Source: Escherichia phage Barry
Reading direction: 5' to 3' (one strand)
Sequence record: LR880803
Length of the DNA: 64,000 bases
Shown: positions 1-64,000 of the stretch, one piece after another
How the letters are laid out: each line of letters starts with the position of its first letter
How positions within the stretch are numbered: the first letter of the stretch is position 1
Made by a program: the position numbers and the translations under genes
Notes under the pieces: generated by a model
Told to the model about the DNA's origin: nothing
Seen by the model: the letters and a program-made list of their open reading frames with translations, nothing else
Databases searched by the model: none

Positions 1-2367
1 ATGCGCATGGTAAACGACCACGCAGAAGTGATTAAGAGTTCAACTTCTTTGGAGACATCTCAAGCACAGATTACAATGACACCTGAAATGTTCAGCCTTT
101 TGAGTTCAGGTGTATACACATTCAAAGAAAGGGCAGTGATTCGTGAACTGTCATGTAACGCAGTAGATGCTCAAAAAGAAGCTGGAAAAGAGAACATCCC
201 ATTCCATGTGCATTTACCTACTCGATTTGAGCCTTACTTTGAAGTCCGTGACTTTGGAACTGGTTTAACCCATGACAAAGTAATGAGTTTGTATCTGAAC
301 TATGGGGCTTCTACGAAGAATGACTCCAATGATTACATTGGTGCAATGGGTATCGGCTCAAAATCCCCATTTGCAATTGCTCAGTCATTCACAGTATCTA
401 GCTATGTTGATGGTGTTGTTAATAAGTACTCTGTTTACCTTGAGAATGGTATCCCTCAAGTAACTAAGCTTACTACCAACCCAACAAATGAACCCAATGG
501 TTTAGCTGTACGTGTGGCAGTTGCTGACCATCGTATTTCAAAGTTCTTTGAAGAGGCTGGTCACGTATACTCATACTTTGCTGTAAAACCAGAAAGTAAC
601 ATTGTATATGATGATGTATTAGCAGATATGAATGTCATTGCCCGTGAAGAGGGTGTTTATGATGCTATGATTCATAAGCAAAGCTGGCGTTCTAGTGGCA
701 ACAGGACAGAGTTTAATGTGGTGATGGGTAATATTGCCTACCCAGTGAACATGGAAGCATTACTTGGTGATGATTTCTTCAAAGTCTTGCCAGAGTTTTT
801 CCGTAGGAGCGTAGACCTTGTAAACATCTACATGCCTATTGGTTCAGTGGCTATTGCAGCTTCTCGTGAAGCATTGCAGATGAATGACACGACAAAAAAT
901 GTTATCATTGAGGCTACTAAAAAGATAACTGAAGCCATTACAAAGGATGTTATCAAGAAAGTTAACAACCAACCTACACTCATGGATGCTGCACAGGCTT
1001 ATGCTGAGTTACGTTTGAACTCACGAGAGATGTTTAATGCTGTGTGTCCAAAGCTAGAGTGGGGAGGCATTAAGCTTGATTCTCTGGAAGAAGAATTACT
1101 AAACATTCGTCGTGGGATTATCTACGCAGAAGACGGCTCAGTCATTTATGAACGTGACGGTAAAGGTAATATCAAGGTTGATAGGAACGGGAACAATATC
1201 CCTAAAGTGGATTATCTTTATAATCCAGTTGCTTATGTCAAGTTCAACTCTTTAGAGAGTAAGATTCGTGCAACAGCACTTTCCTACACTCAAGAGGCAA
1301 GTATGTTCAATATCTTTGGTGCAATGCGTAAAAGCCAAATTGAACAGTTTTTGTTCGTGATTAATGACCGTCGTAATAAAAATGGCACTGAGAAGACTGT
1401 AGGCCGCAATCAGATTCTGCGTGGTGCATGTCGAGACTATGCCAGTGAGTCAAGTCTGTTTCACAGATACAATGGTATTGTGTTTGTATTCTCGACTGAA
1501 AAAGATTTAGATGATTTAATCAATCTACACAAACTTGATAAAAGCTTGTTAAAGATTGTGAAAATGTCTGATAAGGAACACCATTACCAGCGCAAAGAAG
1601 CTGTAAGGGGTGTTGTAAAACTCTGGAAAGCTGTACCGGCAGAGGGTGTAGCCTCATACACAGAGGTGTCAGAAGACTTAGACACAATTGAAGAACCCCA
1701 GCTTTACATTAAGGCAGTAGGTGACACAGTTGATGGCGAATGCTTTTGCTCATCTCCAGAAGATGTAGCTAAGTCAGTTGCTAATTTTATAGGGAAGACA
1801 GTCTATGTTTTCCGAAAAGCAAATTGGAAAAAGATACCAGAAGACTGGATTGAAGTAGATGAGAAGCTCTTGAACGACAGCTTAACTGATGTTCACTGGA
1901 TTAATCATAACAGGTATATGACACGCATCTACATGAATGGTGTTCTTGACCTTACAAGCAGTTGGATTATTGCCAGAAACTTTACATTCAATAACAGGAA
2001 GATTTCTCGTGGTTATTGCTACTCACGAGATACTAGCAAAACTATCTTCCTAGAAGGTAACGAAGAGGCTGTAGAGGCAATTTTCGGTAAAATCCAGTAT
2101 GTTGCTGCACCATTTGCATACACTTACACTATTAGTGTGTTGAAGACTTTGAAAGAATGTCTTGACAATGATACAAAGCTTTACAAGAAAATTAAGAAAG
2201 CTGGCGACCGCATGGTTATTAAGTTGACAAACTACCTTTCAAAAAGAAAACAAGAAAACTTCTTGCTTTCCCATTTAGATTGGAATAAAGTGTCACCTAT
2301 TGAAGTGAGTAAGTTTTTAGGCTTTAATGTGAAATGTGTTCCAGAAGGTACAACAGTTTACGATTAA
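1..2367 (+). CDS. rIIA: rIIA-like protein with N-terminal GHKL (Hsp90/histidine-kinase type) ATPase fold; ORF begins at the window edge, so the true start may lie at or just upstream of position 1
   Basis: 788-aa ORF; GHKL N-box ELSCNAVDA, G1 box RDFGTGL, G2 box GAMGIGSKSPF; block order and surrounding residues (LLSSGVYTFKERAVIREL) match my recollection of T4 rIIA; followed by an rIIB homolog. Confidence 0.8.
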   Translation: MRMVNDHAEVIKSSTSLETSQAQITMTPEMFSLLSSGVYTFKERAVIRELSCNAVDAQKEAGKENIPFHVHLPTRFEPYFEVRDFGTGLTHDKVMSLYLNYGASTKNDSNDYIGAMGIGSKSPFAIAQSFTVSSYVDGVVNKYSVYLENGIPQVTKLTTNPTNEPNGLAVRVAVADHRISKFFEEAGHVYSYFAVKPESNIVYDDVLADMNVIAREEGVYDAMIHKQSWRSSGNRTEFNVVMGNIAYPVNMEALLGDDFFKVLPEFFRRSVDLVNIYMPIGSVAIAASREALQMNDTTKNVIIEATKKITEAITKDVIKKVNNQPTLMDAAQAYAELRLNSREMFNAVCPKLEWGGIKLDSLEEELLNIRRGIIYAEDGSVIYERDGKGNIKVDRNGNNIPKVDYLYNPVAYVKFNSLESKIRATALSYTQEASMFNIFGAMRKSQIEQFLFVINDRRNKNGTEKTVGRNQILRGACRDYASESSLFHRYNGIVFVFSTEKDLDDLINLHKLDKSLLKIVKMSDKEHHYQRKEAVRGVVKLWKAVPAEGVASYTEVSEDLDTIEEPQLYIKAVGDTVDGECFCSSPEDVAKSVANFIGKTVYVFRKANWKKIPEDWIEVDEKLLNDSLTDVHWINHNRYMTRIYMNGVLDLTSSWIIARNFTFNNRKISRGYCYSRDTSKTIFLEGNEEAVEAIFGKIQYVAAPFAYTYTISVLKTLKECLDNDTKLYKKIKKAGDRMVIKLTNYLSKRKQENFLLSHLDWNKVSPIEVSKFLGFNVKCVPEGTTVYD

Positions 2368-2446
2368 AGTGCTTGACAAGGGGCTTTGAAGCCCCTTAGA
2401 ATAGCCTCACAAAATGATTTATTAACTAACAAGAGAGAGTAATAAG

Positions 2447-3556
2447 ATGACTACTAAAACTAAAGCACAGATTGACGCAGAAATTTACAAACTGGTTAAA
2501 GAGGGTAAGCTGACTAAAACAGCTATTGCACAGAAATTTAACACCTCAACCCGTTCAGTCGGTCGTGCTGTAGAGCGTCATGAAGCAACCTTAAAAGGGA
2601 ATAAAAAGGCAACTTCTACACCAGCTACGAAGACTTTAAAGCAAGTTGCTAAGACCTTTAAAAAGAAATCTGACAAGCCAGTTAAAAAGGTTGTTAAAGA
2701 GGATGTACAGAAAGCTCCGGTAAATAAACTGCATGAAGCTATGCAGAATGGCAACCAGATTGAGTACATGATTACTGGTGACTCTGTTATCATGACTTTC
2801 GGTGCAGATTCTGAAATCGTTGAATCTACCCATCCGAACTACAAAGAAATCGTGATGGCTGTTGTATCCGGTGAGTATAAGAAAGCTTTCGAACTGATGA
2901 ACATTCGTAAGTCTATCGAAAACTTCACTCAGGGTGCTATCACCATCAAAGGTGACAAGTTATTCTACGGTGCTGTTGAGATGCGTTCTACTCTGGTTGA
3001 CCGTATTCTTCACATGATGAAGACTGGAGATAAGGGTTTTGAACGCCTTGTGATGTTCTTCGAAAAACTGATGGAAAACCCATCTAAAGATTCTGTAGAA
3101 CAACTTTGGGGATTCGTATCTCACCTTGATGTTGAAATTGATGAAGAAGGCTACATCATTGGTTGGAAGAAAGTCTCTACTCGTGAAGGCAAGCTGGTTG
3201 ACTCCCACACCTACAGAGTACCTAATGATTTGGGTAACATTGTAGAAATGCCACGTTGGATGGTTGATAATAACCGTAACGTGACTTGCTCTCAAGGTCT
3301 TCACGTTGGTGCTTGGGATTACGTTCGTTGCTTCTCAGGTGATACAATCCTGAAGGTTCGTGTCCATCCACGAGATGTTGTATCTGTTCCAACTGATTAC
3401 AACGATATGAAGATGCGTTCTTCTCGTTATGAAGTTGCAGCAATCGTTGATAATCAACGTAAAGTGCTGAAAGAATGGGATGGCAAGACTGAAGCTTTGC
3501 ATGTCATCGTTGGTACTGCTGGAGAACTTATCTCTCAACGTAAACGTGAAATCTAA
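2447..3556 (+). CDS. rIIB: rIIB-like protein
   Basis: 369-aa ORF directly after rIIA; C-terminal block KVRVHPRDVVSVPTDYNDMKMR and CSQGLHV resemble T4 rIIB as I recall it; SD GAGAG upstream. Confidence 0.75.
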   Translation: MTTKTKAQIDAEIYKLVKEGKLTKTAIAQKFNTSTRSVGRAVERHEATLKGNKKATSTPATKTLKQVAKTFKKKSDKPVKKVVKEDVQKAPVNKLHEAMQNGNQIEYMITGDSVIMTFGADSEIVESTHPNYKEIVMAVVSGEYKKAFELMNIRKSIENFTQGAITIKGDKLFYGAVEMRSTLVDRILHMMKTGDKGFERLVMFFEKLMENPSKDSVEQLWGFVSHLDVEIDEEGYIIGWKKVSTREGKLVDSHTYRVPNDLGNIVEMPRWMVDNNRNVTCSQGLHVGAWDYVRCFSGDTILKVRVHPRDVVSVPTDYNDMKMRSSRYEVAAIVDNQRKVLKEWDGKTEALHVIVGTAGELISQRKREI

Positions 3557-3573
3557 TAAGTAATTTCTTAAAA

Positions 3574-3596
3574 GGCTGCTTCGGCGGCCTTTTTTA
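3574..3596 (+). terminator. rho-independent terminator after rIIB
   Basis: hairpin GGCTGC-TTCG-GCGGCC followed by TTTTTTATTT. Confidence 0.6.
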
Positions 3597-3656
3597 TTTG
3601 TATTTTGTGCAGAGTGCTGTATAATTGTTGTCACGATAAACTAAACAGGAGAACCA

Positions 3657-4205
3657 ATGAAGAAATTGATTCTAGGTTTGTGCTTAATGTTTACAGCACA
3701 CTTATCTTACGCAGTTGACTGCCCAGAGCTATCAATTAGCCAAAAAGTAAACATGTTAAAAGCTTACCAGTATGGTGAGAATAACATGGGTAAAGGTTGG
3801 GGTATCACTCTAGCTGCTATAGCCTTACAAGAGTCAGAGTTAGGTCTGAAGGTAGAGAATAAAAAGACACATGACTATGGTATTTTCCAGAATCACTTGA
3901 AGACTGTTGTAAAGCGTAACAAAATTAGCCCTAATGTGGCTAAAAAGAAACTCTTAAGAGACTTTGATTATGCTGCGAAGGAAACGCACAAAGAACTTGA
4001 GTTTTGGACAAAGGTGCATGGTCAGCCAAAGTCAAAGAAGACTTTACAAAAAGTTTTAGCATCATATAATGCTGGGTATTCGTACAGAATCCCTAAAGCT
4101 AAGAAATATTCTCAAGATGTTTATAACAATATGAAAGTAATTGCTCAATGTGAATTTGCAACAAACATTTCTAAGGTAAACCATGAAAAAATTAAGAAAG
4201 TCTGA
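3657..4205 (+). CDS. secreted lytic-transglycosylase-like protein (SLT-type motif)
   Basis: N-terminal signal peptide MKKLILGLCLMFTAHLSYA; AIALQESELG and YGIFQ resemble the SLT catalytic Glu/Ser and GLMQ blocks; SD AGGAG upstream. Confidence 0.45.
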   Translation: MKKLILGLCLMFTAHLSYAVDCPELSISQKVNMLKAYQYGENNMGKGWGITLAAIALQESELGLKVENKKTHDYGIFQNHLKTVVKRNKISPNVAKKKLLRDFDYAAKETHKELEFWTKVHGQPKSKKTLQKVLASYNAGYSYRIPKAKKYSQDVYNNMKVIAQCEFATNISKVNHEKIKKV

Positions 4206-4878
4206 TGAAGTATTGTGCCATGCTTATGACTTACATCCTCATGAGTTAGGTCTTGATTCCTGTGTATGGACTCCAGAACAGTGCAGGGATTTTGAAGACA
4301 CCGCAAGAGAAGTTGTATGTTCACTTGAAGATTTCCACACATCAGAACCAATTGTGAACGTTGTGGACAAAAAGACTGGGAAATCCATAGGTGTAAAACA
4401 TGATAGCTTAGTCATAGTCAACAAAGACCTTGTAGAGAAAGGTAATCTTATCTTAGCAGATATTGATGGAGTTCTTACAAATTTTAATCACGAAGATTGT
4501 TCAACGGAATTGACTGACGGTTCATTCTCGCAGTATACCAATCTTCTTGATTCTGTAAGAGCAAAGCCGACGTATGTTTTCAATATCATTGATGCAATTG
4601 CTAATCATGCTGCTGTTGGACTCTTGACAGCGAGAGGCGAATCTCAGAGAATACCTACTGAGATGTTTTTAAGGCATAACACAGAGCATGACTACATGCT
4701 TTTTATGCGTGGTTTTGGGACTAACTCTATAAGTGCAGAAAGTTTGAAAGTGAGGATGATTCAGTCTTGCATTCTGCCTTACTTTAATATAGTATGTTTT
4801 ATAGAAGATACAGAGAAGAATGTGCAGAAGGTGAACAGAATCCTTCCACACATCAAAACCATGTTAGTTAAACATTGA
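4183..4878 (+). CDS. HAD-superfamily-like hydrolase (possible nucleotidase/phosphatase); start uncertain
   Basis: 231-aa ORF; motif LILADIDGVLTN fits HAD motif I DxDG(T/V); overlaps previous gene by 23 nt. Confidence 0.35.
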   Translation: MKKLRKSDEVLCHAYDLHPHELGLDSCVWTPEQCRDFEDTAREVVCSLEDFHTSEPIVNVVDKKTGKSIGVKHDSLVIVNKDLVEKGNLILADIDGVLTNFNHEDCSTELTDGSFSQYTNLLDSVRAKPTYVFNIIDAIANHAAVGLLTARGESQRIPTEMFLRHNTEHDYMLFMRGFGTNSISAESLKVRMIQSCILPYFNIVCFIEDTEKNVQKVNRILPHIKTMLVKH

Positions 4879-4888
4879 GAGAAAACTT

Positions 4889-5353
4889 ATGAACAATATC
4901 ATTACGGTAGCACTGGACGTTACGGCAAACAAATCTGAAGTAGTTCGTAACATTATCAAGAGCAACTTTGAGGGTAAAATCTTCCGTGCTGTCAATGTAA
5001 AAGCAGACGGCAACATCCGAGAGTATCGTGCTCTTTTGAATGTTAAGAAACACGTAAAAGGTTCTGGCTCAACGACAGCACACAAAGAAAACCTGATGAC
5101 CATCTATGATATGGGGATGGCTTCAGAATTAGGTGCTGAAGGTATCGTTAAAGAAGGTGCTCCGTATCGTTCTTTCAATCTGGAAACTGCTCTCATGCTT
5201 TCCTTTACAAGTGGTTCTAAAACAACTACTTATCTCTTTACTGATGCTGCAACGGTATCTGCTATCAAGGATAGCACTGTCAAAGCTGGGGTAGCTGCTG
5301 CTGCAAAAGCTTCTTCGATGGCTGCAAATGTCCTTGCTAAAGTCCTCGGTTAA
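4889..5353 (+). CDS. hypothetical protein
   Basis: 154-aa ORF, SD GAGAGAAAA upstream, followed by a terminator. Confidence 0.5.
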   Translation: MNNIITVALDVTANKSEVVRNIIKSNFEGKIFRAVNVKADGNIREYRALLNVKKHVKGSGSTTAHKENLMTIYDMGMASELGAEGIVKEGAPYRSFNLETALMLSFTSGSKTTTYLFTDAATVSAIKDSTVKAGVAAAAKASSMAANVLAKVLG

Positions 5354-5365
5354 GGTTAAGATACA

Positions 5366-5388
5366 GGCTCCTTCGGGAGCCTTTTTCA
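5366..5388 (+). terminator. rho-independent terminator
   Basis: hairpin GGCTCC-TTCG-GGAGCC followed by TTTTT. Confidence 0.6.
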
Positions 5389-5405
5389 TTTTAGGAGATT
5401 GTTAA

Positions 5406-5753
5406 ATGACATTTAAAGAGTTCTGTCAAGCCACTTTCATAATTGTTTTCTTAGTTGGGGCAGGTGTCTGGGGAGGATACTCTTACAGAGACTATCAAGT
5501 TGCTGAAACTGAGCTAAATAATCAAAAGCTCATAAGTGTTGCTAAAGATGCTTATCAGGAAGGATTAGCCACACTGAGCACCAATTACAAAAATGATTTG
5601 AAAGATGTGCTTGCTAAGAATAAGCATACAAAAGAGGTACTAACATATGAAAAAACTAAGCCAGAGTTTTATAATGTTTGTGTTACTGATAACTATGTCA
5701 GGGTGTTCAACGAACAAAGTGAGCAGTACATTCAAAAACTCCCAAGTAAGTGA
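5406..5753 (+). CDS. i-spanin-like protein (N-terminal TM helix then periplasmic helical region)
   Basis: N-terminal hydrophobic segment FIIVFLVGAGVWGG; its 3' end is overlapped out of frame by a lipoprotein ORF. Confidence 0.4.
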   Translation: MTFKEFCQATFIIVFLVGAGVWGGYSYRDYQVAETELNNQKLISVAKDAYQEGLATLSTNYKNDLKDVLAKNKHTKEVLTYEKTKPEFYNVCVTDNYVRVFNEQSEQYIQKLPSK

Positions 5754-5916
5754 GAGTGATAAGTACACTCAAGAAGAATCACGGTATATCATCAAAGGCA
5801 ACACAGGCAGTGATGTAGCAGCAGCCCTTGAGTTCTATCGTGACGGATTTTACCAGTGCACAATCAAAGCTAATAACCTTATTGACATGATTTTACTAGG
5901 GAATAAGCAGCAATGA
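5647..5916 (+). CDS. o-spanin-like outer-membrane lipoprotein (overlapped architecture)
   Basis: signal peptide with lipobox-like ITMSGC; Cys in C-terminal part; starts inside 5406..5753 in another frame. Confidence 0.4.
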   Translation: MKKLSQSFIMFVLLITMSGCSTNKVSSTFKNSQVSESDKYTQEESRYIIKGNTGSDVAAALEFYRDGFYQCTIKANNLIDMILLGNKQQ

Positions 5917-6182
5917 CAGAGAATCAAGATACTTTCTATGTAGAAGGTTACTTACTGTTACCACGACCAAAAGAAACTTATATGCGAATTGATTTCATAC
6001 CAACCATCATGGATAATGTGATGTGCCATATCTTTATGCAAGGTGTCACAGCACAACTTAAGCATGTTGGCAAAGAGTGCAAAATAAAGGTTGACACTCA
6101 TCCAGAAATCAAAGAAAATCACTACACATGGTTCTTACCAGACTCTAAAGAAATCTTAGCAGTTCTTAAAACGAGGAAGTAA
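5913..6182 (+). CDS. hypothetical protein
   Basis: 89-aa ORF, tightly coupled (start overlaps previous stop). Confidence 0.4.
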   Translation: MTENQDTFYVEGYLLLPRPKETYMRIDFIPTIMDNVMCHIFMQGVTAQLKHVGKECKIKVDTHPEIKENHYTWFLPDSKEILAVLKTRK

Positions 6183-6184
6183 CT

Positions 6185-6508
6185 ATGCAGATTAATGGAA
6201 GAGACTTTGTAGCCGTTTACTACGAGAAAGGTAAAGAAGTTGGCGTAGCACAAGTATCTTATGGCAATGGTAAGTGGCTATATGGAACAATCGCAGTAGT
6301 AGGAACAAGAAGTGATACAAAAACTTTTAAAGATTGTGTTGACCTTCTTGAAGAATCCATCCAGAATCATTGGTGTCTGATATGGATGACTGATAACGAA
6401 GTGATGGAGCGTTTCAAAAAGATTGATATCAACATTGACAGTATTGAGCATGTTGATTTATATGAGCTAACTGAGAAGGTAAACTATGAAAGCTCTAGAG
6501 GTAATTGA
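6185..6508 (+). CDS. hypothetical protein
   Basis: 107-aa ORF, SD GAGGAAG upstream. Confidence 0.4.
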   Translation: MQINGRDFVAVYYEKGKEVGVAQVSYGNGKWLYGTIAVVGTRSDTKTFKDCVDLLEESIQNHWCLIWMTDNEVMERFKKIDINIDSIEHVDLYELTEKVNYESSRGN

Positions 6509-6713
6509 CAAAGATACTGGAGAGGTCACGTCAGCATGTGTTTTTGTGAGTCACGACACAGTGATACCATTTTACAGCCTCGACAGTTTTAGTTTTACAG
6601 GGACAACTCCAGAGGAATACTTTGAAGACCTCACCTTTGCCAGAATCTCTATAGACACATTCTATAAATGCTTCTATGATGAAGGTAAAGAATTACGAGA
6701 AACTGAACTATAA
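6486..6713 (+). CDS. hypothetical protein
   Basis: 75-aa ORF, overlaps previous by 23 nt. Confidence 0.35.
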   Translation: MKALEVIDKDTGEVTSACVFVSHDTVIPFYSLDSFSFTGTTPEEYFEDLTFARISIDTFYKCFYDEGKELRETEL

Positions 6714-6725
6714 GGTATATATTAT

Positions 6726-6926
6726 ATGGCTGACTTCTGCAAAGACTGTTCTATCGAAATGTTCGGACGTGATACAGGTGACTTAAAAGGTCTTATCACT
6801 GAAGATGATTTTAAAGCTGGCTATGCAATGCCAGTAATCTGTGAAGGTTGTGGGTGCATCTGGGTAGACCATGAGGGGCAACGTGTAAAACCTTCAGAAG
6901 ATAAAGAATCTTGGGAGAGATGTTAA
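6726..6926 (+). CDS. small zinc-ribbon protein
   Basis: 66 aa with CxxC ... CxGCGC cysteine pairs. Confidence 0.4.
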   Translation: MADFCKDCSIEMFGRDTGDLKGLITEDDFKAGYAMPVICEGCGCIWVDHEGQRVKPSEDKESWERC

Positions 6927-7712
6927 ATGGGTATTGTAAAAATCATCAATGGCGATATCTTTGCCGCATTTGATAAAGGTAAGTTTGACATCATTGGTCA
7001 CGGTTGCAACTGTATGAATTTAATGGGTGCAGGTATCGCTGACAAGATTTCTAAACTTTACCCAAAAGCATATGAGACCGATACAGAAGTTTATCTATAT
7101 GCAGATGGTATAGGCCACAAACCCTGTGAAAATTTACTGGGTAATTTCTCTGTAGCACGTTTAAAACAAGGTCGAATAGCTAACCTTTACACTCAGCTTA
7201 AGACTGGTAAAGATGCCCGATACAGTGCTTTAGAATCATCTTTGAAACAGCTTAACAGATACTGTGAAGTTAACCAGTTGAAGAAAGTTGGTCTACCTAT
7301 GATTGGTGCAGGTATCGGTGGGCTAGACCCTCAAGCCGTCACAGTTATCATTAATCAGGTGATGAAGAGTGTAGATGTGTATCTGTATGTCTATGAAGGA
7401 GAGATGTACCACAAGTTACGCTCAGGTTGGAAGAACTACTGTGAACCAGAATACTTTGCAGGTGTAGTAACGTTCACAGACAATACAGTTACCCTCTTCA
7501 GACGAAGAAAAGGTAAGATACATCAAAGTAACCCTCCGGTTGAAAAGATGTCTCTGAGTAACGCTCTAGTTACCCACCTGTCGAAGAGCAATCACAGAAT
7601 TGCAGTAACATTTGGCAGTGATGCAGATACTTATATCTATGCAAGGACTGATGAGGGTATTGAGTTAATCTTCTCTTCACCAGAGCTTACCTTCTTAGAC
7701 GCAAAGAACTAA
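6927..7712 (+). CDS. macro-domain-like protein (putative ADP-ribose binding/processing) with extra C-terminal domain
   Basis: N-terminal INGDIF ... FDIIGHGCNCMNLMGAGIADKI resembles the macro domain GDIT ... DAIVNAAN..LxGGGGV block; motif-level only. Confidence 0.4.
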   Translation: MGIVKIINGDIFAAFDKGKFDIIGHGCNCMNLMGAGIADKISKLYPKAYETDTEVYLYADGIGHKPCENLLGNFSVARLKQGRIANLYTQLKTGKDARYSALESSLKQLNRYCEVNQLKKVGLPMIGAGIGGLDPQAVTVIINQVMKSVDVYLYVYEGEMYHKLRSGWKNYCEPEYFAGVVTFTDNTVTLFRRRKGKIHQSNPPVEKMSLSNALVTHLSKSNHRIAVTFGSDADTYIYARTDEGIELIFSSPELTFLDAKN

Positions 7713-7785
7713 GAAATTTCGTAGTATATTCACAATAGACTAAGCCTTTCTTATCTGGTAAATTTTTCAGGTAAGGAGGGCTTTT

Positions 7786-7966
7786 TCATTTCAGATTTGT
7801 GCAGGTAGAGTTCTGTAGAGAAATCTGTAGAGAGAATTTTAAACTCCAAAGAGAAAATTCATTTTCAAACTGTGCAGGTAATCTCCAAAGAGCTTTTTCA
7901 TTTTCAAAACGTGCAGACCCCGCTCAGGTCGGGCAAGAAAAATCATTTTAGAATTGTGCAGGTAGG
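7786..7966 (+). repeat. four direct copies of a ~24-bp motif (consensus TTTCATTTTCAAAnnGTGCAGGTA) in a 500-bp non-coding region
   Basis: copies near 7789, 7856, 7895 and 7941; CTGTAGAGA also occurs twice between them. Confidence 0.6.
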
Positions 7967-8140
7967 TGGGTGTAGGTGGGGCTGTCGCCATTTCTCACAA
8001 GGCTACCACATCTGAAAATAAAAGTCAACAGAAAAATTTGTAGCGGATTGAAAAATAATTCTTGATTGTAGTTCTGTTTTGTGGTAGTCGCGCGCACCCG
8101 TTTCATTACAATTTTTGCAAAAATATTTTTAAAATTCCTA

Positions 8141-8169
8141 TTGACTCTTTGAGTATGGTTATCTAATAT
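8141..8169 (+). promoter_or_regulatory. sigma70-like promoter upstream of the small-gene array
   Basis: TTGACT - 17 bp - TAATAT. Confidence 0.5.
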
Positions 8170-8219
8170 TTGCATCAGACGGGCAATCAAGCCCACTTCC
8201 TAAACTGGAGAATCTAAAA

Positions 8220-8426
8220 ATGCTTTACAGTCGCGAATTGATGGTTACAACTAACATTAACACAAAGGCAAAACGTTTTTACATGCAAATCTGTGGCGTA
8301 TGGTCCAGAATATCAGAAGCTGACTATTGCAACTATGTAGAAACGGCTATTAATTCGAATTGCTACCTTACAAGAAACACTAAGAAGTTTACAAGACAGA
8401 CAGCAATTTACTACTACGATAAATAA
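8220..8426 (+). CDS. hypothetical small protein
   Basis: 68-aa ORF with leader CTAAACTGGAGAATCTAAAAATG. Confidence 0.4.
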   Translation: MLYSRELMVTTNINTKAKRFYMQICGVWSRISEADYCNYVETAINSNCYLTRNTKKFTRQTAIYYYDK

Positions 8427-8512
8427 AGTACTTTACAAGGGGCTTATAGTTCGATAAAGTAAGCCCCAGATAAAGAGCTTTACTAACTAACCTTAAACTA
8501 GGAGATTCAAAA
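8426..8512 (+). repeat. leader cassette family A, copy 1 (hairpin GGGGCTTA...TAAGCCCC + SD)
   Basis: GTACTTTACAAGGGGCTTATAGTTCGATAAAGTAAGCCCCAGATAAAGAGCTTTAC...GGAGATTCAAAAATG; embedded TTTACA-17-TAAAGT. Confidence 0.7.
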
Positions 8513-8896
8513 ATGGCTTATCGTGCACCGAAATTCATCAACAAAGACAACTTTCGCAAAGTACTGGAGAAGTCACTTGATGAGAATTTTAAAGGCAATA
8601 TTATTGTTGTTCACGCATTCAATTTTAAGTATGATGTAAACGGGAATAGAATCAACCATTACACGGCAACCATGTTAGATGGTACACTATCAAGTGAAAA
8701 AGCCGTACTGAATGCACTAGCAGGACGCGGAAAAGTATTAGTAAGATGCGATAAGCGACGTTATCAGGGTGGCGCATATGGTTATGATGATGCTGTTTAT
8801 CATCTTGAAAATATGGGCTATAAAGTAGAAAAAGCTGGAGTATCGCAAATCATCGGGAGCGATGGTTATGTAACAATCTTCAAAATTAACGAATAA
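8513..8896 (+). CDS. hypothetical protein
   Basis: 127-aa ORF directly after cassette A. Confidence 0.5.
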   Translation: MAYRAPKFINKDNFRKVLEKSLDENFKGNIIVVHAFNFKYDVNGNRINHYTATMLDGTLSSEKAVLNALAGRGKVLVRCDKRRYQGGAYGYDDAVYHLENMGYKVEKAGVSQIIGSDGYVTIFKINE

Positions 8897-8982
8897 AGTA
8901 CTTTACAAGGGGCTTATAGTTCGATAAAGTAAGCCCCAGATAAAGAGCTTTACCACTAAATCCTAAATTGGAGAACTTAAAA
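8896..8982 (+). repeat. leader cassette family A, copy 2
   Basis: near-identical to copy 1. Confidence 0.7.
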
Positions 8983-9276
8983 ATGGCTATTATCAAAAAC
9001 GTTGTAATTGCTGCAAAAACTCGTGATGACGCTCGCGTTATGGCTAAAAAGTTATGCGGGAAAGTGGTTGACAATGGGAAAAAATCTGCTGTAAGATGGG
9101 GCGTAAAGGTTGATAAACAGTTGAAGTTAAAAAATTCACCGATAAACCTTTTTACATGTGTAAACACTATCGGGAAGACAAATGTATACACGAAAAAGGC
9201 ATACATTAGACGCGTAGCATTAACATCCCCCATTCGTACAATGAGAAGTTATGCAAAGCTGAAAAATAACCGATAA
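8983..9276 (+). CDS. hypothetical protein (MAIIKN...)
   Basis: ATG at 8983 follows the cassette SD; track ORF 8968 begins at an in-frame TTG inside the cassette. Confidence 0.5.
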   Translation: MAIIKNVVIAAKTRDDARVMAKKLCGKVVDNGKKSAVRWGVKVDKQLKLKNSPINLFTCVNTIGKTNVYTKKAYIRRVALTSPIRTMRSYAKLKNNR

Positions 9277-9363
9277 AGTACTTTACAAGGGGCTTAAAAG
9301 TTGATATCTTAAGCCCCAGATAAAGAGCTTTACCACTAAATCCTTAAACTAGGAGACTCAAAA
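9276..9363 (+). repeat. leader cassette family A, copy 3 (variant loop, stem preserved)
   Basis: GGGGCTTAA-aagttgatatc-TTAAGCCCC, a compensated 9-bp stem. Confidence 0.7.
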
Positions 9364-9660
9364 ATGAAATTATCGAATAAAGTTCGTGAAAATCTAAGCA
9401 AGTTACTCAACAAAATTGATTTTATCGAGACATCAAGAAATAATCATGATGTTATGGAATGGTTGCACGGCAAAATAAAAGGCCGTCGCGTAGTGATTTG
9501 CTTATGGAATAGTTGCAGGGAGTATAAAAAACCTGTATTGCAAGTAAATATTTATGATGATACTTTTAAAAGTCCAGTAAAGTCTAAAAGTGACTTATTA
9601 GAATCCTATGAGATAACTGTAAATGGCAAAGTATCACGTAAAGAGGAAACACCATGTTAA
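9364..9660 (+). CDS. hypothetical protein
   Basis: 98-aa ORF after cassette SD. Confidence 0.5.
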   Translation: MKLSNKVRENLSKLLNKIDFIETSRNNHDVMEWLHGKIKGRRVVICLWNSCREYKKPVLQVNIYDDTFKSPVKSKSDLLESYEITVNGKVSRKEETPC

Positions 9661-9986
9661 TGACTGGCATCACCGCAATCCTTGCCATTTTCGCGCTATA
9701 TAAGGCATATAAAGCCTATAATCTAGCAAATAAGGCAATCACGCAACAGGTCAATAATAGCCTTGTAATGAGCTTTCTGGAGCGTTTAAGTGATGAACAA
9801 ATAAAACGGTTAGAAATGAGCTTCAGATTTCAATCAAAAACTTATCAAATCAGCGACATTTTCAAAGATGATTTTCAGTTAGTCGATGATTATAATTCTC
9901 TGATAAATGCTTTAAATGTCAGTGACTTAAAAGACTACTACGCTGTAATTGTTCAAGAATTGAGCAAACGAAAAAATTTCTCTTGA
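9654..9986 (+). CDS. hypothetical small membrane protein
   Basis: 110 aa, N-terminal hydrophobic segment GITAILAIFALY; overlaps previous by 7 nt. Confidence 0.4.
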   Translation: MLMTGITAILAIFALYKAYKAYNLANKAITQQVNNSLVMSFLERLSDEQIKRLEMSFRFQSKTYQISDIFKDDFQLVDDYNSLINALNVSDLKDYYAVIVQELSKRKNFS

Positions 9987-10073
9987 TTTTGGTTTTTAAA
10001 ACAAGTAAATTACTAATCAACGGGAGGTAATAACCTCCCCACTAAGTAAAGTCCTTAAACTAGGAGATTCAAA
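9987..10073 (+). repeat. leader cassette family B, copy 1 (hairpin GGGAGG-TAATAA-CCTCCC + SD)
   Basis: TTGATTTTGGTTTTTAAAACAAGTAAATTACTAATCAACGGGAGGTAATAACCTCCCCACTAAGTAAAGTCCTTAAACTAGGAGATTCAAAATG. Confidence 0.7.
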
Positions 10074-10346
10074 ATGTACACTACTAACAACGGTCGCACC
10101 TTAAACGTAACCATTCGTCACTATGTGAACGGTGTAATGCACTTCGAAGATTTACAAGCCGAACAACATATCTTAGATTGGCAACTTGCAGGACTACAAA
10201 AAACTGCTACAGGATACGGGAAAAAGATTCCAACCAGTTGGAAAGTATACTACGAAGGCCGTTTGCGCAGAATTTATCAAGATGTATACAGCAATAGCGC
10301 AACAAGTTACATCATAGTAAAAGGTAAAAAGCTGCATTTAGTGTAA
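10074..10346 (+). CDS. hypothetical protein
   Basis: 90-aa ORF after cassette B. Confidence 0.5.
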   Translation: MYTTNNGRTLNVTIRHYVNGVMHFEDLQAEQHILDWQLAGLQKTATGYGKKIPTSWKVYYEGRLRRIYQDVYSNSATSYIIVKGKKLHLV

Positions 10347-10543
10347 AGTACTTTACAAGGGGCTTATAGTTCGATAAAGTAAGCCCCAGATAAAGAGCTT
10401 TACCACTAAATCCTAAAGCAATAGCGCAACAAGTTACATCATAGTAAAAGGTAAAAAGCTGCATTTAGTGTAAAGTACTTTACAAGGGGCTTATAGTTCG
10501 ATAAAGTAAGCCCCAGATAAAGAGCTTTACCACTAAATCCTAA
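10290..10543 (+). repeat. perfect tandem direct duplication, 2 x 127 bp (3' end of gene 10074..10346 plus cassette A)
   Basis: 10290..10416 and 10417..10543 are identical as read. Confidence 0.8.
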
Positions 10544-10559
10544 ATTGGAGAACTTAAAA

Positions 10560-10964
10560 ATGGCTATTAATAATCGCGAGTTGTCAATCTTAAAAGCACG
10601 TTTGACCGTTAACCGGATTAATGTTATTACGTCATCAGCACCGGACGAAACATTGCACAACATTATTGGGAAGATTCAAAGCGTTATCTTAGACGTTGAA
10701 AACGTAAAAAACTCATTGGCTGACGTTGCAGCAGGTATCACGCTAGACGGTGCACAATATGAAATGTCCGACATGTTAGGCAAATCTAAGGTAATGAATA
10801 AAGAGCTTGATTTGAAAATGTTTCGGTTTGCTGTTAAAGTGTGGCTATCTGTCGAGTATGACGCTAACTTTGCAATCGCTGACTTTTTCGCCACTTGGTT
10901 ACAACGTAATTTGACAAATCATGATTTTCGTGGTATCTGCGATGCAATTTACACAGAACTATAA
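10560..10964 (+). CDS. hypothetical protein (MAINNRELS...)
   Basis: ATG at 10560 after cassette SD; track ORF 10545 starts at an in-frame TTG. Confidence 0.5.
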   Translation: MAINNRELSILKARLTVNRINVITSSAPDETLHNIIGKIQSVILDVENVKNSLADVAAGITLDGAQYEMSDMLGKSKVMNKELDLKMFRFAVKVWLSVEYDANFAIADFFATWLQRNLTNHDFRGICDAIYTEL

Positions 10965-11065
10965 AAATTTCTCTTGATTTTGATTTTTAAAACAAGTAAA
11001 TTACTAATCAACGGGAGGTAATGACCTCCCCACTAAACAAAGTCCTTAAACTAGGAGATTCAAAA
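10965..11065 (+). repeat. leader cassette family B, copy 2
   Basis: same unit as 9987..10073, with GGGAGGTAATGACCTCCCC. Confidence 0.7.
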
Positions 11066-11269
11066 ATGGCTATTATTAACGGTTTAACCATTGAAACTAC
11101 ACACATCAAAGATATTAAAGTCGGTGATGTAGTTCTCTTTCACGGCGTAGAAAAAACCGTCACGGCGAAAGATATTACAGAAGACTCCTTCATGGGTAGG
11201 TCACTCTTCGGTGATTCTTATTGCTTAGGTTACCGTGCAGTTTTAAAAGTTGTAAAAAATAACCGATAA
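11066..11269 (+). CDS. hypothetical small protein (MAIINGL...)
   Basis: ATG at 11066 follows cassette SD; track ORF 11021 starts upstream inside the cassette. Confidence 0.45.
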   Translation: MAIINGLTIETTHIKDIKVGDVVLFHGVEKTVTAKDITEDSFMGRSLFGDSYCLGYRAVLKVVKNNR

Positions 11270-11354
11270 AGTACTTTACAAGGGGCTTATAGTTCGATAA
11301 AGTAAGCCCCAGATAAAGAGCTTTACCACTAAATCCTAAACTGGAGATTCTAAA
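11270..11354 (+). repeat. leader cassette family A, copy 6
   Basis: same unit as 8426..8512. Confidence 0.7.
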
Positions 11355-11897
11355 ATGAAATGCTTTCACGGTACTACCCAAGAAAATTTCCTCAACCTGA
11401 TTAATAACGGTGACAAGCCATCAGGTGCATGGAATTGTTCGGATATGGACGGCAATTTTTACGTGTACCCAGAAAATAAAATCTATGGCGACGATGAGGA
11501 AGAGATAATCTCTGAAGGTATCCAGCAAGCGTTAGGTAATGCCACTATTACGGCCGCTTTCCAGATGAAAACACAAAATATTGTTATCTTAGAACTTGAT
11601 ATCCCAGAGGATGACCTAAATGACGATTATTCTTGTGATAATATGTCTGGCGTAGCAAGTTTTACAGAATACTTCGATTTAAATTGGATTAAAAAGGTTT
11701 ACGTAACAGAGTTTAACGCTATGTATTCGCCTTTTTGTCTTCCTTCATTGGATAACCCAAATTTAAATTATCTTGATGAGTCTCTGGAGCTTCTTGCTAA
11801 AAGTGTCCAACAGTCGGACAGTATTCAGGTTTTTTGTGACATCATGGACACACTAACGGGAAACATCGCAGAAGAGGATTTAAAGAGCTTTTTCTAA
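11355..11897 (+). CDS. hypothetical acidic protein
   Basis: 180-aa ORF after cassette SD. Confidence 0.5.
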   Translation: MKCFHGTTQENFLNLINNGDKPSGAWNCSDMDGNFYVYPENKIYGDDEEEIISEGIQQALGNATITAAFQMKTQNIVILELDIPEDDLNDDYSCDNMSGVASFTEYFDLNWIKKVYVTEFNAMYSPFCLPSLDNPNLNYLDESLELLAKSVQQSDSIQVFCDIMDTLTGNIAEEDLKSFF

Positions 11898-11930
11898 AAA
11901 CCTATGCAATCGCCTTATAAACACTGATTA

Positions 11931-11949
11931 GCCCCTCACAGGGGCTTTT
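11931..11949 (+). terminator. rho-independent terminator
   Basis: GCCCCT-CACA-GGGGC followed by TTTT. Confidence 0.55.
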
Positions 11950-11963
11950 AAGAGGCTTAAATC

Positions 11964-12197
11964 ATGCTTACAACCGTTTATCTTATCCTTTCTATTTGTA
12001 ATGGTCATTCATGTGATTTTAAAGGGCTTGAGGAGTTTACAGGAAGTAAAGAAAATGCTGTTCAGGTCTGTCAGATAGCAAGGCAAGACTACCCCGCCAG
12101 TGATGACATACAATGTTACTTTAAGACAGAAGATGAAGATGGTATCTATTTCGATAGTGTAGACGGTCAATATGAAATAATTATAGAAAAAGACTAG
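11964..12197 (+). CDS. hypothetical small protein
   Basis: 77-aa ORF; weak SD. Confidence 0.35.
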   Translation: MLTTVYLILSICNGHSCDFKGLEEFTGSKENAVQVCQIARQDYPASDDIQCYFKTEDEDGIYFDSVDGQYEIIIEKD

Positions 12198-12287
12198 ACA
12201 AGCCTGATAAAAATCTGTAAATTACTAATCAACGGGGAGGGAATGACCTTCCCCACTAAACAAAATCCTAAACTGGAGATTCAAAAA
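12198..12287 (+). repeat. leader cassette family B, copy 3 (stem variant GGGGAGGG/CCTTCCCC)
   Basis: TGTAAATTACTAATCAACGGGGAGGGAATGACCTTCCCCACTAAACAAAATCCTAAACTGGAGATTCAAAAAATG. Confidence 0.7.
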
Positions 12288-12629
12288 ATGGCTTATGTAA
12301 CCGTAATTACTGATAAAGAGGGTTCATCTTGGTCAACTCAGGTTAGTGATAAGATGTCGCCTATGCAGTGCCTAAAATACTTTGAACAGTGGAACAAAGG
12401 CGAGGACACAAGCCCCTTTCAAGTGATGCAGATTATCCATGTAGACAATGAAGGGAAGAAAACGACTTTAAACAGCGAGTTCTATGCAACCCGATTTGAA
12501 ACGAGATGTAAAACGATGAAGTTATTACGTGAATCCGGTTATGCCCATATCGCCGCGTTAATCTGGGATGACCTGCTAAAAAGTCAGCGTATCAGCTATG
12601 TAAAACCTGAAAAAATATTCATCAGTTAA
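12288..12629 (+). CDS. hypothetical protein (MAYVTVITDKEG...)
   Basis: ATG at 12288 after cassette SD. Confidence 0.45.
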   Translation: MAYVTVITDKEGSSWSTQVSDKMSPMQCLKYFEQWNKGEDTSPFQVMQIIHVDNEGKKTTLNSEFYATRFETRCKTMKLLRESGYAHIAALIWDDLLKSQRISYVKPEKIFIS

Positions 12630-12650
12630 TCAATAACTTACAAAAAACTT

Positions 12651-12679
12651 TCAAAAAAGTATTGACAACGCCCCTTGAC
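12651..12679 (+). promoter_or_regulatory. candidate sigma70-like promoter (tandem TTGACA boxes)
   Basis: TTGACA-acgcccc-TTGACA ... TAGATT in a 220-bp gap. Confidence 0.3.
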
Positions 12680-12769
12680 ATTGGTAGATTTGTTCGAGGG
12701 GGTTTATCTAAAAGGGATTAACTTAAAAGATTCTTTATAGATAAACTTAAAAAATTGCTTGCAATCAGA

Positions 12770-12850
12770 TATCAAAACAAGTAAATTACTAATCAACGGG
12801 AGGTAATAGCCTCCCCACTAAACAAAGTCCTTAAACTAGGAGATTCAAAA
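12770..12850 (+). repeat. leader cassette family B, copy 4
   Basis: AAAACAAGTAAATTACTAATCAACGGGAGGTAATAGCCTCCCCACTAAACAAAGTCCTTAAACTAGGAGATTCAAAAATG. Confidence 0.7.
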
Positions 12851-13381
12851 ATGAACAAATTTCAAGCTATCAACTACATTCGCTCAAATGCTGTAATGTC
12901 TAAGCCTGTTAAAGATACCTATGAATTTCGCTGCAATGGGGTACACTTTGCAACCATCACTAAATCAGAAAACGGGGCTTATTACGTTCATCGTCGTAAT
13001 GTTGCAACCGTTGTAGTCTCTCACTTTATGCAAGCTGTAGCAGAGTTATTACCGCTATTCTTAGGGATTTACTTGGATGAGTGTAAAAACGTTCACAACC
13101 ACGTTAAAAACCTTTTAAACGGTTATAAAATGGCTTATGAACGTTCTATCAAGTCACTAAACAAGTTTTACAATGCACCTGCAAATACTGTTTCAATGGC
13201 TTATGATGTAAACGGTGAGTTAGTTAGTCTCTTTAAAGTGGAAGAGATTAAACTGTATAATTTACGTCCTAGTGGTTACTCTAAGACTCTTGGTGAAGGT
13301 TTAACGTTCAATATCAAGAACTTAGAAAAAACTTTAAAAGACATTGAAAAAGATATTGACGAGACACTTAAAAGTCTGTAA
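12851..13381 (+). CDS. hypothetical protein
   Basis: 176-aa ORF after cassette SD. Confidence 0.5.
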   Translation: MNKFQAINYIRSNAVMSKPVKDTYEFRCNGVHFATITKSENGAYYVHRRNVATVVVSHFMQAVAELLPLFLGIYLDECKNVHNHVKNLLNGYKMAYERSIKSLNKFYNAPANTVSMAYDVNGELVSLFKVEEIKLYNLRPSGYSKTLGEGLTFNIKNLEKTLKDIEKDIDETLKSL

Positions 13382-13447
13382 ATTGTCAATCAACGGGGAG
13401 GGAATGACCTTCCCCACTAAATAAAGTCCTAAACTGGAGTTATCAAG
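13376..13447 (+). repeat. leader cassette family B, copy 5
   Basis: stop codon of the upstream gene lies inside the unit (cTGTAAATTG...). Confidence 0.7.
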
Positions 13448-13711
13448 ATGGAAAACGTAGAATTAACCACACTTTTACAAATTGCAACCGACAAAGAAAA
13501 CGTAGCTTTATTTCACCGCATCGAAAGTGATTTGTTCAATGGTGAAATCATCAAAGAGTCTTACGAGGTTGTTGGATTCAAAGATGGTAAAACATTTGGA
13601 TTCTTTGACCTCGAAAAAGGCAACGCTGTTACAAAATATGATGTTTTATCTTGTGAGATTCTTACAAAATACAACGAAAAAAGGCTTGCAACATACGCCA
13701 ATATGCAGTAA
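13448..13711 (+). CDS. hypothetical small protein
   Basis: 87-aa ORF after cassette SD. Confidence 0.45.
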   Translation: MENVELTTLLQIATDKENVALFHRIESDLFNGEIIKESYEVVGFKDGKTFGFFDLEKGNAVTKYDVLSCEILTKYNEKRLATYANMQ

Positions 13712-13777
13712 ATTACTAATCAACGGGAGGCGATAACCTCCCCACTAAATAAAACCCTTAAACTAGGAGATTCAAAA
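13706..13777 (+). repeat. leader cassette family B, copy 6
   Basis: CAGTAAATTACTAATCAACGGGAGGCGATAACCTCCCCACTAAATAAAACCCTTAAACTAGGAGATTCAAAAATG. Confidence 0.7.
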
Positions 13778-14026
13778 ATGGCAACTATCCGCGCTACTGT
13801 TAACGAGTTCGGTTTTTCCTCTCTGGATGTTAAATTTGACATTGCAGGCACTGATAACGCCTTTGAAATGGTGAAAGGTCTTATCAGTCAGACCATCAAA
13901 GACTATAATCCTTCTGATGAGTTCTGGAAAGAAACAAAACAGGAAGTTCTCAAAGAGGGTTATTCTTATCACTATTGGGGTGAAAAAATTGTCTCTCTGT
14001 ACTACGACAAAGAAGGCACTAACTAA
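13778..14026 (+). CDS. hypothetical small protein
   Basis: 82-aa ORF after cassette SD; followed by terminator. Confidence 0.5.
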   Translation: MATIRATVNEFGFSSLDVKFDIAGTDNAFEMVKGLISQTIKDYNPSDEFWKETKQEVLKEGYSYHYWGEKIVSLYYDKEGTN

Positions 14027-14066
14027 ACGCCGCAGCGGGGCTAAATAGCCCCAGATACCTTTATAC

Positions 14067-14088
14067 AGCCCCTCACAGGGGCTTTTTT
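14067..14088 (+). terminator. rho-independent terminator closing the small-gene array
   Basis: AGCCCCT-CACA-GGGGC followed by TTTTTT; a second hairpin GGGGCTAAATAGCCCC lies just upstream. Confidence 0.6.
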
Positions 14089-14092
14089 ACGT

Positions 14093-15708
14093 CTATCCAA
14101 TCCTTATACAATCCCTTTCCTCACCTTTTCAGAATCTTATCAGACCTTAAAAGCAATAACTCTATAGTCTACTCTATAGCCTTTTATCAAATCAACTTAA
14201 ATATAAGCCAATAACCCCAGAAAGGGGATGGCCCACTTAAACGCTCTATAAAGCGCTATAACAACCTTATCAATCTAACTTAAGGGATTGCATTAACTCA
14301 CCCTTAAAAGCTCTTTACAGGGCTTTATAGAGGCTTAAAAGAATCTTATAAGGTTATGAGCTTTATTGTCTCGTTAGTATCTTGTGAATAGTTAAACAAT
14401 CCCCTTGATAGTCACTAAAAAGTATGTTATAGGGGCTATAAAGTTACTTCAAAGTTACGTAAAAGGGGCTATAAAGTTACGTAAATGCTAACCCCCTTAA
14501 CATTTTCTTAACAATTTCTTAACAATCCCTACATAGTTATGCTTGTTAGAGACTTGTTAGCCCCTTGTTAAATCTCTGTTAAAATCACGTAAAAGCCTTG
14601 TAAGAGTCTTTGACATAGCCTTAAAAGCTCCTGTAAAGCCCTATAAAGAGGTATCTGTACAGTTGGGTGATAGATACTAGGAAGAGACTTAAAAGAGCTT
14701 ATAAAGAGCTATAGAGAGCTTTTAAGAGGTATGTTTAAAGAATCACTAAGAAAGGAAAGGGAACGATAAGAAAGAAGTAGTGACCATGTTAATAGCTTGT
14801 TAAAAAGATTAAACACTTGTTAGAAACTTGTTAATTATCTTAATTGGTATTGTTACCAATCCCTACAAAATAACTCTTAAAAATTAACTTGTTAGCTCTT
14901 GTTAGTCATCTGTTAAGCCTCTGTAAAGACTATGTATCAACTATTAAGAAACTGTTAAGCCCTTGTTAGTTCTGTTAAGAATCTGTTAAGACCTTTGAAG
15001 AGTTGTTAAGAAGATGTGAGAGCTGTTAAGAGATTGTTAAGGATATTTTAAAATTTTGCAAAGTACTTGTAAGGGAGCTGTTAAGGGCTACCAAGCAGAT
15101 ATACATCCTAATCAGATATTTTTCAGTTCCTTCAAAGACCCTAAAAAATGACTTGATAGTCCTATTTTATAAAAATTTTAAGATTCTGAATAATTACCTA
15201 TACAGTCTTTTAAAAATACAGGTAGAAACAGGCTTATAAGATACCTTGTTAGTACCGTGTTAGACCTTGTGAGATAAGGTCTGTAAAGATATCCCTGTTA
15301 AGTTTGTTAAAACAGTCTATATAGAGGCTTAGTAATACCTAGTGAACACCTATAGAGAGTGTCATAGCTGACATAGAGATTAAGAGGTGTATAGGGGCTT
15401 CTAAGAGGGTATAGAGAGACGGTTAAGGTGATTGTATAGGTTGTTAAGAAGGCTTGTTAGAAGAGTGTTTAGAAGGCTTGTTAGAGGGCTTGTTAGAAGG
15501 GTTATACAGAAGGGCTATTAAGACCACTAGATAGTTACTAAGATACTATATAGTACTATATAACTATATATATAGAGAGTAAGATTAAGAAGGTTGTTAA
15601 GAAGGATAGATATTTTGTTCACATATAATGGTGACCCAGAGGTTGGGACAACCGATAAAATTTTATAAAAATTAAAAAGCCCCCAATTAAGGAGGCTCTT
15701 AAGATATT
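14093..15708. repeat. 1.6-kb ORF-free, AT-rich region packed with degenerate short motifs (CTTAAAAG, TATAAAGAGG, CTTGTTAG/CTGTTAAG, GGCTTGTTAGAAG)
   Basis: no ORF of 60 aa or more on either strand; lies between convergent + and - gene blocks. Confidence 0.6.
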
Positions 15709-16302
15709 TTAAATCAGTGTTTCCAGAACTGCCTTCAGTGATGACTTGGTTGTCTGATAAAAATGAGTAAATCCATTGTTGTTATCGAATATCTGCATCA
15801 TGATATCATCACCCTTGATTGGGTAAACTCGGATATCATAGTGAAAACCATTAAAGACACAAGAGCCATTACAGAATGCACTAAAGTCATCAACTGAGAT
15901 ATACTCTTCATGTCCTGTGATTTTTATACAAATGCCTTTACTTGGTCTCTTAGGGTTGATATCTTCCATCACAGACATACTCTGTCCACCAAGAGATACC
16001 ATAGTGACCACTTTACGGTTCTTCTGTTTAAAGTACATCTTAACTTTCTGCAAAGTGTCTTCATAGAACGGATAAGACCTTTCTACAAAGATTCCTTCAA
16101 GTGGCTCTTTACCATTTTCAACTTCTCTGTTATGCCGTACTGCAAAGATAATTTGTTCGAACCAGTCAAGATTTTCTTCGGAGAGTGCTTCTCGAATATC
16201 ACTCCAGTCAAGGACTAGGTAGTTACCTTCAACTTCTTTTAAGTTATCTTTTTCCATAGCTATCACACCATTATCGTAAAACTTGGTAGGCTGGTACTGC
16301 AA
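15709..16302 (-). CDS. hypothetical protein
   Basis: 197-aa ORF. Confidence 0.5.
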   Translation of the reverse strand: MQYQPTKFYDNGVIAMEKDNLKEVEGNYLVLDWSDIREALSEENLDWFEQIIFAVRHNREVENGKEPLEGIFVERSYPFYEDTLQKVKMYFKQKNRKVVTMVSLGGQSMSVMEDINPKRPSKGICIKITGHEEYISVDDFSAFCNGSCVFNGFHYDIRVYPIKGDDIMMQIFDNNNGFTHFYQTTKSSLKAVLETLI

Positions 16303-16735
16303 ACTTGTTGCTGTTGTTCTTAATAAGGTCTTCTTCTGTTACTAAGAATGTAATCCCACATAAGTGCGTATAGTGGCTGTCATACTCAAATATTTTAAGT
16401 AAATATTTACCATCATGATAGACAGATTCTACTACACCTTTTGCAACAATCTTTCCAGTCTTGAAATCTTTAAGAGGGTATGTATTACCGACTCTAGGGA
16501 CTGTTTTCATCTCAGGTTCTTTTAGCTTCTCACCAACTTCTACATCACCTAGCAAGTGAGAACTTTCAAAAGCTACATATTGCATATAAGCATCTGAGCA
16601 TTCCCAGATAAAACAATGTACAAGAGCCTTAGCAGCATGTCTTGAACAATTCAACTTATCACAAATCTCTTTGTACATTTCATCTTTAGTTGAGTTGTCA
16701 AGCATTGCTTTTTGAACGACTTCTTTAATTTTCAT
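16271..16735 (-). CDS. hypothetical protein
   Basis: 154-aa ORF. Confidence 0.5.
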   Translation of the reverse strand: MKIKEVVQKAMLDNSTKDEMYKEICDKLNCSRHAAKALVHCFIWECSDAYMQYVAFESSHLLGDVEVGEKLKEPEMKTVPRVGNTYPLKDFKTGKIVAKGVVESVYHDGKYLLKIFEYDSHYTHLCGITFLVTEEDLIKNNSNKFAVPAYQVLR

Positions 16736-16787
16736 TTCGCTACCTTCTAAGCTTCTACAAAGGGGCTATCAAGTAACCCCTAAGCTA

Positions 16788-17012
16788 TTACTCAGACTTT
16801 TCAGTCTTCTTATCGGATTTCTTACTAGTCTTCTTCTCAGCTTTCTGCTCAGGTTCCTTCTCAGAAGTTGCCTTAATAACCATATCAAGAAGCTCTGATA
16901 GGTCACTCTTCAGCAAAGTAACAGGCTGCTCATTGTAGAAGTTTTTGTCAAGATAAACTTTGAACTCTTCTATAGAAGGAAATCCAAAAATTGGTACAGG
17001 TGTCTTAATCAT
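16788..17012 (-). CDS. hypothetical small protein with Lys/Glu-rich tail
   Basis: 74-aa ORF. Confidence 0.4.
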   Translation of the reverse strand: MIKTPVPIFGFPSIEEFKVYLDKNFYNEQPVTLLKSDLSELLDMVIKATSEKEPEQKAEKKTSKKSDKKTEKSE

Positions 17013-17088
17013 TGCTTAGTCTCTCCATAGGCATCTTTTAAGATTGCCTTGTTAATCATTTCAGCGATTGCAAAACGAACACATACAG

Positions 17089-17592
17089 CTATAGTTGTAG
17101 GTTGCATTCTTTACTTACCTCTTCAAGTTTAATCTCCGAGTCCTTAAGTCGTTTCTTATGAACTCTGAATCTTAGTAGTGAGATAATGATACCAGCTAAA
17201 GGAACAGCATACAAGTACCATACATCATATACCTTTGCAGTAATCTGTGTGATAGTTAAATCTTGAGCTATGTAACTGATTGCTGATACGGCTAGTAATG
17301 TTGCTAAGAAGAAAACCAGTATCATAGCAATATTCAGACAACCTCTGGCATGGTATTCATGCTTAATGCACTTATTCTTCTCTTCAACAACCCTGTTGTA
17401 GTCATTTGTAAAGTCTCTGTAGAAAGCTTTCAAGTATTCTTGAGTGTAGCCTTCAAAGCAACCTGTACCGTACCAATAGTCACCACCAAAGTGTGCTATG
17501 ATACCGGTATCCCCATTTGGTTTGGTTACTCTCAAAGAGGTGTGATGACGAGTATCCTGATAATCTATCTTATATCTTTCTTCGTAAATCAT
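17089..17592 (-). CDS. hypothetical membrane protein
   Basis: 167 aa with central hydrophobic stretch MILVFFLATLLAVSAISYIA. Confidence 0.45.
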   Translation of the reverse strand: MIYEERYKIDYQDTRHHTSLRVTKPNGDTGIIAHFGGDYWYGTGCFEGYTQEYLKAFYRDFTNDYNRVVEEKNKCIKHEYHARGCLNIAMILVFFLATLLAVSAISYIAQDLTITQITAKVYDVWYLYAVPLAGIIISLLRFRVHKKRLKDSEIKLEEVSKECNLQL

Positions 17593-17807
17593 TTTCCAAT
17601 CCCTCTCAATCGTTTATTCCACTCAAGGTCAACAAGTCTTTGCAGGACTTTCCCTCTAGGTGTTACACCTTTTAAATCTGCATCGTAGCAACGGTAAAAG
17701 TCACCTTCAGCGTGTTTACCATAGCACTTTCTTATATTCTGACTTCTACGATATTGCTCTAACAGGGACAGTTTGTAGTAATCTTCAACTGTAGTTAGCT
17801 TTTTCAT
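17589..17807 (-). CDS. hypothetical small protein
   Basis: 72-aa ORF, start overlaps the stop of the downstream gene. Confidence 0.4.
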   Translation of the reverse strand: MKKLTTVEDYYKLSLLEQYRRSQNIRKCYGKHAEGDFYRCYDADLKGVTPRGKVLQRLVDLEWNKRLRGIGK

Positions 17808-17890
17808 TCTTTCACCACGAATCCTCTTAAGAAACTAAAAAGGGAACTACCTCTCGATAGCTCCCATCATAGTTAACATTGTATATTTGG

Positions 17891-18472
17891 TCAAGAGTAT
17901 TTTTTAGGCAGTAATGCGCTACGTTTGTTACTCTCTTCACTCAATAGTGCGATAAATTCGTCGCCTTTACCTTTCCACGGGCTGAATGAAGGGATATGTT
18001 CGCGGATAGCCTCAATCACTGTTTTAAGTGCTGTGTTCTTCATCCACCAATCAGAATCTGCTGATGCTACCACGTAGTATCCACCGTCATCAGTTAAAAT
18101 TGGCTCTGAAATACATGGTGAAATCAAAGTGGTGATGATTGAACCGTTGTTCATGTAGTATGTGCGCTTCATAACCTTTTCAAGAAGCTTGTGAAGGTCA
18201 CCAAACAGTGTTACAAGTTCTTTGTGGTCGATGTCTTTTTCGAGGCTTGCTCGGTACTTCAATAGTGCAGCATCAACCTCTCTGTCATTAAACTTGAAAT
18301 ATTGAACTTCATCAACAAGGCAAACACTGATATTGTTGACATTCATAGTCAACTTACAGACTTTTGCAGGAGAATTGATACTTGGTTGAAAAAGTGCAAC
18401 ACAACCTTCAATGTTCCCAAAATGTTGGACTAGTGTTACTTGTGGGGTAATATTCTGTTGCTCTTCGGACAT
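17891..18472 (-). CDS. hypothetical protein
   Basis: 193-aa ORF. Confidence 0.5.
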   Translation of the reverse strand: MSEEQQNITPQVTLVQHFGNIEGCVALFQPSINSPAKVCKLTMNVNNISVCLVDEVQYFKFNDREVDAALLKYRASLEKDIDHKELVTLFGDLHKLLEKVMKRTYYMNNGSIITTLISPCISEPILTDDGGYYVVASADSDWWMKNTALKTVIEAIREHIPSFSPWKGKGDEFIALLSEESNKRSALLPKKYS

Positions 18473-18816
18473 TATAGTTTCCTCATTAAATACTTTTTAA
18501 GTTGTGTGTTAGGTTTCTCAAAAACTTCTATAGAAGATATCTTGACAGATTCACCACGCATACCTGTGTGTTTGAATATATAGTACTCTAACATCCCTAT
18601 ATACTTTGCTGGTAAGTCATGTTTGACATACACCGTTACAGAATCTTCAAATTCAACAACCTTTGTACCATCTTTGTAGTTAAACTCTTTAGGATGGTTG
18701 TAGTTGTCGATGTCGTACATTAAAAAGAGTCTTTTCCGTTGCATATCAAGCTTATTGGTTAAAGACTCTTTGATGTCTGAGAAGTTTTTATACACTATGA
18801 CGTGGAGCTTACTCAT
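18472..18816 (-). CDS. hypothetical protein
   Basis: 114-aa ORF, translationally coupled. Confidence 0.45.
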   Translation of the reverse strand: MSKLHVIVYKNFSDIKESLTNKLDMQRKRLFLMYDIDNYNHPKEFNYKDGTKVVEFEDSVTVYVKHDLPAKYIGMLEYYIFKHTGMRGESVKISSIEVFEKPNTQLKKYLMRKL

Positions 18817-19102
18817 CGTTAAACTCTCTGACGAAGAAGTAGTTGACTTTATTATTACCTACCATAAGGTCAAAGCAGGTATTCTCAAAAGGTTTGTTGT
18901 AGGCATCATATGAAGTATACGTATCAGCTACTTGTTTAGTGTTGAGCTTTTTACTTGATGGATTTAAGAGGCCACCATACAGTTTCTTGATAGCCTCTTC
19001 TACAACAGACCAGATGATTTCGTCAGTAATTTCTTCGTACAGGTCAAGTTCACGCTCTAGTGAGAAGTCACAAATAGGGAAAACAACCTGTACTTTACTC
19101 AT
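18809..19102 (-). CDS. hypothetical protein
   Basis: 97-aa ORF. Confidence 0.45.
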   Translation of the reverse strand: MSKVQVVFPICDFSLERELDLYEEITDEIIWSVVEEAIKKLYGGLLNPSSKKLNTKQVADTYTSYDAYNKPFENTCFDLMVGNNKVNYFFVREFNDE

Positions 19103-19500
19103 TATCGAATAACCTGTGAGACTTGAATTGCTTCAGTTACTGACAAATCACCCACTTTCTCTTCTTTGATAAAAGTGAAGGTGAGTTCAACAGGCTCTTG
19201 CTCTTCTTGCTCAACTGGAACACCGTTAAGCTCATCAAAGATTGATTGAGTTGTCCAGTCTTCTCCACCATCTGGATAGTAGATTGCGTAAAGAGGGAAC
19301 TCTAAATCAAACCAACCAAATACAGGACAACCGTCTTCATCATCTCGTACTCGATGAAGTGTGCTTCCAGACCCTGTAAACTGAAGGAATAAATCTCCGT
19401 TGCACTTGTATATTACTGCGTCGGCAAAACCAATGTCTTCTCGACCATCATGACCAAATGTGTCCACCTTTACTTGGATATCTCTAACATCTTTATTCAT
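19102..19500 (-). CDS. hypothetical protein
   Basis: 132-aa ORF. Confidence 0.45.
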   Translation of the reverse strand: MNKDVRDIQVKVDTFGHDGREDIGFADAVIYKCNGDLFLQFTGSGSTLHRVRDDEDGCPVFGWFDLEFPLYAIYYPDGGEDWTTQSIFDELNGVPVEQEEQEPVELTFTFIKEEKVGDLSVTEAIQVSQVIR

Positions 19501-19891
19501 AAAAACCTCTCTCTGCTTGTTCGATTTTTGCTTTTAGAACTTCACACCGTTCAATGTGATATCTGGCTTCATGCTCATGTGTCGCCAAAGTTCTTTCAAG
19601 AATGGTTTTATAGTAACCTGCAAGTTGCTCTCTTGTCAATGGGTTCTCTGAAATAATATCGAGACCACTTTCACCTAGAGTATTAAACTGTCCATGCTCA
19701 TTTACATGGTAAGCTTCAAACTTGAATAAACCATTATTAGCAGACTCAATAGGTGATAGTTCAACCAACTCAACAGTAAACCTTGTATGTACCCTATCTC
19801 CAACTGTAACAACGTTACTTCCAATGATACGTACAAGCGAGCCGTTACGAGTGTACTTAAAAGTTCCAAAGTCACTAGCCCAAAGCTTCAT
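19493..19891 (-). CDS. hypothetical protein
   Basis: 132-aa ORF. Confidence 0.45.
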   Translation of the reverse strand: MKLWASDFGTFKYTRNGSLVRIIGSNVVTVGDRVHTRFTVELVELSPIESANNGLFKFEAYHVNEHGQFNTLGESGLDIISENPLTREQLAGYYKTILERTLATHEHEARYHIERCEVLKAKIEQAERGFYE

Positions 19892-19907
19892 AGTTTTCTC
19901 CTTAGAA

Positions 19908-19932
19908 AATAAAAAAGGCTCCCGAAGGAGCC
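19908..19932 (-). terminator. rho-independent terminator on - strand
   Basis: GGCTCC-CGAA-GGAGCC with an A-run on + strand, i.e. T-run 3' of the hairpin on - strand. Confidence 0.5.
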
Positions 19933-19942
19933 TATGAAGATA

Positions 19943-20407
19943 TTACTTTGGATATACACTGTCAAGATAAATGTCAGCTTCCATTCTACGTCTGTTTTTC
20001 AGACCGTTTGAAGTGACCTTCTTACCTTTGACTGTAACCTTGTTCCACCACTGCATAGCTTCTGCACAACCTACCTTATTACCGGCATTGTGGCGCTTGA
20101 TAAATGTAGAATCCTGCATAGCTGTGATACCGATGTTGTATGTTTCACTTACAAGTGCATCGAACTCATTCTGAGAAGTTGGAACCTTGATGGCTTTGTT
20201 CACTGCTGCAACGAACTTTTCAACATCTGCGAGAAGATACTGTTCAGCTTGTTCAGCAGTAATTTTCATACCCATCTTAACAGGTTTTCCGTCAATACGG
20301 ATTGTCCCATACCCAATTGTTGGGATTCCGGCAGAGTCTTCGTAAGCCTCTAACTTCAGACCTTCGAAGAACTTAATAGCATCTAAACCTTTTCTTGAGA
20401 GTTGCAT
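19943..20407 (-). CDS. endolysin, T4-lysozyme-like (GH24 muramidase)
   Basis: N-terminal EGLKLEAYEDSAGIPTIGYGT matches the catalytic Glu / (Y)xDxxGxxTIGYG signature of phage lysozymes. Confidence 0.8.
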   Translation of the reverse strand: MQLSRKGLDAIKFFEGLKLEAYEDSAGIPTIGYGTIRIDGKPVKMGMKITAEQAEQYLLADVEKFVAAVNKAIKVPTSQNEFDALVSETYNIGITAMQDSTFIKRHNAGNKVGCAEAMQWWNKVTVKGKKVTSNGLKNRRRMEADIYLDSVYPK

Positions 20408-21291
20408 TATGCCTCCCCTGCTGGATTAACTGTAACTGTTGCTGCATTAGATGTTACAGAGCCACCTGCACCAGTAACTACACAGGTGTAGCTTCCTGAA
20501 TCAGCAGCGGTTGCTCCTTCTTTGGTGTAGGTTGCAGTAGTTGCATCGAGGATGTCTTCCTCATCTTTCTTCCACTGATAACCTGTTGCACCTGTTGCCA
20601 CAACATTCAACGTTAAGGTCTCACCTTCATTGATTTCTTGATTGGTTGGCTGTTGAGTGATGACAGGAAGTGCATTCACAGTCACTGTTGCTGCATCTGA
20701 GGTAACACTTGTTCCACCCTCTCCAGATACAACACAAGTGTATGAACCAGCATCAGAAGGTGCTACTGACTGTTTTGTGTAAGTTGCAGAATTGGCACTA
20801 GGGATGTCCTCACCATCCTTCTTCCACTGATATCCAGTGGCGTTAGTTGCTAGAATGCTTAGAGTAAGTGTGCCACCCTCATTGACTGTTTGACCTGTCG
20901 GTTGCTGAGTAATTGCTGGTGGCTTAATAGCATCCTTCAACTTAGCATTCAACATTGAGAACGGCTTAACTCTTGCCAACCATTCACAGTAAATTGTGTC
21001 AACATCTTTACCATTGATGATTGCATACTGCAAATCCATGAAGAAATCAGCAGTTCTCATCTGTGCACCAACACTGTAAAGCAACTCATCACTAAATGGA
21101 ACTTTGTAGTCTGGTTTGTAGTCAAACTCCTCAACTTCTGCAATATCAGCTTCAGGCCAATACGAACTATAGGTAAGCGGTAAAATAGCCTCTTGATATG
21201 CTCTAAAATCATATCTCTTACCAGCTTTTACGTTTGCAATGAAGCCCTTCACAAACTCTTTGAAGTCTGGGTAAGTCTTTGCTTTAATCAT
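20407..21291 (-). CDS. protein with two tandem Ig-like domains; N-terminal domain paralogous to the upstream gene
   Basis: two ~90-aa repeats (ITQQPT.QTVNEG.TLTL...ATGYQWKKD.EDI...ATYTK...GSYTCVV.G) typical of Ig-like folds. Confidence 0.55.
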   Translation of the reverse strand: MIKAKTYPDFKEFVKGFIANVKAGKRYDFRAYQEAILPLTYSSYWPEADIAEVEEFDYKPDYKVPFSDELLYSVGAQMRTADFFMDLQYAIINGKDVDTIYCEWLARVKPFSMLNAKLKDAIKPPAITQQPTGQTVNEGGTLTLSILATNATGYQWKKDGEDIPSANSATYTKQSVAPSDAGSYTCVVSGEGGTSVTSDAATVTVNALPVITQQPTNQEINEGETLTLNVVATGATGYQWKKDEEDILDATTATYTKEGATAADSGSYTCVVTGAGGSVTSNAATVTVNPAGEA

Positions 21292-21659
21292 TTCTTTTTA
21301 GCCTCTAAATGTGCGTTTAGTCTAAAATAACCTTTGTGATGTGGAGATACATCACCAACAACAATACCTTTAACCTTATAACCCTTACCAATTACATACT
21401 GGATATCCATAAGGAATCTTCCAAGACCAACAATATGGAACATTGGATATAGTAGATTCTCAGAATCTGGAATATTGATTTCAGGTTTGTAGGTGCGTTG
21501 TTCGCTTGTTGGTGTAATATCTTCTTCAGGCCATTTGCTGAGTCTCCATGTCAAAGGTGTTGGGATAACATCATTAAGGTTGTACCTTTCACCATTTTGC
21601 ACGGAATTGATATAGGATTGTAGGAAGCAATAAAAGTCTTTTGCACTCTTAGCTTTCAT
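21288..21659 (-). CDS. paralog of the N-terminal domain of 20407..21291
   Basis: shared blocks KDF..F...I..V..G.RY and F.MD.QY.I..G between the two proteins. Confidence 0.5.
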   Translation of the reverse strand: MKAKSAKDFYCFLQSYINSVQNGERYNLNDVIPTPLTWRLSKWPEEDITPTSEQRTYKPEINIPDSENLLYPMFHIVGLGRFLMDIQYVIGKGYKVKGIVVGDVSPHHKGYFRLNAHLEAKKK

Positions 21660-21706
21660 TAAATATCCTTATAAATAGTTAAAGGGGCATCAGCCCCTAT
21701 TCACAC

Positions 21707-22297
21707 TTAAGCTTTAGTCTTAAGTAGGTTCTTAAGTTTTTTAAGATTCATACTCTCATCAAACTTAAAACCAAATCCATTGACATAATCAATGAACTCG
21801 GATTTCTTACTAAGTGACAATGCGTAACTCATATCAAAGTTCTTACTTGTTTCTGCGTCTGGACTAGAGTTCACATCAAATGAAATTTCTGTAGGTTCTT
21901 GCTTACTTTTTCTCATATTATCAGTCAACAAACATGTATAGTTTGCTGGATAGAAGTTTACACTACCATCAACGTAGCTGTACTTATTATTATGGATAAG
22001 GTTGGAAAATACCTTAAGGAATGTTTCTGAGTCGTGGCAAACAAGTTTGAATTGGCTGGACTCTCCAAGCGCAACTAATGAGTATGGACTTTCACTATCA
22101 AAGTCATAGTTTGGATTCGATGCCGTCACTGTTACACGCATCAAGTTATTAGCAATAGTCTTCTGTTTAAAAGAATTTTGAACATAGTGAAGACCCCGCT
22201 CACACTGACTGACTAGCTCTTTAAGTAGGTCATTTGCATATGGTGAGTTAATTGATACAGAGCCATCACTATTGTAATTAAAACTTACTGTTAACAT
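21707..22297 (-). CDS. hypothetical protein
   Basis: 196-aa ORF. Confidence 0.5.
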   Translation of the reverse strand: MLTVSFNYNSDGSVSINSPYANDLLKELVSQCERGLHYVQNSFKQKTIANNLMRVTVTASNPNYDFDSESPYSLVALGESSQFKLVCHDSETFLKVFSNLIHNNKYSYVDGSVNFYPANYTCLLTDNMRKSKQEPTEISFDVNSSPDAETSKNFDMSYALSLSKKSEFIDYVNGFGFKFDESMNLKKLKNLLKTKA

Positions 22298-22524
22298 TTT
22301 TCAGTTCTCCTGCGATTTATAATTTTGCTGCAATAGAGAAACGAAGTAAACTCACTGGAAGAAACCACTAAGTGTTGTTCACTAGATTGAGCCATTGCCC
22401 TGAAATACATTCCAGTCAAAGCATCATAGTGACTATTCTTTCCAATTGAGGTTATATAGCCATGACTCTTTGCAGTTTGATATAAGTCTATAATATCTGC
22501 GATTTCTAATTGGGAACTACACAT
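22291..22524 (-). CDS. hypothetical small protein
   Basis: 77-aa ORF. Confidence 0.35.
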   Translation of the reverse strand: MCSSQLEIADIIDLYQTAKSHGYITSIGKNSHYDALTGMYFRAMAQSSEQHLVVSSSEFTSFLYCSKIINRRRTEKC

Positions 22525-22916
22525 AGATAATCCTCTTGTCTTCTGTAATTTTGAAAGAACAGGTACAGACCAATTTCAGAGGATGAATAGTAGATTAATT
22601 CTACCCTTTTTGATTCCTTACAGTGATTGGTATTCTTACCTTTCTTCGGTTTATTTGATTTTCTCATTAAGTCTCCTTTGTAGAACAAGGCAGACCTACA
22701 GCTTTAAGTAAGATGGTACAGTAATCCATACAACAAGTCAAGAACTATTGCAAGTTAAAAAAGTTGTTGACAAAGTACTTGACAAGGTGTAGGCTTATAA
22801 ATACTTAGAAGATAACTTAAAAGGTTCCTCTAAAAAGGCTATTTAAACAGATATCTTTCTGGATATCTATCTTTTATCTTAAAAGCCTTTTAAGAGGTCT
22901 TATAAGAGGCATACCA

Positions 22917-23288
22917 ATGAAAAACAGAACAAACAAAGGCCAGTTTAAAAAAGGCCAGTCTGGAAACCCATCTGGAAGACCAAAAGGCTCTCGTAACAAA
23001 AGTTCACTCGTAAAAGCTCAACTGACCATTGATAATTCTGCTGAGTTTGCTGCAAAGTTGTTTGAGGCGATTGTTACAAGGGATGCTGCTAAGCTTGCAG
23101 AGTTCGGTTTGACGACTGACGATGTAAACCTGAAGTCGATGATGGAAGCTGGTAAAACTATCATGACCCACTCAGCAGGTGAGATGAAAGCGATTGCAGC
23201 AGACACTAAGAAAACCCCTGATAATGGTGGTCAAACCCAGACAGATAACAAACCAACGTTTTCTGCTGTAGCGACTCTCAAAAAATAA
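22917..23288 (+). CDS. hypothetical protein with basic Gly/Pro-rich N-terminus
   Basis: 123 aa; SD AAGAGG 8 nt upstream; N-terminal GQSGNPSGRPKGSRNK. Confidence 0.45.
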   Translation: MKNRTNKGQFKKGQSGNPSGRPKGSRNKSSLVKAQLTIDNSAEFAAKLFEAIVTRDAAKLAEFGLTTDDVNLKSMMEAGKTIMTHSAGEMKAIAADTKKTPDNGGQTQTDNKPTFSAVATLKK

Positions 23289-23369
23289 TTTTAAAAGGTG
23301 TTGACAGACTCTATAAAGTTGCTCTAAAGTCTGTCACATCAAACAACAAATGAGAGAAGAGAGTAAAAT

Positions 23370-24784
23370 ATGAGCGAATTATTTAAACATGCGCACCTTC
23401 ATGCAGGTCGAACTGAAAATGGTGCTGTAAACCATACTTCATCAATGTCTGCTCTAGTAAACTTTTACAAAGCTGCTGGTTCAAGCCGTAGCAATGTAGA
23501 AATCTTACCAGACCTGTTCTACAAAGCTTTGCGTGAGGATGTTGATGTTGCAGTTCGTATTTTACTGCATATGCGAGATGTACGAGAAGGTATGGGTGAG
23601 CGTAAAGCCTTCAGAACTGTTTTGCTTCAAGCAATTGAAGACAAAGTTTTAGAGCCTACACAGGTTCTTCGCATTATGGATAAGATTGCAGAACTTGGTC
23701 GTTTTGATGACTTCAAAATCTTCGTAGGTACTCGTTTCGAGACGGATGCCTTCAAACATTTAGAGGCAGCATTACTAGACCCTGCAACAGCAGGTTTGGC
23801 AGCTAAGTGGTTACCACGAGTCAAACCACGTCATAAGCAGTTTGTAAAACGTTTCTGCAAGTTTGCCAACTTGAGTGAGAAAGAGTACCGCACACTGTTA
23901 TCTGCACTGTCTGATACGGTTGAGCAAAAATCTCTGCTAATGAGTTTGGTAAGATTGACTACAGCAAGATTCCTTCACTCGCTGCTGCACGTTACCAAAA
24001 GCTCTTTAACCGCAAAGATGGAGAACGTTACAAAGCTTACATCGAATCACTCTCAAAGGGTGAGTCTAAGATTAACGCTGGTGCTGTTTATCCATACGAT
24101 GTGATTAAGTCTATCAAGCATGGTAATGCAGATGTTGCCAATGAGCAGTGGAAAGCACTACCAAACTGGATGGCAGAAGGTGAGAACATCTTGTGTATGA
24201 CTGATGTTTCAAGCTCAATGTCTTGGGTGAATCTTGGTTCAATCACTGCCCTTGATATTGGTGTATCACTTGCCTTGTATGTAGCAGAACGCAATACTGG
24301 TTGTTTTAAGAATGAGTTAATGGTTTACTCAACAAACCCTCACTTCATCGAACTGAGCGGTGATTTACGAAACCGTCATCGTCAGGTGATGCGTCATGTT
24401 GAATATGGCTCAACTAACTTACAAGCAGCTTTTGACCGTATTCTTGAGATAGGTAAAAGAAACAACTTGACTCAGAAAGATATGCCAAGTAAGCTTGTCA
24501 TCTTCTCCGATATGGAGTTCAATCAGGTTGATGGAGTTAACGGTCGTACAAACTTTGAAGCAATTCAGAGTAAGTACAAGAAAGCTGGATACGAAATGCC
24601 ACAACTGGTATTCTGGTACTTAGCAAACCGTAATGGTACTTGCGAAGTGTCTGTTAAGGATAACGGTGTAGCAATGGTATCTGGTTTCTCTCCAGCCACT
24701 TTAAAAGCTTTGCTTGGTGGTGAGAAGTTTGACCCAATCAGTGTAATGCTCAAAGCAGTAATGATTGACCGTTACATCTGGTAA
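23370..24784 (+). CDS. vWA-domain protein (MIDAS motif) read as two ORFs (23370..24104 and 24101..24784) because of a frameshift at an A5 run near 23926..23930
   Basis: downstream frame has DVSSS (DxSxS) and reads sensibly back to 23924; upstream ORF tail after ~23930 is low-complexity; one extra A would fuse them (...SDTVEQK-ISANEFGKIDYSK...). Confidence 0.5.
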
Positions 24785-24802
24785 AAAGTTTCAAAAAGGG
24801 TA

Positions 24803-24831
24803 TTGACAATGTGTTTGATACCCTTTAATAT
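24803..24831 (+). promoter_or_regulatory. strong sigma70-like promoter upstream of the tRNA island
   Basis: TTGACA - 17 bp - TAATAT. Confidence 0.55.
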
Positions 24832-24949
24832 GTTCTACATAGAAACGAAACGAGAGCTTTTCTAAGATACTGAAAAATATTTTAAAAAAGTTCTTGACAA
24901 TCACTAAAAAATAATGTTAAAGTGGTTACATAGAGTTTGAAAAGTTTAT

Positions 24950-25026
24950 CTCTGTTTAGCTCAGATTGGTAGAGCGTTCCGTTTGGGGCGGTAAGGCCGG
25001 AGGTTCAAGTCCTCCAACAGAGACCA
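24950..25026 (+). tRNA. tRNA, anticodon read as TGG (Pro)
   Basis: acceptor CTCTGTT/AACAGAG, T-arm GGAGG-TTCAAGT-CCTCC, CCA encoded. Confidence 0.6.
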
Positions 25027-25033
25027 AATTAAT

Positions 25034-25111
25034 GTTCCAGTAGACAAAATGGTATAGTCACCACTCTTTCAAAGTGGATATCTGAGGGTTCAAATCCCTT
25101 CTGGAACGCCA
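25034..25111 (+). tRNA. tRNA, anticodon TTC (Glu)
   Basis: acceptor GTTCCAG/CTGGAAC, anticodon stem CCACT/AGTGG loop CTTTCAA, CCA encoded. Confidence 0.65.
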
Positions 25112-25203
25112 GTTTTGACAGAAGACCAATTACAGCAAACTTAATCTTATTCATCTGAAGGTAAATCGGACAAAGAAGAGATTTGGTCTGGTCATTAAGA
25201 ATT

Positions 25204-25279
25204 GCGGGTATAGAGAAAGGGCGTCTCACATGTCTCATTAGCATGGTATCGGCAGGTTCGACTCCTGCACCCGCCTCCA
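25204..25279 (+). tRNA. tRNA-like, anticodon CAT (Met/Ile2 type); boundaries approximate
   Basis: T-arm GCAGG-TTCGACT-CCTGC, anticodon stem CATGT/GCATG loop CTCATTA; acceptor pairing imperfect. Confidence 0.45.
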
Positions 25280-25357
25280 ATTTTGCAGAAGACCGTATTC
25301 AGCAACAAAATACTTTTTTGCGGATAAAAGAAAAAACACGGTCTGGCAATGTATTAA

Positions 25358-25434
25358 GGTTAGGAAGCACATAAGGTATGTGCGGTCGCCTGTTAAGCGA
25401 ATGGCACAGGGTTCGAATCCCTGACTAACCGCCA
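25358..25434 (+). tRNA. tRNA, anticodon GTT (Asn)
   Basis: acceptor GGTTAGG/ACTAACC, T-arm CAGGG-TTCGAAT-CCCTG, CCA encoded. Confidence 0.6.
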
Positions 25435-25442
25435 AATTAAAT

Positions 25443-25530
25443 GTGTCGTTATCCCGTAGATGGTAGCGGTGGGGACTGTAAATCCCTTGTCATTGAGACT
25501 CGGTAGGTTCGACTCCTACACGGCACACCA
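25443..25530 (+). tRNA. class II tRNA (long variable arm), anticodon GTA (Tyr)
   Basis: 88 nt; acceptor GTGTCGT/ACGGCAC; T-arm GTAGG-TTCGACT-CCTAC; loop CTGTAAA. Confidence 0.65.
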
Positions 25531-25535
25531 ATAAA

Positions 25536-25612
25536 GGCTATGTAGTTTAACTGGAGAAAATACTCCCCTGTCACGGGAGATGATGTGAGTTCAAGTCTCA
25601 TCGTAGCCGCCA
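25536..25612 (+). tRNA. tRNA, anticodon GTC (Asp)
   Basis: acceptor GGCTATG/CGTAGCC, anticodon stem CTCCC/GGGAG loop CTGTCAC. Confidence 0.65.
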
Positions 25613-25634
25613 ATTTTGAGAGGGCTATTTAGCC

Positions 25635-25672
25635 CCTCCCTTAAAGAGTTCTTACGAGTATTCTTTAAGGGA
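25635..25672 (+). ncRNA. 12-bp perfect hairpin between tRNAs (possible processing signal or small RNA)
   Basis: CTCCCTTAAAGA-gttcttacgagtat-TCTTTAAGGGAG. Confidence 0.35.
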
Positions 25673-26042
25673 GCAGAAGACCAAATACAGCAAGAATGTA
25701 TGAAATTTCAAGCCAATTTAATTTTGAAAATTTAAAACTTGGTCTGGCTCAACAAATTTACAGAAGGCCGTTTACAGCAAAACTTAAACAATCTATTTCT
25801 CCGGTACAGAAAAGGCGAAGGTTCGATTCCTTCACTCGGCAGATGTCGAGTTGGTGTAATGGTAGCACTTAAGATGATAAACAACGGTCTGGTAATTACC
25901 TTTGTAGATAAGTTATTAAGCTTACTTGTGAGTATGCGACCACAAAGGGTGAATGGGTAAATTCTAGATTTAAACCCAAAAAAGGCACATCGCTACAGAC
26001 CTTAAGCAAGTCTGGGTAGCTTATCTACAAAGATAATTTAAT

Positions 26043-26118
26043 GGAAGTGTAGCAGAATGGTGATGCGGCAGACTTTTAATCTGACAGGCGATGGGTTCGA
26101 ATCCCTCCACTTCTACCA
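26043..26118 (+). tRNA. tRNA, anticodon TTT (Lys); weak T-stem
   Basis: acceptor GGAAGTG/CACTTCT, loop CTTTTAA, T-loop TTCGAAT, CCA encoded. Confidence 0.5.
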
Positions 26119-26122
26119 ATAT

Positions 26123-26199
26123 GGTTCAGTCGCAGATAAGGTAATGCAAGGGTCTCATAAGCCCTATGAATGTGGGTTCGATTCCCATCTGAACCTCCA
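26123..26199 (+). tRNA. tRNA, anticodon CAT (Met/fMet/Ile2 type)
   Basis: acceptor GGTTCAG/CTGAACC, loop CTCATAA, T-loop TTCGATT. Confidence 0.6.
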
Positions 26200-26200
26200 A

Positions 26201-26276
26201 GCTGGTATAGTTAAGAAGGTTATAACACTCCCCTGATAAGGGAACATCGGTGGTTCGATTCCACCTACCAGTACCA
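26201..26276 (+). tRNA. tRNA, anticodon GAT (Ile)
   Basis: acceptor GCTGGTA/TACCAGT, T-arm GGTGG-TTCGATT-CCACC, loop CTGATAA. Confidence 0.6.
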
Positions 26277-26290
26277 ATTTCAATAAAGTT

Positions 26291-26319
26291 GTTGACATTG
26301 AGATGTGACTACTTTATAG
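26291..26319 (+). promoter_or_regulatory. internal sigma70-like promoter in the tRNA island
   Basis: TTGACA - 17 bp - TATAGT. Confidence 0.5.
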
Positions 26320-26522
26320 TAACCTTAGTTTTCGTTGCGTAGCGTCTATTTTGCAAATTTAAAATAAATGCAAACGACAATGTTTTTCTGGCAGTAGCTT
26401 GATAGGCTAAACACCAGTGAGGTCTTCCAATCCCTCATCAAAGAATTTGGCGTACTCGCCCACGGTATGATTAATAAGGTGGGCATCTTTAAGGGCTTTC
26501 TAAGAGAGTCTTTAAAGATAAT

Positions 26523-26599
26523 GCACCCTTAGTTCAATTGGATAGAGCAACGGTCTTCTAAATCGTTAGTTACAGGTTCGAATCCTGTAGGGTGTACCA
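26523..26599 (+). tRNA. tRNA, anticodon TCT (Arg)
   Basis: acceptor GCACCCT/AGGGTGT, D-arm GTTCAATTGGATAGAGC, T-arm ACAGG-TTCGAAT-CCTGT. Confidence 0.65.
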
Positions 26600-26742
26600 A
26601 ATAGTTAGCAGATTACTTAGACGGCCTTAGCGGGTCTTCCTGTAGGGAGGTGGTCTGTATCTCATGTTTTCCAGAACATGTAAATAATCTGAGAAGAAGC
26701 TTGACAGTGTTGAGATAATACGGTAAGCTTCGAATTATAGTA

Positions 26743-26820
26743 TGGGACGATGTTAAGACTCTAAGGCATGAGCAACGGCCTCCAAAACCGTTTCAAAGGG
26801 GTTCAACTCCTCCGTCCCAT
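26743..26820 (+). tRNA. tRNA, anticodon CCA (Trp); CCA not encoded
   Basis: acceptor TGGGACG/CGTCCCA, loop CTCCAAA, T-loop TTCAACT. Confidence 0.55.
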
Positions 26821-26837
26821 GCTAAAGATTGTTTCGG

Positions 26838-26924
26838 AGAGAGTGGCGGTCAACGGAGACCAACCAGCCTTGAAAACTGGTGCTGCTGGAAACGGTACGG
26901 GTTCAACTCCTGCACTCTCTGCCA
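26838..26924 (+). tRNA. class II tRNA, anticodon TGA (Ser)
   Basis: 87 nt; acceptor AGAGAGT/ACTCTCT; loop CTTGAAA; long variable arm. Confidence 0.6.
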
Positions 26925-26948
26925 AAATAATTTTTAAGGTGGTGATTA

Positions 26949-27289
26949 TGAAGAAAGGTTCAGTAGGTGAAATTGCTACACAATTAGCTTTCCTCAAAAG
27001 AGGTTATGAAGTATATTCACCAGCTACAGATAATGCAAAGTATGACTTTCTAGTTCACAAAGATGGTTTGATTGAAACTGTTGAGGTAAAATCAACATCA
27101 GTCAAAAGAGGTGAACTTTGGAGAGTGCAACTGAAAAGAGTTCGTTCTAACAAGAATGAAAATAGAATAATGAATTTTGATAACTCTCAAGTTGATTACT
27201 TAGCTGTTTACATTGAACCACTTGATAAAGTCGTCATCTACAAAGCTAAAGATGTCAAGTCTAAGACTGAACTTAGCTTAAAGATTTAA
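26949..27289 (+). CDS. small PD-(D/E)xK-type nuclease-like protein embedded in the tRNA island (Hjc/resolvase-like motif order)
   Basis: ATG at 26949 behind strong SD AAGGTGGTGA; GEIATQLAFLKRGYEV ... YDFLV ... VEVKS matches the E...D...E-x-K arrangement; track ORF 26768..27289 upstream part overlaps tRNAs and is not coding. Confidence 0.45.
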
Positions 27290-27530
27290 AGCCAAGCTTC
27301 ATTCGGATGTCGCTTTGGTATCCCTCGTGTATTGTCGTACACTGTCAAAGCACCTAGTAGGTGTCACGGAGAAGAGATAATATCAAGCTCTCCAAAGGTT
27401 CTAGTCACCGGATTAAACAAGACTATGCAAAGACCTATTTAGGTCTTTTTAGAGGGCTTCTAAGGTTATTAGTCGCTTGTTGTGGAACCTTGTTGCTCAG
27501 GTTCTTAGAAGTTCTCTAAAAAGATTTAAT

Positions 27531-27607
27531 GCACCTATAGCCCAACTGGTAGAGGCAGCAGACTTAGAATCTGCTCAGTGTGAGTTCGAATCTCTCTAGG
27601 TGTACCA
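27531..27607 (+). tRNA. tRNA, anticodon read as TAG, short variable arm (identity uncertain)
   Basis: acceptor GCACCTA/TAGGTGT, anticodon stem GCAGA/TCTGC loop CTTAGAA, T-loop TTCGAAT. Confidence 0.5.
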
Positions 27608-27614
27608 AATTAAT

Positions 27615-27690
27615 GCAGGTGTAGCAAAATGGTTATGCGGCTGACTCTTAATCAGTAAGACGATGGGTTCAATTCCCTCCACCTGTACCA
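27615..27690 (+). tRNA. tRNA, anticodon read as CTT (Lys), paralog of 26043..26118
   Basis: acceptor GCAGGTG/CACCTGT, loop CTCTTAA. Confidence 0.5.
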
Positions 27691-27696
27691 AACAAT

Positions 27697-27772
27697 GGGG
27701 TCATAGTTTATATGGTTAAAATTCGAGTTTTGCAAACTTGGGAACTGAGTTCAATTCTCAGTGACTCCACCA
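27697..27772 (+). tRNA. tRNA, anticodon tentatively TGC (Ala)
   Basis: acceptor GGGGTCA/TGACTCC, T-arm CTGAG-TTCAATT-CTCAG. Confidence 0.5.
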
Positions 27773-27778
27773 ATTAGT

Positions 27779-27853
27779 GCATCCATAGTTTAAACGGGAA
27801 AATTACAGTCTTCCAAACTGAGGTTGAGGGTTCGATTCCCTCTGGATGCTCCA
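27779..27853 (+). tRNA. tRNA, anticodon TCC (Gly)
   Basis: acceptor GCATCCA/TGGATGC, T-arm GAGGG-TTCGATT-CCCTC, loop CTTCCAA. Confidence 0.6.
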
Positions 27854-27860
27854 AATTAAT

Positions 27861-27935
27861 GCTCCTATCGTATAATTGGTTATTACGGTTGCCTTGTAAG
27901 CAACTTATCAGGGTTCGAGTCCTTGTGGGAGCACC
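27861..27935 (+). tRNA. tRNA, anticodon TGT (Thr)
   Basis: acceptor GCTCCTA/TGGGAGC, anticodon stem GTTGC/GCAAC loop CTTGTAA. Confidence 0.65.
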
Positions 27936-27939
27936 AATT

Positions 27940-28028
27940 CAGAGGTCAAGTGAAAGACCGCTTTGAGTCAACTGAAGACCGTAACAAATTCCACGAAGTT
28001 GAGTTAGCGGCACAACTTCAGACCTCTT
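27940..28028 (+). ncRNA. structured inter-tRNA spacer (candidate small stable RNA or processing element)
   Basis: long-range complement CAGAGGTC ... GACCTCT enclosing inner hairpin GAAGTTG...CAACTTC. Confidence 0.3.
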
Positions 28029-28032
28029 TCAT

Positions 28033-28107
28033 ACTCGCTTAGTTTATATGGTAAAACATCACCCTTACAAGATGAAGAAAAAGGTTCAAGTCCTTTAGTG
28101 AGTACCA
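28033..28107 (+). tRNA. tRNA, anticodon TAC (Val)
   Basis: acceptor ACTCGCT/AGTGAGT, D-stem GTTT/AAAC, T-arm AAAGG-TTCAAGT-CCTTT, loop CTTACAA. Confidence 0.55.
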
Positions 28108-28108
28108 T

Positions 28109-28186
28109 GTTCCAGTATCCCAATTGGCAGAGGATGCAAGCTCAAACCTTGTATTAGTGACGGTTCGAATCCGTCTTGGAACACCA
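28109..28186 (+). tRNA. tRNA, anticodon read as CAA, short variable arm (identity uncertain)
   Basis: acceptor GTTCCAG/TTGGAAC, T-arm GACGG-TTCGAAT-CCGTC. Confidence 0.5.
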
Positions 28187-28191
28187 ATTTT

Positions 28192-28267
28192 GCAGGATTA
28201 GTTCAAATGGATAGAGCAACAGTCTACGAAGCTGTTAATAGGGGTTCGAATCCCTTATCCTGCGCCA
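28192..28267 (+). tRNA. tRNA, anticodon ACG (Arg)
   Basis: acceptor GCAGGAT/ATCCTGC, D-arm GTTCAAATGGATAGAGC, loop CTACGAA. Confidence 0.65.
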
Positions 28268-28286
28268 ATTTAAAGAGGCTATTTAG

Positions 28287-28844
28287 ATGAGATATTTGAA
28301 GTATGCTTCATGGATTTTCTTAGCTTTGTTAGAGCCATTTGCAGCAATCTTAGCAGTTATCTTAGCACCTTTTGTAGTTCCATTCTACAGTGAGAAGAAA
28401 GGACACTTACCTTTCGGGTTCAGATGGATGGAGACATATGACAACCCAATTGATGGTGATGAAGGTCACGTTAAAAGATGGGCTAATATTAGATGGATTG
28501 GTAAACTAGGTGTCTACATGCAAAGAGTCGGATGGCTCTGGAGAAACAAAGCTTATAACTTCTCTTACCATGTATTAGGAAGAGATGTAAGAGATGTTAC
28601 TAAGTGGAAAGGTAATATCAACGTAAGTTCTGACCCCGAAGATAATCAGACAGGTTATCTCCTAATGTGGAACAGTAATGCTTGGGGATTATTCGCTTTT
28701 ATCCCATCAATTAAAATCTTTGGTAAACAATTTTACTGGAGAATTTATATTGGATGGAAACTAAAAAGTGTTGTCCCAGAAGAAAGAGCATTCTCAAGGG
28801 AAAGAGTTATGTTGGCATTCTTTATTCATCCACTGAGAAAGTAA
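28287..28844 (+). CDS. hypothetical Trp-rich membrane protein embedded in the tRNA island
   Basis: 185 aa; SD AAAGAGG; N-terminal hydrophobic segment FLALLEPFAAILAVILAPFVVPF. Confidence 0.45.
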   Translation: MRYLKYASWIFLALLEPFAAILAVILAPFVVPFYSEKKGHLPFGFRWMETYDNPIDGDEGHVKRWANIRWIGKLGVYMQRVGWLWRNKAYNFSYHVLGRDVRDVTKWKGNINVSSDPEDNQTGYLLMWNSNAWGLFAFIPSIKIFGKQFYWRIYIGWKLKSVVPEERAFSRERVMLAFFIHPLRK

Positions 28845-28852
28845 AGATTTAA

Positions 28853-28928
28853 AGGGGATTAGTTTACAAGGTTAAAACCTCGGTCTTTGAAATCGAAGAA
28901 GTTGGTTCAATTCCAACATCCCCCGCCA
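28853..28928 (+). tRNA. tRNA, anticodon TTG (Gln); 1:72 mismatch
   Basis: T-arm GTTGG-TTCAATT-CCAAC, D-stem GTTT/AAAC, loop CTTTGAA. Confidence 0.55.
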
Positions 28929-28930
28929 AT

Positions 28931-29009
28931 GCTCCATTACTCCAATTGGCAGAGAGGCCAGACTTAAAATCTGTGTTATGTATCGGTTCGAATCCGATAT
29001 GGAGTACCA
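28931..29009 (+). tRNA. tRNA, anticodon read as TAA (identity uncertain)
   Basis: acceptor GCTCCAT/ATGGAGT, T-arm ATCGG-TTCGAAT-CCGAT, loop CTTAAAA. Confidence 0.5.
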
Positions 29010-29014
29010 AATTT

Positions 29015-29090
29015 AGCGGTATAGCATAACTGGCAATGCAGCAGCCTCTGAAGCTGTCCTATTAAGGTTCAAATCCTTATGCCGCTGCCA
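29015..29090 (+). tRNA. tRNA, anticodon CTG (Gln)
   Basis: acceptor AGCGGTA/TGCCGCT, D-stem GCAT/ATGC, loop CTCTGAA. Confidence 0.55.
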
Positions 29091-29121
29091 CTTCTAAGGA
29101 TTCTTGCGAGAGTCCTTAAAT

Positions 29122-29197
29122 GTGGCCTTATCATAAACGGTAATGACCCATGCTGTGAACATGGTCTATACGGGTTCAAATCCCGTAGGTCACCCCA
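29122..29197 (+). tRNA. tRNA, anticodon GTG (His)
   Basis: acceptor GTGGCCT/AGGTCAC, anticodon stem CCATG/CATGG loop CTGTGAA, T-arm ACGGG-TTCAAAT-CCCGT. Confidence 0.6.
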
Positions 29198-29203
29198 ATT
29201 TAT

Positions 29204-29279
29204 AGTCCAAGTAGCTTATATGGTTAAAGCGCGTGTCTGAAAAACATGAGAAGAGGGTTCAAATCCCACTGGACTACCA
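29204..29279 (+). tRNA. tRNA, anticodon GAA (Phe)
   Basis: D-stem GCTT/AAGC, loop CTGAAAA, T-loop TTCAAAT, CCA encoded; boundaries approximate. Confidence 0.55.
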
Positions 29280-29296
29280 ATTTCAAAGGTGCTTAA

Positions 29297-30030
29297 TGAA
29301 AGAGATGACAGAACAAGGTAAGGAGATTTTTAATCTCTTAAAAACTGGTAAAGGGTTCTCTAACCCGCTTATTACTGGTGCAGCAGTTCTCGGTGGAACC
29401 GTAGCTGCTTCTACATCACTTGTAAGCTCTATTAGTTCTGTAACAGACCCTACAATGAAGGAGAAACTTGTTGCTGCTGGACTTACAACAGTCCTTCTAA
29501 ACAGCTTTACAACAAGCCTTACAAGCACTACAGCAACTACTAAAACTCTGACAGACTACGGTCAAAAATCTATTGATGAGTTTTCATCACGTATGCAGGT
29601 AGCAAAGGGGTATTCCAATGTTATGGGTGCAGCAGGAGAACAAGTTGGTTGTACACCATTCAGTGGTATCATGGGTGTTGCTACAGAGTATGGTCAAAAA
29701 GCTATTGACATGATGAACAGTACACTAGATAGTGTTAATGGTGTGTTAAGTGACTTACAAGATGCTATTGATAAGGGTCTTGATACTGTTTCTGATTTAG
29801 CTAACCAAGCTGTCAGTAAGATTAATGAAGGTATTTCAAAGATTACAGCTTATGCAGATGAAGTTGTGCAGATGATTGAAGAAGAAGCTGCCCTTATTGC
29901 AGAGTACCTTAAAACGAATATCAATGGGTTCTTAGCAGGTATCTTACCAGACTGGTTTGACGATGCTTGTAAAACTGGTGTGATTGACACTATTGCAACA
30001 CCAGAAATGAAGAGCGCATTACAGAAATAA
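29297..30030 (+). CDS. hypothetical Ser/Thr/Ala-rich protein
   Basis: ATG at 29297 (MKEMTEQG...); track ORF start 29233 lies inside the preceding tRNA. Confidence 0.45.
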
Positions 30031-30031
30031 T

Positions 30032-30124
30032 GGAAGATTAACCCTAAAAGGTAAGGGAGCAGTTTGCTAAACTGCCAGTAGCTGAGAAATCGGTGTACCA
30101 GTTCAAGTCTGGTATCTTCCTCCA
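30032..30124 (+). tRNA. class II tRNA, anticodon GCT (Ser)
   Basis: 93 nt; acceptor GGAAGAT/ATCTTCC; anticodon stem GCAGT/ACTGC loop TTGCTAA; T-arm ACCAG-TTCAAGT-CTGGT. Confidence 0.65.
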
Positions 30125-30128
30125 ATTT

Positions 30129-30204
30129 GAATCCGTGACAGAAATGGATATGTGCCTGTCTGCAAAACAGGTTTATAAGGGTTCGAGTCCCTTCGGATTC
30201 TCCA
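30129..30204 (+). tRNA. tRNA, anticodon GCA (Cys)
   Basis: acceptor GAATCCG/CGGATTC, anticodon stem CCTGT/ACAGG loop CTGCAAA, T-arm AAGGG-TTCGAGT-CCCTT. Confidence 0.65.
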
Positions 30205-30241
30205 AGTTATTTTACTCTCTCTCAATTAAAATAATAATAAT

Positions 30242-30300
30242 GCCCTGCTATAAGTATTCTTCCTTTCGCTACCGAAGAGTATTTTTAGACAGGGCTTTTT
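30242..30300 (+). terminator. compound rho-independent terminator after the tRNA island
   Basis: outer stem GCCCTG...CAGGGC with inner hairpin, followed by TTTTT. Confidence 0.5.
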
Positions 30301-30367
30301 TACAGAGTTATACTTTATAAGAAGGCTTATACAGTATGTCTCTGACGTACATTGTGGTTTCTCCTTG

Positions 30368-30390
30368 ACGGTCTCTGTGCCGTCTTTTTT
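30368..30390 (+). terminator. rho-independent terminator
   Basis: GACGG-tctctgtg-CCGTC followed by TTTTTT. Confidence 0.55.
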
Positions 30391-30426
30391 AAGGAGAAAC
30401 ATGGTTAATTATTTGGAGAAAACATA

Positions 30427-30627
30427 ATGAGTGAGACCGTTTATAAAGAACTTTATGAAGCTAACAAAAAGCTAGAATTTATGCAGAACACTATCATGGC
30501 AATTGCAGATAGATTATCTGTAGCAACAGGTATTGATATCAAAGAAGCCTCTATGGATGCACTTCTTGATGCTGTTGATGCAAAGTTCGAAGTTAAGAAA
30601 GAAGAGACTGCTACAGACTCTGAATAA
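30427..30627 (+). CDS. hypothetical small acidic protein upstream of terminase
   Basis: 66-aa ORF. Confidence 0.3.
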   Translation: MSETVYKELYEANKKLEFMQNTIMAIADRLSVATGIDIKEASMDALLDAVDAKFEVKKEETATDSE

Positions 30628-30648
30628 TTCTATTTGCGGAGGTGCTTA

Positions 30649-32250
30649 ATGGACTTAAATGCTGTTAAGCAGAAGCGAGTGGAAGATGTTAGGAAAGTCC
30701 TAGCTGGAGAGTTGGGGCTTTCTGATGAAGTAAAAGAAATTATCAAATCATTCGGTAAAGACCCCTCTAAATTCCTTCCAACTCAAATTCTGACTTTATT
30801 AAGATACACACCAGACCAAGTTCGCCTTATCTTTAAATTGATGACTGATAAGAACTATGTAGCCCCTCAACCGGGTTCTCAAGAGGTCTTTTTAAACACT
30901 AATGCTGACTTGGTTCTTTATGGTGGTGCTGCTGGTGCTGGTAAAACTGCTGCATTGTTAATGGACTCTTTAAGATTTATTGAAGACCCTAACTATAATG
31001 CTGTATATTTCCGTCGAAATACAACACAGTTACAAGGTGGTTTATGGCCTGCTGCAAAGAAACTATTTGGTAAGTTTGGTGGGATTCCTCATGAGCAGAA
31101 AATGACTATCACATTCCCTTCTGGGGCGACTATCAAGTTTACCTATCTAGAACTTGAAAAGCACGCTGAAGGCCATCAGGGTATTGAATACTCAGCTATT
31201 TACTTTGACGAAGGTACACACTTCTCTGCTTCACAGATTTCATACCTACAAACCCGTCTACGTTCTGGTGCTGAAGGTGATTCATACATGAAGATTTCCA
31301 TGAACCCAGATAGAGACCACTTTATTTACGATTGGGTAGAACCATTCTTAGATGAAGAAGGTTACCCAGACCCTGAAAAGTGTGGTCGTATTCGTTGGTA
31401 TGTAATGAATGATGGTGTGATGGTTTCTGATTGGGAGAGAGACAAGATTCTTGAAATGTTCCCTCTTGAGATTCCTCAAACATACACCTTCATCTCTGGT
31501 ACGATTGATGATAACCCAATTCTTGACTTCTTAGAACCAAAGTATCGCGGTAAGCTTGAAAACAACACCCCTGTAAACGTTGCAAGACTTCGTTTCGGTA
31601 ACTGGAAGGCTCGTGCAGAAGGTTCAAACTACTGGCAAAGACAATGGTGTGAGATTGTTGATTCACTCCCAGAAGATATATTTGATGTTAGAGCATGGGA
31701 CTTAGCAGCAACTTTACCATCTGAGGTTAACCCTAATCCAGACTGGACAGCAGGTGTTAAGATGGGTAAATCTAAAAAAGACGGTTGCTATTATATCATT
31801 GATGTAGTAAGATTTAGAGATAGACCCTCTGGAGTCGAAACACAAATTAATTTGACTGCTGAAAGTGACGGTAAGCGAACTGGTATTTTTATCCCTCAAG
31901 ACCCAGGCGCTGCTGGTAAATCCTACGCAACATCCCTCATCAGGAAACTTGCTGAGAAAGGCTATCGTGCAAGAGCTAAACCAACAAATAAAGATAAAGT
32001 TACCCGATTTGCGGGGTTTTCTGCTGCTTCTGAAGCTGGACTTGTAAAAGTTTTGAGAGGTAGTTGGAACGAAGCTTATTTCCAAGAGCTTGAAGGCTTT
32101 TGTGGTGATGGCAAAACTAAAGATGACCAAGTGGATGCTACCAGTGATGCTTTCAACAGTCTTAACGAAGTTAAATTATTCAAGCCACCATCAATGGGTG
32201 CTCACACAGACTTAGTGAGGGGAAATCCATATGAGGGGCTTAGACGTTGA
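30649..32250 (+). CDS. terL: terminase large subunit
   Basis: Walker A LVLYGGAAGAGKTAALL, Walker B-like IYFDEGTHF; ATG at 30649 behind SD GGAGGTG; ~530 aa. Confidence 0.85.
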   Translation: MDLNAVKQKRVEDVRKVLAGELGLSDEVKEIIKSFGKDPSKFLPTQILTLLRYTPDQVRLIFKLMTDKNYVAPQPGSQEVFLNTNADLVLYGGAAGAGKTAALLMDSLRFIEDPNYNAVYFRRNTTQLQGGLWPAAKKLFGKFGGIPHEQKMTITFPSGATIKFTYLELEKHAEGHQGIEYSAIYFDEGTHFSASQISYLQTRLRSGAEGDSYMKISMNPDRDHFIYDWVEPFLDEEGYPDPEKCGRIRWYVMNDGVMVSDWERDKILEMFPLEIPQTYTFISGTIDDNPILDFLEPKYRGKLENNTPVNVARLRFGNWKARAEGSNYWQRQWCEIVDSLPEDIFDVRAWDLAATLPSEVNPNPDWTAGVKMGKSKKDGCYYIIDVVRFRDRPSGVETQINLTAESDGKRTGIFIPQDPGAAGKSYATSLIRKLAEKGYRARAKPTNKDKVTRFAGFSAASEAGLVKVLRGSWNEAYFQELEGFCGDGKTKDDQVDATSDAFNSLNEVKLFKPPSMGAHTDLVRGNPYEGLRR

Positions 32251-32266
32251 TAGCTAGGTGAGAAGA

Positions 32267-33733
32267 ATGGCAGATATTACAGAAACACAAGAAAGCTTAC
32301 CACCATTTAGAATGGGTGAAGTAGGTTCTTTGGGTCTGAAGGTTAAGAATGGAAGAATCTATGAAGAACCTCGTCAGGCACTAAGGTTCCCTGAAAGTAT
32401 TAAAACTTTCCAATTAATGATGCGTGACCCTGCTGTAGCAGCATCTGTAAATATTATTAAGATGTTTGTCAGAAAAGTCAACTGGAGATTTGTACCTCCA
32501 AAGGGAAAAGAGCAAGACCCTAAAATGCTTGAAAGAGCAGACTTCTTTAATTCTTTAATGGATGACATGGAGCATGATTGGGCAGATTTTATTAACTCTG
32601 TAATGTCATTCTGCACTTATGGGTTCTGTGTTAACGAGAAAGTTTATAAGAAGCGACAGGGCAAAAAAGGAAAGTACCAGTCAAAATTTGATGATGGTCT
32701 AATTGGATGGGCTAAATTACCAATCAGAAACCAATCAACACTTGATAAGTGGTATTTTGACGAAGACTTTAGAAGAGTTACTGGTGTTAGACAGAATCTG
32801 AGAAATGTTTCACATATTGCTGGAGCAATTAATCTTGGAGAAAGACCACTAACAAGAAAACTTCCACGAGCTAAATTCATGCTGTTTAAGTATGATGATG
32901 AATATGGAAACCCAGAAGGTCGTTCACCATTACTTAATGCTTATGTACCGTGGAAGTATAAAGTACAGATTGAAGAGTATGAAGCTGTTGGCGTTTCAAG
33001 AGACTTGGTAGGTATGCCAAAAATTGGGTTACCACCAGATTATCTGGATGAAAATGCAGAACCTGAAAAGAAAGCTTTCGTACAATACTGCAAAACTGTT
33101 GTTAACGATATGATTGCTAATGATAGAGCAGGTTTAATCTGGCCTAGATATATCGACCCAGATACTAAAGAGGATATTTTTGAGTTCTCATTAGTTTCTA
33201 GACAGGGTGCTAAAGCATACGACACAGGTTCTATTATTGACAGATATTCTAAGCAGATTATGATGGCGTTTATGTCAGATGTTCTTGCTATGGGTCAGTC
33301 AAAATATGGTTCATTCTCTCTTGCAGATTCTAAGACAAGCTTACTAGCAATGTCAGTAGATATTCTGCTGAAGCAAATTAAGAACGTAATTAACCGCGAT
33401 TTAGTTGCTCAGACTTATGCTCTTAATATGTGGGATGATGAAGAACATGTGCAAATCACATATGATGATATCGAAACTCCAGACCTTGAAGCAATTGGTT
33501 CTTATATCCAGAAGACTGTTGCAGTAGGTGCTTTGGAAGTTGACAAAGAGCTATCTAACAAGCTTAGAGAGCATATTGGTCTTCCTCCTGCTGATGAGTC
33601 TCAGCCAGTATCTGAAAAGCTTTCTCCAAATAGCCAAAGCCGCTCAGGAGATGGTTATAAGACCGCTGGAGAAGGTACTGCAAAGACACCTTCAGCGAAA
33701 GACCCAAGCACAGCAAATAAGGCAAATAAATAA
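32267..33733 (+). CDS. portal protein (by position and size)
   Basis: ~490-aa ORF directly after terminase; ATG at 32267 (track start 32258 is an in-frame GTG). Confidence 0.55.
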   Translation: MADITETQESLPPFRMGEVGSLGLKVKNGRIYEEPRQALRFPESIKTFQLMMRDPAVAASVNIIKMFVRKVNWRFVPPKGKEQDPKMLERADFFNSLMDDMEHDWADFINSVMSFCTYGFCVNEKVYKKRQGKKGKYQSKFDDGLIGWAKLPIRNQSTLDKWYFDEDFRRVTGVRQNLRNVSHIAGAINLGERPLTRKLPRAKFMLFKYDDEYGNPEGRSPLLNAYVPWKYKVQIEEYEAVGVSRDLVGMPKIGLPPDYLDENAEPEKKAFVQYCKTVVNDMIANDRAGLIWPRYIDPDTKEDIFEFSLVSRQGAKAYDTGSIIDRYSKQIMMAFMSDVLAMGQSKYGSFSLADSKTSLLAMSVDILLKQIKNVINRDLVAQTYALNMWDDEEHVQITYDDIETPDLEAIGSYIQKTVAVGALEVDKELSNKLREHIGLPPADESQPVSEKLSPNSQSRSGDGYKTAGEGTAKTPSAKDPSTANKANK

Positions 33734-34233
33734 TGGCTGAAGTTATCTCTATTTCAAATGCTACACGAGTGCATTCGTATAGAGGTGTTCTTATTATCAC
33801 TGACAAATTATCTGTAGAGGCTGGCTCAAGGGTTAGCCTTTCAGGTTATGTAAGTGATGGTGGAGCCTCTGACGTTTTCACTATTTGTAGGTTACTTGAT
33901 GCACCAATGAGTGGAAAACCGTTTATTTCAGGAAATTGTAGTGAAATTGTTAAAATTCCATTTGACAGTTCATGCCTTTTGGGTGTAAAGTTATATAACT
34001 GCGAGAATAAACGTATCAATGTTAATAGCATTGAAGCCGCTTTCATTACCCTCGACACTGCATTTCAATCTCCAATGACAGTTAATAAAGAAACAAACAG
34101 ACTTGAATACATTTTTTCACAAAATGATTACAAAGTACTTGTCAAAGGCAAAGTATATGATATGATTGTAAATGTGGTAGATGAATCTGGTAACCATTCA
34201 ACAGCCCTTAAACAAAAAGTAAGGTTTAATTAA
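33733..34233 (+). CDS. hypothetical head-module protein
   Basis: 166-aa ORF, translationally coupled. Confidence 0.4.
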   Translation: MAEVISISNATRVHSYRGVLIITDKLSVEAGSRVSLSGYVSDGGASDVFTICRLLDAPMSGKPFISGNCSEIVKIPFDSSCLLGVKLYNCENKRINVNSIEAAFITLDTAFQSPMTVNKETNRLEYIFSQNDYKVLVKGKVYDMIVNVVDESGNHSTALKQKVRFN

Positions 34234-34565
34234 TGGGAACATTAACTATTGATGGTAAGAATAAAATCCTCGCCACGCTAACCCCAACGACTATTATTTT
34301 ACACAATGTAGACCCAACGGCAGACCCTACAGCAAATAAGGTTACTCAGCCAGTGGCTATTTATTTTTCTGAACCGGATAATGGCTTAATTGCCTCAGAA
34401 GACACAGTTAATATTACTGTTCCAGCTTCTGCAACGGTCTCACACTATAGCTTGTGGGATGCTAACGATAAATGCGTGGCAACTGGTGCTCTTAGCAAAC
34501 CTCAATTCTTTGCTGAAGAAGGTATCTATGTTATCTCTTCAGTCTCTGTAGATTTAAACAAATAG
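34233..34565 (+). CDS. hypothetical head-module protein
   Basis: 110-aa ORF. Confidence 0.4.
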   Translation: MGTLTIDGKNKILATLTPTTIILHNVDPTADPTANKVTQPVAIYFSEPDNGLIASEDTVNITVPASATVSHYSLWDANDKCVATGALSKPQFFAEEGIYVISSVSVDLNK

Positions 34566-34576
34566 GGTGAGTAAAA

Positions 34577-35923
34577 ATGAGTTCGAATATCTTCAGACTT
34601 GCTGATAGATTATTCAACCAACCTTTACTAGCCACTGAATCATTAGCTCACTCAGCAGCAACTTATGTGAATAACAGATTGCTGGGTGATGTCCAAGCAG
34701 CAGTAAACTTTGATAAACCCAAAGGTGAAGCAAGAAGTCTTTTAAAAGTAAAAGATGACATTGCTATTATCCCTATTATGGGTGGTTTAACCCATCGTAT
34801 GACATTCATTGATGCAATGTGTACAGGTGGATTAAGCTCTTATGAAGGTTTGCGTAGAGGCTTTGACGAAGCTTTAGCAGATGAGTCAATCAAGACTATT
34901 GTTCTGCACATTGATTCTGGTGGTGGTGAAGCTTCAGGTTGCTTTGAATTAGCACGTCACATTATGGCTTCAAGAGGCCAAAAGAAAATTATTGCTTATG
35001 TAGATGAGTTCGCTTGTTCCGCTGCATACGCTCTTGCATCTTCTGCTGAAGAAATTATTGCATCACCAGATGCAGATGTTGGTTCTATTGGTGTAATTAT
35101 GGTTCATCAGGAATTAACTAAAGCATTTGAAAAGAATGGCGTGACAATTAACGTCATCAAAGCTGGTGAGTTTAAAGGTATGGGTTCACCATTCCAAGCA
35201 CTTTCAGAAGAAAGCAAAGAAAGACTTCAAAAGAGAATTAATGATACCTACGCAACCTTTACAGGTTTTGTAGCCGAATCTCGTAATCTCTCTGAAGAAG
35301 CTGTAAAGAATACTGAGGCGAATGTTTATTCTGCTCAGGAAGCTCTTGAACTTGGTTTAATTAACTCAATCATGTCTCAAGATGATTTCTTAAATTACTT
35401 ACAAGGTTCTGAAGAGGCTCCTGTAAGTTTAAACGTTAACAATTCAGGTGAAGAAATGACTGAACAAGAAAAGCAAGAACTAGAAGCTTTGCGTCTTCAG
35501 GTTGCTCAAATGAAAGCTAAAGAACAGGAAGCTGCTTTGTCAGATTTGACTAATAAGATTTCTGCTTCTGCTGAAGCTTTTGGGTTTGATGCAAAAGAAG
35601 CTGCAACGGCTATTTTAGGTGCTGGTCTTGATAACCCTCTGAGCGTTCTGTTTATGAATGCTATGGAAGGTGCTAACCAGAAACTTAATGAAACTATCGC
35701 GTCCCATGCTTCTGCAATGGAAGAAAAAGAATCAGAAATTACCAAGCTGAAAGAAACTGCTGGTGCTGTTCTTGAACATTCCAACGCTATGGAAGAAGTG
35801 GGTAATGACGGCGAAGCTGATTTGGTTGAAGAAGAAAAAGAACCAGCTAAGAATGCTTCCGAAGACACCGCTGAACAACGCAAACTGGCTCTCCAGAATG
35901 CTCTAAAATCTCTTATCAAATAA
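34577..35923 (+). CDS. prohead protease (S49/ClpP-like) fused to scaffold-like acidic coiled-coil C-terminus
   Basis: IVLHIDSGGGEASG and EFACSAAYALA blocks typical of S49 peptidases; C-terminal 180 aa rich in E/A/K. Confidence 0.7.
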   Translation: MSSNIFRLADRLFNQPLLATESLAHSAATYVNNRLLGDVQAAVNFDKPKGEARSLLKVKDDIAIIPIMGGLTHRMTFIDAMCTGGLSSYEGLRRGFDEALADESIKTIVLHIDSGGGEASGCFELARHIMASRGQKKIIAYVDEFACSAAYALASSAEEIIASPDADVGSIGVIMVHQELTKAFEKNGVTINVIKAGEFKGMGSPFQALSEESKERLQKRINDTYATFTGFVAESRNLSEEAVKNTEANVYSAQEALELGLINSIMSQDDFLNYLQGSEEAPVSLNVNNSGEEMTEQEKQELEALRLQVAQMKAKEQEAALSDLTNKISASAEAFGFDAKEAATAILGAGLDNPLSVLFMNAMEGANQKLNETIASHASAMEEKESEITKLKETAGAVLEHSNAMEEVGNDGEADLVEEEKEPAKNASEDTAEQRKLALQNALKSLIK

Positions 35924-35934
35924 GGAACACAATA

Positions 35935-36312
35935 ATGGCATATCAAGGTTTTACTAAGTTAGGTAACAGAGAACCTCTGAATGATATCATTCTTTGGGAA
36001 CAGATTACCCCAACAGGCCACTCTCGTAAAGAGTACACTCCGGTTGCTTCAACAGAATACCGTGTAGGTGAAGTTCTGAAAGCAGATGGTACTAAGGTAC
36101 AAGCTGGAGAAGAAGCCCAAGCAGACTCTGTATGTATCGTTAATTTCTACGCAGACCTGCAACTGTCTTATCATGGTCAGTTGAAAGTGGTAGGTATCCA
36201 CCGTGATGCAGAACTAAAAGACCTGCTGACTCTTGAATCAAGCGTTAATGCTGCTGAAGTCAAGAAAGCTCTGGCTGCTAAAGGTATTGATTTCGTACCA
36301 ACTGGCCTGTAA
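35935..36312 (+). CDS. hypothetical head protein (decoration candidate)
   Basis: 125-aa ORF between protease and capsid genes. Confidence 0.35.
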   Translation: MAYQGFTKLGNREPLNDIILWEQITPTGHSRKEYTPVASTEYRVGEVLKADGTKVQAGEEAQADSVCIVNFYADLQLSYHGQLKVVGIHRDAELKDLLTLESSVNAAEVKKALAAKGIDFVPTGL

Positions 36313-36345
36313 TAACAATAATAAGACATTCTGGAGAATTTTACA

Positions 36346-37452
36346 ATGTTGACTAATTCTGAAAAAAGCAGATTTTTACTTGCTGACCTGACTCGTGAAG
36401 TCCAGTCTATCCCAAACACTTATGGGTATATTTCCAACTTAGGTCTGTTCCGTTCAGCACCACAAACTCAGACAACCTTCCTGATGGACTTGACAGATTG
36501 GGATATCAGCTTGCTTGATGCTGTAGACCGCACTAGCCGTAAAGCTGAAACAAGTGCTCCTGAGCGTGTTCGTCAAATCAGCTTCCCAATGATGTACTTC
36601 AAGGAAGTTGAAAGCATTACTCCTGATGAGATTCAGGGTGTACGTCAGCCAGGTACTGCAAATGAACTAACCACTGAAGCTATCGTTCGTGCTAAGAAGC
36701 TGATGAAGATTCGCACCAAGTTCGATATTACTCGTGAGTTCTTGTTCATGCAAGCTCTGAAGGGTAAAGTTATCGACGCTAATGGTGTTCTGTACGCAGA
36801 CCTGTACAAACAGTTCGATGTAACTAAGAAGACTATCTACTTCGACCTTGACAATCCGAACTCTGATATTGATGCTCACATCGAAGACCTACGTATGCAC
36901 ATGGAAGACGAAGCTAAGACTGGTACTGTAATCAACGGTGAAGAGATTCACGTAGTTGTTGACAGAACTTTCTTCAGTAAACTTACCAAGCATCCGAAGA
37001 TTCGTGACGCATACCTTGCACAGCAGACTCCGCTGGCATGGCAACAGATTACTGGCTCTCTGAGAACTGGTGGTTCTGATGGTGTTCAGTCTCATATGAA
37101 CACGTTCTACTACGGTGGTGTTAAGTTTGTCCAGTACAACGGTAAGTTCAAAGACAAGCGCGGCAAGACCCATACTCTGGTTAGCATCGATGGTGTTACT
37201 CAGGATGGAACTGTAGGTGTAGGGCACGCTTTCCCTAACGTTTCTATGCTTGGTGAAGCAAACAACATCTTTGAAGTAGCTTACGCTCCATGTCCGAAGA
37301 TGGGCTACGCAAATACTCTGGGGCAGGAGTTGTACGTATTTGAATACGAAAAAGACCGTGATGAAGGTATTGACTTCGAAGCTCACTCTTACATGCTGCC
37401 ATACTGCACACGTCCTCAACTGCTGGTTGACGTTCGCTCAGACTCTGAGTAA
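36346..37452 (+). CDS. major capsid protein (by position and size)
   Basis: 368-aa ORF after protease/scaffold; SD GGAGAAT. Confidence 0.55.
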   Translation: MLTNSEKSRFLLADLTREVQSIPNTYGYISNLGLFRSAPQTQTTFLMDLTDWDISLLDAVDRTSRKAETSAPERVRQISFPMMYFKEVESITPDEIQGVRQPGTANELTTEAIVRAKKLMKIRTKFDITREFLFMQALKGKVIDANGVLYADLYKQFDVTKKTIYFDLDNPNSDIDAHIEDLRMHMEDEAKTGTVINGEEIHVVVDRTFFSKLTKHPKIRDAYLAQQTPLAWQQITGSLRTGGSDGVQSHMNTFYYGGVKFVQYNGKFKDKRGKTHTLVSIDGVTQDGTVGVGHAFPNVSMLGEANNIFEVAYAPCPKMGYANTLGQELYVFEYEKDRDEGIDFEAHSYMLPYCTRPQLLVDVRSDSE

Positions 37453-37474
37453 TGATAGGTAAGGAGGGTTATGA

Positions 37475-37924
37475 ATGTGTTATACAGGCGACCCAGCCAA
37501 TAACCCTCTTGATAGAGTAAGAATCCTCTGCACAGACACTAATAATGATGAAATTCTTATTGAGCAGTCTGTGCTAGAGTGGTTCTATCTAGAATCTGGA
37601 AAGGATGAAAAGAAAGCAGCCATCAAAGCTCTTAAATATTTACTCTTTCAAGTAGCCAAGATGGGAGATGAGAAGGTTGGTGGTGTTTATTTACGTAACT
37701 CTTCCAGATTCAAGTCTCTGAAAGCTGTTTATGACGACCTTGTTAAAAGCTCTGTTTCAGGACTACCCTATGCAGGTGGTATTAATCAGTGTGATATTGA
37801 CATGCGTCGTCAGAATCCTTGCTCTGTCAAGAAATACACAGAATATGGTGATGCTGCCAGATACGAAGGCAGAGATTACTGCAACCGTGTTAATGGCGTA
37901 TTTATTATCGAGCGAGATGAATAA
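37475..37924 (+). CDS. hypothetical head-tail joining protein
   Basis: 149-aa ORF, SD AAGGAGGG. Confidence 0.4.
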   Translation: MCYTGDPANNPLDRVRILCTDTNNDEILIEQSVLEWFYLESGKDEKKAAIKALKYLLFQVAKMGDEKVGGVYLRNSSRFKSLKAVYDDLVKSSVSGLPYAGGINQCDIDMRRQNPCSVKKYTEYGDAARYEGRDYCNRVNGVFIIERDE

Positions 37925-38406
37925 TGGTTAAAAGGGTTATTCACCCCGCTAGAGCAAAATTAGTCGGGGCTATGAAGAACTTGCAAACGGCTAATGCTCA
38001 AGTTGGGTATTTTCAAGAACAAGGTCAACATAGCTCTGGTTTTTCTTATCCTGCTTTAATGTATTTACAAGAAGTTATTGGGGTTCCTTCAGCTTCTGGT
38101 AAAGTATATCGTAGGTTGTTTGAAATCACTATGATGCTAAACAAACAGACCTTGTTAGAGCAGACTAAGAAGAATCTATATAAGCAACTTAGCAGTCTCA
38201 ACACAGACCCTTCAAATACCTTAGAAGCATTTGCAAAGAATGCTCAAAAGGCAATTAAAAGGGGTTTTGGTAATTCTGCTATCCTCCCTCCTAACGCACC
38301 TTCCACAGTCAAGAAAAAAGGCTTTAACGCACCTCTTGTTGAGACAGGTGACTTAAGGGATAACCTTGCTTATAAAATTTCTACTAAGAAGGGTATTAAG
38401 AAATGA
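37924..38406 (+). CDS. hypothetical head-tail joining protein
   Basis: 160-aa ORF. Confidence 0.4.
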   Translation: MVKRVIHPARAKLVGAMKNLQTANAQVGYFQEQGQHSSGFSYPALMYLQEVIGVPSASGKVYRRLFEITMMLNKQTLLEQTKKNLYKQLSSLNTDPSNTLEAFAKNAQKAIKRGFGNSAILPPNAPSTVKKKGFNAPLVETGDLRDNLAYKISTKKGIKK

Positions 38407-38804
38407 GACTCTTAAACAGACACAGCTTTGTAGTAAAGCGTAAAGTCTCTGAAGATGGTTATTATAATGATGATGGTGATTGGGTAGCTTCACAAGATAT
38501 TGTAGAGGTTAACTGTAAAGGTAATATCCAGCCATATATCAAAGGTTCTGTAAAGAACGGTACACAGATTGCTTTACCGGAAGGTATTAGACTTACCGAT
38601 ACAAGAATCCTGTATACCACATATAAGCTTAGAACTTCAGATGATGTAGAGTGGAATGAGTCTGATATTGTTATGATTGATGGTCATGAGTATGAAGTAT
38701 TTATGACTATGGATTGGTCACAGCAATTAGCCCATACGTCCCATTATGAATATATCATTATTAGAAGGGATAAAATGAATGCAGTTAGAAACAGCAGAAC
38801 TTGA
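38403..38804 (+). CDS. hypothetical head-tail joining protein
   Basis: 133-aa ORF. Confidence 0.4.
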   Translation: MRLLNRHSFVVKRKVSEDGYYNDDGDWVASQDIVEVNCKGNIQPYIKGSVKNGTQIALPEGIRLTDTRILYTTYKLRTSDDVEWNESDIVMIDGHEYEVFMTMDWSQQLAHTSHYEYIIIRRDKMNAVRNSRT

Positions 38805-39378
38805 AAAAGGTCTAGTTAGAACCTTAGTGGATGTTATTGGTCACAGATTAGCTCGTGATAAAAATAATAGGCCAAACGTAATTAGGGCTTACCCTTCTGA
38901 TAACTCAAATGACAAAGGTTTAAAACCTGACCAGCCATTTATCACCGTATATTGTCAAGATGCTGCAACACCTTATGGTTGGGTTCTTGATAAGTTTGTT
39001 GAGGATGATGTAGTTTGCTACAGAATTGCTTTTCAGATTCCTGTATTGATTACGGTAAATGGTAAAGGTGCTCACAGTATTATGCTTGAGCTTAAACAAC
39101 GATTAGAGATGAGTTCAGTCAGAGATTTAATCCTTGAAGAAACAGGAGCTACAGTACTAGACACTGGAGCTATCCCGAATGACTATACTTATCTCAATAC
39201 AGATTTCGAAAATTCTGCGCCTCTTGTTGTAACTCTTGTAAAAAACTCAGTCCTGAAAGATGAACGCGGAAGTATTATTGAGCGTGTCATTGTTGATGGT
39301 GAGTTGGTTTATGAAGAAGGACAAGAGCCACCAGAATATACTATCCATCTAGATGTAGACTCCAAAGGGGTAAAATAA
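38779..39378 (+). CDS. hypothetical tail completion protein
   Basis: 199-aa ORF. Confidence 0.4.
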   Translation: MQLETAELEKGLVRTLVDVIGHRLARDKNNRPNVIRAYPSDNSNDKGLKPDQPFITVYCQDAATPYGWVLDKFVEDDVVCYRIAFQIPVLITVNGKGAHSIMLELKQRLEMSSVRDLILEETGATVLDTGAIPNDYTYLNTDFENSAPLVVTLVKNSVLKDERGSIIERVIVDGELVYEEGQEPPEYTIHLDVDSKGVK

Positions 39379-40731
39379 ATGTGGAATCCAATTGTTAATG
39401 TAGATATTACATTGAACACCGCAGGAACTACAAGAGAAGGTTTTGGTTTGCCACTATTCTTAGCTTCAACAGATAACTTTGAAGAAAGAGTACGTGGTTA
39501 CACTTCCTTAACTGAAGTTGCTGAAGATTTCGATGAAAACTCTGCTGCATATAAGGCTGCTAAACAACTTTGGAGTCAGACTCCTAAAGTAACTCAGCTT
39601 TATATTGGTAGACGTGCTATGCAGTACACTGTATCAATTCCTGATGCCGTTACCGAAAGTACAGACTACTCAATTACTGTAGCTGTTGGCGGTGGAATTT
39701 CTCAACCATACCAGTACACAGCACAAGATTCAGACACTGCTGAGGTAGTGTTGCAACAGTTTAAAACACAGATTGAAGCTGACCCAACAATCAAAGATAA
39801 GGTTTCTGTGAATGTAACTGGTAGCAATGGCTCTGCCACAATGATTATTACCAAAGCTGGTGATAATGACTTTGTGAAAGTAACAACCACAGCACAGACT
39901 GTATATATTGCAAGTACAACTGCCGATACAGCAGCAACTGCTCTGGCAGCTATCGAAGCTTATTCTACCGACTGGTATTTCATTGCAGCAGAAGACAGAA
40001 CTCAACAGTTTGTCTTAGCAATGGCTTCTGAGATTCAGGCTCGCAAGAAAATCTTCTTTACAGCTAACTCGGATGTAACAGCACTGCAAGGCACAGAACT
40101 AGCCAGTGCAAATGATGTTCCAGCACAGCTTGCTAAGAATATGTACACTCGTACAGTTTGCTTGTGGCATCACGCAGCAGCAGAAGATTACCCAGAGATG
40201 GCATACATTGCTTATGGTGCTCCATATGATGCAGGTTCAATTGCTTGGGGTAATGCTCAGCTAACTGGTGTAGCAGCTTCTCTACAACCATCTAATCAGA
40301 GACCTCTGACAAGTATTCAGAAGTCTGCTTTAGATGTACGTCACTGTAACTTTATTGACCTTGATGGTGGTGTTCCAGTGGTTCGTAGAGGGATTACTTC
40401 TGGTGGGGAATGGATTGATATCGTCCGTGGTGTTGACTGGTTAGAATCAGACCTGAAAACTTCTCTGAGAGACTTGCTAATTAACCAGAAGGGTGGTAAG
40501 ATTACTTATGATGATACTGGTATTACCCGTATTCGTCAAGTCATTGAAACCTCTCTGCAAAGAGCAGTCAACAGAAACTTCCTGTCATCTTACACAGTTA
40601 ATGTTCCTAAAGCCTCTCAAGTTGCTTTAGCAGACAAGAAAGCGCGTATCCTAAAAGATGTTACCTTCGCAGGTATCTTAGCAGGGGCTATCTTGGATGT
40701 TGACTTGAAAGGTACAGTGGCTTACGAATAA
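39379..40731 (+). CDS. tail sheath protein (by position and size)
   Basis: 450-aa ORF immediately before a ~150-aa tube-like gene, terminator and tape-measure gene. Confidence 0.5.
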   Translation: MWNPIVNVDITLNTAGTTREGFGLPLFLASTDNFEERVRGYTSLTEVAEDFDENSAAYKAAKQLWSQTPKVTQLYIGRRAMQYTVSIPDAVTESTDYSITVAVGGGISQPYQYTAQDSDTAEVVLQQFKTQIEADPTIKDKVSVNVTGSNGSATMIITKAGDNDFVKVTTTAQTVYIASTTADTAATALAAIEAYSTDWYFIAAEDRTQQFVLAMASEIQARKKIFFTANSDVTALQGTELASANDVPAQLAKNMYTRTVCLWHHAAAEDYPEMAYIAYGAPYDAGSIAWGNAQLTGVAASLQPSNQRPLTSIQKSALDVRHCNFIDLDGGVPVVRRGITSGGEWIDIVRGVDWLESDLKTSLRDLLINQKGGKITYDDTGITRIRQVIETSLQRAVNRNFLSSYTVNVPKASQVALADKKARILKDVTFAGILAGAILDVDLKGTVAYE

Positions 40732-40746
40732 TAGAGGTAAATTGGA

Positions 40747-41193
40747 ATGGCTATGTATCAGCAATATTCCCCTAAAGACGTTGTATGTAGCTGGAACGGC
40801 ATTGCTATTGAAGGCTTTGCTCCAGACTCATTCTTGCGTCTACAGAGAACATCACCACTTGTGACACCAGTTGTTGGTGCAGGTGGTCAGGTTGCTCTGA
40901 CAAGAAATGCAGACAAGACAGGCACTATTGAGATTGAGTTAATGCAGACTTCTCTCTCTAACCAGATGCTTTCTGCAATTCAAGCTAAACAAGACAATAT
41001 GGAACTTGAAGAAGATATCTCTTCTAACTTCGTAATCTACGACCCATCAGGCTCTGTTCTGGCAACTGGTATTAACGCTTGGTTGCAGGAGTTACCACAG
41101 ATTGAACTTGGTCGTGACCAGAACTCTAAAACTTGGATTTTTGGTTGTGAGAAGTTAGACTACACTTCTACAATTCCAGCGTCAAGTGTTTAA
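40747..41193 (+). CDS. tail tube protein (by position and size)
   Basis: 148-aa ORF followed by a strong terminator. Confidence 0.5.
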   Translation: MAMYQQYSPKDVVCSWNGIAIEGFAPDSFLRLQRTSPLVTPVVGAGGQVALTRNADKTGTIEIELMQTSLSNQMLSAIQAKQDNMELEEDISSNFVIYDPSGSVLATGINAWLQELPQIELGRDQNSKTWIFGCEKLDYTSTIPASSV

Positions 41194-41205
41194 TAAATCC
41201 TATAA

Positions 41206-41238
41206 GGGGGAGACTTTAAAAGGTCTTCCCCTTTTTTG
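41206..41238 (+). terminator. rho-independent terminator after the tube gene
   Basis: GGGGGAGACTTTAAAAGGTCTTCCCC followed by TTTTTTG. Confidence 0.6.
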
Positions 41239-41266
41239 TTTCTTTTAAAAGTATTAAGGAATCACA

Positions 41267-41665
41267 ATGAAAACAGAATCTAGAGTAATTAATGGTAAGA
41301 AAGTAAATATCGTTCTGCTTGGGGCAAGAGATGGTATTAAGATGTCTATGAAGTTGGGTAAAATTGTTGTTCCAACCTTTGCACAGATGCTATCAAGTCT
41401 GACTGACAAGGATAAGAAAGAAGCTCCAATGGTTCCATTTAAAGAACTTGTTGAAGCTTGTTTTGACAGAATTGAAGAAATTAACCTTGAAGAGATGGCA
41501 ACCCTGTTATTTCAAGGGGCAACTGTTGATGACTTCCCACTTAATATTGATACGTACTTCCAAGCAAACTACGGTGAATTTATTGATTACCTAGCATTTG
41601 CGCTGGAGGCAAACTTCGGAAGTTTTTTCGAAGCAAGCATTTTCAAAAGCCTAACTTCTCAGTAA
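41267..41665 (+). CDS. tail assembly chaperone candidate
   Basis: 132-aa ORF directly upstream of the tape-measure gene. Confidence 0.4.
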   Translation: MKTESRVINGKKVNIVLLGARDGIKMSMKLGKIVVPTFAQMLSSLTDKDKKEAPMVPFKELVEACFDRIEEINLEEMATLLFQGATVDDFPLNIDTYFQANYGEFIDYLAFALEANFGSFFEASIFKSLTSQ

Positions 41666-41667
41666 AC

Positions 41668-41906
41668 ATGGGTAATACTCTACAGACACCACTGACTGAT
41701 GCTGCTGTAGAGGCAACCTATGAAGAAGCAGACGAGATGAAATTTGTGCTTGCTATTTATGGTATGGAAGGGTGTAAAGAAACACTTGACCAACTCTTTG
41801 CTATGACATTCTCTGATTTATTATCATTGAGACAATTTCTTGAGATTCAGAGGTCGTATAAAGAGGAAATTGCTTACAACGAACTTAGAAGAGCAGGAAA
41901 AATGTA

Positions 41907-41907
<1 letters not shown>
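41668..41907 (+). CDS. tail assembly chaperone candidate (second ORF)
   Basis: 79-aa ORF. Confidence 0.35.
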
Positions 41908-49923
<8,016 letters not shown>

Positions 49924-49925
49924 TA

Positions 49926-51074
49926 ATGGCAGTAGGTGAAATTCAAATTAGTGCCTTGCCTCAAGCAGCCTTACCAATTGACCTTAGTGATATCTTCCAT
50001 CTTAAACAGGGTATCGAGGATAAGAGATGTACTCTTGAGCAATTACTTGCCCCACACTCAAGCCTAAGAAATAATCCTCATGGTGTTACTAAGACACAAA
50101 TTGGTTTAGATAACGTTATTAATGCTCTACAGTTAGTTGCTGAAAATAACTTATCAGACATTGTTAATGTAGCTGAGGCAAGAGCAAATCTACAGATTAT
50201 GTCTTCAGAAGAGGTTAATAATCTTATTCAACAACATATTGATGATAAGAGCAACCCACACAACACCACTAAGGCACAGGTTGGGTTAAGTAATGTTCAG
50301 AACTGGGTGACATCTAACCTTTATAATGAGGATGCAGATAAGTATGCTACAGCAAGAGCAGTAAATAACTTGTACAAGGCTGTTCAGGCTTCTTATCCAG
50401 TAGGTACTATCCATCTCTCTATGAATCCTGCAAACCCTTCTACATATTTAATTTGTGGAGGTACTTGGGAGTTAGTTTCAAAAGGAAGAGCACTTGTAGG
50501 TTATGATAGTGCTTCTAGGCCAGTTGGTTCAACGTTTGGTTCGCAGACTACTGCACTGACAGTTAACAACATTCCTGCACATACTCACTCAGTATACGTC
50601 ACTGGTGGTGGTCACACACACGGTGCAACGGCCTCTATCAGTGCTTTTGACTACGGTACTAAAGGGACTACAACGTTTGACTATGGAACAAAGACTGTAT
50701 CTACTTATGACTATGGTAACAGAACAACCAGTGCTGCTGGTTTAACACAAACAACATTCATTAATCGTGGTTATGCTGATGGTGGTTGGAGAGGTTTATC
50801 AGTTGAGGGGGCAAGCTATGACCCAAGAGCTACGCTGACAACAGCTAACAACCACACTCACTCTGTAGCAATTGGTGCGCATAATCACACAGTTGGTATT
50901 GGTGCTCATAGCCATTCTGTTGCAATTGGTTCCCACAACCACTCAGCAACAGTAACAGTAACCGGAGCAGGTGAGCATTCGCACTCTGGCACAACTGGCA
51001 CAACTGGTTCTGGTCAAGCATTTAGCGTTGAACAGCCATCCTTCGTATTGTATGTATGGCAGAGAACAGCTTAA
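49926..51074 (+). CDS. tail fiber protein with His-box (HxH) receptor-binding tip
   Basis: repeated HTHS/HNHT/HSHS/HNHS motifs; C-terminus GSGQAFSVEQPSFVLYVWQRTA shared with the next fiber. Confidence 0.65.
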   Translation: MAVGEIQISALPQAALPIDLSDIFHLKQGIEDKRCTLEQLLAPHSSLRNNPHGVTKTQIGLDNVINALQLVAENNLSDIVNVAEARANLQIMSSEEVNNLIQQHIDDKSNPHNTTKAQVGLSNVQNWVTSNLYNEDADKYATARAVNNLYKAVQASYPVGTIHLSMNPANPSTYLICGGTWELVSKGRALVGYDSASRPVGSTFGSQTTALTVNNIPAHTHSVYVTGGGHTHGATASISAFDYGTKGTTTFDYGTKTVSTYDYGNRTTSAAGLTQTTFINRGYADGGWRGLSVEGASYDPRATLTTANNHTHSVAIGAHNHTVGIGAHSHSVAIGSHNHSATVTVTGAGEHSHSGTTGTTGSGQAFSVEQPSFVLYVWQRTA

Positions 51075-51084
51075 TTTCTTTACA

Positions 51085-51104
51085 GGGGCTTTATAGCCCC
51101 TTTT
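51085..51104 (+). terminator. rho-independent terminator
   Basis: GGGGCTTTATAGCCCC followed by TTTT. Confidence 0.5.
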
Positions 51105-51120
51105 AAGAGGAAAATTTATA

Positions 51121-53472
51121 ATGGCAGATTACAAGTTGAGTGAATTAAACTCAATTGATACAATTCGTTCAGACGACCTTCTTCATGTCAGGGTTAAAAA
51201 GAGACCTGAAATGCTGGGTGATGAAGACCGTCGAATGACCTATCAAGACTTCTTAGCATCTTTTAAACTAGAAAGGTTTGTCCAGATTGCTGGTAGCACT
51301 ATGACGGGTGACTTAGGAATTGTCAAGTTACTTTATGGTGGTAAGGCAGTATTTGACCCTACAGGTTCTTCTGAGATTACTATGGGGGATGTTTTAAAGG
51401 CTTTTAAAATCAATGCAAATGGTCTTAAACTAACTATTGCAGATGCTTCAAGGTCTGCAACTGTTTACCATACTCTTAATAAGCCAAGCCCTAATGAACT
51501 TGGGATGAGAACTAATGAAGAGAATGATGCAAGATATGCAAGGTTGGCTGTAACAAACACATTCTCTAGAAATCAGAACATTCAAAGTGATGGTAATGCA
51601 CTTCGCCTTAGAAACCAGATTGCAAATAATGCACAATACATTGAGGGTGTAAACCTAGATGGTTCAGCTAGATGGTGGGTTGGTATTGGTAGCAATGGCG
51701 AGGATGCAGTAAGCCTGTATAACAGCAAATACAACTCAGCAGTGATTGTTGCAAGCAATATCTCTGTTAATAAGTCTTTAGCAATCACTGGTCAAGTTCA
51801 GCCTTCTGACTTCTCTAACTTAGATGCTAGATACTTTACTCAGACAGCAGCTAATCAGAGATTTGCGCAGTTAGTTGGTAATAATACCTTCAGTGGTTTA
51901 AACACATTCAGTAATAATGTTAATGTGAACTCTGATGGTGCTGCTATCATTCTAAAAAATAAAACGGCCAATGATACTCTGTTCATCCTAGCAAGAGACA
52001 GTGAAAACAATAATTTGTGGTATATTGGTAAAGGTGATGTAACCTCTAATATCACGATTTATGATTATAATGGTGACACTTCTATTAAATTAAACGCGTC
52101 TGGTGTAACATTTAATAAGGGTGTAAAAATCACTGGTCAAGTACAACCTTCTGATTGGACTAACATTGACTCTCGTTATGTTCTTATTGGTTCATACGCA
52201 AATCTTGCTAAGAAGAATGAAGCTAACACATTCACTTTACAGCAGAATATTCAATCTGATGGTGAAGCATTAAGAATCTACAGCAAGGCTCAGAATAATT
52301 CTTCTTACATTGTTGGTAAGAATACTGATAACACAAATAAGTGGTTTATCGGTTGTGGTACTAATGGTTCTGGTACGGCATCATTCCATAACTACTTGAC
52401 TGGTGCAAGACTCGATTTAGCTGACGAAATTCTTCTGTCTAAATCTCTACAGATTACTGGACAGGTAAAACCTTCTGATTGGTCTAACTTAGATGCTAGA
52501 TACTTCACTCAGTCAGCAGCTAATCAGAGATTCATGGTTGCAGGTTCTACAGGAGAAGCTACAGAGCAGAATGCAGATGGTGTGGCATGGAACGCTAAAA
52601 CAGGCTTATATAATGTAACATCACCAAATGGTGATTACACATCACTTGTATTTCAAATGTATCAGGGAGTGTCCTCTTCTACTGCCTGTGCGCAACTAAA
52701 GTTCCAGTATAAAAATGGTGGGATGTGGTACAGAACATCTGTAGACAGTAAAGGTTTTGAGGCTAAGTGGTCTAAGGTTTACACAGAGGCTCAGAAACCA
52801 ACCCCTTCAGAGCTTGGTGCATACACTAAAGCTGAAACTGACCAGAAGATTGCACAGGCAGTAAGTGACTCTACAGACCTTAACAAAATCTATCCAGTGG
52901 GTATTGTGACGTGGTTTAACAGTAATGTTAACCCTAATACAGCACTGCCTGGTCTAACTTGGACGTATCTGAACAATGGTGTTGGTAGAACTATCAGAAT
53001 TGCAGCAGCAAACGGTTCAGATGTTGCTACAACTGGTGGTTCAGACTCTGTGACGTTAGCTGTTGGGAACTTGCCTTCACACACTCACAGTTTTTCTGCG
53101 ACTACCTCATCGTTTGACTACGGAACAAAAAACACTAACACGACTGGTGCTCACACACACTCTGTAAGTGGTTCTACTTCATCTGCTGGTAACCACAACC
53201 ACGCTATCTCGTGGATTGGTCAGAACTCTACACACTATTCTGGTGGTGGTGGTGGTAAAATCGGTACAGGTCCGGGTTACACTGATGCTGCTGGTGCGCA
53301 CACCCACACAATCTCTGGTACTGCTACTTCTGCTGGTAACCATGCTCACAGTGTTGGTATTGGTGCTCACAGTCATACAGTTAGTGGTAACACTGGTGGT
53401 ACAGGTTCTGGTTCAGCATTTAGTGTTACTAACCAGTTCTATAAGTTAATGGCTTGGGTGAGAACTGCTTAA
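51121..53472 (+). CDS. long tail fiber protein with three internal ~120-aa repeats and His-box tip
   Basis: three repeats ending ITGQV(Q/K)PSD(F/W)(S/T)N(L/I)D(A/S)RY; C-terminal HTHS/NHNH/HTHT/NHAH/HSHT motifs and [22 protein letters not shown]. Confidence 0.7.
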
Positions 53473-53551
53473 TCCCTTGTTGACTGATTGTTAAGATGGT
53501 GTTAATATTCTTTATGGGTATTCTCACCATCTTGGCTGATGAGGTGATTAA

Positions 53552-53746
53552 ATGCCTACAATCCTAGCAATTCTTCTAAAAAATCTAGGTAGTTTCTTCT
53601 GGAAACTCATTTTATCCCTTCTGAGTGAATACATGATTGAGAAAGTGTTCTTTAAGCTTGCAAGATACCTTGCGAGTAAAACAGACACACCTATTGATGA
53701 TGAGTTCGTAGATAACTTAGAAAGAGCTTTTAAGGGGGAGAAATAA
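53552..53746 (+). CDS. small hydrophobic protein (holin-like candidate)
   Basis: 64 aa; N-terminal hydrophobic segment, charged C-terminus. Confidence 0.3.
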   Translation: MPTILAILLKNLGSFFWKLILSLLSEYMIEKVFFKLARYLASKTDTPIDDEFVDNLERAFKGEK

Positions 53747-54118
53747 ATGAAGTGGCTAGAGGAAGCTTTTAAAAATAATATTGGTGCAATTGTAGTTGGT
53801 ATTTTTAGTGTTATCGGGATGTATACCACTATGCAAGTTTCAAGTGGTAAGCAAGAAGTGTCTGTCACAACAAAGTTACAGCAGCTAGATAATTATTCCA
53901 AAAGTAACTATTCAGCTATTCGTGATTTACAGTCTGACATGAGACTGATTCAGCTAGGGATGGAGAACCAGAAAGTCCAGTTAGAGAATGTTAAGGGTGA
54001 GAATGCGAAACTTACCAAAACTCTTGATAAATTCTCTGACAGTGTGAACAATCTGGCCCAATCAGTATCAGCCTTGCAAGCTATTACTGAAAAGAACACA
54101 AAGAATACTGAAAAATAA
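53747..54118 (+). CDS. membrane-anchored coiled-coil protein
   Basis: 123 aa; TM segment IGAIVVGIFSVIGMY then heptad-like region. Confidence 0.35.
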   Translation: MKWLEEAFKNNIGAIVVGIFSVIGMYTTMQVSSGKQEVSVTTKLQQLDNYSKSNYSAIRDLQSDMRLIQLGMENQKVQLENVKGENAKLTKTLDKFSDSVNNLAQSVSALQAITEKNTKNTEK

Positions 54119-54126
54119 AATTTTAA

Positions 54127-54157
54127 GGCTCCCGTAAAAAGGAGCCTTTTTGTTTTT
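54127..54157 (+). terminator. rho-independent terminator between convergent blocks
   Basis: GGCTCCC-gtaaaaa-GGGAGCC followed by TTTTTGTTTTT. Confidence 0.6.
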
Positions 54158-55055
54158 ACTTACCTACTGACAGAGGTGCTTCAATCTTCCCTGCATGTTG
54201 GTAGTTGTTAATACCACCAATAAAATCACTTGCAGTAAGATGTTTCAGGTCACTTAAAGTATTAAGTGGTAGACCAATCTCAAAAGTTGGTGCATGGAAC
54301 TCTTCATTGTTCATCAGTTCATAAACCTGTTTCATATGGTTCTGATAAATCTGAGTATCCCCAAAGACACCTATCAAGTACCGTGGAGTGTATCCAGTCA
54401 TCTTACAAAGAACTTCTAAGATGAAACCATAAGACGCAATATTAAACGGAAGTCCTAAAAAGGTGTCTACTGAACGTTGATACCACTGTAAGTCAACTTC
54501 ACCCTCATTAGTGATATAAATCTGAAACAGAACATGACAAGGTGCTAAAGCCATTGAGTTTGCTGCAATATCTGCTGCATTCCAAGCATTAACAAGCATG
54601 TAACGGTCTGTGATATCACCCTTCATCTTCGTTACTAAGGTCTCTAGCTGGTCTACAACACAACCATTATGACCCTCAAAGTTTCTCCACTGAACCCCGT
54701 AGATTCTCCCACCTGCATCTTCTAACCAGTCTTGTTCAGAAGAATAATTAGAACTTAACCAGCGTTTAAAATCATCTGACCAGATAGTCCATCGTTCCCC
54801 ATCATTTTCACCCCAAGTACGGTAACGGAGTTCACCAAGCTTATTCTCACCATTCAGGAACCATAAAGCTTCCCCAATAACTTGCCTTGTAAACACCTGT
54901 TTAGATGTTAAGAGTGGGAAACCAGTACGCATATCAAAACGAAACTTAGGTGGAGCAAATGCAGAGATAACATCTCCAGTTCGTGTAGTACGCAGTTCAC
55001 CGACTGATAAAACATGGTTCAGGATATTTTTATAACTTGAATCTGCTTGTGACAT
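54156..55055 (-). CDS. thyA: thymidylate synthase
   Basis: ALAPCHVLFQIYI ... LQWYQRSVDTFLGLPFNIASYGFIL matches the ThyA active-site Cys-His block and the QRSxD/LG(L/V)PFNIASY block. Confidence 0.9.
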   Translation of the reverse strand: MSQADSSYKNILNHVLSVGELRTTRTGDVISAFAPPKFRFDMRTGFPLLTSKQVFTRQVIGEALWFLNGENKLGELRYRTWGENDGERWTIWSDDFKRWLSSNYSSEQDWLEDAGGRIYGVQWRNFEGHNGCVVDQLETLVTKMKGDITDRYMLVNAWNAADIAANSMALAPCHVLFQIYITNEGEVDLQWYQRSVDTFLGLPFNIASYGFILEVLCKMTGYTPRYLIGVFGDTQIYQNHMKQVYELMNNEEFHAPTFEIGLPLNTLSDLKHLTASDFIGGINNYQHAGKIEAPLSVGK

Positions 55056-55056
55056 A

Positions 55057-55602
55057 TCAAAAGTGTCCTTTTACTTGTGGAACATAAATTTCAAAGGTTG
55101 CTTTACCATCATCTGAGGGTCTTGACTGCACCTTTGCAAATACACGGCTATCATACAGCTTATCAAAGAAGTTTTCAAAAGGTAAATACACAGTGGCCTC
55201 TTCAGTAACTTTATGGAAAACTGTATGGAAAACTACACCAGCATACGGCAAAGCATCGACAAGAACACCTGCACCACCAATTACAAAGATATCTTCATCA
55301 ATAGAGCTATCAAGATACTTCAAAAATGCTCCAAAGGACTCTTTACTAGCCTTAGCATACATTACATCGTCTTTGTCAAAGTCTATACCCAAATATGGAA
55401 CAGAGTTCGTTAAGACGAGGTTTGTACGTTCTGGTAATGGTTTACTACCCAGAGTCTTAAAAGTCTCATTACCCATAACTACCAAGTTGTCTTTAGTGAG
55501 TCTCTTAAACTCTTGCATATCTTGCTTATGTCGAGGCCACGGCATACCAGTTGGAGTACCAAACTCCCCTTTTTCACCACTTGCAAAGATTAATTTAATC
55601 AT
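55057..55602 (-). CDS. frd: dihydrofolate reductase
   Basis: MIKLIFA..EKGEFG.PTGMPW ... LVVMGNETFKTLG fits the DHFR N-terminal GxxGxLPW and VxMGRKT-like blocks; adjacent to thyA. Confidence 0.8.
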   Translation of the reverse strand: MIKLIFASGEKGEFGTPTGMPWPRHKQDMQEFKRLTKDNLVVMGNETFKTLGSKPLPERTNLVLTNSVPYLGIDFDKDDVMYAKASKESFGAFLKYLDSSIDEDIFVIGGAGVLVDALPYAGVVFHTVFHKVTEEATVYLPFENFFDKLYDSRVFAKVQSRPSDDGKATFEIYVPQVKGHF

Positions 55603-55859
55603 TTTGTAAACCCTTTCTTAATAAACCAGTTGATAACAATCTTCAAAGCTTTATTGCTATGGTAGACTAAGTGTGGTGTAGGTTGGTATGAACCATAAGC
55701 CCAGAAAGCAATGATTTCATTACATCCTGTACACCTTGTACTCTCTTCAGCAATATGACCGTTGACTATTTCACTTACCTCACCTTGTAAGTCTGTACAT
55801 CCACAATGTGGACATCGGATAGGTGTTCCATCAGACTCATAGCAGTGTTCAATTTTCAT
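55599..55859 (-). CDS. small zinc-ribbon protein
   Basis: CPHCGC ... CTGC cysteine pairs. Confidence 0.4.
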   Translation of the reverse strand: MKIEHCYESDGTPIRCPHCGCTDLQGEVSEIVNGHIAEESTRCTGCNEIIAFWAYGSYQPTPHLVYHSNKALKIVINWFIKKGFTK

Positions 55860-56375
55860 TTACTTAACCTCAAAAACTGGCTCAAGAACCAATATAAAGT
55901 CTACACAGTCATCTTCTTCATCCAGAATACCATCAAAGTTCTTAGGAACGAAGTCGAAGAGACTCATAACAAAACAGTCAGAAGTGACCTTGATAGTTCC
56001 TCCTATGTTCTCTACAGTTAACACTGTACGACTTTCTTTTACCTCCCTCAGAAGATTACCCACAAAGTCATCTAAGAAGTACTTCATCAATGACTTAAAA
56101 CCTTTAGGATAATCTGTACCAGAGTATGTTTCAATCTGTGGTACAAGCTTAACATTTATACTAGTCTTTGTTAAGAACGTTTTAGAGAACATACTATCAG
56201 GTAACTTACAAACAGTCTTTCCAGTACCTTCATGTTCAATCTCAACAAAACCAGCTTCATCGCCACATGTAACTATTTTAAAAGATGCTTCATTCTCATA
56301 CTGTGAAGCCATAAACTTTTTAAGCATCTCTTTAAGGAAATCTGCATGAGCATCTTGTAAGTAGACATCAATCAT
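55860..56375 (-). CDS. hypothetical protein
   Basis: 171-aa ORF. Confidence 0.45.
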   Translation of the reverse strand: MIDVYLQDAHADFLKEMLKKFMASQYENEASFKIVTCGDEAGFVEIEHEGTGKTVCKLPDSMFSKTFLTKTSINVKLVPQIETYSGTDYPKGFKSLMKYFLDDFVGNLLREVKESRTVLTVENIGGTIKVTSDCFVMSLFDFVPKNFDGILDEEDDCVDFILVLEPVFEVK

Positions 56376-56388
56376 AGTTAATCACCTA

Positions 56389-56748
56389 TTATGGGAACAG
56401 ACACTTAATGTCATCGTTTTTGAAAACGAAACTTGTGTAGTTGTGACCATCAACATCCAACCAAACAGCCTGAACATCTACACCATCAAGATTCTGGTAA
56501 AGCTCTTTAATGAAGTGGTCTTTCACAAACTGACTGCTAGTGGTTTCCAGCTTGATGTTTGAGATTGCTGAACCTACAGCCATATAACCCATGACACGTT
56601 TCTTCTCAGTATGCTTAATCTTACCATCTTTGTAAGCCATAATGAGATTGGAGAGAATCTTCACACCATAATACTTTTCAAGGTGAGTAGGTACACCGTA
56701 AAAGCCTAATGCGAAGTTTTCAGAGTGGATAATGTTTTCACGTTTCAT
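56389..56748 (-). CDS. hypothetical protein
   Basis: 119-aa ORF. Confidence 0.45.
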   Translation of the reverse strand: MKRENIIHSENFALGFYGVPTHLEKYYGVKILSNLIMAYKDGKIKHTEKKRVMGYMAVGSAISNIKLETTSSQFVKDHFIKELYQNLDGVDVQAVWLDVDGHNYTSFVFKNDDIKCLFP

Positions 56749-56749
56749 A

Positions 56750-57079
56750 TTAATCTGCCAACCTTAAATTAAAATTAACACCAAATTTTTCACATACTTC
56801 CAACATATACTCAAGGGAGACATTACCAGTGAGATGAATTATGTTGGACACACGAGCCTGAGAGATACCACAAATTTTAGCAACTTGCTCTTGAGAAAGA
56901 CCTCTGGATTTAATCTCTCTCTTAAAACGATGTGCAACGAAGTCTCTCATTTCGTCTACATCCATTGGACAAATATAACTCTCCATTTCAGCCTCTCTAT
57001 CAGCCTCCCAATCATCTTGTGGGGCATAAGGGTCAAAAACCTCATTCATCTTTCTTCTTCCGTTTGCGTGAAGTATCAA
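56750..57079 (-). CDS. helix-turn-helix DNA-binding protein (XRE-like)
   Basis: C-terminal LSQEQVAKICGISQARVSNI is a typical HTH. Confidence 0.5.
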   Translation of the reverse strand: MILHANGRRKMNEVFDPYAPQDDWEADREAEMESYICPMDVDEMRDFVAHRFKREIKSRGLSQEQVAKICGISQARVSNIIHLTGNVSLEYMLEVCEKFGVNFNLRLAD

Positions 57080-57254
57080 TTAATGAGTCTATGTTAGTAG
57101 CCCTGACCTTTTCACGTTCATCGTTAAGATAATCGTCAAGAGCCTTTTCAATCTGTGAATCATCTTGACAGATAACTGTAAAGACTGTAAAGCCGTCTGT
57201 ATCGTCAATTATCTTACCATAACCGCTTCTGGGATGTAACTTTTTAAGAGCCAT
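57042..57254 (-). CDS. hypothetical small protein
   Basis: 70-aa ORF, overlaps neighbour by 38 nt. Confidence 0.3.
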   Translation of the reverse strand: MALKKLHPRSGYGKIIDDTDGFTVFTVICQDDSQIEKALDDYLNDEREKVRATNIDSLIDTSRKRKKKDE

Positions 57255-57255
57255 A

Positions 57256-57639
57256 TCAAATACCTGTGCAGCTTCTGTTTTCTAAGAAATACTCAACACC
57301 ATACATAGCTTTTTGCATCAAATCTTCTTTAAACTGGATACGGTGGTTGAGCATAGCCTGTACATCAATATCATCACGGTGCTTCTCTTTAATGTTTGCA
57401 GATTGCAGGAAATACTCTGCAAGAACACGATATTGATAGTCAGTCACCTTATCAGTCATCTCTGTCAAAGATTCTTCAGAGATTGGTTTAAGTAGCTCAC
57501 CATTAGCTAGAGCAACACCTTTAACAATCTGGCAAGTGTCTTCTGGAACACCTGATAAGTCCACATTTGGGAGTTCTGTTGCATTGACTGGTAAATTCAT
57601 TGCCATAACCATTGCAGCAGCTAATAAAATCTTTTTCAT
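57256..57639 (-). CDS. secreted protein
   Basis: signal peptide MKKILLAAAMVMAMNLPVNA. Confidence 0.45.
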   Translation of the reverse strand: MKKILLAAAMVMAMNLPVNATELPNVDLSGVPEDTCQIVKGVALANGELLKPISEESLTEMTDKVTDYQYRVLAEYFLQSANIKEKHRDDIDVQAMLNHRIQFKEDLMQKAMYGVEYFLENRSCTGI

Positions 57640-57717
57640 AATGACCTCAAAGTTATATTAAATTTTGTATTACATTGAGTATAAAAATAAGCTATAACAC
57701 CTGACTTGTCAACAGAT

Positions 57718-57850
57718 TTTATAGCTTATTTGGCAGATTTTTTATAAGGCTACTGCCATCCTTCCATACCTTACCTTACCACACCTAACCATACCTAACC
57801 AAACTACACCATACAATACCTTGTTAAAAGACCCTCTTAAAGACCTTTTA
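57718..57850 (-). repeat. GT-rich degenerate repeat tract on the transcribed strand (GGTAWGG units), copy 1
   Basis: + strand CCATACCTTACCTTACCACACCTAACCATACCTAACC; ~75% identical to 58976..59125. Confidence 0.6.
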
Positions 57851-57875
57851 AAAAGGAGCCTCCGAAGAGGCTGCC
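57851..57875 (-). terminator. rho-independent terminator (- strand)
   Basis: AGCCTC-CGAA-GAGGCT with T-run on - strand (+ strand CCTTTTAAAAAGG). Confidence 0.5.
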
Positions 57876-57883
57876 TAGTCAAC

Positions 57884-58324
57884 TTAGAAAGGTTTTCTAC
57901 GTTGCTTGTTAATGTTAGCTTTCATAGCAGCTAAATGGTTTTGCTGTTCAATTAGTCGTGAACGTTCTTGATGGCTAAGTGCCATAGTGTTCACATTCTC
58001 AATTGCTTGAGTGGCTTGCTTTAAAGCTCGACCAATCTTACCAGACATTTTACGTTTTGCAATAGTTGCTTGATGCTTAGGTTCAACCACACGATAACCA
58101 ACACCCATTGAAGCAACCAGATAAATCTTCTCTTCTTTAAGAAGCTTCTCAATAAACTTCTCAAGTCGGTTTAGACGTGTAAGCGCATAAGCCTTCATTT
58201 CATCTTCGTACTTAACAATGTCACCTTGATAAGTTGGCTTCACAATACCTAAGAAGGTGTCCATCTCAGAATGTGATACAGTGTCACCGTAACTAAACTT
58301 TGCTGCTAATGCTTTCGTATTCAT
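57884..58324 (-). CDS. hypothetical protein
   Basis: 146-aa ORF. Confidence 0.45.
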   Translation of the reverse strand: MNTKALAAKFSYGDTVSHSEMDTFLGIVKPTYQGDIVKYEDEMKAYALTRLNRLEKFIEKLLKEEKIYLVASMGVGYRVVEPKHQATIAKRKMSGKIGRALKQATQAIENVNTMALSHQERSRLIEQQNHLAAMKANINKQRRKPF

Positions 58325-58326
58325 AA

Positions 58327-58932
<606 letters not shown>

Positions 58933-58975
58933 TTAGTTGATTGTTAAGTTGTTTGTAAAGAACCCTCAACAGAAG

Positions 58976-59125
58976 ACTCTTTAGAAACTTGGTAGATTTT
59001 TAACGTGGCTACTACCATCCACCCATACCTCACATCACCATACCATACCTGACCGGACCTAACCAAACTCCACAGCACCATACATCACATCACACAACCT
59101 TATTAAAAGACCCTGTTTAAAGACC
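58976..59125 (-). repeat. GT-rich degenerate repeat tract, copy 2
   Basis: shares the GGCTACT.CCATCC ... AAAGACCTTTTAAAAAGG frame with copy 1. Confidence 0.6.
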
Positions 59126-59159
59126 TTTTAAAAAGGTAAGTCTCATTTTAATGTAGCTG

Positions 59160-59235
59160 AGACTAACTACCCATACCAAACAGCACCGCACTATGCCTTA
59201 CCCCACCTCACCGAGCCTCGCCCCACATCACTTAA
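59160..59235 (-). repeat. third C/A-rich (+ strand) tract with GGGG runs on - strand
   Basis: CCCATACCAAACAGCACCGCACTATGCCTTACCCCACCTCACCGAGCCTCGCCCCACATCAC. Confidence 0.4.
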
Positions 59236-59480
59236 AAAACCCTTTTCAAAGACTCTTAAGTGATGTTGGTGAGTACCCGTTGGTTTATGCTGCTCAGTAT
59301 ACTCACCAAATTTTCTATGTCAACAACTTTTTATAAAAAAGTTCTGATAGCTATATGTGTCACGAAACAAAAGATTGTAAACAAGACACCTATTGCAAAA
59401 GATGTGTCCAAAAGCTTACTTGCAACGTATGACAATACAAAGACAACCAGTATAAACAGAATGACTGTACTGAACATAGT

Positions 59481-60617
59481 TTATTCATAATCCCTAATAA
59501 CTAGCCCTACAGGGAACTGTAAAGACCCCTTACGAGTCATCTTCTGGAACTGAACCGTTAAAGGTTTCCCGATAAACTCTTCAGGGTGTTCAGCAAGATA
59601 CTGTTTCTTCTCGTGACTAGTCTTCCATGAAACATCTACAAAGACGTTAGGAAGAGTCTCTACAACGAACTTACCATGACCACGCTTATCGGTCTTGACA
59701 CCAGTCACTTTAAACTCTTCAGTGTGCATCTTCTTGTGCTTAATCAAGAAGTATGAACGGTGACAACACTCATAGAAGGAGTCTTCAGAGATTGAACGGT
59801 ACATTGCACCTTCAAACTTAGATTCAACCCACTTATCATGAGCTTCATCAAACTCTTCCCAAGAATTTACACGGATAGTCTGTACAGGAACAACTCTACA
59901 GGTATCCCCAAGCTCAACAATAGGTGAGTTATCAATAACTTCACGACGTTCAGGCCAAGATTTTGAATTGTCGCAGATATCATACCAGTAGAATTTAAGA
60001 AGGTGACGGTCTGGATTGTCAGCATTCTTAATCATAGACACAATATCTTCTAAGTCCCAACCATGAGCATAAATCTCACCATCAAAGTCTTCGACTTGTG
60101 GATGCAATTTAAGCAACAAAAGCAAATCTGGGATTAGTTCTGCTGGGACGTTGTAAATAGTATTCTCACGAGAATAAGCCGTGAAGCTAACTAAATCAGC
60201 ATCTCTTGAGATTCTACAACGTACACCATCAAGTTTTGGTTGAGCATCAGCAGGGAACTTCAGATACTTTGCATGACTAACCTTTGCAGCATCATGAGCA
60301 AGCTGTACACCTACCTTCTCAGTATTCTGTGCAGACTCTTTTGTGTAAGCATAACCTTTACGGTCAACTTGCTTTTTATACTTAGCAGCAACTTCAAAGA
60401 GAGCTTGCTGTTCAGCGTTACGCTCATTCTTTTTACCGATGTTCTTAGGCTCTGCTGTATACTCTTCAAACATCATCTTGCCATTTTCTTTACCATAGGT
60501 TGTAATAACTTTGTCACCTATAGCACCGCATGACCAGATGTTGAAGGAACCGTCTTTATTTTGTTTGTACAGTGTTGTCATTTTTAACCTCTGAGTGATA
60601 CCAAGAGTTGCAAGCAT
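59481..60617 (-). CDS. ATP-dependent DNA ligase
   Basis: adenylation motif I KLDGVR (KxDG) in KFPADAQPKLDGVRC; 378 aa. Confidence 0.7.
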   Translation of the reverse strand: MLATLGITQRLKMTTLYKQNKDGSFNIWSCGAIGDKVITTYGKENGKMMFEEYTAEPKNIGKKNERNAEQQALFEVAAKYKKQVDRKGYAYTKESAQNTEKVGVQLAHDAAKVSHAKYLKFPADAQPKLDGVRCRISRDADLVSFTAYSRENTIYNVPAELIPDLLLLLKLHPQVEDFDGEIYAHGWDLEDIVSMIKNADNPDRHLLKFYWYDICDNSKSWPERREVIDNSPIVELGDTCRVVPVQTIRVNSWEEFDEAHDKWVESKFEGAMYRSISEDSFYECCHRSYFLIKHKKMHTEEFKVTGVKTDKRGHGKFVVETLPNVFVDVSWKTSHEKKQYLAEHPEEFIGKPLTVQFQKMTRKGSLQFPVGLVIRDYE

Positions 60618-60774
60618 TACATGCGTAAAGCTCTAAGTCATTTTTATCCGGTTTATGAAAACAGTTTGCTCCGCAGTGGCAACGAAATGGCTTTCCACCA
60701 ACTGTCAGGACGAAGGACTGAATCTTTCCATCAGGAGTTCGTACAGCATTTTTATGCTTATCTTCTTTGTTCAT
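60556..60774 (-). CDS. small zinc-finger protein
   Basis: CHCGANC ... CNACNSWYH. Confidence 0.35.
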   Translation of the reverse strand: MNKEDKHKNAVRTPDGKIQSFVLTVGGKPFRCHCGANCFHKPDKNDLELYACNACNSWYHSEVKNDNTVQTK

Positions 60775-61028
60775 TTCCTCTTACCACCAATCTCTACGTC
60801 AATAACTTGAACATCGCCAGCAACATCAAACTTATGAATGATGCTTTCCACAGTGTAAGTCCAATCCTCAATGCGAACCAACTCACCTTCTCGTGGGACG
60901 ATTGGATTACGTTGAGCTACCGTTGTAGTGGAGTGAACAACATCATAACGATAGATATAGTTTACTAATACTTCCATCGTTAAAACCTCACTCAATAACC
61001 GTAGTATGTGATTGACCATTTTTGCCAT
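60771..61028 (-). CDS. hypothetical protein
   Basis: 85-aa ORF. Confidence 0.4.
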   Translation of the reverse strand: MAKMVNHILRLLSEVLTMEVLVNYIYRYDVVHSTTTVAQRNPIVPREGELVRIEDWTYTVESIIHKFDVAGDVQVIDVEIGGKRK

Positions 61029-61248
61029 AGCTATAAGATGTTGTTGTTTGAGAATTTGGACATCTTACAACAACAATATCTCTACTTATAGCATCACCAT
61101 GTAACTTGTACACTCTGCAATCTTGCATCTCTGGTGGGAGGCTGTAAGAAGCATTCTTATCTTCATAAGAAGGGTTGCAGCCAGATAGAAAAATAACACC
61201 AAGTGCAATTACTGCTTTCCACATAATACTCATCCTATTACTGTTCAC
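60988..61248 (-). CDS. lipoprotein
   Basis: signal peptide with lipobox FLSGC. Confidence 0.4.
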   Translation of the reverse strand: MNSNRMSIMWKAVIALGVIFLSGCNPSYEDKNASYSLPPEMQDCRVYKLHGDAISRDIVVVRCPNSQTTTSYSYGKNGQSHTTVIE

Positions 61249-61483
61249 GATGTTCTACTTCTCTGTATGTGCGTCGGTAGTTTATGATAAGAGGTGCTAA
61301 TTCATTGCTTTTAACATTTGAACGTAACAGTTGCCAGTCAAAACCTTTAGCAACCCTCCCATATAAATTAAATAACTTTACTTTACGTTTCATTTTTTGG
61401 TATCCCCAATATTCAGAAGTTAATATTAATACGTTCGCCCTTAAGGACTCCTGTGCGGTCTCTTGCAATCTTACCGTCAACAA
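61238..61483 (-). CDS. hypothetical basic protein (start uncertain)
   Basis: 81-aa ORF; overlaps the next ORF by 70 nt, so one of the two is probably shorter. Confidence 0.3.
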   Translation of the reverse strand: MLTVRLQETAQESLRANVLILTSEYWGYQKMKRKVKLFNLYGRVAKGFDWQLLRSNVKSNELAPLIINYRRTYREVEHREQ

Positions 61484-61640
61484 TAAGAATATGTGCAGAC
61501 CTTAAAGAATCATGATTAAAACCTTTTACGAACTTACTAGGCATCACTACAATAAGCATCTCCTGAATCAACTCTGGAGTATAACAATTGTTGTGAAGTT
61601 GCTGAATAACGTCTGCAAGTGTCATTTTTGATGTCTCCAA
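61413..61640 (-). CDS. hypothetical small protein
   Basis: 75-aa ORF. Confidence 0.3.
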   Translation of the reverse strand: METSKMTLADVIQQLHNNCYTPELIQEMLIVVMPSKFVKGFNHDSLRSAHILIVDGKIARDRTGVLKGERININF

Positions 61641-61831
61641 TACTCAATATCAATAAGTTCTTGTGCAATGCTTTTTAGATTACCTTTCAAGAAAACCTTC
61701 TCAGAACCTGAAAGAGATGAATTGTCAATTAACCTGTTCATTCTCTCAAACAACTTCTGCTTACGGTTCTTGATAGTTTCCTTTGAAGCACCTTTCATCA
61801 TCGCTGCATGGGTTCTTCCACGGTGGCTCAT
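61622..61831 (-). CDS. hypothetical small basic protein
   Basis: 69-aa ORF. Confidence 0.35.
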   Translation of the reverse strand: MSHRGRTHAAMMKGASKETIKNRKQKLFERMNRLIDNSSLSGSEKVFLKGNLKSIAQELIDIEYWRHQK

Positions 61832-61892
61832 AAGCCCTCCTATATAAGATATAGTATAAGGTACTCTTCCCTGAGCACCTTGTCAATACTAA

Positions 61893-62452
61893 TCAGTGTA
61901 CCTCATACCAGCTTTTACCAACCTTACCAGTACCTGTAACAAGTGTTTCTTTCTTAAGACCTAAGTTCTTAGAAGCTTGTCCATAATACCAGTCAGTAAC
62001 TGCCTTCACCTCTGCCGTCATACTTTCTGGGCATTCCCAACTTGTCTCGTCGTGATAGGAGCACAATAAACGAGCACCTATAGCTGGTTTACGACCGTTC
62101 AACTTCATCAAACCTTCGTCAATCATACGACGGCAAGCAAGGTTAATTGCTTCATTCTGAACCTGCGCCTCACTACCCATAAGTGTGTAATTCAATAACT
62201 TATGTGGAGATTTACACCATAACCACGCTCCAGCGACCTGAATGTACCCACCCTTAGCGATTGCAGCACTCTTGCCGAAAACCTCTTCTAATGCCTTCTT
62301 AGTGGCCTTAAAATCGGCTTCTAAGTTATCAAGTAGTTTCTTAATCTTTGGTAGACGCATATAGTAGGTCTGCTTAGTCAATGCACCTTCCTCTGTAGAA
62401 GCTGCCTTAATGGTTTTGGCAAACTTCTCATCACCTGCACCGAACAATACAT
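61893..62452 (-). CDS. family A DNA polymerase, 3' exon (second half of motif B through motif C)
   Basis: begins (V)LFGAGDEKFAKT, the T7-type continuation of motif B; contains motif C YHDE. Confidence 0.7.
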
Positions 62453-63258
62453 CTGGTCAATACACTCGCAAGGTGTACCAGTTCTCTTATGAACTTCTCC
62501 GCATTTCTACGGAGTGTCGGACTATATCACGTAGTAGTAATACTACCGTTGCACTTGGGAATGGTCATTAGCTTACCACCCTACTCTACTCAGTTCATAC
62601 ATTAAGTATGCTTTTCGATAGTCTCTGAACGTTTCTCTGTTAGGAACTCTAAAATACTATTATTTACTAAGGTATGCAATTGCTCTCTTCATGTTCTCTA
62701 TACTATCTGAGAACAGCCCAAGACCTCTGTTACAGTTGTGACACAGCATACCTCTTACCTGTCCTGTTTTGTGGTCATGGTCAACAACCAGCTTGGCTTT
62801 ATGTCTTGAACCATCCATGATAAAACCTTCACCACCGCAGATTTGACACTTGTGACCACACTTACTTAGTAACTCTTCGACCTCTTCTCTTTCTAAGCCG
62901 TAAGTCCTTAAGTAATAGTTCTTTACCCTTCCCTTTTCTCCACAAGCAGAACTGCAATACGTCTGTCTTGCTGTTCTAGGTGTAAACTGGTTATTGCAAC
63001 TTGGACATATTTTCTCTATGACACGACTTGCTGCTCTTCTGTCTACTTCAAGAACGCAGTTTCTACAACGTTTTTGATTGTACTGATATGGCTTAAACTC
63101 TTCGCCACATCTGGAACAAACTCTTTCTTTATAACCTGCCATTGTCTCTCTCCCATTTCTACTATAGGAGTCCTAACAGAGACTTCGCTGCTGATTACCA
63201 TATCTTTTAAGACTTAGGCTTCCAGCAATTCACAACGTTTTACATGCGCCACTGACGC
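62453..63258 (-). mobile_element. putative group I intron in the DNA polymerase gene, carrying an HNH endonuclease ORF; splice sites approximate
   Basis: motif B split between ...RKKAKNGIY (upstream) and LFGAGDEK (downstream); upstream frame hits a stop 14 codons after IY; 800-bp insert with free-standing ORF. Confidence 0.6.
62660..63142 (-). CDS. HNH homing endonuclease (intron-encoded)
   Basis: HNH core VVDHDHKTGQVRGMLCHNCNRGLG plus N-terminal Cys-rich zinc-binding repeats. Confidence 0.8.
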   Translation of the reverse strand: MAGYKERVCSRCGEEFKPYQYNQKRCRNCVLEVDRRAASRVIEKICPSCNNQFTPRTARQTYCSSACGEKGRVKNYYLRTYGLEREEVEELLSKCGHKCQICGGEGFIMDGSRHKAKLVVDHDHKTGQVRGMLCHNCNRGLGLFSDSIENMKRAIAYLSK

Positions 63259-64000
63259 ATAGATACCATTCTTAGCCTTCTTACGGCCTTTAGTTATCTC
63301 GTGAAGGAGTTCCTCATCCTGTGTCTCTCTACAACGGATAATATCTTCTTCTTTGTTCAATGCAAAATAGATACTGTTAAGTGTATGCGCATCAGTACCT
63401 GTGTAGACTTCATACAAATCATTATCAGCATCGTAACGACAATATTTATCAGCCTCTGGATTTAGGTACTTATCAAGATGCTTGCAGTAGTATCGTCCAT
63501 CATCCTGTTTAGTGAACTCTACAAACTCTTTACCTTCAGTTACCGCTTTGGTGAAGTCTTTATCACCCATAAAGTTACACAGTAAAACAAGCTGTGCAGA
63601 GTTCTGGTCAACTGAAACGATATTAGTCCCTTCCTCACAAATCCACACCTCCCTCATAGGTGCTCCATAGACAGCAGCACCAGACGGTACGTTTACAATA
63701 CCATATTGTGTCATACGTCCAGTTGAAGTACCAAACACCATTGCACCAGCACTAAGGCGACCATCTGGACGAATCTGGTTCAACCAACCTTTTTCATCAT
63801 CCTTTGAGTTCTCAATAGTTCTGCGTCGGTGCATCAAAGTATAGTACTTAGCAATCTTCTGTCCAAGTTCACCTTCAATCGTATCATAAGATGATTCAGT
63901 AAGTTTTGGTGAAGTACGGATTAAGCAAGGCTCAAGCAAATCTGTGTACTTCTTCACAGACCAGTTATGCTCAATGTACTGTACACCTTCATGTTCAACA
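63259..64000 (-). CDS. family A DNA polymerase, 5' exon (partial; continues beyond window end)
   Basis: frame is open to the window edge; DQNSAQLVLL resembles motif A; ends with first half of motif B RKKAKNGIY. Confidence 0.65.

Follow-up and report, generated by a model that had tools for sequence, protein, structure and literature searches.

A gene-free gap in Escherichia phage Barry as the probable site of a Felix-O1-like terminal repeat

The gene-free gap at positions 14027–15708 of the 64,000-nt stretch of Escherichia phage Barry analysed here (record LR880803; hereafter the window) very probably holds the termini and the direct terminal repeat (DTR) of a linear Felix-O1-like phage chromosome, as judged by sequence comparison with relatives. 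The DTR, of ~602 nt, would occupy 14491–15092 (±3), with boundaries transferred from relatives that are 83–92% identical here. Because its sequence is present in a single copy in the window, the record would be collapsed and drawn as a circle; with the collapsed DTR lying between its flanks, the apparently ‘convergent’ gene blocks would be the two ends of the chromosome, with genes transcribed toward each end. The explanation that best accounts for the whole region, and one that we consider probable, is that the chromosome is linear and non-permuted, ending in a ~602-nt DTR with flanks, and that terminase cuts the junction. An unannotated 1.7-kb gap becomes a defined feature, composed of a left flank, a ~602-nt terminal repeat and a right flank. 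The element is of an ordinary, known kind, and its fine structure is apparently undescribed: the published notes consulted on Ounavirinae give the repeat length and a ‘T7-like’ label only, leaving the arrays, their orientation flip, the flanks and their conservation undescribed. The initial annotation of this DNA had listed packaging and a protein-binding array among its readings, and this part agrees with our own; it missed that the region is a collapsed DTR with two flanks, that is, the chromosome ends.

The gene-free gap and its borders

The window derives from a Felixounavirus (Felix O1/wV8-like myophage), as established by comparing the region with GenBank. Matches to the gap come from 255 phage records, almost all of them from Felixounavirus (Felix O1, wV8, VpaE1 and their relatives), with 171 of the 255 aligning over at least 80% of the query and the best matches reaching 91–92% identity over its full length. 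The homologous 1.65 kb of wV8 carries no annotation, and in most of the ~250 Felix-O1-like records the gap is blank or filled with spurious small ‘hypothetical proteins’. The region is undescribed in the Felix O1, wV8, VpaE1, Moogle, BASEL, comparative Felixounavirus and PhageMaP papers; the intergenic data of PhageMaP concern T7 only, not Bas63.

A plus-strand gene ends at 14026 and a minus-strand gene at 15709, so that convergent gene blocks face each other across 1.7 kb in which the longest ORFs measure 35, 31 and 31 aa. The initial annotation, which had described an ORF-free region between convergent blocks, was correct on both points. The segment 14212–15029 is the longest run in the 64-kb window in which all six frames stay below 60 codons from stop to stop. 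Shuffled versions of the region give maximum open frames similar to those of the real sequence, and the gap therefore resembles ordinary non-coding DNA rather than DNA purged of ORFs. Terminator-like hairpins lie at both borders. The plus-strand block (early, rIIA side) closes within 14027–14092, where a terminator scan located a hairpin at 14037–14052 and an intrinsic terminator at 14067–14083, followed by a T run (DNA fold, −13.6 kcal/mol; z = −3.4). On the minus strand, an intrinsic terminator at 15675–15700 (read from 15700 to 15675), found by the same scan and annotated as a terminator in wV8, closes the homologue of wV8 gp028 (15709–16257, minus). In a comparison of folding with shuffles, only these two outer terminator hairpins exceed shuffled DNA.

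Small RNAs or micropeptides encoded in the region, both of which the initial annotation had entertained, are scarcely credible. The right flank is highly conserved, and the 12-nt array within it, with its 12- and 24-nt indels, would preserve a reading frame. However, every ORF in the gap is at most 35 aa long, and a scan of the gap against Rfam 15 gave no match at gathering score and only three chance-level matches at E ≤ 1 (E = 0.13–0.77). Promoter-like sites in the gap are no commoner than in shuffles, and none inside it scores above 9 of 12; the terminators close the region on both sides, and folding z-scores between them are unremarkable. Pfam and PHROG searches of the ten flanking proteins assigned a function to none and revealed no partition, Rep or small-terminase family. 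The partition site that had likewise been suggested is disfavoured by this lack of par genes among the ten.

Chromosome ends in relatives and in a second genus

In the Ro111lw record, the first 613 nt equal the last 613 nt (100%); base 1 aligns to window position 14491 and the last base to 15092. The D4 and MET-P1-301 records begin and end with identical segments of 581 and 544 nt, respectively, both mapping to the same interval, 14491–15092. By homology, via Ro111lw, D4 and MET-P1-301, the window sequence has the hallmark of a short DTR, namely the same sequence at both virion ends. Further records break at or near these positions: the permuted record of EcSzw_1 opens precisely at 15091|15092, BPS15Q2 begins at window 14477, and two contigs of SPT-1 abut at ~14485/14486. 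That independent records of relatives open at the same bases is consistent with fixed ends, and boundary calls from different laboratories fall 2–3 nt apart at each boundary. PhageTerm called the 613-bp repeat of Ro111lw a T7-like short DTR (PMC6454146) and D4 a DTR (PMC11737134), and its calls in relatives describe fixed, sequence-specific ends (PMC6454146, PMC11737134, PMC8928762, PMC11984208). Two earlier statements lend this less backing: the ‘short terminal repeats’ of the original Felix O1 paper were no more than an inference, and the Moogle announcement noted a resemblance of its TerL to those of headful packagers (PMC4319497).

Two other leads on the termini were rejected. An apparent terminus of RPN213 at window 15170 reflects a circular permutation that was opened arbitrarily, and the ‘repeat_region’ features of bumzen and garuso cover only a short TTAACA tandem repeat, not a DTR. 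The check that the initial annotation had proposed, an analysis of virion termini, is already available for close relatives; both genome ends fall within the region in that analysis, which bears out the suggested packaging site.

As placed by alignment, the position of the DTR is conserved in two genera. In the record of Erwinia phage M7, the same 444 nt stand at both ends, with boundaries aligning to window 14488 and 15094, 2–3 nt from those of the Ro111lw type, and many Kolesnikvirus records open at the same base as M7. For Hafnia phage SPARTY, PhageTerm gave a 439-bp DTR (PMC8928762), and short DTRs were suggested for Fifi106 and Fifi318 (PMC11984208). Erwinia phage phiEa21-4 (Kolesnikvirus) has an ORF-poor 1.19-kb gap at the syntenic convergent position, with a left flank of CTTCTAA words, after which come TTAACA words and then, with orientation flipped, TGTTAAG words. 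The cross-genus alignment retains a left boundary zone (TTACG..|..CC.C.TT.ACATTT..TTAACAA.TT.TTAAC) and a right zone (TGTTAAGA words, ATTTTGCAAAG and, after exactly 29 nt, AAGCAGATATACA); the central part of the repeat has diverged between the genera, in length as well as in sequence. The DTRs of other Ounavirinae (Ro111lw, 613 bp; D4, 581 bp; M7, 444 bp; SPARTY, 439 bp) are homologous to that of the window, occupy the equivalent syntenic position and share its boundary blocks. The feature bears on annotation and orientation, many records having a collapsed repeat and an arbitrarily chosen start at rIIA, and on engineered therapeutic Felix-O1-type phages, in which the junction must be preserved.

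Phased words, boundary blocks and their conservation

The dense short repeats reported in the initial annotation are borne out by word counts, a self-match peak at lag 11 and two arrays detected by TRF. The word CTTGTTAG occurs ten times inside the gap (expectation based on the remainder of the window, ~0.04) and CTGTTAAG seven times, with no reverse-complement copy of either; the density of TGTTAAG/TTGTTAG is 12.5 per kb inside the gap versus 0.29 per kb outside (43-fold). Self-matches of 5-mers peak at a lag of 11 (z = 29 over the whole region and 47 in 14491–15092), the right flank peaks at lag 12, and a coding-DNA control showed nothing comparable. The words are strongly strand-biased (21 forward versus 3 reverse), the three reverse ones sitting at the left DTR boundary. 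Related words had also been said to recur elsewhere in the window. This holds for the CT[TAG][AT]AAAG family, found at 22816, 22830, 22878, 26510 and 27516, and fails for the TGTTAAG family, which is absent from those places; the former has 41 copies outside the gap and is also part of early-promoter cassettes.

The left flank (14093–14490), the most variable part of the region, would be the unique DNA adjoining the right-end DTR copy in the virion. It is populated by the words CTTAAAAG, CTATAAAG and CTCTATAG in mixed orientation and contains a 33-nt duplication at 14418–14483. Just inside the left DTR boundary stand three CTTAACA words with an 11-nt period (14496–14526, minus; TRF period 11, 95% match). 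They read TGTTAAG on the minus strand, point at the left end, and are conserved in 24 relatives and in the Erwinia phages. From 14544 on, all words are in the opposite orientation to these, across the right boundary to 15595; the order in the DTR is three TTAACA words first, then ~27 TGTTA(A/G) words to the right boundary and past it. Printed in rows of 11, the segment 14544–14653 (plus) resolves into ten consecutive 11-nt units in register, with mostly invariant columns (TGTTAG, TGTTAG, TGTTAA, TGTTAA, CGTAAA, TGTAAG, TTGACA, TTAAAAG, TGTAAAG, ATAAAG). Word positions and TRF place a further seventeen TGTTA(A/G)/TGTAA(A/G) words at 14787–15087 (plus), up to the right DTR boundary; this segment includes a 31-nt super-repeat (14944–15041) and the block ATATTTTAAAATTTTGCAAAG (15043–15063), and is the only part that still matches the Erwinia phages by BLAST.

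The right boundary block, AGGGAGCTGTTAAGGGCTACC|AAGCAGATATACAT (15072–15106, plus), is a candidate cut or recognition site. The sequence from 15077 (GCTGTTAAGG...) onward is invariant in the 24 relatives, as is GCTGTTAAGGGCTACCAAGCAGATATAC, and the spacing TTTTGCAAAG-N29-AAGCAGATATACA is retained in the Erwinia phages. DNA folding at both DTR boundaries gives z near 0 and no significant hairpin, on which ground a T7-style boundary hairpin was rejected. Beyond the boundary, the right flank (15093–15674) would be the unique DNA that follows the left-end DTR copy in the virion. It bears more plus-oriented TGTTAG words, a 12-nt GGCTTGTTAGAA array at 15441–15500 (4.9 copies by TRF, with a copy number that varies) and a TRF-detected run of three ACTATATAG copies at 15543–15572. 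Given the inverted words at the left boundary and the direct words at the right, the sequence read inward from either virion end would be ..CCCTTAACA and then phased TTAACA. When the left end is aligned with the reverse complement of the right end, a shared block scores 36 in the window and 44 in M7 (shuffle maxima 25–26). This block differs between the genera, which suggests that the two ends change together.

The right flank also contains the 80-nt stretch with the highest A+T content in the window (15142–15221, 80% A+T). A replication origin in or beside the repeat, with TGTTAAG words as iterons and this stretch as the unwinding element, could coexist with the termini; we consider it rather improbable. 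Its appeal lies in the arrangement: as in the iteron origins of lambda (ori) and of plasmids (oriV), an array of words adjoins an A+T-rich stretch, here a one-orientation array at 14889–15087 followed within 50 nt by those 80 nt, in a flank conserved as well as coding DNA. However, no DnaA box (≤1 mismatch), IHF consensus, Chi or GATC was found in 14027–15708, and none of the ten neighbouring genes is initiator-like. Typical iterons are 17–22 nt long and come in 3–7 copies, whereas the words here measure only 6–8 nt, are spaced 11 nt apart and, extending across more than 1 kb, greatly outnumber such iterons. The GC skew turns near 16 kb, the same place as the switch in gene orientation, and is therefore uninformative on an origin.

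Conservation was assessed in 24 distinct relatives aligned to the window. Identity to the window is 81–95% in the left flank (23 relatives), 87–95% in the DTR and 94–97% in the right flank (all relatives), compared with 82–98% for the adjacent gp028 gene and, for gp027, two alleles at 66–70% or 86–96%; the right flank is conserved as well as or better than the gp028 coding gene. Conservation per column climbs at the left boundary, from ~0.8 over most of the left flank to 0.93 just inside the repeat. Word positions are better conserved than the 5-nt spacers (0.972 versus 0.911; Mann-Whitney p = 3e-7), in a comparison that carries ascertainment and alignment bias. Indels among the relatives are quantised: eleven distinct events measure 11 nt, and others 22, 10–12, 24 and 99 nt. 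Those of the left flank are 11, 21, 25 and 99 nt long, and those of the right flank mainly 12 and 24 nt, with deletions of these sizes in 20 relatives. Units gained or lost in 11-nt quanta keep the helical phase. Slippage of tandem repeats by itself also generates indels and a periodicity of 11 nt.

Outside the two cut sites, the region might be a largely neutral spacer, lying where two transcription units converge and made of decayed early promoter and hairpin cassettes that slippage has amplified and homogenised into a periodicity devoid of function. We regard this as unlikely, if more readily imagined than an origin. It fits the left flank best, whose words (GGGGCTATAAAGTTAC..., CTTAAAAG, CTGTAAAG) look like fragments of the early-gene cassette CTTTACAAGGGGCTTATAGTTCGATAAAGTAAGCCCC and which shows the lowest conservation in the region; copy number among relatives varies by whole units. 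Against it, the rest of the phage genome is tightly packed, identity across relatives is 87–97% in the DTR and right flank, no worse than in coding DNA, and the words outdo the spacers in conservation. In addition, the orientation flip and the boundary blocks persist in the Erwinia phages despite divergence elsewhere. Boundary blocks, orientation flip and phase-preserving indels are concrete candidates for packaging signals in this myovirus group.

Proposed packaging role and comparison with known systems

In phages of the T7 type, replication yields concatemers in which neighbouring genomes share a single repeat; terminase makes its cuts at fixed positions, and duplication of the repeat supplies both ends of each packaged genome with a copy. 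A similar sequence of events is proposed for Barry. In concatemers, 14093–15708 would be the genome-to-genome junction, running from left flank through DTR to right flank. Terminase would cut at the two DTR boundaries, with the conserved boundary blocks as putative cut or recognition sites, and the repeat would be duplicated to leave a copy at each virion end. The phased TGTTA(A/G) words, inverted at the left boundary and direct thence through the right one, may line up on one face of the helix as a lattice to be bound by the small terminase or by some other protein that recognises the ends. Action on the junction would be expected of the large terminase subunit, TerL (30634–32250, plus; Pfam Terminase_6N/6C; PHROG 979). 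Just upstream of its gene lies a 66-aa ORF (30427–30627), to which Pfam and PHROG assign no function and which yields no small-terminase candidate.

That the 11-nt phased words serve as a binding lattice for the packaging machinery is a reading to which we give a likelihood somewhat short of even. The protein-binding array put forward in the initial annotation fares accordingly: the phasing, the conservation of words over spacers and the quantised indels fit it, but Pfam and PHROG searches of the flanking proteins produced no protein to bind it. Since these searches revealed neither a small terminase nor any other binding protein, we infer the lattice role. A more elaborate proposal, which we offer tentatively, is that the words are a dedicated protein-loading lattice that sets both ends symmetrically, pointing outward and co-evolving within a genus, and that the unusually conserved right flank, of 0.6 kb, holds the site of packaging initiation, which possibly serves also as an origin. 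If so, Ounavirinae would be a tractable model for how myoviruses outside the T7 type measure and duplicate a short terminal repeat.

Alternatively, the arrays could bind a factor unrelated to packaging, such as a partition adaptor, a host nucleoid protein, a pacer of DNA ejection or a decoy for a host defence sensor, all of which seem very doubtful. Such arrays would be among the first or the last DNA to go through the portal, and a factor pacing DNA ejection has been proposed for the injection-stop region of T5. Arrays phased at 11 nt are the format of the plasmid R1 parC centromere, whose ten 11-bp iterons are bound by ParR: both consist of direct repeats with a period of exactly 11 nt, an arrangement on which a helical protein–DNA filament is built. 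ParM/ParR-type genes are, however, absent here, no ParA/ParM/ParB-like gene was found among the scanned neighbours, and the phage is virulent, which leaves membership in that class unsupported. The arrays also track the DTR boundaries in two genera, which hints at end processing. A pattern scan of IMG/VR for TGTTAR-N5-TGTTAR-N5-TGTTAR returned mostly chance matches, along with a handful of unrelated viral contigs that share similar inverted TTAACA/TGTTAA arrays, as a non-packaging binder might lead one to expect; the neighbours of these arrays gave no Pfam clue. If the words are instead a lattice that sets the ends, the inverted arrays in unrelated contigs would stand for a broader class of signals for ends or origins.

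Several short-word sites for terminase are known from other phages. P1 pac has 4+3 TGATCA/G hexamers around the cut, lambda cosB has R sites, and SPP1 has pacL and pacR with phased bent DNA. The Barry junction resembles them in having a short word repeated several times around the putative cut, on DNA whose phasing or bending would suit wrapping by an oligomer of the small terminase. It differs in scale, with ~30 words over ~1.1 kb as against 3–7 words in sites of 100–250 bp, and in outcome, the ends of P1, lambda and SPP1 being cohesive or headful rather than fixed terminal repeats.

T7 is the closest analogue: like the probable DTR of Barry, its direct terminal repeat is short and non-permuted and lies in non-coding DNA. 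Both phages also have A/T-cored words (CCTAAAG, CATAAAG and CTTAAAG in T7) at a near-helical period within the repeat and on both sides of it. The names SRL and SRR for the short-repeat arrays of T7 reportedly go back to Dunn and Studier (1983). When the T7 sequence was checked, three ACCTAAAG words were found inside its 160-nt repeat; on the left side the repeat is followed by CCTAAAG/CATAAAG words with a lag of 13 (z = 46), and on the right side it comes after a looser array with a lag of 12. In the window, words at a near-helical period occur within the repeat (lag 11, DTR) and beside it (lag 12, right flank), and the correspondence is one of analogy only. The resemblance is architectural and free of sequence homology: the repeat measures 602 nt here and 160 nt in T7, and the period is 11 nt rather than 12–13 nt. 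The words here lie mostly inside the repeat and flip orientation near its left boundary, and the junction has neither a phage RNA polymerase promoter alongside nor a boundary hairpin. Barry is, in addition, a myovirus whose genes are transcribed toward both ends. In T7 itself, PhageMaP found insertions at positions 142 and 162, at the edge of the repeat, to be deleterious.

The gene beside the chromosome end

The last plus-strand gene before the chromosome end (window 13778-14026) is a homologue of wV8 gp027. Among the aligned relatives (L019-L039), it exists in two alleles, with about 66-70% or 86-96% identity to the window. The left flank (window 14093-14490) of the direct terminal repeat (DTR) co-varies with the gp027 allele in these relatives only in part. 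This partial co-variation indicates a mosaic recombination boundary adjoining the chromosome end.

Promoter-type words and early-gene cassettes

Every small early gene in window 8360-13780 is preceded by a repeated cassette in which a ribosome-binding site is combined with a promoter-like TTTACA-N17-TAAAGT element and a GGGGCTT..AAGCCCC hairpin. Window 10287-10540 holds a tandem duplication of a 127-nt cassette, with copies 99% identical. The words CTTAAAAG, CTGTAAAG and GGGGCT of these cassettes also occur in the left flank of the DTR. Window 22740-22920 is a divergent promoter region with TTGACA-type promoters, located between a minus-strand and a plus-strand block, where CTTAAAAG and CTTATAAG words cluster and CT[TAG][AT]AAAG occurs three times within 65 nt. 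The initial annotation had proposed that words related to those of the terminal region recur elsewhere; at 22740-22920, this holds for the promoter-type family but not for the TGTTAAG family, the 11-nt phased words of the DTR.

Phased arrays in other records

Arrays of TTAACA or CTAACA with 11-nt phasing are present in unrelated IMG/VR contigs, one of them 169 kb long: L107 (4740-4990), L111 (590-760) / L147 (4380-4500), L119 (7230-7530), L122 (10870-10980) and L124 (50-230). One array lies at the start of its contig. As in the Felix-O1-type terminal repeat, a switch to TGTTAA is found in the arrays of several of these contigs. Pfam was uninformative for the ORFs beside the arrays, the single match being DUF2726, a domain of unknown function. 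The arrays could reflect chance ascertainment, or they could belong to a wider class of signal. Separately, a whole Felix-O1-type terminal region is present as an 85.6% copy at 135380-137090 of GU169904.1, a 147-kb record named Staphylococcus phage SA1; this record probably results from chimeric assembly or contamination.

Terminase neighbourhood and site avoidance

The 26 tRNA genes clustered in window 24950-30204 all lie on the plus strand, and the cluster ends about 430 nt before the gene for the large terminase subunit (TerL). The slot directly upstream of TerL, where the small terminase would be expected, is occupied by an ORF of unknown function that spans 30427-30627 and encodes 66 aa. 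The literature on packaging is at odds: the Moogle genome note describes a TerL similar to those of headful packagers (PMC4319497), whereas PhageTerm identified fixed short terminal repeats in other Ounavirinae (PMC6454146; PMC8928762).

Avoidance of restriction and Dam sites is very strong across the whole 64 kb (window 1-64000): GATC is absent, against an expectation of about 183-220 occurrences, and 21 six-base palindromes, each expected at least 8.6 times, are likewise missing, among them GAATTC, AGATCT, TGATCA and ATGCAT.

Follow-up and report, generated by a model that had tools for sequence, protein, structure and literature searches.

The two adjacent open reading frames (ORFs) at positions 23,370 to 24,784 of the Escherichia phage Barry DNA analyzed here (64,000 nucleotides of record LR880803, referred to as the window) are, as comparison with related sequences shows, parts of a single conserved gene of 471 aa, which ancestrally carried a run of six adenines (A6) where the window has five (A5). 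The intact protein is Ro60-like on the evidence of a predicted structure and of domain profiles, with a putative helical TROVE-type domain (DUF2828) followed by a von Willebrand factor A (vWA) domain that contains a MIDAS motif (DUF7788). The split between the two ORFs is very probably a non-programmed deletion of a single base from the homopolymer, whether it occurred in the phage itself or arose as an artefact of the deposited sequence.

Reading frames and surroundings of the split gene

The window is part of a Felixounavirus genome, and the species to which Barry belongs is Felixounavirus barry. The main features of the locus are as follows.

23301..23330, plus strand: candidate sigma-70-like promoter (TTGACA, 18-nt spacer, TAAAGT), about 40 nt 5' of the start codon
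23370..23930, plus strand: N-terminal part of the Ro60-like gene, read in its original frame; it covers residues 1-187 as far as ...TVEQK and includes the start of the helical DUF2828/TROVE-like domain
23926..23930, plus strand: A5 homopolymer, site of the one-base deletion, A6 in relatives
23931..24104, plus strand: out-of-frame tail of 57 codons and a TGA (SLLMSLVRLTTARF...IHTM), without homology to the family
23924..24784, plus strand: C-terminal part in the -1 frame, residues 186-471 and the stop, which takes in the last part of DUF2828 and all of the vWA domain (DUF7788)
24203..24217, plus strand: MIDAS motif DxSxS (DVSSS) of the vWA domain, read from the sequence
24950..30204, plus strand: array of 26 tRNA genes (ARAGORN, Rfam), with the same arrangement in FelixO1, Bas63, and other relatives

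The upstream ORF (23370..24104, 244 aa) translates in frame as ...SALSDTVEQK up to position 23930, and the codons of this frame at the site are GAG CAA AAA TCT. Past 23930 it runs on for 57 codons (SLLMSLVRLTT...IHTM) that match no homolog and ends at the TGA at 24102..24104; over the same region, intact orthologs read ISANEFGKIDYSK.... The -1 frame has a TGA at 23921..23923 and from there (AKISANEFGKIDYSK... / AKISANEFGKIDYSKIPSLAAARYQKLF...) is open as far as the stop at 24782..24784. Its earliest possible start codon is the GTG at 24101, which gives a downstream ORF of 227 aa (24101..24784). Adding one A to the run produces a single 1416-nt ORF that encodes 471 aa. The original prediction had placed a gene-splitting A5 run at 23926..23930, and the coordinates and both frames agree with the sequence. 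It had also proposed that one extra A would fuse the ORFs into a protein of about 470 aa, that the downstream ORF reads sensibly back to 23924, and that this ORF contains the MIDAS motif DVSSS. The first of these proposals gave 471 aa when the A was added; for the second, the -1 frame is open and its residues 187-471 match the fjerdesal ortholog; and three residues of the motif (D279, S281, and S283) are invariant in distant homologs. The same prediction described the upstream ORF as low-complexity after about 23930, which stands only in part: the tail is nonhomologous and rich in Leu, Ser, and Thr, but it is not strictly low-complexity.

The TGA of the truncated ORF (24102-24104) overlaps the GTG of the downstream-frame ORF (24101-24103) in the sequence GTGA at 24101..24104. 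Translationally coupled genes show an overlap of this kind, but here the frameshift has almost certainly produced it by chance. No Shine-Dalgarno sequence was found ahead of the GTG at 24101. The candidate promoter upstream of the gene is a pattern match only, from a consensus scan in which it scored 10 of 12 positions, and the same type of sequence is found again 3' of the gene, at 24803 and 24894.

The tRNA array begins 166 nt 3' of the Ro60-like gene. At the gathering threshold, Rfam lists only 23 tRNAs and misses tRNA-Met at 25203, tRNA-Tyr at 25443, and tRNA-Ser at 26838; at the same threshold, it gave no match to Y RNA families in the window.

Some features elsewhere in the window differ from phage fjerdesal, a relative used throughout for comparison. 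The DNA polymerase gene (61893..64000, minus strand) has an insert of about 0.8 kb, at about 62448..63213, with a 160-aa ORF (62660..63142, minus strand) for which Pfam gives Endonuclease_7 (E = 5.9e-20). This ORF is flanked by Rfam matches to group I introns that stay below threshold, at 63114-63227 (E = 0.0013) and 62497-62671 (E = 0.46), and the insert is probably a group I intron with a homing endonuclease of the HNH/EndoVII type. One short ORF of fjerdesal has matches at six places in the window, all between about 8400 and 11400, which indicates repeated sequence segments there. The non-coding region at about 14000-15600 has many short repeats and indels relative to fjerdesal, in which the counterpart is annotated with repeat_regions.

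The intact gene in relatives and its Ro60-like product

The gene region matches 250 Felixounavirus-type records at 80-99% identity, with coverage of at least 80%. A single 1416-nt coding sequence is annotated at this place in JK55, Alf5, skuden, ULIM9, fjerdesal, FelixO1 (ORF42), and Bas63 (bas63_0130), and its neighbors in these relatives are a 372-nt gene on one side and tRNA-Pro/tRNA-Glu on the other. The 244-aa ORF of the window is 100% identical to CAD5160347.1, annotated as "Phage conserved protein" of Escherichia phage Barry. When the fjerdesal ortholog was used as a tblastn query, residues 1-187 matched the window in frame 3 (98.9% identity) and residues 187-471 matched it in frame 2 (97.2% identity). 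In alignments with 4 relatives, and then with 24 related sequences, the window's gene shows just one gap, a single A at this site: the aligned relatives have AAAAAA where the window has AAAAA, with the exception of two low-quality records. With a 101-nt query around the site, all 60 matches listed span 102 nt, and none of them is 100% identical.

The same distribution is seen in other collections. A 27-mer with the A6 run is present in 15 IMG/VR contigs, and exact-pattern scans gave no hits for the A5 26-mer in IMG/VR and GTDB genomes or for an A5 23-mer in JGI metagenomes. A megablast search with a 31-mer that could seed only on A5 recovered one INPHARED record, GE_vB_B3. Altogether, A5 is carried by 2 of roughly 250 surveyed GenBank relatives (MET-P1-301 and GE_vB_B3), both of low quality. 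No copy of the gene was found in complete genomes of E. coli.

Homologs of the intact protein were found by tblastn in 709 phage records, and in 705 of these a single place accounts for 80% or more of the protein; among the 60 rows listed from these 709 records, all but four show a single piece. The hosts of these phages include Vibrio, Aeromonas, Campylobacter, Sinorhizobium, Mycobacterium, Bacillus, Listeria, Enterococcus, and Staphylococcus. The motif at the junction, (V/L)E(Q/N)(K/S)(I/M/L), is kept and unbroken in 8 diverse phage homologs, with E185 invariant, and VEQK(I/M) runs through the single ORFs of distant homologs from Vibrio to Mycobacterium phages. The sole gap is one A, the relatives have A6, and the homologs are single ORFs: the two ORFs of the window are one broken gene. 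Comparison with orthologs had been suggested as a check on the original prediction, and it gave an intact 471-aa gene with A6; the contrary outcome that had been named, relatives split at the same place with both halves conserved as separate genes, was seen in no relative.

Pfam matches to the window's halves are DUF2828 (E = 1.1e-8; 34.8 bits against a cutoff of 29) and DUF7788 (E = 8.3e-44), in that order, and the intact ortholog gives E = 7.6e-29 and E = 2.3e-43, respectively. DUF2828 occupies residues 172-264 of the intact ortholog and so extends across the break. A match to VWA_2 was below threshold (23.3 bits, cutoff 27; E = 1e-4), and PHROG 850 ("RNA-binding protein") was matched over the full length (E = 1e-183). 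The window has the domain order of the DUF2828 + DUF7788 family but has 244 + 227 aa in place of the single ORF of about 450-490 aa that is typical of it; as judged from the sequence, its copy is a disrupted member of the family that would not be functional as written. The metal-site residues D279, S281, S283, T349, and D381 are invariant in the 8 diverse phage homologs.

The relationship to Ro60 is seen mainly at the level of the fold. Neither a Pfam search for TROVE (no hit at E ≤ 1) nor a phmmer search of the intact protein against PDB sequences (no hit) detected it, and a profile of the 8 homologs ranked Ro60 (1yvp) first among PDB sequences, with a weak E value of 0.026 and over the vWA part only. 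We built an AlphaFold model of the near-full-length ortholog P0006, of moderate confidence (pLDDT 68.9), in which 15 helices precede an alpha/beta domain. The nine best Foldseek matches of this model in the PDB come without exception from the Ro60, Rsr, TROVE, and phage Ro60 group, aligned over the full length (441-507 columns) with E values from 1e-7 to 2e-5, and include Rsr (2nvo), Ro60 (1yvp, 2i91, and 9nen), a TROVE protein (9kop), and the Ro60 of Thermus phage phiLo (9l5y). Their TM-scores are 0.40-0.47 and their sequence identities 12-16%; generic vWA/MIDAS domains rank after them. At the moderate confidence of the model, then, P0006 would have a helical (HEAT-like) TROVE-type domain followed by a vWA fold. 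Ro60/Rsr proteins (1yvp, 2nvo, and 9nen; phiLo 9l5y) likewise have a helical repeat domain and then a vWA domain with a MIDAS motif, but unlike them, the window's family is assigned by Pfam to DUF2828 and not to TROVE. Mycobacteriophage homologs are annotated as "Ro-like RNA binding protein." The designation of this locus as a vWA-domain gene in the original prediction was thus correct as far as it went, the protein being more than that: a predicted Ro60/TROVE-like RNA-binding protein with the vWA domain at its C terminus.

Two relatives allow a closer comparison. Salmonella phage FelixO1 ORF42 (Felix01p079, NP_944857.1, "RNA-binding protein") is the same gene, with the same neighbors and the same domain pair; 12 of the 471 residues are different in the restored window protein, and the missing A is the only structural difference. 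The ortholog in Bas63 (Escherichia phage JohannRWettstein), gp130 or bas63_0130, has the same 1416 nt, lies directly 5' of tRNA-Pro and tRNA-Glu, and differs from the restored window protein in 11 residues out of 471. The run in Bas63 is A6 and its ORF is intact, whereas the window copy is frameshifted past residue 187. In a PhageMaP preprint (PMC11482910), Bas63 gp130 is reported to resemble Ro60 and to be encoded 5' of tRNA genes. It counters the Ppl defence and also confers Ppl resistance on phage T7. The gene 130 deletion mutant of Bas63 was made and propagated; it forms very small plaques on a Ppl-expressing host and is rescued by complementation (PMC11482910). The same work puts forward, as a hypothesis, a link between the Ro60-like protein and tRNA-like RNAs, in which some of the "tRNAs" may be Y-RNA-like partners.

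Origin of the one-base deletion

The quality of the window sequence was judged by an ORF-level frameshift scan against fjerdesal. Among the 106 fjerdesal ORFs of at least 80 aa that match the window, the sole true frameshift is the one in the Ro60-like gene. A raw list of indels relative to fjerdesal was also considered as quality evidence and was rejected, being mostly alignment noise in divergent intergenic regions. There are 54 runs of 6 bases in the 64 kb of the window, 55 in 69 kb of fjerdesal, and 17 in 45 kb of MET-P1-301, the last being half the expected number; the window is without homopolymer compression, unlike a generally error-prone assembly. In all, the window (64 kb, 39% G+C) has 204 homopolymers of length 5 and 54 of length 6 but nothing longer. 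The picture in fjerdesal is much the same, except that three of its runs exceed six bases (7, 13, and 14), and these genomes appear to avoid runs of more than six.

In the part of the gene downstream of the shift, the window differs from its closest relative, JK55, by 14 synonymous and 4 nonsynonymous codons. The changes private to the window are 2 synonymous and 2 conservative nonsynonymous ones, which is typical of the relatives. There is no stop or further indel in the 285 codons downstream of the shift. We considered an older, real pseudogene and rejected it after looking for relaxed selection downstream of the shift and seeing no decay; the event must therefore be very recent, or else not real.

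The other A5 records are of a different quality. MET-P1-301 (PV700625.1) is 95.5% identical to the window without gaps and is annotated with an identical pair of 244- and 227-aa ORFs. It shares with GE_vB_B3 (MG969406.1) the identical A6-to-A5 change, but both have many other frameshifts where the window has only the one. In MET-P1-301, 9 of 45 comparable ORFs are frameshifted, including those for rIIA, dNMP kinase, and DNA polymerase (three shifts). GE_vB_B3 is labeled UNVERIFIED and has an extra TT insertion in the gene, and GE_vB_7A, a third UNVERIFIED record, has lost an A in the gene's other A6 run. MG969404.1 is, like PV700625.1 and MG969406.1, a frameshifted public record; the errors in these three look like uncorrected homopolymer errors, and the records look unreliable for gene-content comparison. 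Since both of the other A5 GenBank records are demonstrably poor, base callers evidently do miscount this A tract. Three Logan products, read from the protein products alone, also vary here: P0013 and P0014 have the A5-type out-of-frame tail in different backgrounds, and P0012 reads ...VEQKKSLLMSL, with an extra Lys that implies A8. The contigs behind P0012, P0013, and P0014 are 23, 5.1, and 32.5 kb long, respectively.

We place slightly ahead of a consensus error, and give about an even chance, the reading in which A5 is a genuine and very recent loss-of-function allele in the sequenced Barry stock. The deletion would then be in the phage DNA itself, not just in the consensus, and we infer that the allele is null. 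Replication slippage on the homopolymer may have removed one A from the ancestral A6 and left the A5 at 23926..23930; translation would leave the frame past Lys187, add 57 unrelated residues, and stop, which would deprive the product of its vWA domain and of the last part of the helical one. The loss would be tolerated because the gene is required only on hosts with particular defences, such as Ppl, and tolerance of a null allele is expected because the Bas63 ortholog, which counters Ppl, can be deleted. This reading is favored by the otherwise clean sequence of the window and by the tract-length variants that recur at this site in other assemblies (P0012-P0014). For a consensus that is short by one base, with A6 and an intact gene in the phage DNA, we rate the probability as somewhat under one half. 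The lesion is a one-base length change in a homopolymer class that is among the longest present (the window maximum is 6), the low-quality MET-P1-301 and GE_vB_B3 have the same under-call and GE_vB_7A lacks an A in the other A6, the downstream frame is perfectly kept with a pattern of purifying selection, and no independent A5 was found in IMG/VR, GTDB genomes, or JGI metagenomes. Set against this are the cleanness of the rest of the window, which has no other frameshift in the 106 ORFs and a normal density of 6-base runs, and the coincidence that one random error among about 54 candidate runs would have fallen in a gene known to be dispensable. Literature searches on DUF2828 and on phage Barry gave no information about this gene or about the sequencing of Barry.

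Of the three origins that the original prediction had offered, an error of sequencing and a recent mutation that inactivates the gene both fit the data, and -1 slippage is disfavored. If the A5 allele still gave some full-length protein, through a -1 slip of the ribosome or addition of an A by RNA polymerase, either route would restore the exact wild-type ...VEQK-ISANEF..., the slip of tRNA-Lys on A_AAA (AAA 23928-30 re-pairing with 23927-29) is geometrically possible, and the phage has its own tRNA-Lys(UUU). The site, G_CAA_AAA_T, is not an X_XXY_YYZ heptamer, however, and the P-site CAA is unable to re-pair in the -1 frame (GCA); the 80 nt downstream have no significant RNA structure (minimum free energy -17.1 kcal/mol, z = -1.23, with 23 of 200 shuffles as good); and the two-frame arrangement is not conserved, the relatives having A6 and a single ORF. 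Programmed -1 frameshifting was rejected on this codon context and on the lack of RNA structure and of conservation, and recoding of any kind is very improbable, with an output that would at best be a low-level or background leak. The view that five A's are short for efficient programmed slippage was well founded: they are also far below the run length of about 8-9 or more needed for efficient transcriptional slippage. Contingency and slippage tracts, too, are usually at least roughly 8 nt long, compared with 5 here and 6 in the relatives. That the tract is a selected hypermutable site toggling an anti-defence gene, as in phase variation, is extremely unlikely to our minds. It would account for A5 in Barry, MET-P1-301, GE_vB_B3, P0013, and P0014 and A8 in P0012, in different backgrounds, and would suit a gene that is conditionally useful (PMC11482910), but A6 is short for such a tract, two or more of the variants are from assemblies full of errors, and P0012-P0014 are known from their products alone. 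Furthermore, A5 is present in just 2 of about 250 GenBank relatives, both of low quality, A6 is present in 15 of 15 IMG/VR contigs, and CAA AAA ATC simply codes for the conserved Q-K-I. A broader version, in which the A6 tract is a recurrent selected hot spot, phages repeatedly turn the gene off (A5 or A8) wherever it carries a cost or a host defence senses it, and Barry is a natural "off" variant that could revert, or leak by -1 slippage, to the exact wild-type protein, is in our estimation very unlikely. Two true genes, an N-terminal helical protein and a separate vWA protein made, for example, by reinitiation at the GTG at 24101, have next to no chance of being the explanation. The stop/start overlap and the annotation of separate ORFs in the Barry source record (from protein database names) and in MET-P1-301 would fit such an arrangement; however, no high-quality relative is split at this point, residues 188-238 would be lost and DUF2828 crosses the junction, the GTG lacks a Shine-Dalgarno sequence, and the 57-residue tail of the first ORF is conserved coding sequence read out of frame. 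No related lineage with a split and with both halves under purifying selection was seen.

Consequences for phage Barry

The split in Barry is an ordinary loss of one base from a homopolymer, in a phage gene that is already known, is conserved, and can be dispensed with under some conditions, and it involves no new biology. The annotation of the locus should show a single gene, marked as frameshifted or disrupted, unless the consensus is corrected instead; two separate "conserved phage proteins" should not be listed. Should the deletion be real, the window copy is predicted to act like the Bas63 gene 130 deletion mutant, giving small plaques on a Ppl host, and Barry would be a natural knockout of a Ro60-like Ppl counter-defence gene. 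In that case it would offer a convenient isogenic-type control for studies of the gene, and it should be handicapped on Ppl hosts, which bears on the prediction of host range and on the choice of phages for therapy.

Follow-up and report, generated by a model that had tools for sequence, protein, structure and literature searches.

The tRNA cluster of bacteriophage T4 encodes the stable RNAs C and D, which are matured by tRNA-processing enzymes, and to our knowledge T4 has no Ro60-like gene. In the Salmonella rsr-yrlBA-rtcBA locus several small RNAs lie beside a Ro60-type gene on the same strand; the paired ends of YrlA and YrlB form a stem, YrlA carries V, T, closed acceptor-like and D stem-loops in that order, and YrlB has no tRNA-like part (Chen et al. 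2014, PMC4201824). In Thermus phage phiLo a phage Ro60-fold protein, with adjacent Y-like RNAs (Yrl1 and Yrl2), binds these RNAs and the host PNPase (PMC12135203). Bas63 gp130 resembles Ro60 and acts against the Ppl defence (bioRxiv 10.1101/2024.10.10.617714); in a 2024 preprint the likeness to Ro60 was noted and Y RNAs were only guessed to be among the annotated tRNAs. Here we describe a Felix O1-type tRNA operon whose spacers hold four Y-RNA-like elements (E1–E4), probably ligands of a Ro60-like ring protein encoded upstream. What is new is the presence, in an annotated island just downstream of a Ro60-like gene, of unannotated Y-like RNAs.

The window analysed, 64,000 nucleotides of Escherichia phage Barry (LR880803), is judged by sequence to be a Felixounavirus genome (99.9% identity with Escherichia phage vB_Eco_Tribble), and the region is its tRNA operon, of Felix O1 type (Table 1). 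The island is real and already known: 365 phage records match it, and it is annotated in hundreds of relatives. Its gene order is common to Felix O1, wV8, Bas63 and REP phages, its embedded DUF7338 and DUF7217 genes are the same in the Felix O1/Felixounavirus cluster, and at the level of the island we see no difference from that cluster. The preliminary description, of an island of phage tRNAs that has promoters, embedded genes and structured spacers, was correct in its general picture, and its analogy with the small stable RNAs of the T4 cluster pointed in the right direction. It missed, however, that the island is an annotated, conserved Felixounavirus feature, and also the decisive context, the Ro60-like gene directly upstream of the stretch that it described. 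In the annotated relatives examined, none of E1–E5, the tmRNA-like RNA and the Trp-like tRNA is annotated as such. Relatives differ by gain and loss of tRNAs and endonuclease genes, and HNH and PD-(D/E)XK endonuclease genes are present in the island of various relatives.

Table 1. Features of the tRNA operon and the gene preceding it (window coordinates)
Feature	Coordinates	Strand	Basis or details
Ro60-like gene, DUF2828 + DUF7788	23370..24784	+	Pfam
12-bp hairpin directly 3′ of Ro60-like gene	24795..24826	+	terminator-like scan
Sigma-70-like match TTGACA-18-TAAAGT, TG upstream	24894..24923	+	promoter scan
tRNA-Pro, Glu, Met, Asn, Tyr, Asp; E1 and E2 interspersed	24950..25612	+	ARAGORN, Rfam
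E1, short Y-like RNA	25117..25193	+	P0 GAC/GUC; P1 25123-25129 with 25183-25189; motif UACAGCAA 25131-25138
E2, short Y-like RNA	25284..25348	+	P0 UGC/GCA; P1 25290-25296 with 25338-25344; motif UUCAGCAA 25298-25305
Two neighbouring hairpins 3′ of tRNA-Asp	25622..25673	+	second = 25636-25673
E3, short Y-like RNA	25672..25749	+	P0 AGC/GCU; P1 25678-25684 with 25739-25745; motif UACAGCAA 25686-25693
E4, YrlA-type Y-like RNA	25759..25894	+	P1 25765-25771 with 25884-25890; motif 25773-25780; V stem-loop 25796-25812, T arm 25817-25833, closed acceptor-like hairpin 25834-25851, D arm 25854-25868
E5, long structured hairpin: 23-bp closing stem, inner hairpins	25894..26042	+	
tRNA-Lys(UUU), Met, Ile	26043..26276	+	ARAGORN, Rfam
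Sigma-70-like promoter TTGACA-17-TATAGT, 11/12, for tmRNA-like RNA	26292..26320	+	
tmRNA-like RNA, conserved core	26330..26485	+	own promoter 26292..26320
tRNA-Arg(UCU)	26523..26599	+	ARAGORN, Rfam
Trp-like tRNA, atypical	26741..26818	+	A1-U72, G73, anticodon loop CUCCAAA
tRNA-Ser(UGA)	26838..26924	+	ARAGORN
PDDEXK_5, PD-(D/E)XK endonuclease family, 113 aa	26948..27289	+	Pfam E 3e-17
26-bp leader hairpin, end 1 nt before tRNA-Leu(UAG)	27439..27529	+	z -5.6
tRNA-Leu(UAG), class I	27531..27607	+	ARAGORN, Rfam
tRNA-Lys(CUU), Ala, Gly, Thr	27615..27936	+	ARAGORN, Rfam
Leader hairpin 5′ of tRNA-Val	27941..28027	+	z -3.3
tRNA-Val, class I tRNA-Leu(CAA) (28109-28186), tRNA-Arg(ACG)	28033..28267	+	ARAGORN, Rfam
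DUF7338 protein, 185 aa	28287..28844	+	
tRNA-Gln(UUG), class I tRNA-Leu(UAA) (28931-29009), Gln(CUG), His, Phe	28853..29279	+	ARAGORN, Rfam
DUF7217 protein, 244 aa	29296..30030	+	
tRNA-Ser(GCU), Cys	30032..30204	+	ARAGORN, Rfam

The product of the upstream gene models as a Ro60 ring of HEAT repeats with a vWA domain. The top 11 PDB matches to its AF2 model (pLDDT 86.9) are all Ro60/TROVE, and full-length fold matches are confined to Ro60/TROVE structures (2i91, 1yvp, 2nvo and phage phiLo 9l5y, the last among the best; E 2e-8 to 2e-6, TM up to 0.66). The MIDAS-type residues D279, S281 and S283 are invariant, the protein matches PHROG 850 ('RNA-binding protein'), and tblastn links it to a mycobacteriophage 'Ro-like RNA binding protein'. 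Unlike Rsr (PMC4201824), it belongs to a DUF2828/DUF7788 branch and has no Pfam TROVE match. Compared with Tribble, one nucleotide is missing from a run of A near 23925, which leaves the gene as two ORFs in the window.

The four spacer elements E1–E4 (25117-25894) are a single RNA family. In each, a 3-bp outer helix and a 7-bp stem flank an AGA/G internal loop, and the loop closed by this bulged helix begins with an invariant single-stranded UACAGCAA. The long-range stems AGAAGACC...GGTCTGG, noticed previously at two places, are real and number four (25123/25189, 25290/25344, 25678/25745 and 25765/25890), and the 5′ box AGAAGACC does not occur again within the 64 kb; that they belong to four paralogous elements with a common motif had escaped attention. 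Within E4 lies a tRNA-like module in circularly permuted order, T arm, closed acceptor-like hairpin and D arm, as in YrlA. This module had been taken for a degenerate tRNA-like element; it is tRNA-like, but conserved and permuted inside the fourth stem rather than decayed. The elements start 4–5 nt past the CCA end of a tRNA or abut the preceding spacer element, and all but E4, which abuts E5, end 9 nt before the tRNA or Y-like element that follows. Their single-sequence folding z-scores are modest (-1.0 to -2.9), and none matches an Rfam family. The canonical Ro60-binding motif GNCGAAN0-1G is absent from E1–E4; AGAAG stands in their 5′ strand, and the motif conserved among them is another one. 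In some records the spacer that contains E3 and E4 bears a tRNA-Thr or tRNA-OTHER annotation.

Across three Ounavirinae genera the boxes of E1–E4 are invariant and the interiors variable, and the outer helix covaries among paralogues, with all nine distinct termini remaining paired. A covariance model built from Ounavirinae E4 alone found full-length matches in Klebsiella phage FBKp34 (48 bits, E 2e-9) and mycobacteriophage Itos (46.5 bits, E 4e-9), both adjoining a homologous Ro60-like gene. In the resulting alignment, which was fitted to the model for part of the pair counting, 98.1% of cells are paired and 19 of 28 pairs show compensatory changes; none of 500 shuffles reached these pairing and compensation values. 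A closing stem of 6 bp or more is present at 47 of 54 WHCAGCAA motifs adjoining the gene versus 12 of 82 elsewhere, with 23 distinct closing stems, and strict matches number 54 on the gene strand against 11 on the opposite one and 3.4 ± 1.5 in shuffles. Homologues of the gene in phages of Yersinia, Klebsiella, Aeromonas, Cronobacter and Campylobacter, and in mycobacterial phages, are accompanied by the same RNA design with wholly different stem sequences. No convincing element lies near the Ro60-like gene of Vibrio phage phi-pp2.

We suggest that ordinary tRNA processing, by RNase P and 3′-end trimmers, would release E1–E4 as free 65–136-nt RNAs, and that these would be bound by the Ro60-like ring protein whose gene lies directly upstream. 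If they behave as Y RNAs do with Ro60, they may act as a gate of the ring or link it to an RNA-handling enzyme of the host, for instance PNPase, and the complex could give the phage control of structured-RNA and tRNA turnover, or blunt host defence. Both the YrlA layout and the location next to Ro60 have precedent, and the same-strand arrangement, the paired ends, the order of stem-loops in E4 and the YrlB-like simplicity of E1–E3 all follow the bacterial systems (PMC4201824). E1–E4 differ from YrlA and YrlB in having the AGA/G bulged helix and UACAGCAA in place of GNCGAAN0-1G, in being embedded in a tRNA operon and in their short forms of 65–78 nt. The phiLo RNAs, in contrast, lie upstream of the gene and carry a CGAA motif, and their binding and PNPase recruitment are demonstrated (PMC12135203), whereas for the island the analysis establishes the RNA family, its fold, its strand and its co-occurrence with the gene, and processing, binding and function are proposed.

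A rather unlikely alternative is that the spacer elements are cis-acting processing or stability signals of the polycistronic tRNA precursor (for example, guides for RNase E, RNase III or RNase P, or exonuclease blocks), with no free RNA and no link to the protein. They do lie exactly between tRNAs, long hairpins abut tRNA 5′ ends elsewhere in the island (E5, 27439-27529 and 27941-28027), and in Cronobacter S13 and Klebsiella FBKp34 a hairpin and the motif are inserted within tRNA-like genes. However, elements are found directly beside the Ro60-like gene in Itos, where no tRNA is predicted in the 9.4-kb locus, and in Campylobacter F368, where only one is predicted; they are also absent from most tRNA junctions of the island, and signals in cis leave the invariant single-stranded 8-mer and the full T/acceptor/D module unexplained. 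It is less probable still that E1–E4 are genuine small RNAs independent of the Ro60-like protein, such as decoys that imitate tRNAs and draw off modification enzymes or the defence nucleases with which the host cleaves tRNAs: E4 does mimic a tRNA and phage tRNAs counter tRNA-targeting defences (PMC13596443, PhageMaP preprint), but E1–E3 lack tRNA-like parts, and co-occurrence with the gene in seven phage lineages argues for a partnership. An origin of the elements as tRNA pseudogenes in decay, or as remnants left while a rapidly changing island turned over its tRNA genes, is highly improbable: the T-arm and D-arm sequences of E4, the tRNA-Thr and tRNA-OTHER annotations and the gain and loss of tRNA and endonuclease genes would fit, but decay cannot yield a circularly permuted order, compensatory changes maintain all helices across genera and phyla, and three of the elements have nothing tRNA-like to have decayed. 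We give equally little credence to DNA-level inverted repeats, serving recombination or homing of tRNA cassettes or endonuclease genes, which short inverted repeats in several copies and the HNH and PD-(D/E)XK genes of relatives might recall, because G-U wobble substitutions keep pairing on the + strand only, stem sequences differ entirely between phages while the pairing and one-sided motif are kept, the orientation is always that of the Ro60-like gene, and the boxes are not where relatives differ by indels.

Among the tRNAs themselves, ARAGORN finds 26, all on the + strand between 24950 and 30204, and Rfam confirms 23 of them at the gathering score. The earlier count of 'about 27' was right because an atypical Trp-like tRNA adds to these 26 of standard fold, and together they cover all 20 amino acids. 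The Trp-like tRNA has a 9–10-nt connector followed by a 3-bp D stem, ends in GCTA in the window versus GCCA in all relatives, and is conserved despite its atypical form. Class II tRNA-Ser (87 and 93 nt) and tRNA-Tyr (88 nt) were confirmed as described; for the Felixounavirus homologue of tRNA-Ser(UGA), function was shown in recoded E. coli (PMC12269064, PMC13596443).

Three tRNA-Leu (27531, 28109 and 28931) had been noted to lack the long variable arm, owing either to a register error or to an atypical structure. At 77–79 nt with CCA included they are class I; the arm is truly absent, and there was therefore no register error. ARAGORN (window) and tRNAscan-SE (Sf13 record) call Leu by anticodon, so that the standard identity is assigned in name only and the structures stay class I. 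Type I tRNA-Leu of Streptomyces coelicolor and mitochondria (PMC6614811) likewise combine a Leu anticodon with a 5–7-nt variable loop, but the phage tRNAs, unlike these, keep A73, A14, A15-U48 and the E. coli Leu-type D loop. The whole E. coli LeuRS identity set is retained, and these tRNAs must be charged by the host LeuRS, which normally meets only type II substrates.

The three embedded protein genes belong to real families, the first and third starting one base lower than had been reported; relatives annotate the DUF7338 protein as 'putative membrane protein'. Transcription of the island appears to start from candidate host-type promoters. Sigma-70 consensus matches occur at 24803, 24894 and 26292, although the total number of matches, 18 versus 15.3 ± 4.1 expected, is not above chance. 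The proposed promoter at 24803 does match the consensus, but it lies inside a 12-bp hairpin with its -35 hexamer in the loop, and the match at 24894, 27 nt upstream of tRNA-Pro, is better placed to drive this tRNA. The perfect 12-bp hairpin noted earlier was found at 25636-25673 and folds together with its neighbour at -27.7 kcal/mol (z -5.2). E5, ending 4 nt 5′ of tRNA-Lys, has a z-score of -4.96 and 7 compensatory pairs among 8 phages.

The other promoter of the preliminary description, placed at 26291, was found at 26292 (11/12 matches, conserved); its target had been missed. This is an unannotated putative tmRNA-like RNA (26330-26485), predicted from its sequence to encode an SsrA-like tag. 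ARAGORN makes no tmRNA call in the window, Rfam scores stay below threshold (15.7 and 29.2 bits versus 47), and no tRNA-like domain (acceptor stem, T arm or CCA end) was found in it. Its start-less, GCA-initiated frame of 10 codons (26370-26399) reads ANDNVFLAVA, followed by stop codons (26400-26405), and resembles the SsrA tag ANDENYALAA; as in tmRNA, the frame ends at stop codons in a hairpin loop and further helices follow, here a covarying hairpin and a candidate pseudoknot. Phage tmRNAs are known from Bxz1-type mycobacteriophages and Bacillus phage G (PMC4131195). Besides lacking a recognizable tRNA-like part, the RNA differs from tmRNA in having its own promoter and in occurring across unrelated phages and prophages of enterobacteria. 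No match listed, among 626 phage records and 347 E. coli genomes, carries an annotation for it, and similarly placed TTGACA promoter-like sequences lie 5′ of the homologous RNA in Erwinia and Klebsiella phages.

The 5.4-kb stretch of Escherichia phage Barry that carries the tRNA island is 99.9% identical to that of Escherichia phage vB_Eco_Tribble, in which the same 26 tRNAs are annotated, and it matches 365 phage records at 80–99% identity, mostly Felixounavirus and relatives. A tRNA cluster is annotated at this locus in most of the records listed among the matches. The island, which the preliminary description had outlined, is confirmed, and as such is an already known feature. ARAGORN predicted 26 tRNAs, all with an encoded CCA, and 23 of the island's tRNAs were confirmed by Rfam at gathering score. 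Coordinates of the features discussed here are collected in the table.

Features of the tRNA island of phage Barry and of related loci in other phages (coordinates of the other phages are those of the fetched loci)
Feature	Coordinates	Strand	Remark
Ro60-like gene	23370–24784	+	DUF2828, DUF7788
26 tRNA genes	24950–30204	+	ARAGORN
E1	25117–25193	+	Y-like element
E2	25284–25348	+	Y-like element
12-bp spacer hairpin	25636–25673
E3	25672–25749	+	Y-like element
E4	25759–25894	+	Y-like element with V/T/D module
E5	25894–26042		149-nt hairpin
Promoter and leader	26292–26522		contains tmRNA-like RNA
tmRNA-like core	26330–26485
Tag frame	26370–26405
Trp-like tRNA	26741–26818
PDDEXK_5 endonuclease ORF	26948–27289	+	recognised family
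Hairpin before tRNA-Leu(UAG)	27439–27529
Hairpin before tRNA-Val	27941–28027
DUF7338 ORF	28287–28844	+	recognised family
DUF7217 ORF	29296–30030	+	recognised family
tRNA-like genes (113–121 nt), Cronobacter S13	5896–6138
tRNA-like gene (113–121 nt), Klebsiella FBKp34	6003–6116
tRNA-like gene (113–121 nt), Aeromonas LAh_6	1494–1610

The long-range stems that had been noticed in the spacers are real, and are members of a four-copy RNA family (E1–E4). A 5′ box, AGAAG(A/G)CC-N3-6-CAGCAA, is present four times in the 64 kb, always between 25120 and 25780, and each copy is followed downstream by GGTCTGG. The boxes do not change between Felixounavirus, Mooglevirus and Suspvirus, whereas the interiors differ in both sequence and length. 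The ends of all four elements fold into a 3-bp outer helix (P0), an AGA/G internal loop and a 7-bp stem (P1), followed by the single-stranded (U)UACAGCAA; the 5′ strand in Ounavirinae reads (G/A)CAGAAGACC. The outer helix covaries between copies (GAC/GUC, UGC/GCA, AGC/GCU and UAC/GUA), and every pair is retained in 9/9 distinct termini. Where substitutions such as AGGCCGU or AGACUGU lie opposite ACGGUCU, pairing is retained only as G-U in the + strand RNA. The terminal stem of E4 encloses first a V stem-loop, then a perfect T arm, a 6–7-bp hairpin and finally a D arm. Its hairpin has compensatory variants (ACUCG/CGAGU, ACACG/CGUGU and CCCUUC/GAAGGG), 97.8% of cells pair in an eight-genome alignment, and the minimum-energy fold of the single sequence reproduces all five helices. 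This V/T/closed acceptor-like/D module is found only in E4, and E1–E3 are without it. Many short Y-like elements have a common inner hairpin with a 7–8-nt loop, GCG(C/G)AUA or UGCAUA, as seen in the interiors of E1/E2 (window 25316–25327) and in two of the fetched phage loci (L010, FBKp34, 5645–5660; L014, 5470–5482); the shared loop may be a second recognition module.

The start of E1 lies 333 nt downstream of the end of a gene on the same strand, whose product has only the DUF2828 and DUF7788 domains in Pfam and belongs to PHROG 850 ('RNA-binding protein'). Neither a Pfam TROVE match nor any phmmer match among PDB sequences was found for this protein, and its likeness to Ro60 is visible only by fold comparison. 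AlphaFold, run on a database homologue of 98% identity with a 34-sequence alignment, gave a model with a pLDDT of 86.9, and the first 11 PDB fold matches (Foldseek) were all Ro60/TROVE proteins, aligned over the full length of the model, including Xenopus Ro60, Deinococcus Rsr and Ro60 of Thermus phage phiLo. The modelled secondary structure consists of helical repeats followed by an alpha/beta domain, which is the layout of the HEAT-repeat ring and vWA domain of Ro60, and D279, S281 and S283 of a MIDAS-type DxSxS motif of the vWA domain are invariant in the 34 homologues. The family is encoded in at least 709 phage records (tblastn), including a mycobacteriophage 'Ro-like RNA binding protein'. 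The homologue in phage Bas63, gp130, was reported to counter the Ppl defence (bioRxiv 10.1101/2024.10.10.617714). In the window, a 1-nt deletion relative to Tribble, in an A6 run near 23925, breaks the gene into two ORFs; the deletion may be a sequencing error or mark a real pseudogene.

We compared the loci around the homologous Ro60-like gene in seven distant phage lineages. With the exception of Vibrio phi-pp2, which has no convincing copy of the element, they carry beside the gene, and on its strand, a 6–8-bp stem followed by W-H-CAGCAA(A). The sequences of these stems are unrelated: GGACUGU/ACAGUCC, GGAUUC/GAAUCC and GGACUC/GAGUCC in Yersinia P778; GAAGAU, AGAAGAA and AGAAGCU in Klebsiella FBKp34; UGGACGC, UGGACUCC and UGGUCAC in mycobacteriophage Itos; and further distinct stems in Aeromonas LAh_6, Cronobacter S13 and Campylobacter F368. 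The 5′ strand in these lineages reads GGAC..., AGAAG... or UGGAC..., and the distinct P1 sequences number 23. Strict matches were found 54 times on the gene strand versus 11 times on the other strand and 3.4 ± 1.5 times in shuffled sequences, and the closing stem is present at 47/54 motifs beside the gene versus 12/82 elsewhere.

The full T/closed-acceptor/D module occurs in one copy each in FBKp34, Itos and S13. When a covariance model was trained on Ounavirinae E4 sequences alone, it found the copies of FBKp34 (48 bits) and Itos (46.5 bits) from end to end, with E ~2e-9 to 4e-9. In the alignment derived from this model, which is itself fitted to the model, 98.1% of cells pair and 19/28 pairs have a compensatory change, values that none of the shuffled and slid controls came near. 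An alignment from a permissive model search was discarded since tandem-tRNA pseudo-matches contaminate it, and one match in S13 (5941–6071) is such a pseudo-match, spanning two adjacent tRNA-like genes. Otherwise complete tRNA-like genes of S13 and FBKp34 have a hairpin and UAUUCAGCA/UUACAGCA inserted between their D and anticodon arms, an unpermuted counterpart of the Y-like topology. Annotations of the tRNA-like genes of 113–121 nt read tRNA-Ser, tRNA-Asp or tRNA-OTHER, and the one in LAh_6 is known only from an overlong Rfam tRNA match.

As is characteristic of Y RNAs, E1–E4 lie near a Ro60-type gene and on the same strand, and a long bulged stem formed by their two ends (P0, AGA/G and P1) encloses a large loop. 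The layout that defines YrlA is V, T, closed acceptor-like stem and D inside a terminal stem (PMC4201824), and E4 has the same order; E1–E3 resemble YrlB in being without the tRNA-like part. However, the Ro60-contact motif of Y RNAs, GNCGAAN0-1G in bacteria or GGUCCGA in animals, is absent from the 5′ strand of the elements. Rfam 15, searched with the spacers of the window and of the 7 distant loci at gathering and permissive thresholds (E up to 5–10), returned only tRNA hits, and for the elements no family beyond a weak partial tRNA match. The most economical reading is that the Ro60-like protein has its Y-like RNAs in E1–E4, E4 being of the YrlA type and E1–E3 of the YrlB type; given the lack of GNCGAAN0-1G, of a Pfam TROVE call and of an Rfam family, we do not assign them to YrlA proper. 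Readings of the elements as DNA repeats, as pseudogenes or as pure processing signals were considered and down-weighted.

In bacterial Ro60/Y RNA complexes the Y RNA gates the ring and tethers it to PNPase. In phage phiLo, Ro60 and Yrl RNAs bind the PNPase of the host (PMC12135203). By analogy, we infer that E1–E4 would function together with the Ro60-like protein. Release of E1–E4 by tRNA-processing enzymes is suggested by their borders: the elements start 4–5 nt 3′ of a CCA end or abut the preceding spacer element, and end 9 nt 5′ of the next tRNA or Y-like element, except for E4, which abuts the hairpin E5. tRNA operons would then be usable for making RNAs other than tRNAs. The earlier hint of small stable RNAs in the cluster is in this way borne out in a specific form, that of predicted Y-like RNAs paired with a Ro60-like gene. 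A preprint had only guessed that the RNA partners of the Ro60-like protein hide among annotated tRNAs (bioRxiv 10.1101/2024.10.10.617714). For this family, concrete candidate ligands can now be named: their coordinates are given here, along with a covariance model and a consensus made up of the bulged helix and UACAGCAA. With them, the notion of a Y RNA would come to include a second protein branch and another recognition motif.

Besides the Y-like RNAs, the island contains two further unannotated RNAs. A Trp-like tRNA was missed by ARAGORN and fell under the Rfam threshold; with it, the count agrees with the approximately 27 tRNAs proposed from the sequence, and all 20 amino acids are covered by the island. 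It is almost invariant across Ounavirinae, with compensatory changes between relatives in the D stem (CUC/GAG to CAC/GUG), the anticodon stem (ACGG/CCGU to UAAG/CUUA) and also the T stem. Its A1-U72, G73 and anticodon loop CUCCAAA are features that count as identity elements of E. coli tRNA-Trp, and an unusual 9–10-nt connector lies 5′ of the D stem. Its 3′ end reads GCTA in the window and GCCA in all relatives.

Two sigma70-like promoters had been proposed for the island, at 24803 and 26291. Matches are indeed present at 24803, 24894 and 26292, but promoter-like matches are in no excess over chance (18 found versus 15.3 ± 4.1 expected). The hexamer at 24803 lies in the loop of a 12-bp hairpin just 3′ of the upstream gene, and the match at 24894 is better positioned for tRNA-Pro. 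The match at 26292 (11/12) has a −35 hexamer kept in six Ounavirinae, and a ~200-nt leader with hardly any variation among Ounavirinae follows it. This leader contains the frame GCA AAC GAC AAU GUU UUU CUG GCA GUA GCU UGA UAG, which encodes ANDNVFLAVA followed by two stops; the SsrA tag of E. coli is ANDENYALAA. As in the mRNA-like domain of tmRNA, there is a resume codon with no start codon, a short tag whose end is of hydrophobic/Ala residues, and stops. The frame has no in-frame ATG, GTG or TTG, and an in-frame start is absent in most phages examined. Substitutions in the tag among relatives are synonymous or stop-to-stop, save for one conservative V-to-A. We rejected an overlapping AUG frame (MQTTMFFWQ), which shows less conservation than the GCA frame. 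The loop of a hairpin holds the stop codons, the hairpin after it covaries (UGAGG/CCUCA, CAGGG/CCCUG, CAAGG/CCUUG and CGAGG/CCUCG), and an H-type pseudoknot is plausible.

Rfam scored the tmRNA-like RNA at 15.7 bits for tmRNA and 29.2 bits for tmRNA_permuted, both below the threshold of 47, and ARAGORN called no tmRNA in the window and 5 homologous loci. Between the promoter and tRNA-Arg we found no acceptor stem (alanine-type, with G3-U70), T arm or CCA end. In phage Mijalis (KY654690.2), ARAGORN called a permuted tmRNA at 6146–6894; we rejected it as one gene, since it joins E4 to the tag region across 600 nt and three tRNA genes, but retained the tag as a lead. In the tRNA region, the features annotated in this record lie ~58 nt off its sequence, so ARAGORN coordinates were used.

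Phage records with a homologue of the tmRNA-like core number 626 and belong to unrelated groups (Ounavirinae, Ackermannviridae, N4-like Gamaleyavirus, T5-like phages and Klebsiella Jedunavirus), and nearly all of those listed have no annotation under the match. In each lineage homology begins just 3′ of the promoter, and the upstream sequence diverges at the promoter. The tags of seven other lineages, which include ANEEMYLAVA, ANDNTFLAVA, ANDDVVLMAA, ANEEVYLAVA, ANDTEFLAVA and ANDAQFLAVA, differ mostly by conservative changes. The core is also present in 347/5,426 E. coli genomes; in the one match inspected it is flanked by the Q antiterminator and the holin of a lambdoid prophage, and most other places are plasmids. 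In a 2014 census, phage ssrA was found only in mycobacteriophages and Bacillus phage G, with one further phage having the tRNA-like half alone (PMC4131195). If real, the tmRNA-like element would be an unrecognised phage route to touching ribosome rescue.

Three tRNAs with Leu anticodons had been described as lacking the long variable arm, with the caveat that the register might be off. The register is right and the tRNAs are truly atypical, of class I shape: they are 77–79 nt long with CCA, have variable loops of 5–7 nt, and all lack the long arm of bacterial type II tRNA-Leu. The same short lengths recur in all Ounavirinae genomes examined and also in Yersinia phage P778, and tRNAscan-SE (per the Sf13 annotation) likewise calls these tRNAs Leu. 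Nearly all bacterial tRNA-Leu are type II, and the identity set of E. coli LeuRS comprises A73, A14, A15-U48 and G18G19 (PMC6614811). Read directly from the sequences, all three phage tRNAs have U8, A14, A15, G18G19, U48 and A73, and so contain the complete listed set, together with a D loop AAYUGGYAGA on a 3-bp D stem. Most likely, judging from sequence, they have lost the long arm yet kept the LeuRS determinants. A blastn search with tRNA-Leu(CAA) found no match in E. coli genomes, a result that is uninformative as to a host origin. The class I Leu tRNAs bear on charging of phage tRNAs by host LeuRS, which matters for the recoded-genome firewalls breached by Felixounaviruses.

A broader reading, which we put forward tentatively and consider rather unlikely, is that the island serves RNA surveillance and translation as a toolkit, instead of supplying codons, and includes a tmRNA mimic of a new class that acts on host trans-translation. 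The toolkit would comprise a Ro60-like ring and the four Y-like RNAs dedicated to it, tRNAs for all 20 amino acids, among them the host-unlike class I Leu tRNAs, and a promoter-equipped tmRNA mimic with the tag-coding half present and the tRNA half absent. The mimic would represent a new class of phage RNA, passed horizontally between at least seven phage lineages and also into E. coli prophages and plasmids, and would interfere with or redirect trans-translation in the host.

Other spacers are also structured. The 12-bp spacer hairpin seen earlier is real (z −5.2 when folded with the neighbouring hairpin). E5 has a 23-bp closing stem (z −4.96) with seven compensatory pairs across Ounavirinae, and ends 4 nt before tRNA-Lys; two further hairpins end 1–5 nt 5′ of tRNA-Leu(UAG) (26-bp stem, z −5.6) and of tRNA-Val (z −3.3). 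All three look like leader or processing structures, the latter two possibly for RNase III or RNase P. The three protein genes proposed within the island belong to recognised families, with the first and third starts having been placed one base too high. The first is a small PD-(D/E)XK endonuclease gene, and in relatives HNH endonuclease genes are found at other positions of the island, suggesting homing-type turnover.

Follow-up and report, generated by a model that had tools for sequence, protein, structure and literature searches.

What does a reading frame of 113 codons do in the middle of a phage tRNA island, and how did it come to be there? The frame lies in Escherichia phage Barry (LR880803; "the window" below means the whole stretch of 64,000 nucleotides that was analyzed). 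From the DNA letters it had been predicted to encode a small PD-(D/E)xK-like nuclease, which could be a homing-type enzyme, a recombination resolvase, or an RNA/DNA nuclease tied to tRNA biology.

The gene and its predicted fold

The original prediction was right that a 113-aa ORF exists but placed its start one base late. Positions 26949-27289 translate with 11 stop codons, and this start was rejected; the ATG is at 26948, and the frame 26948-27289 holds 113 codons and a stop. The strong Shine-Dalgarno sequence said to precede it was found.

26936..26945, + strand: Shine-Dalgarno sequence AAGGTGGTGA, 2 nt before the ATG, with 5 nt from its AGGTGG core to the ATG
26948..27289, + strand: predicted 113-aa PD-(D/E)xK nuclease gene, PF11645 (I-Ssp6803I family), free-standing and intergenic
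26969..26971, + strand: codon of E8
27044..27091, + strand: catalytic core codons, with D33 at 27044-27046, E46 at 27083-27085, and K48 at 27089-27091

The ORF does sit between tRNA genes: tRNA-Ser(UGA) ends 23 nt upstream and tRNA-Leu(UAG) begins 241 nt downstream, within an island of 26 tRNA genes that all lie on the same strand. Over positions 26400-27700, the window matches Escherichia phage vB_Eco_Tribble (OX016465.1, Felixounavirus) at 100% identity, and the GenBank record of that phage has no CDS annotated at the ORF. Other phage records carry the ORF as a "hypothetical protein," in some cases as a 173-aa form running through the tRNA. We favor the short start over this longer form because of the position of the Shine-Dalgarno sequence, and the short start is also supported by the N terminus, MKxGSxGE, which aligns with the N termini of homologs. 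A scan for promoters and terminators gave nothing above background.

The assignment to the PD-(D/E)xK nucleases is borne out by sequence profile, predicted fold, and catalytic residues. Pfam places residues 2-109 in PF11645 (PDDEXK_5) with 63.3 bits against a cut-off of 26.1 (E 3.1e-17). This family is known as the I-Ssp6803I family and also as the nuclease module of some defense systems. By phmmer, the sole solved relative by sequence is I-Ssp6803I itself (PDB 2OST, E 3.9e-6). The PADLOC model matched is "homing endonuclease" (E 1.6e-8), the PHROGs assignment is to a family of unknown function (phrog_5018), and NCBIfam gave no meaningful match. To our knowledge, the PD-(D/E)xK homing endonucleases comprise essentially one characterized enzyme, the cyanobacterial I-Ssp6803I from a Synechocystis tRNA-fMet intron.

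The three motifs named in the original prediction occur in the order given there, GEIATQLAFLKRGYEV at residues 7-22, YDFLV at 32-36, and VEVKS at 45-49. In the phmmer alignment, D33 and E46xK48 of the ORF align with the D and QVK of I-Ssp6803I. Among 60 aligned homologs, D33 and K48 are each present in 60, D83 in 59, and E8 in 49; at position 46, 34 homologs have E, 14 have S, and 12 have Q, which is also the residue of I-Ssp6803I. Conservation of the acidic and lysine residues in orthologs, on which the nuclease assignment was said to depend, thus holds fully for D33 and K48 and incompletely for position 46 and E8.

An AlphaFold2 model built from the 60 homologs (pLDDT 94, pTM 0.85) was compared with the PDB by Foldseek, a check that the original prediction had proposed and that returned a nuclease fold. 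The four chains of 2OST rank first (TM 0.85, rmsd 2.0 Å, E 9.1e-9); the next families are EcoRV, the SPARDA nuclease domain, and Hjc, all with E of at least 3e-3 and TM of 0.3-0.6. We predict that the protein has the I-Ssp6803I fold with a D33/E46/K48 active site.

A likeness to Hjc-type resolvases had been suggested for this protein, and it is found at the level of the fold superfamily but not of the family. Were the protein a Holliday-junction resolvase of the Hjc type, serving phage recombination or packaging, the shared superfamily fold would be expected. Hjc structures do appear among the weaker Foldseek matches with probability about 1.0, homologs in Streptomyces and Arthrobacter phages are annotated "Holliday junction resolvase" in some SEA-PHAGES records, and the resolvase profile phrog_843 is matched at E 0.11. 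However, the Hjc matches reach a TM of 0.45-0.6 at E about 1e-2 compared with 0.85 and 9e-9 for I-Ssp6803I, and no Hjc Pfam match was obtained. Core-gene status would moreover be expected of a resolvase, whereas the ORF is missing from about 97% of sister phages, and the location of the family in tRNA clusters, once within a tRNA gene, would be left unexplained. The resolvase option of the original prediction is therefore one that we consider highly improbable.

Ten copies of the gene (that of the window and nine others) were compared. All are intact at 342 nt, with no decayed copies, and dN/dS between the window copy and the other nine is 0.06-0.18. The match to PF11645, these dN/dS values, and the invariance of D33 and K48 together place the reality of the ORF far beyond chance. 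By these sequence comparisons, it is under strong purifying selection and is taken to be a functional gene.

The ORF and its linked tRNA-Ser allele

The ORF is rare among its close relatives. Counting a record as ORF-bearing when it covers at least 80% of the query region, we found it in 7 of the 274 phage records that share the tRNA region (<3%). A tblastn search found the protein in the same 7 (Tribble, CHB7, EC106, LF110P1, SPJ41, SWJM-02, and NJ12) and, in addition, one paralog of 71% identity in LNA6. At the site of the ORF, the interval measures 350-366 nt in phages that carry it and 6-9 nt in those that do not. The original prediction had suggested looking in ORF-less relatives for a clean junction between the flanking tRNAs. 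Such relatives exist in abundance, but what they reveal is not a simple insertion, as the adjacent tRNA-Ser allele has been replaced as well.

26823..27318, no strand: replacement (conversion-like) tract relative to the ORF-less phage fjerdesal, comprising spacer, tRNA-Ser allele A, the ORF, and about 30 nt downstream
26838..26924, + strand: tRNA-Ser(UGA) allele A, with encoded CCA, found only in ORF-carrying genomes
27281..27289, + strand: right junction with 9-nt microhomology, the last two codons and stop AAGATTTAA matching the empty-site sequence GCCTAATAAGATTTAA...

Because the region holds other inserts, the tRNA alleles were compared by separate alignments of the flanks, in 7 ORF-bearing and 9 ORF-less phages. 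All 7 of the former have allele A and all 9 of the latter have the common allele B, to which allele A is 65% identical. Of the five pairs of the anticodon stem, four differ between the alleles (ACTGT/ACAGT in B, CCAGC/ACTGG in A). Among 50,697 phage records, allele A (at least 96.6% identity) is present in those 7 ORF-bearing records only; allele B is present in about 246 records at 90% identity or more. Two metagenomic contigs have a divergent ORF at the same site (lineage P0003, 85% amino acid identity, pS 0.53), and their tRNA-Ser is 100% identical to allele A despite the divergence of the protein. Judging from these 7 isolates and 2 metagenomic contigs, allele A seems never to occur without the ORF. 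The idea that one common tRNA-Ser travels with the family was rejected: the tRNA-Ser genes beside homologs of other phages are only 41-58% identical to allele A.

The extent of the exchanged patch can be seen by comparing Tribble with fjerdesal. Their flanks differ by 5 mismatches in 931 nt upstream and 1 in 869 nt downstream (99.5-99.9% identity); within the tract of about 490 nt at 26823-27318 there are 25 mismatches and 356 unaligned bases. The divergence between ORF-bearing and ORF-less phages begins just past a conserved tRNA-like element near 26830 and ends at the stop codon of the ORF. In CHB7, which belongs to another genus (Suspvirus), the cassette is 99-100% identical as against 88-95% for the flanks. 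The cassette also sits on varied alleles of the flanking tRNA-Arg and tRNA-Leu, each of which is common to ORF-less phages too. The ORF has not simply been inserted; its presence is tied to a swap of the whole adjacent tRNA-Ser gene. Sharp tract boundaries are also expected from any homologous recombination, and the two alleles, at 65% identity, are too divergent to recombine internally.

Constant co-occurrence with one tRNA-Ser allele is also what a passive passenger would give, that is, an inactive remnant carried along with a laterally acquired tRNA-Ser gene, and the greater conservation of the tRNA than of the ORF in the P0003 lineage would agree with this. The copies are full length, however, with catalytic residues kept and dN/dS in the range given above, and the Shine-Dalgarno sequence is strong. 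Distribution, fold scores, and selection contradict a dead passenger and an Hjc resolvase alike, and we give the passenger as little credence as the resolvase.

Other parts of the island vary as well. In pSJ21, a different small ORF is inserted before the tRNA-Leu; its weak match to HNH, at 20.4 bits, narrowly misses the cut-off. The island as a whole is a hot spot of variable inserts and alternative tRNA alleles. At a different intergenic site, about 40 nt of spacer have given way to the paralog of LNA6, which sits 15 nt past tRNA-Arg(UCU). It occurs alongside allele B, and its neighboring tRNA-Arg allele is not private. Because LNA6 carries allele B, the enzyme encoded by its paralog would be unable to cut that allele. 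Such a pattern is what mobile nuclease genes leave behind in a recombination hot spot.

A site-specific DNA endonuclease could also be kept because it benefits the phage, either by excluding the markers of competitors in mixed infections or through amplification and turnover of tRNA genes in response to host defenses that target tRNA. That all copies are intact, with dN/dS of about 0.1 and none decayed, is consistent with such a benefit, as is the wealth of variable inserts and alternative alleles in the island. There is also a precedent in SegB, which is broadly associated with tRNAs across many phages and whose presence in tRNA clusters leads to an amplification of tRNA genes by which Septu is overcome (PMC13096335). 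On the other hand, presence in fewer than 3% of related phages is unexpected for a generally useful gene, and no tandem amplification is seen around the gene in the window. On balance, retention for phage benefit is unlikely.

Recurrence beside and within tRNA-Ser genes

The clade to which the ORF belongs recurs beside tRNA genes, mainly tRNA-Ser, in unrelated phages and in bacteria. Our survey of genomic context covered 25 loci, equivalent to 23 lineages at <60% identity, drawn from GenBank phages, IMG/VR (8 distinct loci from its scans), and public assemblies; the homologs of PJNS034, Jada, River4/Pylo, EalM-132, and Emajogi were left out. The phages with homologs include the T5-like Vibrio phage pVp-1; phages of Streptomyces, Arthrobacter, Pseudomonas, Enterococcus, and Bacillus; a cyanophage; and a Vequintavirinae coliphage. 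In the flanks of 24 of the 25 loci there are tRNA genes, every one of them on the same strand as the homolog, and the nearest is usually within about 50 nt of the homolog or overlaps its 3' end. A tRNA-Ser gene, mostly UGA, lies within 60 nt in 12 of the 23 lineages. When the ORF was placed in a random gap of the same tRNA set, this count was reached in 0.028% of the permutations (p 2.8e-4). Bacillus phage BCP78 has a tRNA-Ser(GCU) 13 nt from its homolog. One apparent truncated or rearranged copy, P0013, was dismissed as a probable artefact: it lies where an assembly contig ends and consists of an inverted duplication.

In bacterial genomes, where loci with a homolog span five phyla, a tRNA-Ser gene adjoins the homolog at 10 of 11 loci. 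Three Nostoc MAGs have the homolog 91 nt after tRNA-Ser(UGA), in long tRNA arrays. Four of five loci in MAGs of the class Anaerolineae, one Actinomycetes MAG, and one Acidimicrobiales MAG have the tRNA-Ser 40-220 nt downstream, and in Paenibacillus the gene order is serS-ORF-tRNA-Ser(UGA). No group I intron was detected at these bacterial loci at the Rfam gathering score. In KP32 and phiIBB-PAA2, more distant homologs have no tRNA in their surroundings and immediately follow DNA polymerase genes, which are common sites of homing endonucleases.

That tRNA-Ser genes serve as insertion sites is seen directly. The homolog P0011 occurs on three contigs, and on one of them, L035, an intact tRNA-Ser(GCU) comes next. 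On another, L034, a second PF11645 ORF (80 bits), preceded by a 19-nt leader, sits between T33 and G34 of the tRNA-Ser(GCU), both halves of which are 100% identical to the L035 tRNA. The insert is almost all ORF, and no ribozyme was found in it. Its insertion point, 33/34, is that of the I-Ssp6803I intron in tRNA-fMet (PMC13011429). P0011 is itself flanked by the two halves of a class-II tRNA, whose anticodon loop starts CTTG; once about 410 nt are taken out, ARAGORN calls a cloverleaf at this site.

An attachment to tRNA-Ser across phages and five bacterial phyla, including the serS-ORF-tRNA-Ser arrangement of Paenibacillus, would also suit an enzyme acting on RNA. This would be a tRNA-Ser-specific ribonuclease or processing enzyme, with the linked allele as its resistant replacement and the two forming a poison/antidote or host-takeover pair. 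The perfect linkage between the ORF and a private tRNA-Ser allele fits this possibility, and InterPro puts the CHB7 ortholog in the "tRNA endonuclease-like domain superfamily." Nevertheless, the sole close relative in both structure and sequence is a DNA endonuclease whose structure was solved on DNA, according to a review (PMC3384342). No tRNA-splicing endonuclease (EndA-like) occurs in the Pfam matches or the 50 Foldseek PDB matches listed, distant members of the family adjoin DNA polymerase genes rather than tRNAs, and the insertion into a tRNA gene in L034 is a DNA-level event. An RNA nuclease tied to tRNA biology is thus a weaker reading than a homing nuclease, and in our estimation it is quite improbable.

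Probable intronless homing and related systems

We consider it probable that the ORF is a free-standing, intron-less homing endonuclease of the I-Ssp6803I family (PF11645) that targets tRNA-Ser genes. Among the roles originally proposed, the homing-type nuclease is the one that profile, fold, catalytic residues, and population distribution support. The ORF would share the transcript of the tRNA operon and use a Shine-Dalgarno sequence of its own for translation, and its product may form a homo-oligomer, by analogy with the I-Ssp6803I tetramer. In a cell coinfected by an ORF-less phage, the enzyme would recognize a long pseudo-palindromic site in the allele B tRNA-Ser(UGA) of that phage and make a Mg2+-dependent double-strand break. 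Repair from the ORF-bearing genome would then copy the resistant allele A and the nuclease gene together. The overall process would be "intronless homing" with coconversion, as for T4 SegB. The mechanistic part of this proposal rests on homology and population patterns. Intact copies, strong purifying selection, and placement beside bacterial tRNA-Ser genes, once by serS, speak against homing to the extent that they also fit a domesticated or cellular role. The allele B carried by LNA6, the sharp tract boundaries that any recombination would give, and the shortness of the protein relative to I-Ssp6803I count on the same side.

The preferred candidate for the target is the anticodon stem-loop of allele B, a choice that we make tentatively, as possible rather than probable. 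It is favored because it is an inverted repeat as DNA, because four of five stem pairs differ between the alleles, and because relatives are inserted in the anticodon loop. A private allele with altered anticodon-stem arms is also the form that immunity of an ORF-bearing genome would be expected to take. A further version, which we find somewhat unlikely as a whole, is a coadapted cassette in which the nuclease attacks ordinary tRNA-Ser genes, possibly also their transcripts, at the anticodon stem-loop; the linked, divergent tRNA-Ser would be resistant, and the pair would spread by replacing resident tRNA-Ser genes in phages and in bacterial chromosomes across phyla. If true, such a cassette would act as a drive that replaces tRNA genes, a process different from the classical homing of introns or inteins.

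Together with its relatives, the ORF points to a free-standing branch of considerable size within the I-Ssp6803I family, located in phage tRNA clusters and at bacterial tRNA loci. This branch prefers tRNA-Ser and in Felixounaviruses is perfectly linked to a private tRNA-Ser allele. In the literature covered, which is incomplete, we found no prior description of free-standing PF11645 genes in phage tRNA clusters, nor, with the same incomplete coverage, of a tRNA-Ser bias of PF11645 or a linked private tRNA allele. If the homing proposal is true, a second type of nuclease, mechanistically independent of the GIY-YIG enzyme SegB, shapes phage tRNA repertoires. Homing would then explain the sharply different alleles found among phage tRNA genes, and the branch would supply compact enzymes, of 113 aa, that recognize long sites. 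Tribble and fjerdesal, near-isogenic E. coli phages one patch apart, provide an easy test system.

Among the closest known systems, I-Ssp6803I shares with the ORF its Pfam family, fold (TM 0.85), D...(E/Q)xK core, and association with tRNA genes, and its intron position is also where a member of the clade is inserted in L034. The group I intron that encodes I-Ssp6803I interrupts tRNA-fMet at position 33/34 (PMC1995217; PMC13011429). A review describes the enzyme as a tetramer that reads a pseudo-palindromic site of about 23 bp (PMC3384342). In contrast, the ORF is phage-borne and free-standing, since it is intergenic after a complete tRNA-Ser with CCA and since no group I intron (Rfam Intron_gpI) was found at E ≤ 1 in window positions 24000-31000, which gave tRNAs only; searches around the homologs likewise found none. 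The ORF protein has 113 residues compared with 150, being without the C-terminal part of I-Ssp6803I; it has the canonical E in its ExK motif where I-Ssp6803I has Q; and the ORF pairs with tRNA-Ser rather than tRNA-fMet. Archaeal Hjc, a near structural neighbor of I-Ssp6803I according to that review (PMC3384342), has the PD-(D/E)xK core fold and a similar size in common with the ORF protein. It is a far weaker structural match and no profile match, and the sporadic, mobile distribution of the ORF is unlike that of a housekeeping resolvase.

Another of the closest systems is T4 SegB, which the original prediction correctly gave as a homing endonuclease of another family within the T4 tRNA cluster. 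SegB is a free-standing GIY-YIG enzyme that recognizes the tRNA TpsiC motif, with its target within tRNA gene sequence, and in crosses its own gene and the neighboring tRNA genes are inherited at nearly 100% (PMC2330249). Both SegB and the ORF are free-standing nuclease genes in a phage tRNA cluster that are absent from close relatives, and in both cases the adjoining tRNA genes are inherited along with the nuclease gene. Their folds and catalytic mechanisms, GIY-YIG and PD-(D/E)xK, are unrelated, and no GIY-YIG domain was found in the ORF protein by Pfam, PHROGs, or PADLOC. Finally, SegB associates with tRNAs without preference for isotype, whereas the clade of the ORF is biased toward tRNA-Ser.

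Allelic cassettes and conserved elements of the tRNA island

Besides tRNA-Ser(UGA), two tRNA genes of the island, tRNA-Arg(UCU) (window 26523-26599) and tRNA-Leu(UAG) (window 27531-27607), occur as sharply different alleles among the Felixounaviruses compared with the window (L002-L016), the contrast for tRNA-Leu(UAG) being GAGGCAGCAGAC... versus AACCTACCATCC.... Alleles of the two genes are found in every combination, which makes the Felixounavirus tRNA island a mosaic built from allelic cassettes. Three further features of the window bear description:

23369-24784, + strand: TRIB_026, whose counterpart in relatives is a 471-aa DUF2828/DUF7788 protein
26744-26818, + strand: conserved tRNA-like element upstream of tRNA-Ser; best Rfam match tRNA-Sec (23 bits, E 0.5)
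27290-27530, + strand: non-coding stretch of 240 nt between the nuclease ORF and tRNA-Leu

ARAGORN makes no call for the tRNA-like element. Its acceptor stem is ATGGGAC/GTCCCAT, and its anticodon loop, CCTCCAAAA, is 9 nt long and includes CCA. In CHB7, an ORF-bearing phage classed in Suspvirus, the anticodon stem is altered on both sides, from AACGG/CCGTT to GTAAG/CTTAC, and this paired change supports the structure. The tRNAs called in the window's island cover every amino acid except Trp. The element may be an unusual tRNA-Trp.

The non-coding stretch is ~95% conserved from about position 27330 onward in all relatives, with the ORF present or absent. Its initial ~40 nt exist as several alternative hairpin-like variants, which assort independently of the ORF. 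The stretch matches no Rfam family, and one record carries an annotated 49-aa CDS within it.

In the window TRIB_026 is broken into one frame at 23370-24104 and a second, overlapping one at 24101-24784; its annotated span contains many stops on translation. The split looks like the result of a 1-nt frameshift, which could be a sequencing error or real.

A nuclease paralog, another probable nuclease gene and an insert in the island

In relatives, two other genes are found in the same island:

L005 (phage LNA6) 1501-1842, and also in L038: paralog of the nuclease gene, 71% identity
L004 (phage pSJ21) 1299-1751: 150-aa ORF, different from the nuclease ORF; it carries a CxxC...HNH-like motif and scores 20.4 bits against Pfam HNH, slightly under the cut-off

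The LNA6 paralog occupies a different site, 15 nt past tRNA-Arg(UCU), where ~40 nt of spacer have been replaced; its host genome has the common tRNA-Ser allele B. CHB7 (L011) has an additional insert of ~110 nt past tRNA-Arg, beginning with GCCAGTTTAA, bases that also form the left junction of the nuclease insertion in LNA6, and this insert may be a remnant of the LNA6 element. The pSJ21 ORF is inserted directly ahead of tRNA-Leu(UAG) and is probably another mobile nuclease.

Contig-end copy and ARAGORN calls in other tRNA arrays

At the contig end of L037 (NCBI CYGL01000008.1), the nuclease gene is present in full, and after it come, in inverted orientation, duplicates of its 3' part and of tRNA-Ser allele A. 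This arrangement gives rise to the chimeric 89-aa protein P0013, and the inverted duplication is probably an assembly artefact. ARAGORN calls the following tRNAs, all within tRNA arrays that also bear the nuclease gene:

L041 758-831: tRNA with anticodon CUA (amber suppressor/'Pyl')
L048 235-317: tRNA with 4-nt anticodon ccta
L055 347-424: tRNA with 4-nt anticodon gcat

Homologs in split tRNA genes and beside DNA polymerase genes

PF11645 ORFs are also found within tRNA genes of contigs that share the homolog P0011:

L034 2869-3336: ORF splitting tRNA-Ser(GCU) at position 33/34, with no intron
L035, regions 1313-1815 and 1816-1903: neighbouring PF11645 ORF, flanked by the two halves of a class-II tRNA

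In L033, tRNA-Ser(GCU) has been lost through a deletion of ~90 nt between two class-II tRNAs.

More distant PF11645 homologs are encoded by small podophages, as gene 22 of KP32 (L064) and orf37A of phiIBB-PAA2 (L065). Both lie directly 3' of a DNA polymerase gene or overlap its end, and the polymerase gene next to orf37A is annotated as 'part II'. Homing endonuclease genes are typically found at this kind of position as well.

Follow-up and report, generated by a model that had tools for sequence, protein, structure and literature searches.

The window analysed here, 64,000 nucleotides of Escherichia phage Barry (sequence record LR880803), is identified by sequence comparison as DNA of a Felixounavirus myophage (a Felix O1-type coliphage). 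Its DNA is 99.7% identical to that of phage fjerdesal, which like the other nearest relatives was isolated on K-12. An earlier note on this DNA had described two adjacent tail fibres, and both open reading frames lie where it placed them (ORF A, 49926-51074; ORF B, 51121-53472). We consider it highly probable that these genes encode a short (A) and a long (B) tail fibre with tips of the T4 gp37 type, and that the explanation given below holds as a whole, including the exchange of domain cassettes. The features of the locus are as follows.

49621..49923, plus strand: long-fibre platform protein (100 aa), equivalent by position and length to Bas63 gp25 (bas63_0025)
49926..51074, plus strand: ORF A, short tail fibre, 382 aa, counterpart of Bas63 gp26
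49926..50345, plus strand: short-fibre residues 1-140, N-terminus that binds the baseplate and shaft motifs of the helix-and-turn type, NPHGVTKTQIGLDNV and NPHNTTKAQVGLSNV
50346..50579, plus strand: short-fibre residues 141-218, collar of the T4 gp10 C-terminal type (Pfam PF21939 Gp10_C)
50580..50621, plus strand: short-fibre residues 219-232, ascending needle strand with HTH219 and HTH230
50622..50852, plus strand: short-fibre residues 233-309, three FDYG(T/N)(K/R) units and head, presumed receptor-contact region
50853..50984, plus strand: short-fibre residues 310-353, descending needle strand; HxH motifs at 310, 319, 328, 337 and 351
51006..51071, plus strand: short-fibre residues 361-382, C-terminal motif GSGQAFSVEQPSFVLYVWQRTA, presumed last strand, which runs back to the collar
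51121..53472, plus strand: ORF B, long tail fibre, 783 aa, counterpart of Bas63 gp27
51121..51540, plus strand: long-fibre residues 1-140, baseplate-binding N-terminus, shaft domain 1 and linker
51541..51882, plus strand: long-fibre residues 141-254, repeat 1, shaft domain 2 with linker (Pfam PF20744; repeat HMM E=7e-43)
51883..52212, plus strand: long-fibre residues 255-364, repeat 2, shaft domain 3 with linker (repeat HMM E=5e-39)
52213..52524, plus strand: long-fibre residues 365-468, repeat 3, shaft domain 4 with linker (repeat HMM E=6e-42)
52525..52866, plus strand: long-fibre residues 469-582, shaft domain 5 (Mu tail fibre S-like, gp37_C, PF12604) with linker
52867..53079, plus strand: long-fibre residues 583-653, collar (Pfam Gp10_C), aligning with the short-fibre and T4 gp37 collars
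53080..53376, plus strand: long-fibre residues 654-752, needle and small head, with ascending HxH motifs at 654, 678 and 692 and descending ones at 727, 741 and 750
53404..53469, plus strand: long-fibre residues 762-783, shared C-terminal motif of 22 residues, aligning with the short-fibre C-terminus

The closest system with a structural description is Bas63, Escherichia phage JohannRWettstein, whose fibres gp26 and gp27 were studied by cryo-EM (Sci Adv 2025, PMC12609058). Successive ORFs of 489, 285, 100, 382 and 783 aa in the window, which correspond in turn to wedge 2, wedge 1, long-fibre platform, short fibre and long fibre, agree in order and lengths with bas63_0023 to bas63_0027 (gp23-gp27). 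The same order is found in six other relatives, followed by small ORFs and by thymidylate synthase on the opposite strand; of the next ORFs 3' of the fibre genes, one encodes a protein of 64 aa with no known function and the other a protein of 123 aa with a holin annotation. The platform ORF matches phrog_4141, and its Bas63 counterpart gp25 resembles T4 gp9 and is the point at which the long fibre attaches (PMC12609058). ORF A is 100% identical to the fjerdesal protein and 98.2% identical to Bas63 gp26, and matches phrog_2097 (tail fiber) at E=1e-127. ORF B is ~100% identical to the proteins of phages Barry and fjerdesal and 71.4% identical to Bas63 gp27, and phrog_4277 covers it from end to end. 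Felixounavirus pairs of short and long fibres of this kind include Sf14 gp52/gp53 in addition to Bas63 gp26/gp27.

The resemblance to Bas63 extends from the locus to the proteins. Both short fibres have 382 aa, the long fibres have 783 and 784 aa, and the HxH motifs number seven and six in both phages; the N-terminus and tip of the long fibre are 90-100% identical between the two, and the linkers are conserved. Shaft domains 2-5 of the long fibre, by contrast, are represented here by other alleles with 30-75% protein identity. A further difference concerns residues 691-694 of the long fibre, which read NHNH here and HHNH in Bas63, so that the present fibre is without the extra histidine noted in PMC12609058. 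The same paper reports collar-needle-head tips with seven and six HxH motifs, five beta-helix domains, and variability across the genus. The tip and fibre architecture that the earlier note described is thus real and was read correctly, and it is already published.

The C-terminal regions of both fibres are identified by several searches as homologues of the crystallised T4 gp37 tip (2XGF), in agreement with the earlier proposal of a T4-type tip with His boxes. Single-sequence phmmer comparisons with 2XGF gave E=3.2e-14 (A) and 3.3e-15 (B), family-profile searches gave E=1.3e-25 and 1.3e-19 for the two fibres, and BLASTP aligned the short-fibre tip with 32% identity (E=2e-29) and the long-fibre tip with 40% identity (E=3e-36). 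Collar, HxH needle and head are common to all three tips, as are the motifs FDYGTK and GIGAH.H.V. In 2XGF the chain returns to the collar, which is presumed for the fibres described here; the heads, on the other hand, are unrelated to that of T4 in sequence. No Felixounavirus fibre chain was found among the PDB sequence matches when both fibres and their family profiles were searched.

The number of HxH motifs seen in both proteins exceeds chance. ORF A contains seven (starting at residues 219, 230, 310, 319, 328, 337 and 351) and ORF B six (starting at 654, 678, 692, 727, 741 and 750), compared to means of 0.95 and 0.28, and maxima of five and three, in 2000 composition-preserving shuffles. 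In T4, the histidines of the gp37 tip coordinate iron. ORF A itself has two outgoing and five returning motifs, five of which align with T4 motifs 1 (HTH230) and 4 to 7 (310, 319, 328 and 337), and the family profile of the short fibre has HxH aligned with all seven T4 motifs. The three outgoing and three returning motifs of ORF B fall on T4 motifs 1 to 6. The short fibre therefore differs from T4 in lacking motifs 2 and 3 and in having collar-adjacent motifs, at 219 and 351, with no T4 equivalent, and the long fibre in lacking motif 7.

Conservation of these histidines in relatives, on which the earlier reading of the tips had been made to depend, is nearly complete in 71 short-fibre and 120 long-fibre homologues, the homologue sets being the best 120 matches to the proteins of this genome. 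All 12 HxH histidines of the long fibre are at least 0.99 conserved, as are 8 of the 14 in the short fibre, and the remaining six are lost only through indels of 9-residue units or in distant genera. The invariant columns include H337 and H339 of the short fibre and H654, H656, H678, H680, H729, H741, H743, H750 and H752 of the long fibre.

The two tips are also related to each other. Alignment of the C-termini by BLASTP pairs A140-382 with B568-783 (33% identity, E=3e-27), that is, the C-terminal ~220-240 residues through to the shared end, formed by GSGQAFSVEQPSFVLYVWQRTA in A and by a related segment of 22 residues in B. The two are old paralogues and not a recently shared module, as the identity between them (33%) is similar to that of either tip to T4 gp37 (32% and 40%). 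A search for near-identical DNA between the fibre genes found none, the best shared stretches being one of 49 nt with 78% identity and one of 22 nt with 91%, and recent gene conversion between them was rejected on that account. The kind of tip is common to both fibres and the shafts differ, as had been suggested: helix-and-turn motifs are all that the short fibre has, compared to beta-rich domains in the long one.

Residues 1-140 of the short fibre are 68-85% conserved across homologues, and a motif at residues 68-95 matches repeats of PDB 9zd7, 'short tail fiber gp92'. The role given to this N-terminal part is taken from the cryo-EM of Bas63 (PMC12609058); BLASTP found no sequence similarity between the N-termini of the two fibres. 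The collar matches PF21939 at E=1.6e-17 (65.2 bits for full-length A, with a cutoff of 27) and the T4 gp10 entries 2fkk and 5hx2 in the PDB. In the ascending strand H219, H221, H230 and H232 are invariant in the 71 homologues. The head is identical in Bas63 gp26 and unusually large, its 80-residue gap between HxH motifs being the maximum among the 71 homologues (34-45 is typical), and its residues 261-300 show the lowest conservation, with 12-24% identity to homologues. A 27-nt tandem array at 50846-50948 overlaps the descending strand, in which the units at 319-330 are missing from ~20% of homologues. The C-terminal motif is 76% conserved, with E369, Q370, S372, Y376, W378 and R380 invariant in the 71 homologues.

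Residues 1-140 of the long fibre are 91-99% conserved in the 120 homologues, and are followed by the three internal repeats that the earlier note had recognised. The motif that closes each repeat is present three times and no more, at residues 222, 337 and 445, and the units share 36-49% pairwise identity; only the estimated length of ~120 aa was slightly high, as the spacings are 115 and 108 aa. Profile-profile comparison of the units by hhalign gives probabilities of 99.9-100%, Pfam finds three copies of PF20744 gp37_trimer in ORF B (E=6e-66), and the DNA of the repeat ends, 345 and 324 nt apart, is 75-83% identical. Neither the repeat HMM nor hhalign revealed a fourth or fifth sequence repeat. 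Domains 1 and 5 have no detectable homology to the repeats and share with each other only a linker-like stretch, in that the linker of domain 1 resembles the one after domain 5 (hhalign probability 78%). The three repeats are probably the middle three of five shaft domains, and tandem duplications. The core of repeat 1 is 54-56% conserved compared to 86-94% for its linker (120 homologues), and repeat 3 has a sequence match to the T7 gp17 structures 4a0t and 4a0u.

Shaft domain 5 is of a different kind, matching Pfam PF12604 (E=2.7e-18) and, over residues 469-578, the Mu tail fibre S structure 8ju3 (E=2e-21); here, unlike in Mu, it is an internal shaft module upstream of a gp37-type tip, and some relatives have another cassette. 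The collar that follows is 98% conserved in homologues, and its Gp10_C score is borderline (22 bits for full-length B and 27.3 bits for the tip alone, with a cutoff of 27). Four Pfam Phage_fiber repeat stretches fall in the needle, the small head (~695-726) is about 70% conserved with 12 allele types in this sample, and the motif at 762-783 is unchanged in 112 of 120 homologues.

The AF2 monomer of the short fibre, built from a 37-sequence alignment, has a mean pLDDT of 56, and only the collar (pLDDT 76-85, the best-modelled part) and the last strand (residues 375-380, in a block of pLDDT 72-82 covering 371-382) are reasonably confident. Foldseek comparison of this model with the PDB returned nothing significant, the best match being T4 gp10 at E=0.15. 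The long-fibre monomer has a mean pLDDT of 51, with the tip below 35 and the N-terminus unmodelled, and was used only for its secondary-structure pattern and for fold matches of the shaft. It contains five beta blocks with helical linkers between them; the first block has a pLDDT below 40, and repeat 1 has beta strands at pLDDT 58-81. The top Foldseek match was the Mu fibre 8ju3, followed by matches to the T4 gp34 rod (4uxg, 5nxh) and T7 gp17. The gp34 match has a probability of 1.0 over ~410 aligned columns, but the TM-scores are low and the monomer model is of low confidence. Because both monomer models are poor, support for the fold-back topology comes from homology and from the cryo-EM of Bas63 (PMC12609058).

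With the T4 gp34 rod (4UXG, 5NXH; PF20744) the long fibre appears to share repeated beta-rich domains and short helical linkers, and it has the three Pfam copies, but sequence identity is 13-15%, and neither the single long-fibre sequence nor its family profile matched gp34 in the PDB. The long fibre of T4 is assembled from gp34, gp35, gp36 and gp37, whereas the whole fibre here is one polypeptide, and there is no gp38-like gene after the fibre genes. Phage vB_EcoM_VpaE1 likewise has a Felix O1-type pair of gp37-like fibres, gp74 and gp75, both of whose C-termini are homologous to the T4 gp37 adhesin, and its receptor was shown to be an LPS-core carbohydrate, with truncated, E. coli B-type cores used (Viruses 2015, PMC4690856). 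It differs in its tip alleles and in its host specificity, the nearest relatives of Barry having been isolated on K-12.

These data can be accommodated in a single model. Each fibre would be a homotrimer attached to the baseplate by its N-terminus, with a tip consisting of a gp10/gp37-like collar, a six-stranded needle and a final strand. Each chain would run outward to a small head domain and then back along the needle, where the final strand (the ...AFSV...W.RTA motif) would rejoin the collar. Trimer, fold-back topology and baseplate attachment are taken from the cryo-EM of Bas63, whose fibre tips are predicted models fitted to density of low resolution, not strong enough to show side chains (PMC12609058). 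The HxH motifs would face the needle axis, three chains supplying six histidines per metal ion (iron in T4, where Fe ions are coordinated along the gp37 needle by HxH, as described in PMC12609058), and these metal sites, up to seven per short fibre and six per long fibre, would stiffen the needle. Both tips would act in receptor binding, and the variable distal head is the likely point of contact with the LPS core; metal and LPS-core binding may be expected of both proteins. In the long-fibre shaft, conserved helix-and-turn linkers would connect five beta-rich domains, of which the second to fourth would be tandem duplications. Diversity within the genus would arise as whole domain cassettes are swapped at these linkers, and the short-fibre needle would in addition gain and lose 9-residue HxH units.

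Two other interpretations of the tips deserve consideration. The tips might be heads of the T4 gp12 type, in which a collar and a knitted domain hold a single zinc on one HxH. The collar does fall in the gp10/gp11/gp12-type C-terminal family (Pfam Gp10_C), ORF A is a 'short' fibre, one homologue is named 'microcystin-dependent protein' and several carry the tail-collar domain PF07484. However, no gp12 structure appears among the PDB matches to the family profiles at E<=1, the motifs number seven and six instead of one, and 2XGF matches the whole needle with five to seven aligned HxH on outgoing and returning strands. For these reasons we rejected the gp12-type reading, which we regard as extremely improbable; the Bas63 paper also fits gp37-like tips to both fibres (PMC12609058), and for gp26, 98% identical to ORF A, a six-stranded needle with several metal sites in line is already indicated. 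Only a very small probability attaches, in our view, to the HxH clusters being mainly DNA 'His boxes' that promote recombination of fibre genes, as classically proposed for T-even adhesins, and not metal ligands. The HxH units lie in tandem in A with a period of 27 nt, and B has a single copy at 78% identity; these features, the whole-unit indels among homologues and the mosaic tips of relatives such as BPS17L1 are all consistent with such a role. Against it, the histidines are kept in the protein even where neighbouring residues and DNA diverge, they align with T4 gp37 HxH that coordinate Fe (PMC12609058), and the clearest breakpoints in the long fibre lie at shaft linkers and not at HxH units. 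A recombination role of the His boxes and a role as metal ligands can coexist.

Conserved linkers around variable cores are what would be expected if shaft domains 2-5 drifted neutrally, as mutation-tolerant beta domains in which only the linkers are constrained, and neutral drift is the first of three options in the Bas63 paper (PMC12609058). The way in which the domains vary makes this explanation improbable. In heid, finno, skuden and Bas63 DNA identity falls from ~99% to ~45-55% at linker positions, and in the first three of these, flanks of ~97-100% identity enclose one domain with abruptly lower DNA identity (44-67%) and recovery at the next linker. Per-domain identities are bimodal, either above 85% or below 50% with few between. 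In the 121 long-fibre sequences each domain has 11-26 allele types (21 for repeat 2), adjacent domain alleles pair up in many combinations and 82 combinations occur in all; because the homologue sets are best-120 sets, the sample behind these allele counts is biased. Repeat 3 has 86-94% DNA identity to Suspvirus SUSP2, above the 76-86% baseline of that genome, so that one cassette is closer to another genus than the genome at large, and finno-type fibres of 843 aa have another cassette in place of shaft domain 5. Variation of the long-fibre shaft domains thus appears to come from the exchange of cassettes whose breakpoints lie at the conserved linker motifs, and not from gradual drift.

The cassette pattern speaks against neutral drift, and it does not single out which function the shaft has. 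Shaft domains 2-5 could serve as lateral secondary glycan-binding surfaces, or could be targets of host defence, and such functions are listed as open possibilities in the Bas63 paper (PMC12609058). We speculate, tentatively and with some doubt, that the domains are swapped as cassettes, even across genera, as a result of diversifying selection and are not inert spacers, in which case host range would be set along the whole fibre and not by the tip only. The earlier suggestion of a hotspot for host-range change fits the head of the short fibre, with its 12-24% identity; in the long fibre, shaft domains 2-5 vary more than any other part, the tip included.

Felix O1-type phages, whose host range is set by their fibres, are in wide use for Salmonella typing as well as for biocontrol and therapy. 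The fibre pair described here leaves current understanding unchanged, and the cassette-exchange pattern is one small addition to an architecture that is otherwise already published. Since the short fibre of the Bas63 type is almost unchanged in this phage, the published structural model of Bas63 transfers to it directly. The long fibre carries a different set of shaft cassettes than that of Bas63, and the conserved linkers between them are natural junctions for engineered chimeric fibres.

The two fibre genes adjoin each other, exactly where the earlier note had placed them:

49926-51074, plus strand, short tail fibre gene (382 aa)
51121-53472, plus strand, long tail fibre gene (783 aa)

ORFs of 489, 285 and 100 aa lie upstream of the short-fibre gene and two small ORFs lie downstream of the long-fibre gene, with thymidylate synthase and dihydrofolate reductase (product names from the annotation of relatives) farther downstream on the opposite strand. 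The three upstream ORFs and the two fibre genes have the order and lengths of gp23 to gp27 of Escherichia phage JohannRWettstein (Bas63), assigned in a 2025 cryo-EM study as wedge 2, wedge 1, long-fibre platform, short tail fibre (gp26) and long tail fibre (gp27) (PMC12609058). The fibre region is 99.7% identical at the DNA level to that of Escherichia phage fjerdesal and matches 261 phage records, nearly all of them Felix O1-type (hosts Escherichia, Salmonella, Shigella and Citrobacter), which places the window in a Felixounavirus genome. The window also contains a cluster of 26 tRNA genes (24950-30204, plus strand), which is typical for Felix O1-type genomes.

Directly after the long fibre stands a 64-aa ORF (53552-53746, plus strand; phrog_402, function unknown, no Pfam match), which is annotated in the Bas63, BPS17L1 and SUSP2 records and absent from the annotation of the near-identical fjerdesal. 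The 123-aa ORF at 53747-54118 (plus strand) is a putative "holin" by the annotation of relatives, its Pfam matches being weak, of coiled-coil type and below the cut-off. No gp38-like chaperone gene was found after the fibre genes at the locus. Two database matters came to light. The GenBank record of Bas63 (MZ501086) names the 382-aa protein (1806-2954 of the extracted locus) "long tail fiber protein" and the 784-aa protein (3001-5355) "tail fiber protein", the opposite of what the cryo-EM study assigned. A Felixounavirus fibre locus with 72–92% identity also occurs in the records of Campylobacter phage A132 (MG065664) and Staphylococcus phage SA1 (UNVERIFIED_ORG), which are probably mislabelled or contaminated.

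The earlier note had described clustered HxH (His-box) motifs and related C-termini in both fibres, and both observations are confirmed. The short fibre contains seven HxH motifs (first residues 219, 230, 310, 319, 328, 337 and 351) and the long fibre six (654, 678, 692, 727, 741 and 750), compared with means of 0.95 and 0.28, respectively, in shuffled sequences. Residues 140-382 of the short fibre align with residues 568-783 of the long fibre at 33% identity (BLASTP, E=3e-27), through to common ends: GSGQAFSVEQPSFVLYVWQRTA in the short fibre and a 22-residue counterpart in the long one. Both C-terminal regions match the crystallised tip of T4 gp37 (PDB 2XGF), with E=3e-14 and 3e-15 for the single sequences and E=1e-25 and 1e-19 for the family profiles, and in both the needle follows a collar domain resembling the C-terminal domain of T4 gp10. 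The HxH motifs of the short-fibre family profile align with all seven (7/7) T4 motifs; in the Barry protein itself five are aligned, to T4 motifs 1 and 4 to 7, whereas the collar-adjoining motifs at 219 and 351 have no T4 partner. The six motifs of the long fibre align with T4 motifs 1 to 6. No Felixounavirus fibre chain was present among the PDB chains searched with the single sequences and family profiles.

The tip of the short fibre is 33% identical to that of the long fibre (100 bits) and 32% identical to T4 gp37 (97 bits), while the long-fibre tip is 40% identical to T4 gp37 (114 bits). A comparison of the two genes revealed no long stretch of near-identical DNA common to both. Judged by sequence, the two tips are old paralogues of one architecture and not a recently shared module.

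The histidines are kept in relatives, which leaves standing the interpretation of two receptor-binding fibres with one tip architecture. In the long fibre, each of the 12 HxH histidines reaches a conservation of at least 0.99 among 120 homologues; in the short fibre, the same holds for H219, H221, H230, H232, H310, H312, H337 and H339 among 71 homologues from several genera, with H351 and H353 at 0.77. The short-fibre histidines from H319 to H330 are missing in about 20% of the homologues by deletion of whole 9-residue units, one or two (A/G)IGAH.H.V units being absent, so that the needle seems to change in length through unit gain and loss. These units are encoded by a 27-nt tandem array (50846-50948). 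The head of the short fibre (residues ~261–300) is its least conserved part, with 12–24% identity to homologues. Barry carries a minority tip form with seven HxH motifs, compared with nine in 51 of the 71 homologues, and its 80-residue insert between the needle strands is the largest in the set, most members having heads of 34–45 residues. Residues 233-309 (50622-50852) comprise three FDYG units. Bas63, finno, skuden and heid have the same minority tip, and its counterpart in Salmonella phage PC79-13 is 85% identical.

The shaft of the long fibre contains, as the note had also stated, three repeats ending in ITGQV(Q/K)PSD(F/W)(S/T)N(L/I)D(A/S)RY. The motif occurs exactly three times (positions 222, 337 and 445; spacing 115 and 108 residues), and the units are 36–49% identical to each other, related with profile-profile probabilities of 99.9–100%, and recognised by Pfam as three copies of PF20744. 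The repeat HMM found no further copy in the protein and hhalign found no kinship of the repeats with the flanking domains; the two flanking shaft domains have only a linker-like stretch in common (hhalign probability 78%). An AF2 monomer of low overall confidence (pLDDT 51; 65–87 for the repeats and domain 5) contains five beta-rich blocks with helical linkers between them, and its best Foldseek folds are the Mu fibre, the T4 gp34 rod and T7 gp17. A shaft domain matches the tail fibre S of phage Mu (8ju3, E=2e-21) and the repeats match T7 gp17 structures. From the sequence repeats, the blocks and the folds it follows that the three repeats are probably the middle three of the five published shaft domains. 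In the short fibre, residues 68-95 (50127-50210) carry the shaft motif L..NLSD..NV..AR.NL, which matches six tandem repeats of PDB 9zd7, "short tail fiber gp92" (profile E=8.5e-15), and is thus a widespread fibre-shaft repeat.

This architecture was already known. [quoted passage not shown] Work on phage VpaE1 had noted in 2015 the C-terminal homology of both Felix O1-type fibre proteins to the T4 gp37 adhesin and identified an LPS-core carbohydrate as the receptor (PMC4690856). The earlier reading is therefore a correct reading of a known thing, and its interpretation of the fibres is supported. The Barry short fibre is 98.2% identical to Bas63 gp26, with an identical head, and the long fibre 71.4% identical to gp27 (90–100% at the N-terminus and tip, 30–75% in the shaft domains).

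The best-supported model is one of trimeric fibres with a metal-stiffened needle and a head on the LPS core. Each fibre would be a trimer, three HxH motifs would supply six histidines per metal ion and so stiffen the needle, and the variable head may contact the LPS core. Iron binding is, to our knowledge, known for T4 only, and metal binding and receptor specificity of the Barry fibres are putative. Homology, motif alignment and conservation are results of the present analysis; what would carry over from Bas63 is the trimeric state, the folding back of the chain and the attachment to the baseplate.

The long-fibre tip is well kept in sampled relatives (70–99%) and the cores of shaft domains 2–5 are 45–58% conserved. 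Whole shaft domains (51541-52866) fall to 44–67% DNA identity in relatives otherwise ~97–100% identical. In sliding-window comparisons, heid has ~99% identity except in repeats 1 and 2 (44–67%), which are separated by a conserved island at their linker; in finno the differences are confined to repeat 3 and domain 5, and in skuden they extend over all four domains (2–5). The breakpoints fall at conserved linker motifs, pairwise identities per domain are bimodal, and 11–26 allele types per domain form 82 combinations in 121 sequences, a sample biased towards relatives of the Barry genome. The abrupt drops, linker breakpoints, bimodality and many combinations point to cassette exchange at linkers as the probable source of the variation, and not to gradual divergence. 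Because mosaic fibre genes are commonplace, this is a small addition. The Bas63 authors had left neutral drift open for the variation of the long-fibre domains (PMC12609058), and the cassette pattern argues against that option. Repeat 3 (52213-52524) has 86–94% DNA identity to Suspvirus SUSP2, compared with a baseline of 76–86% at the SUSP2 locus, which suggests that this cassette may be common to phages of different genera.
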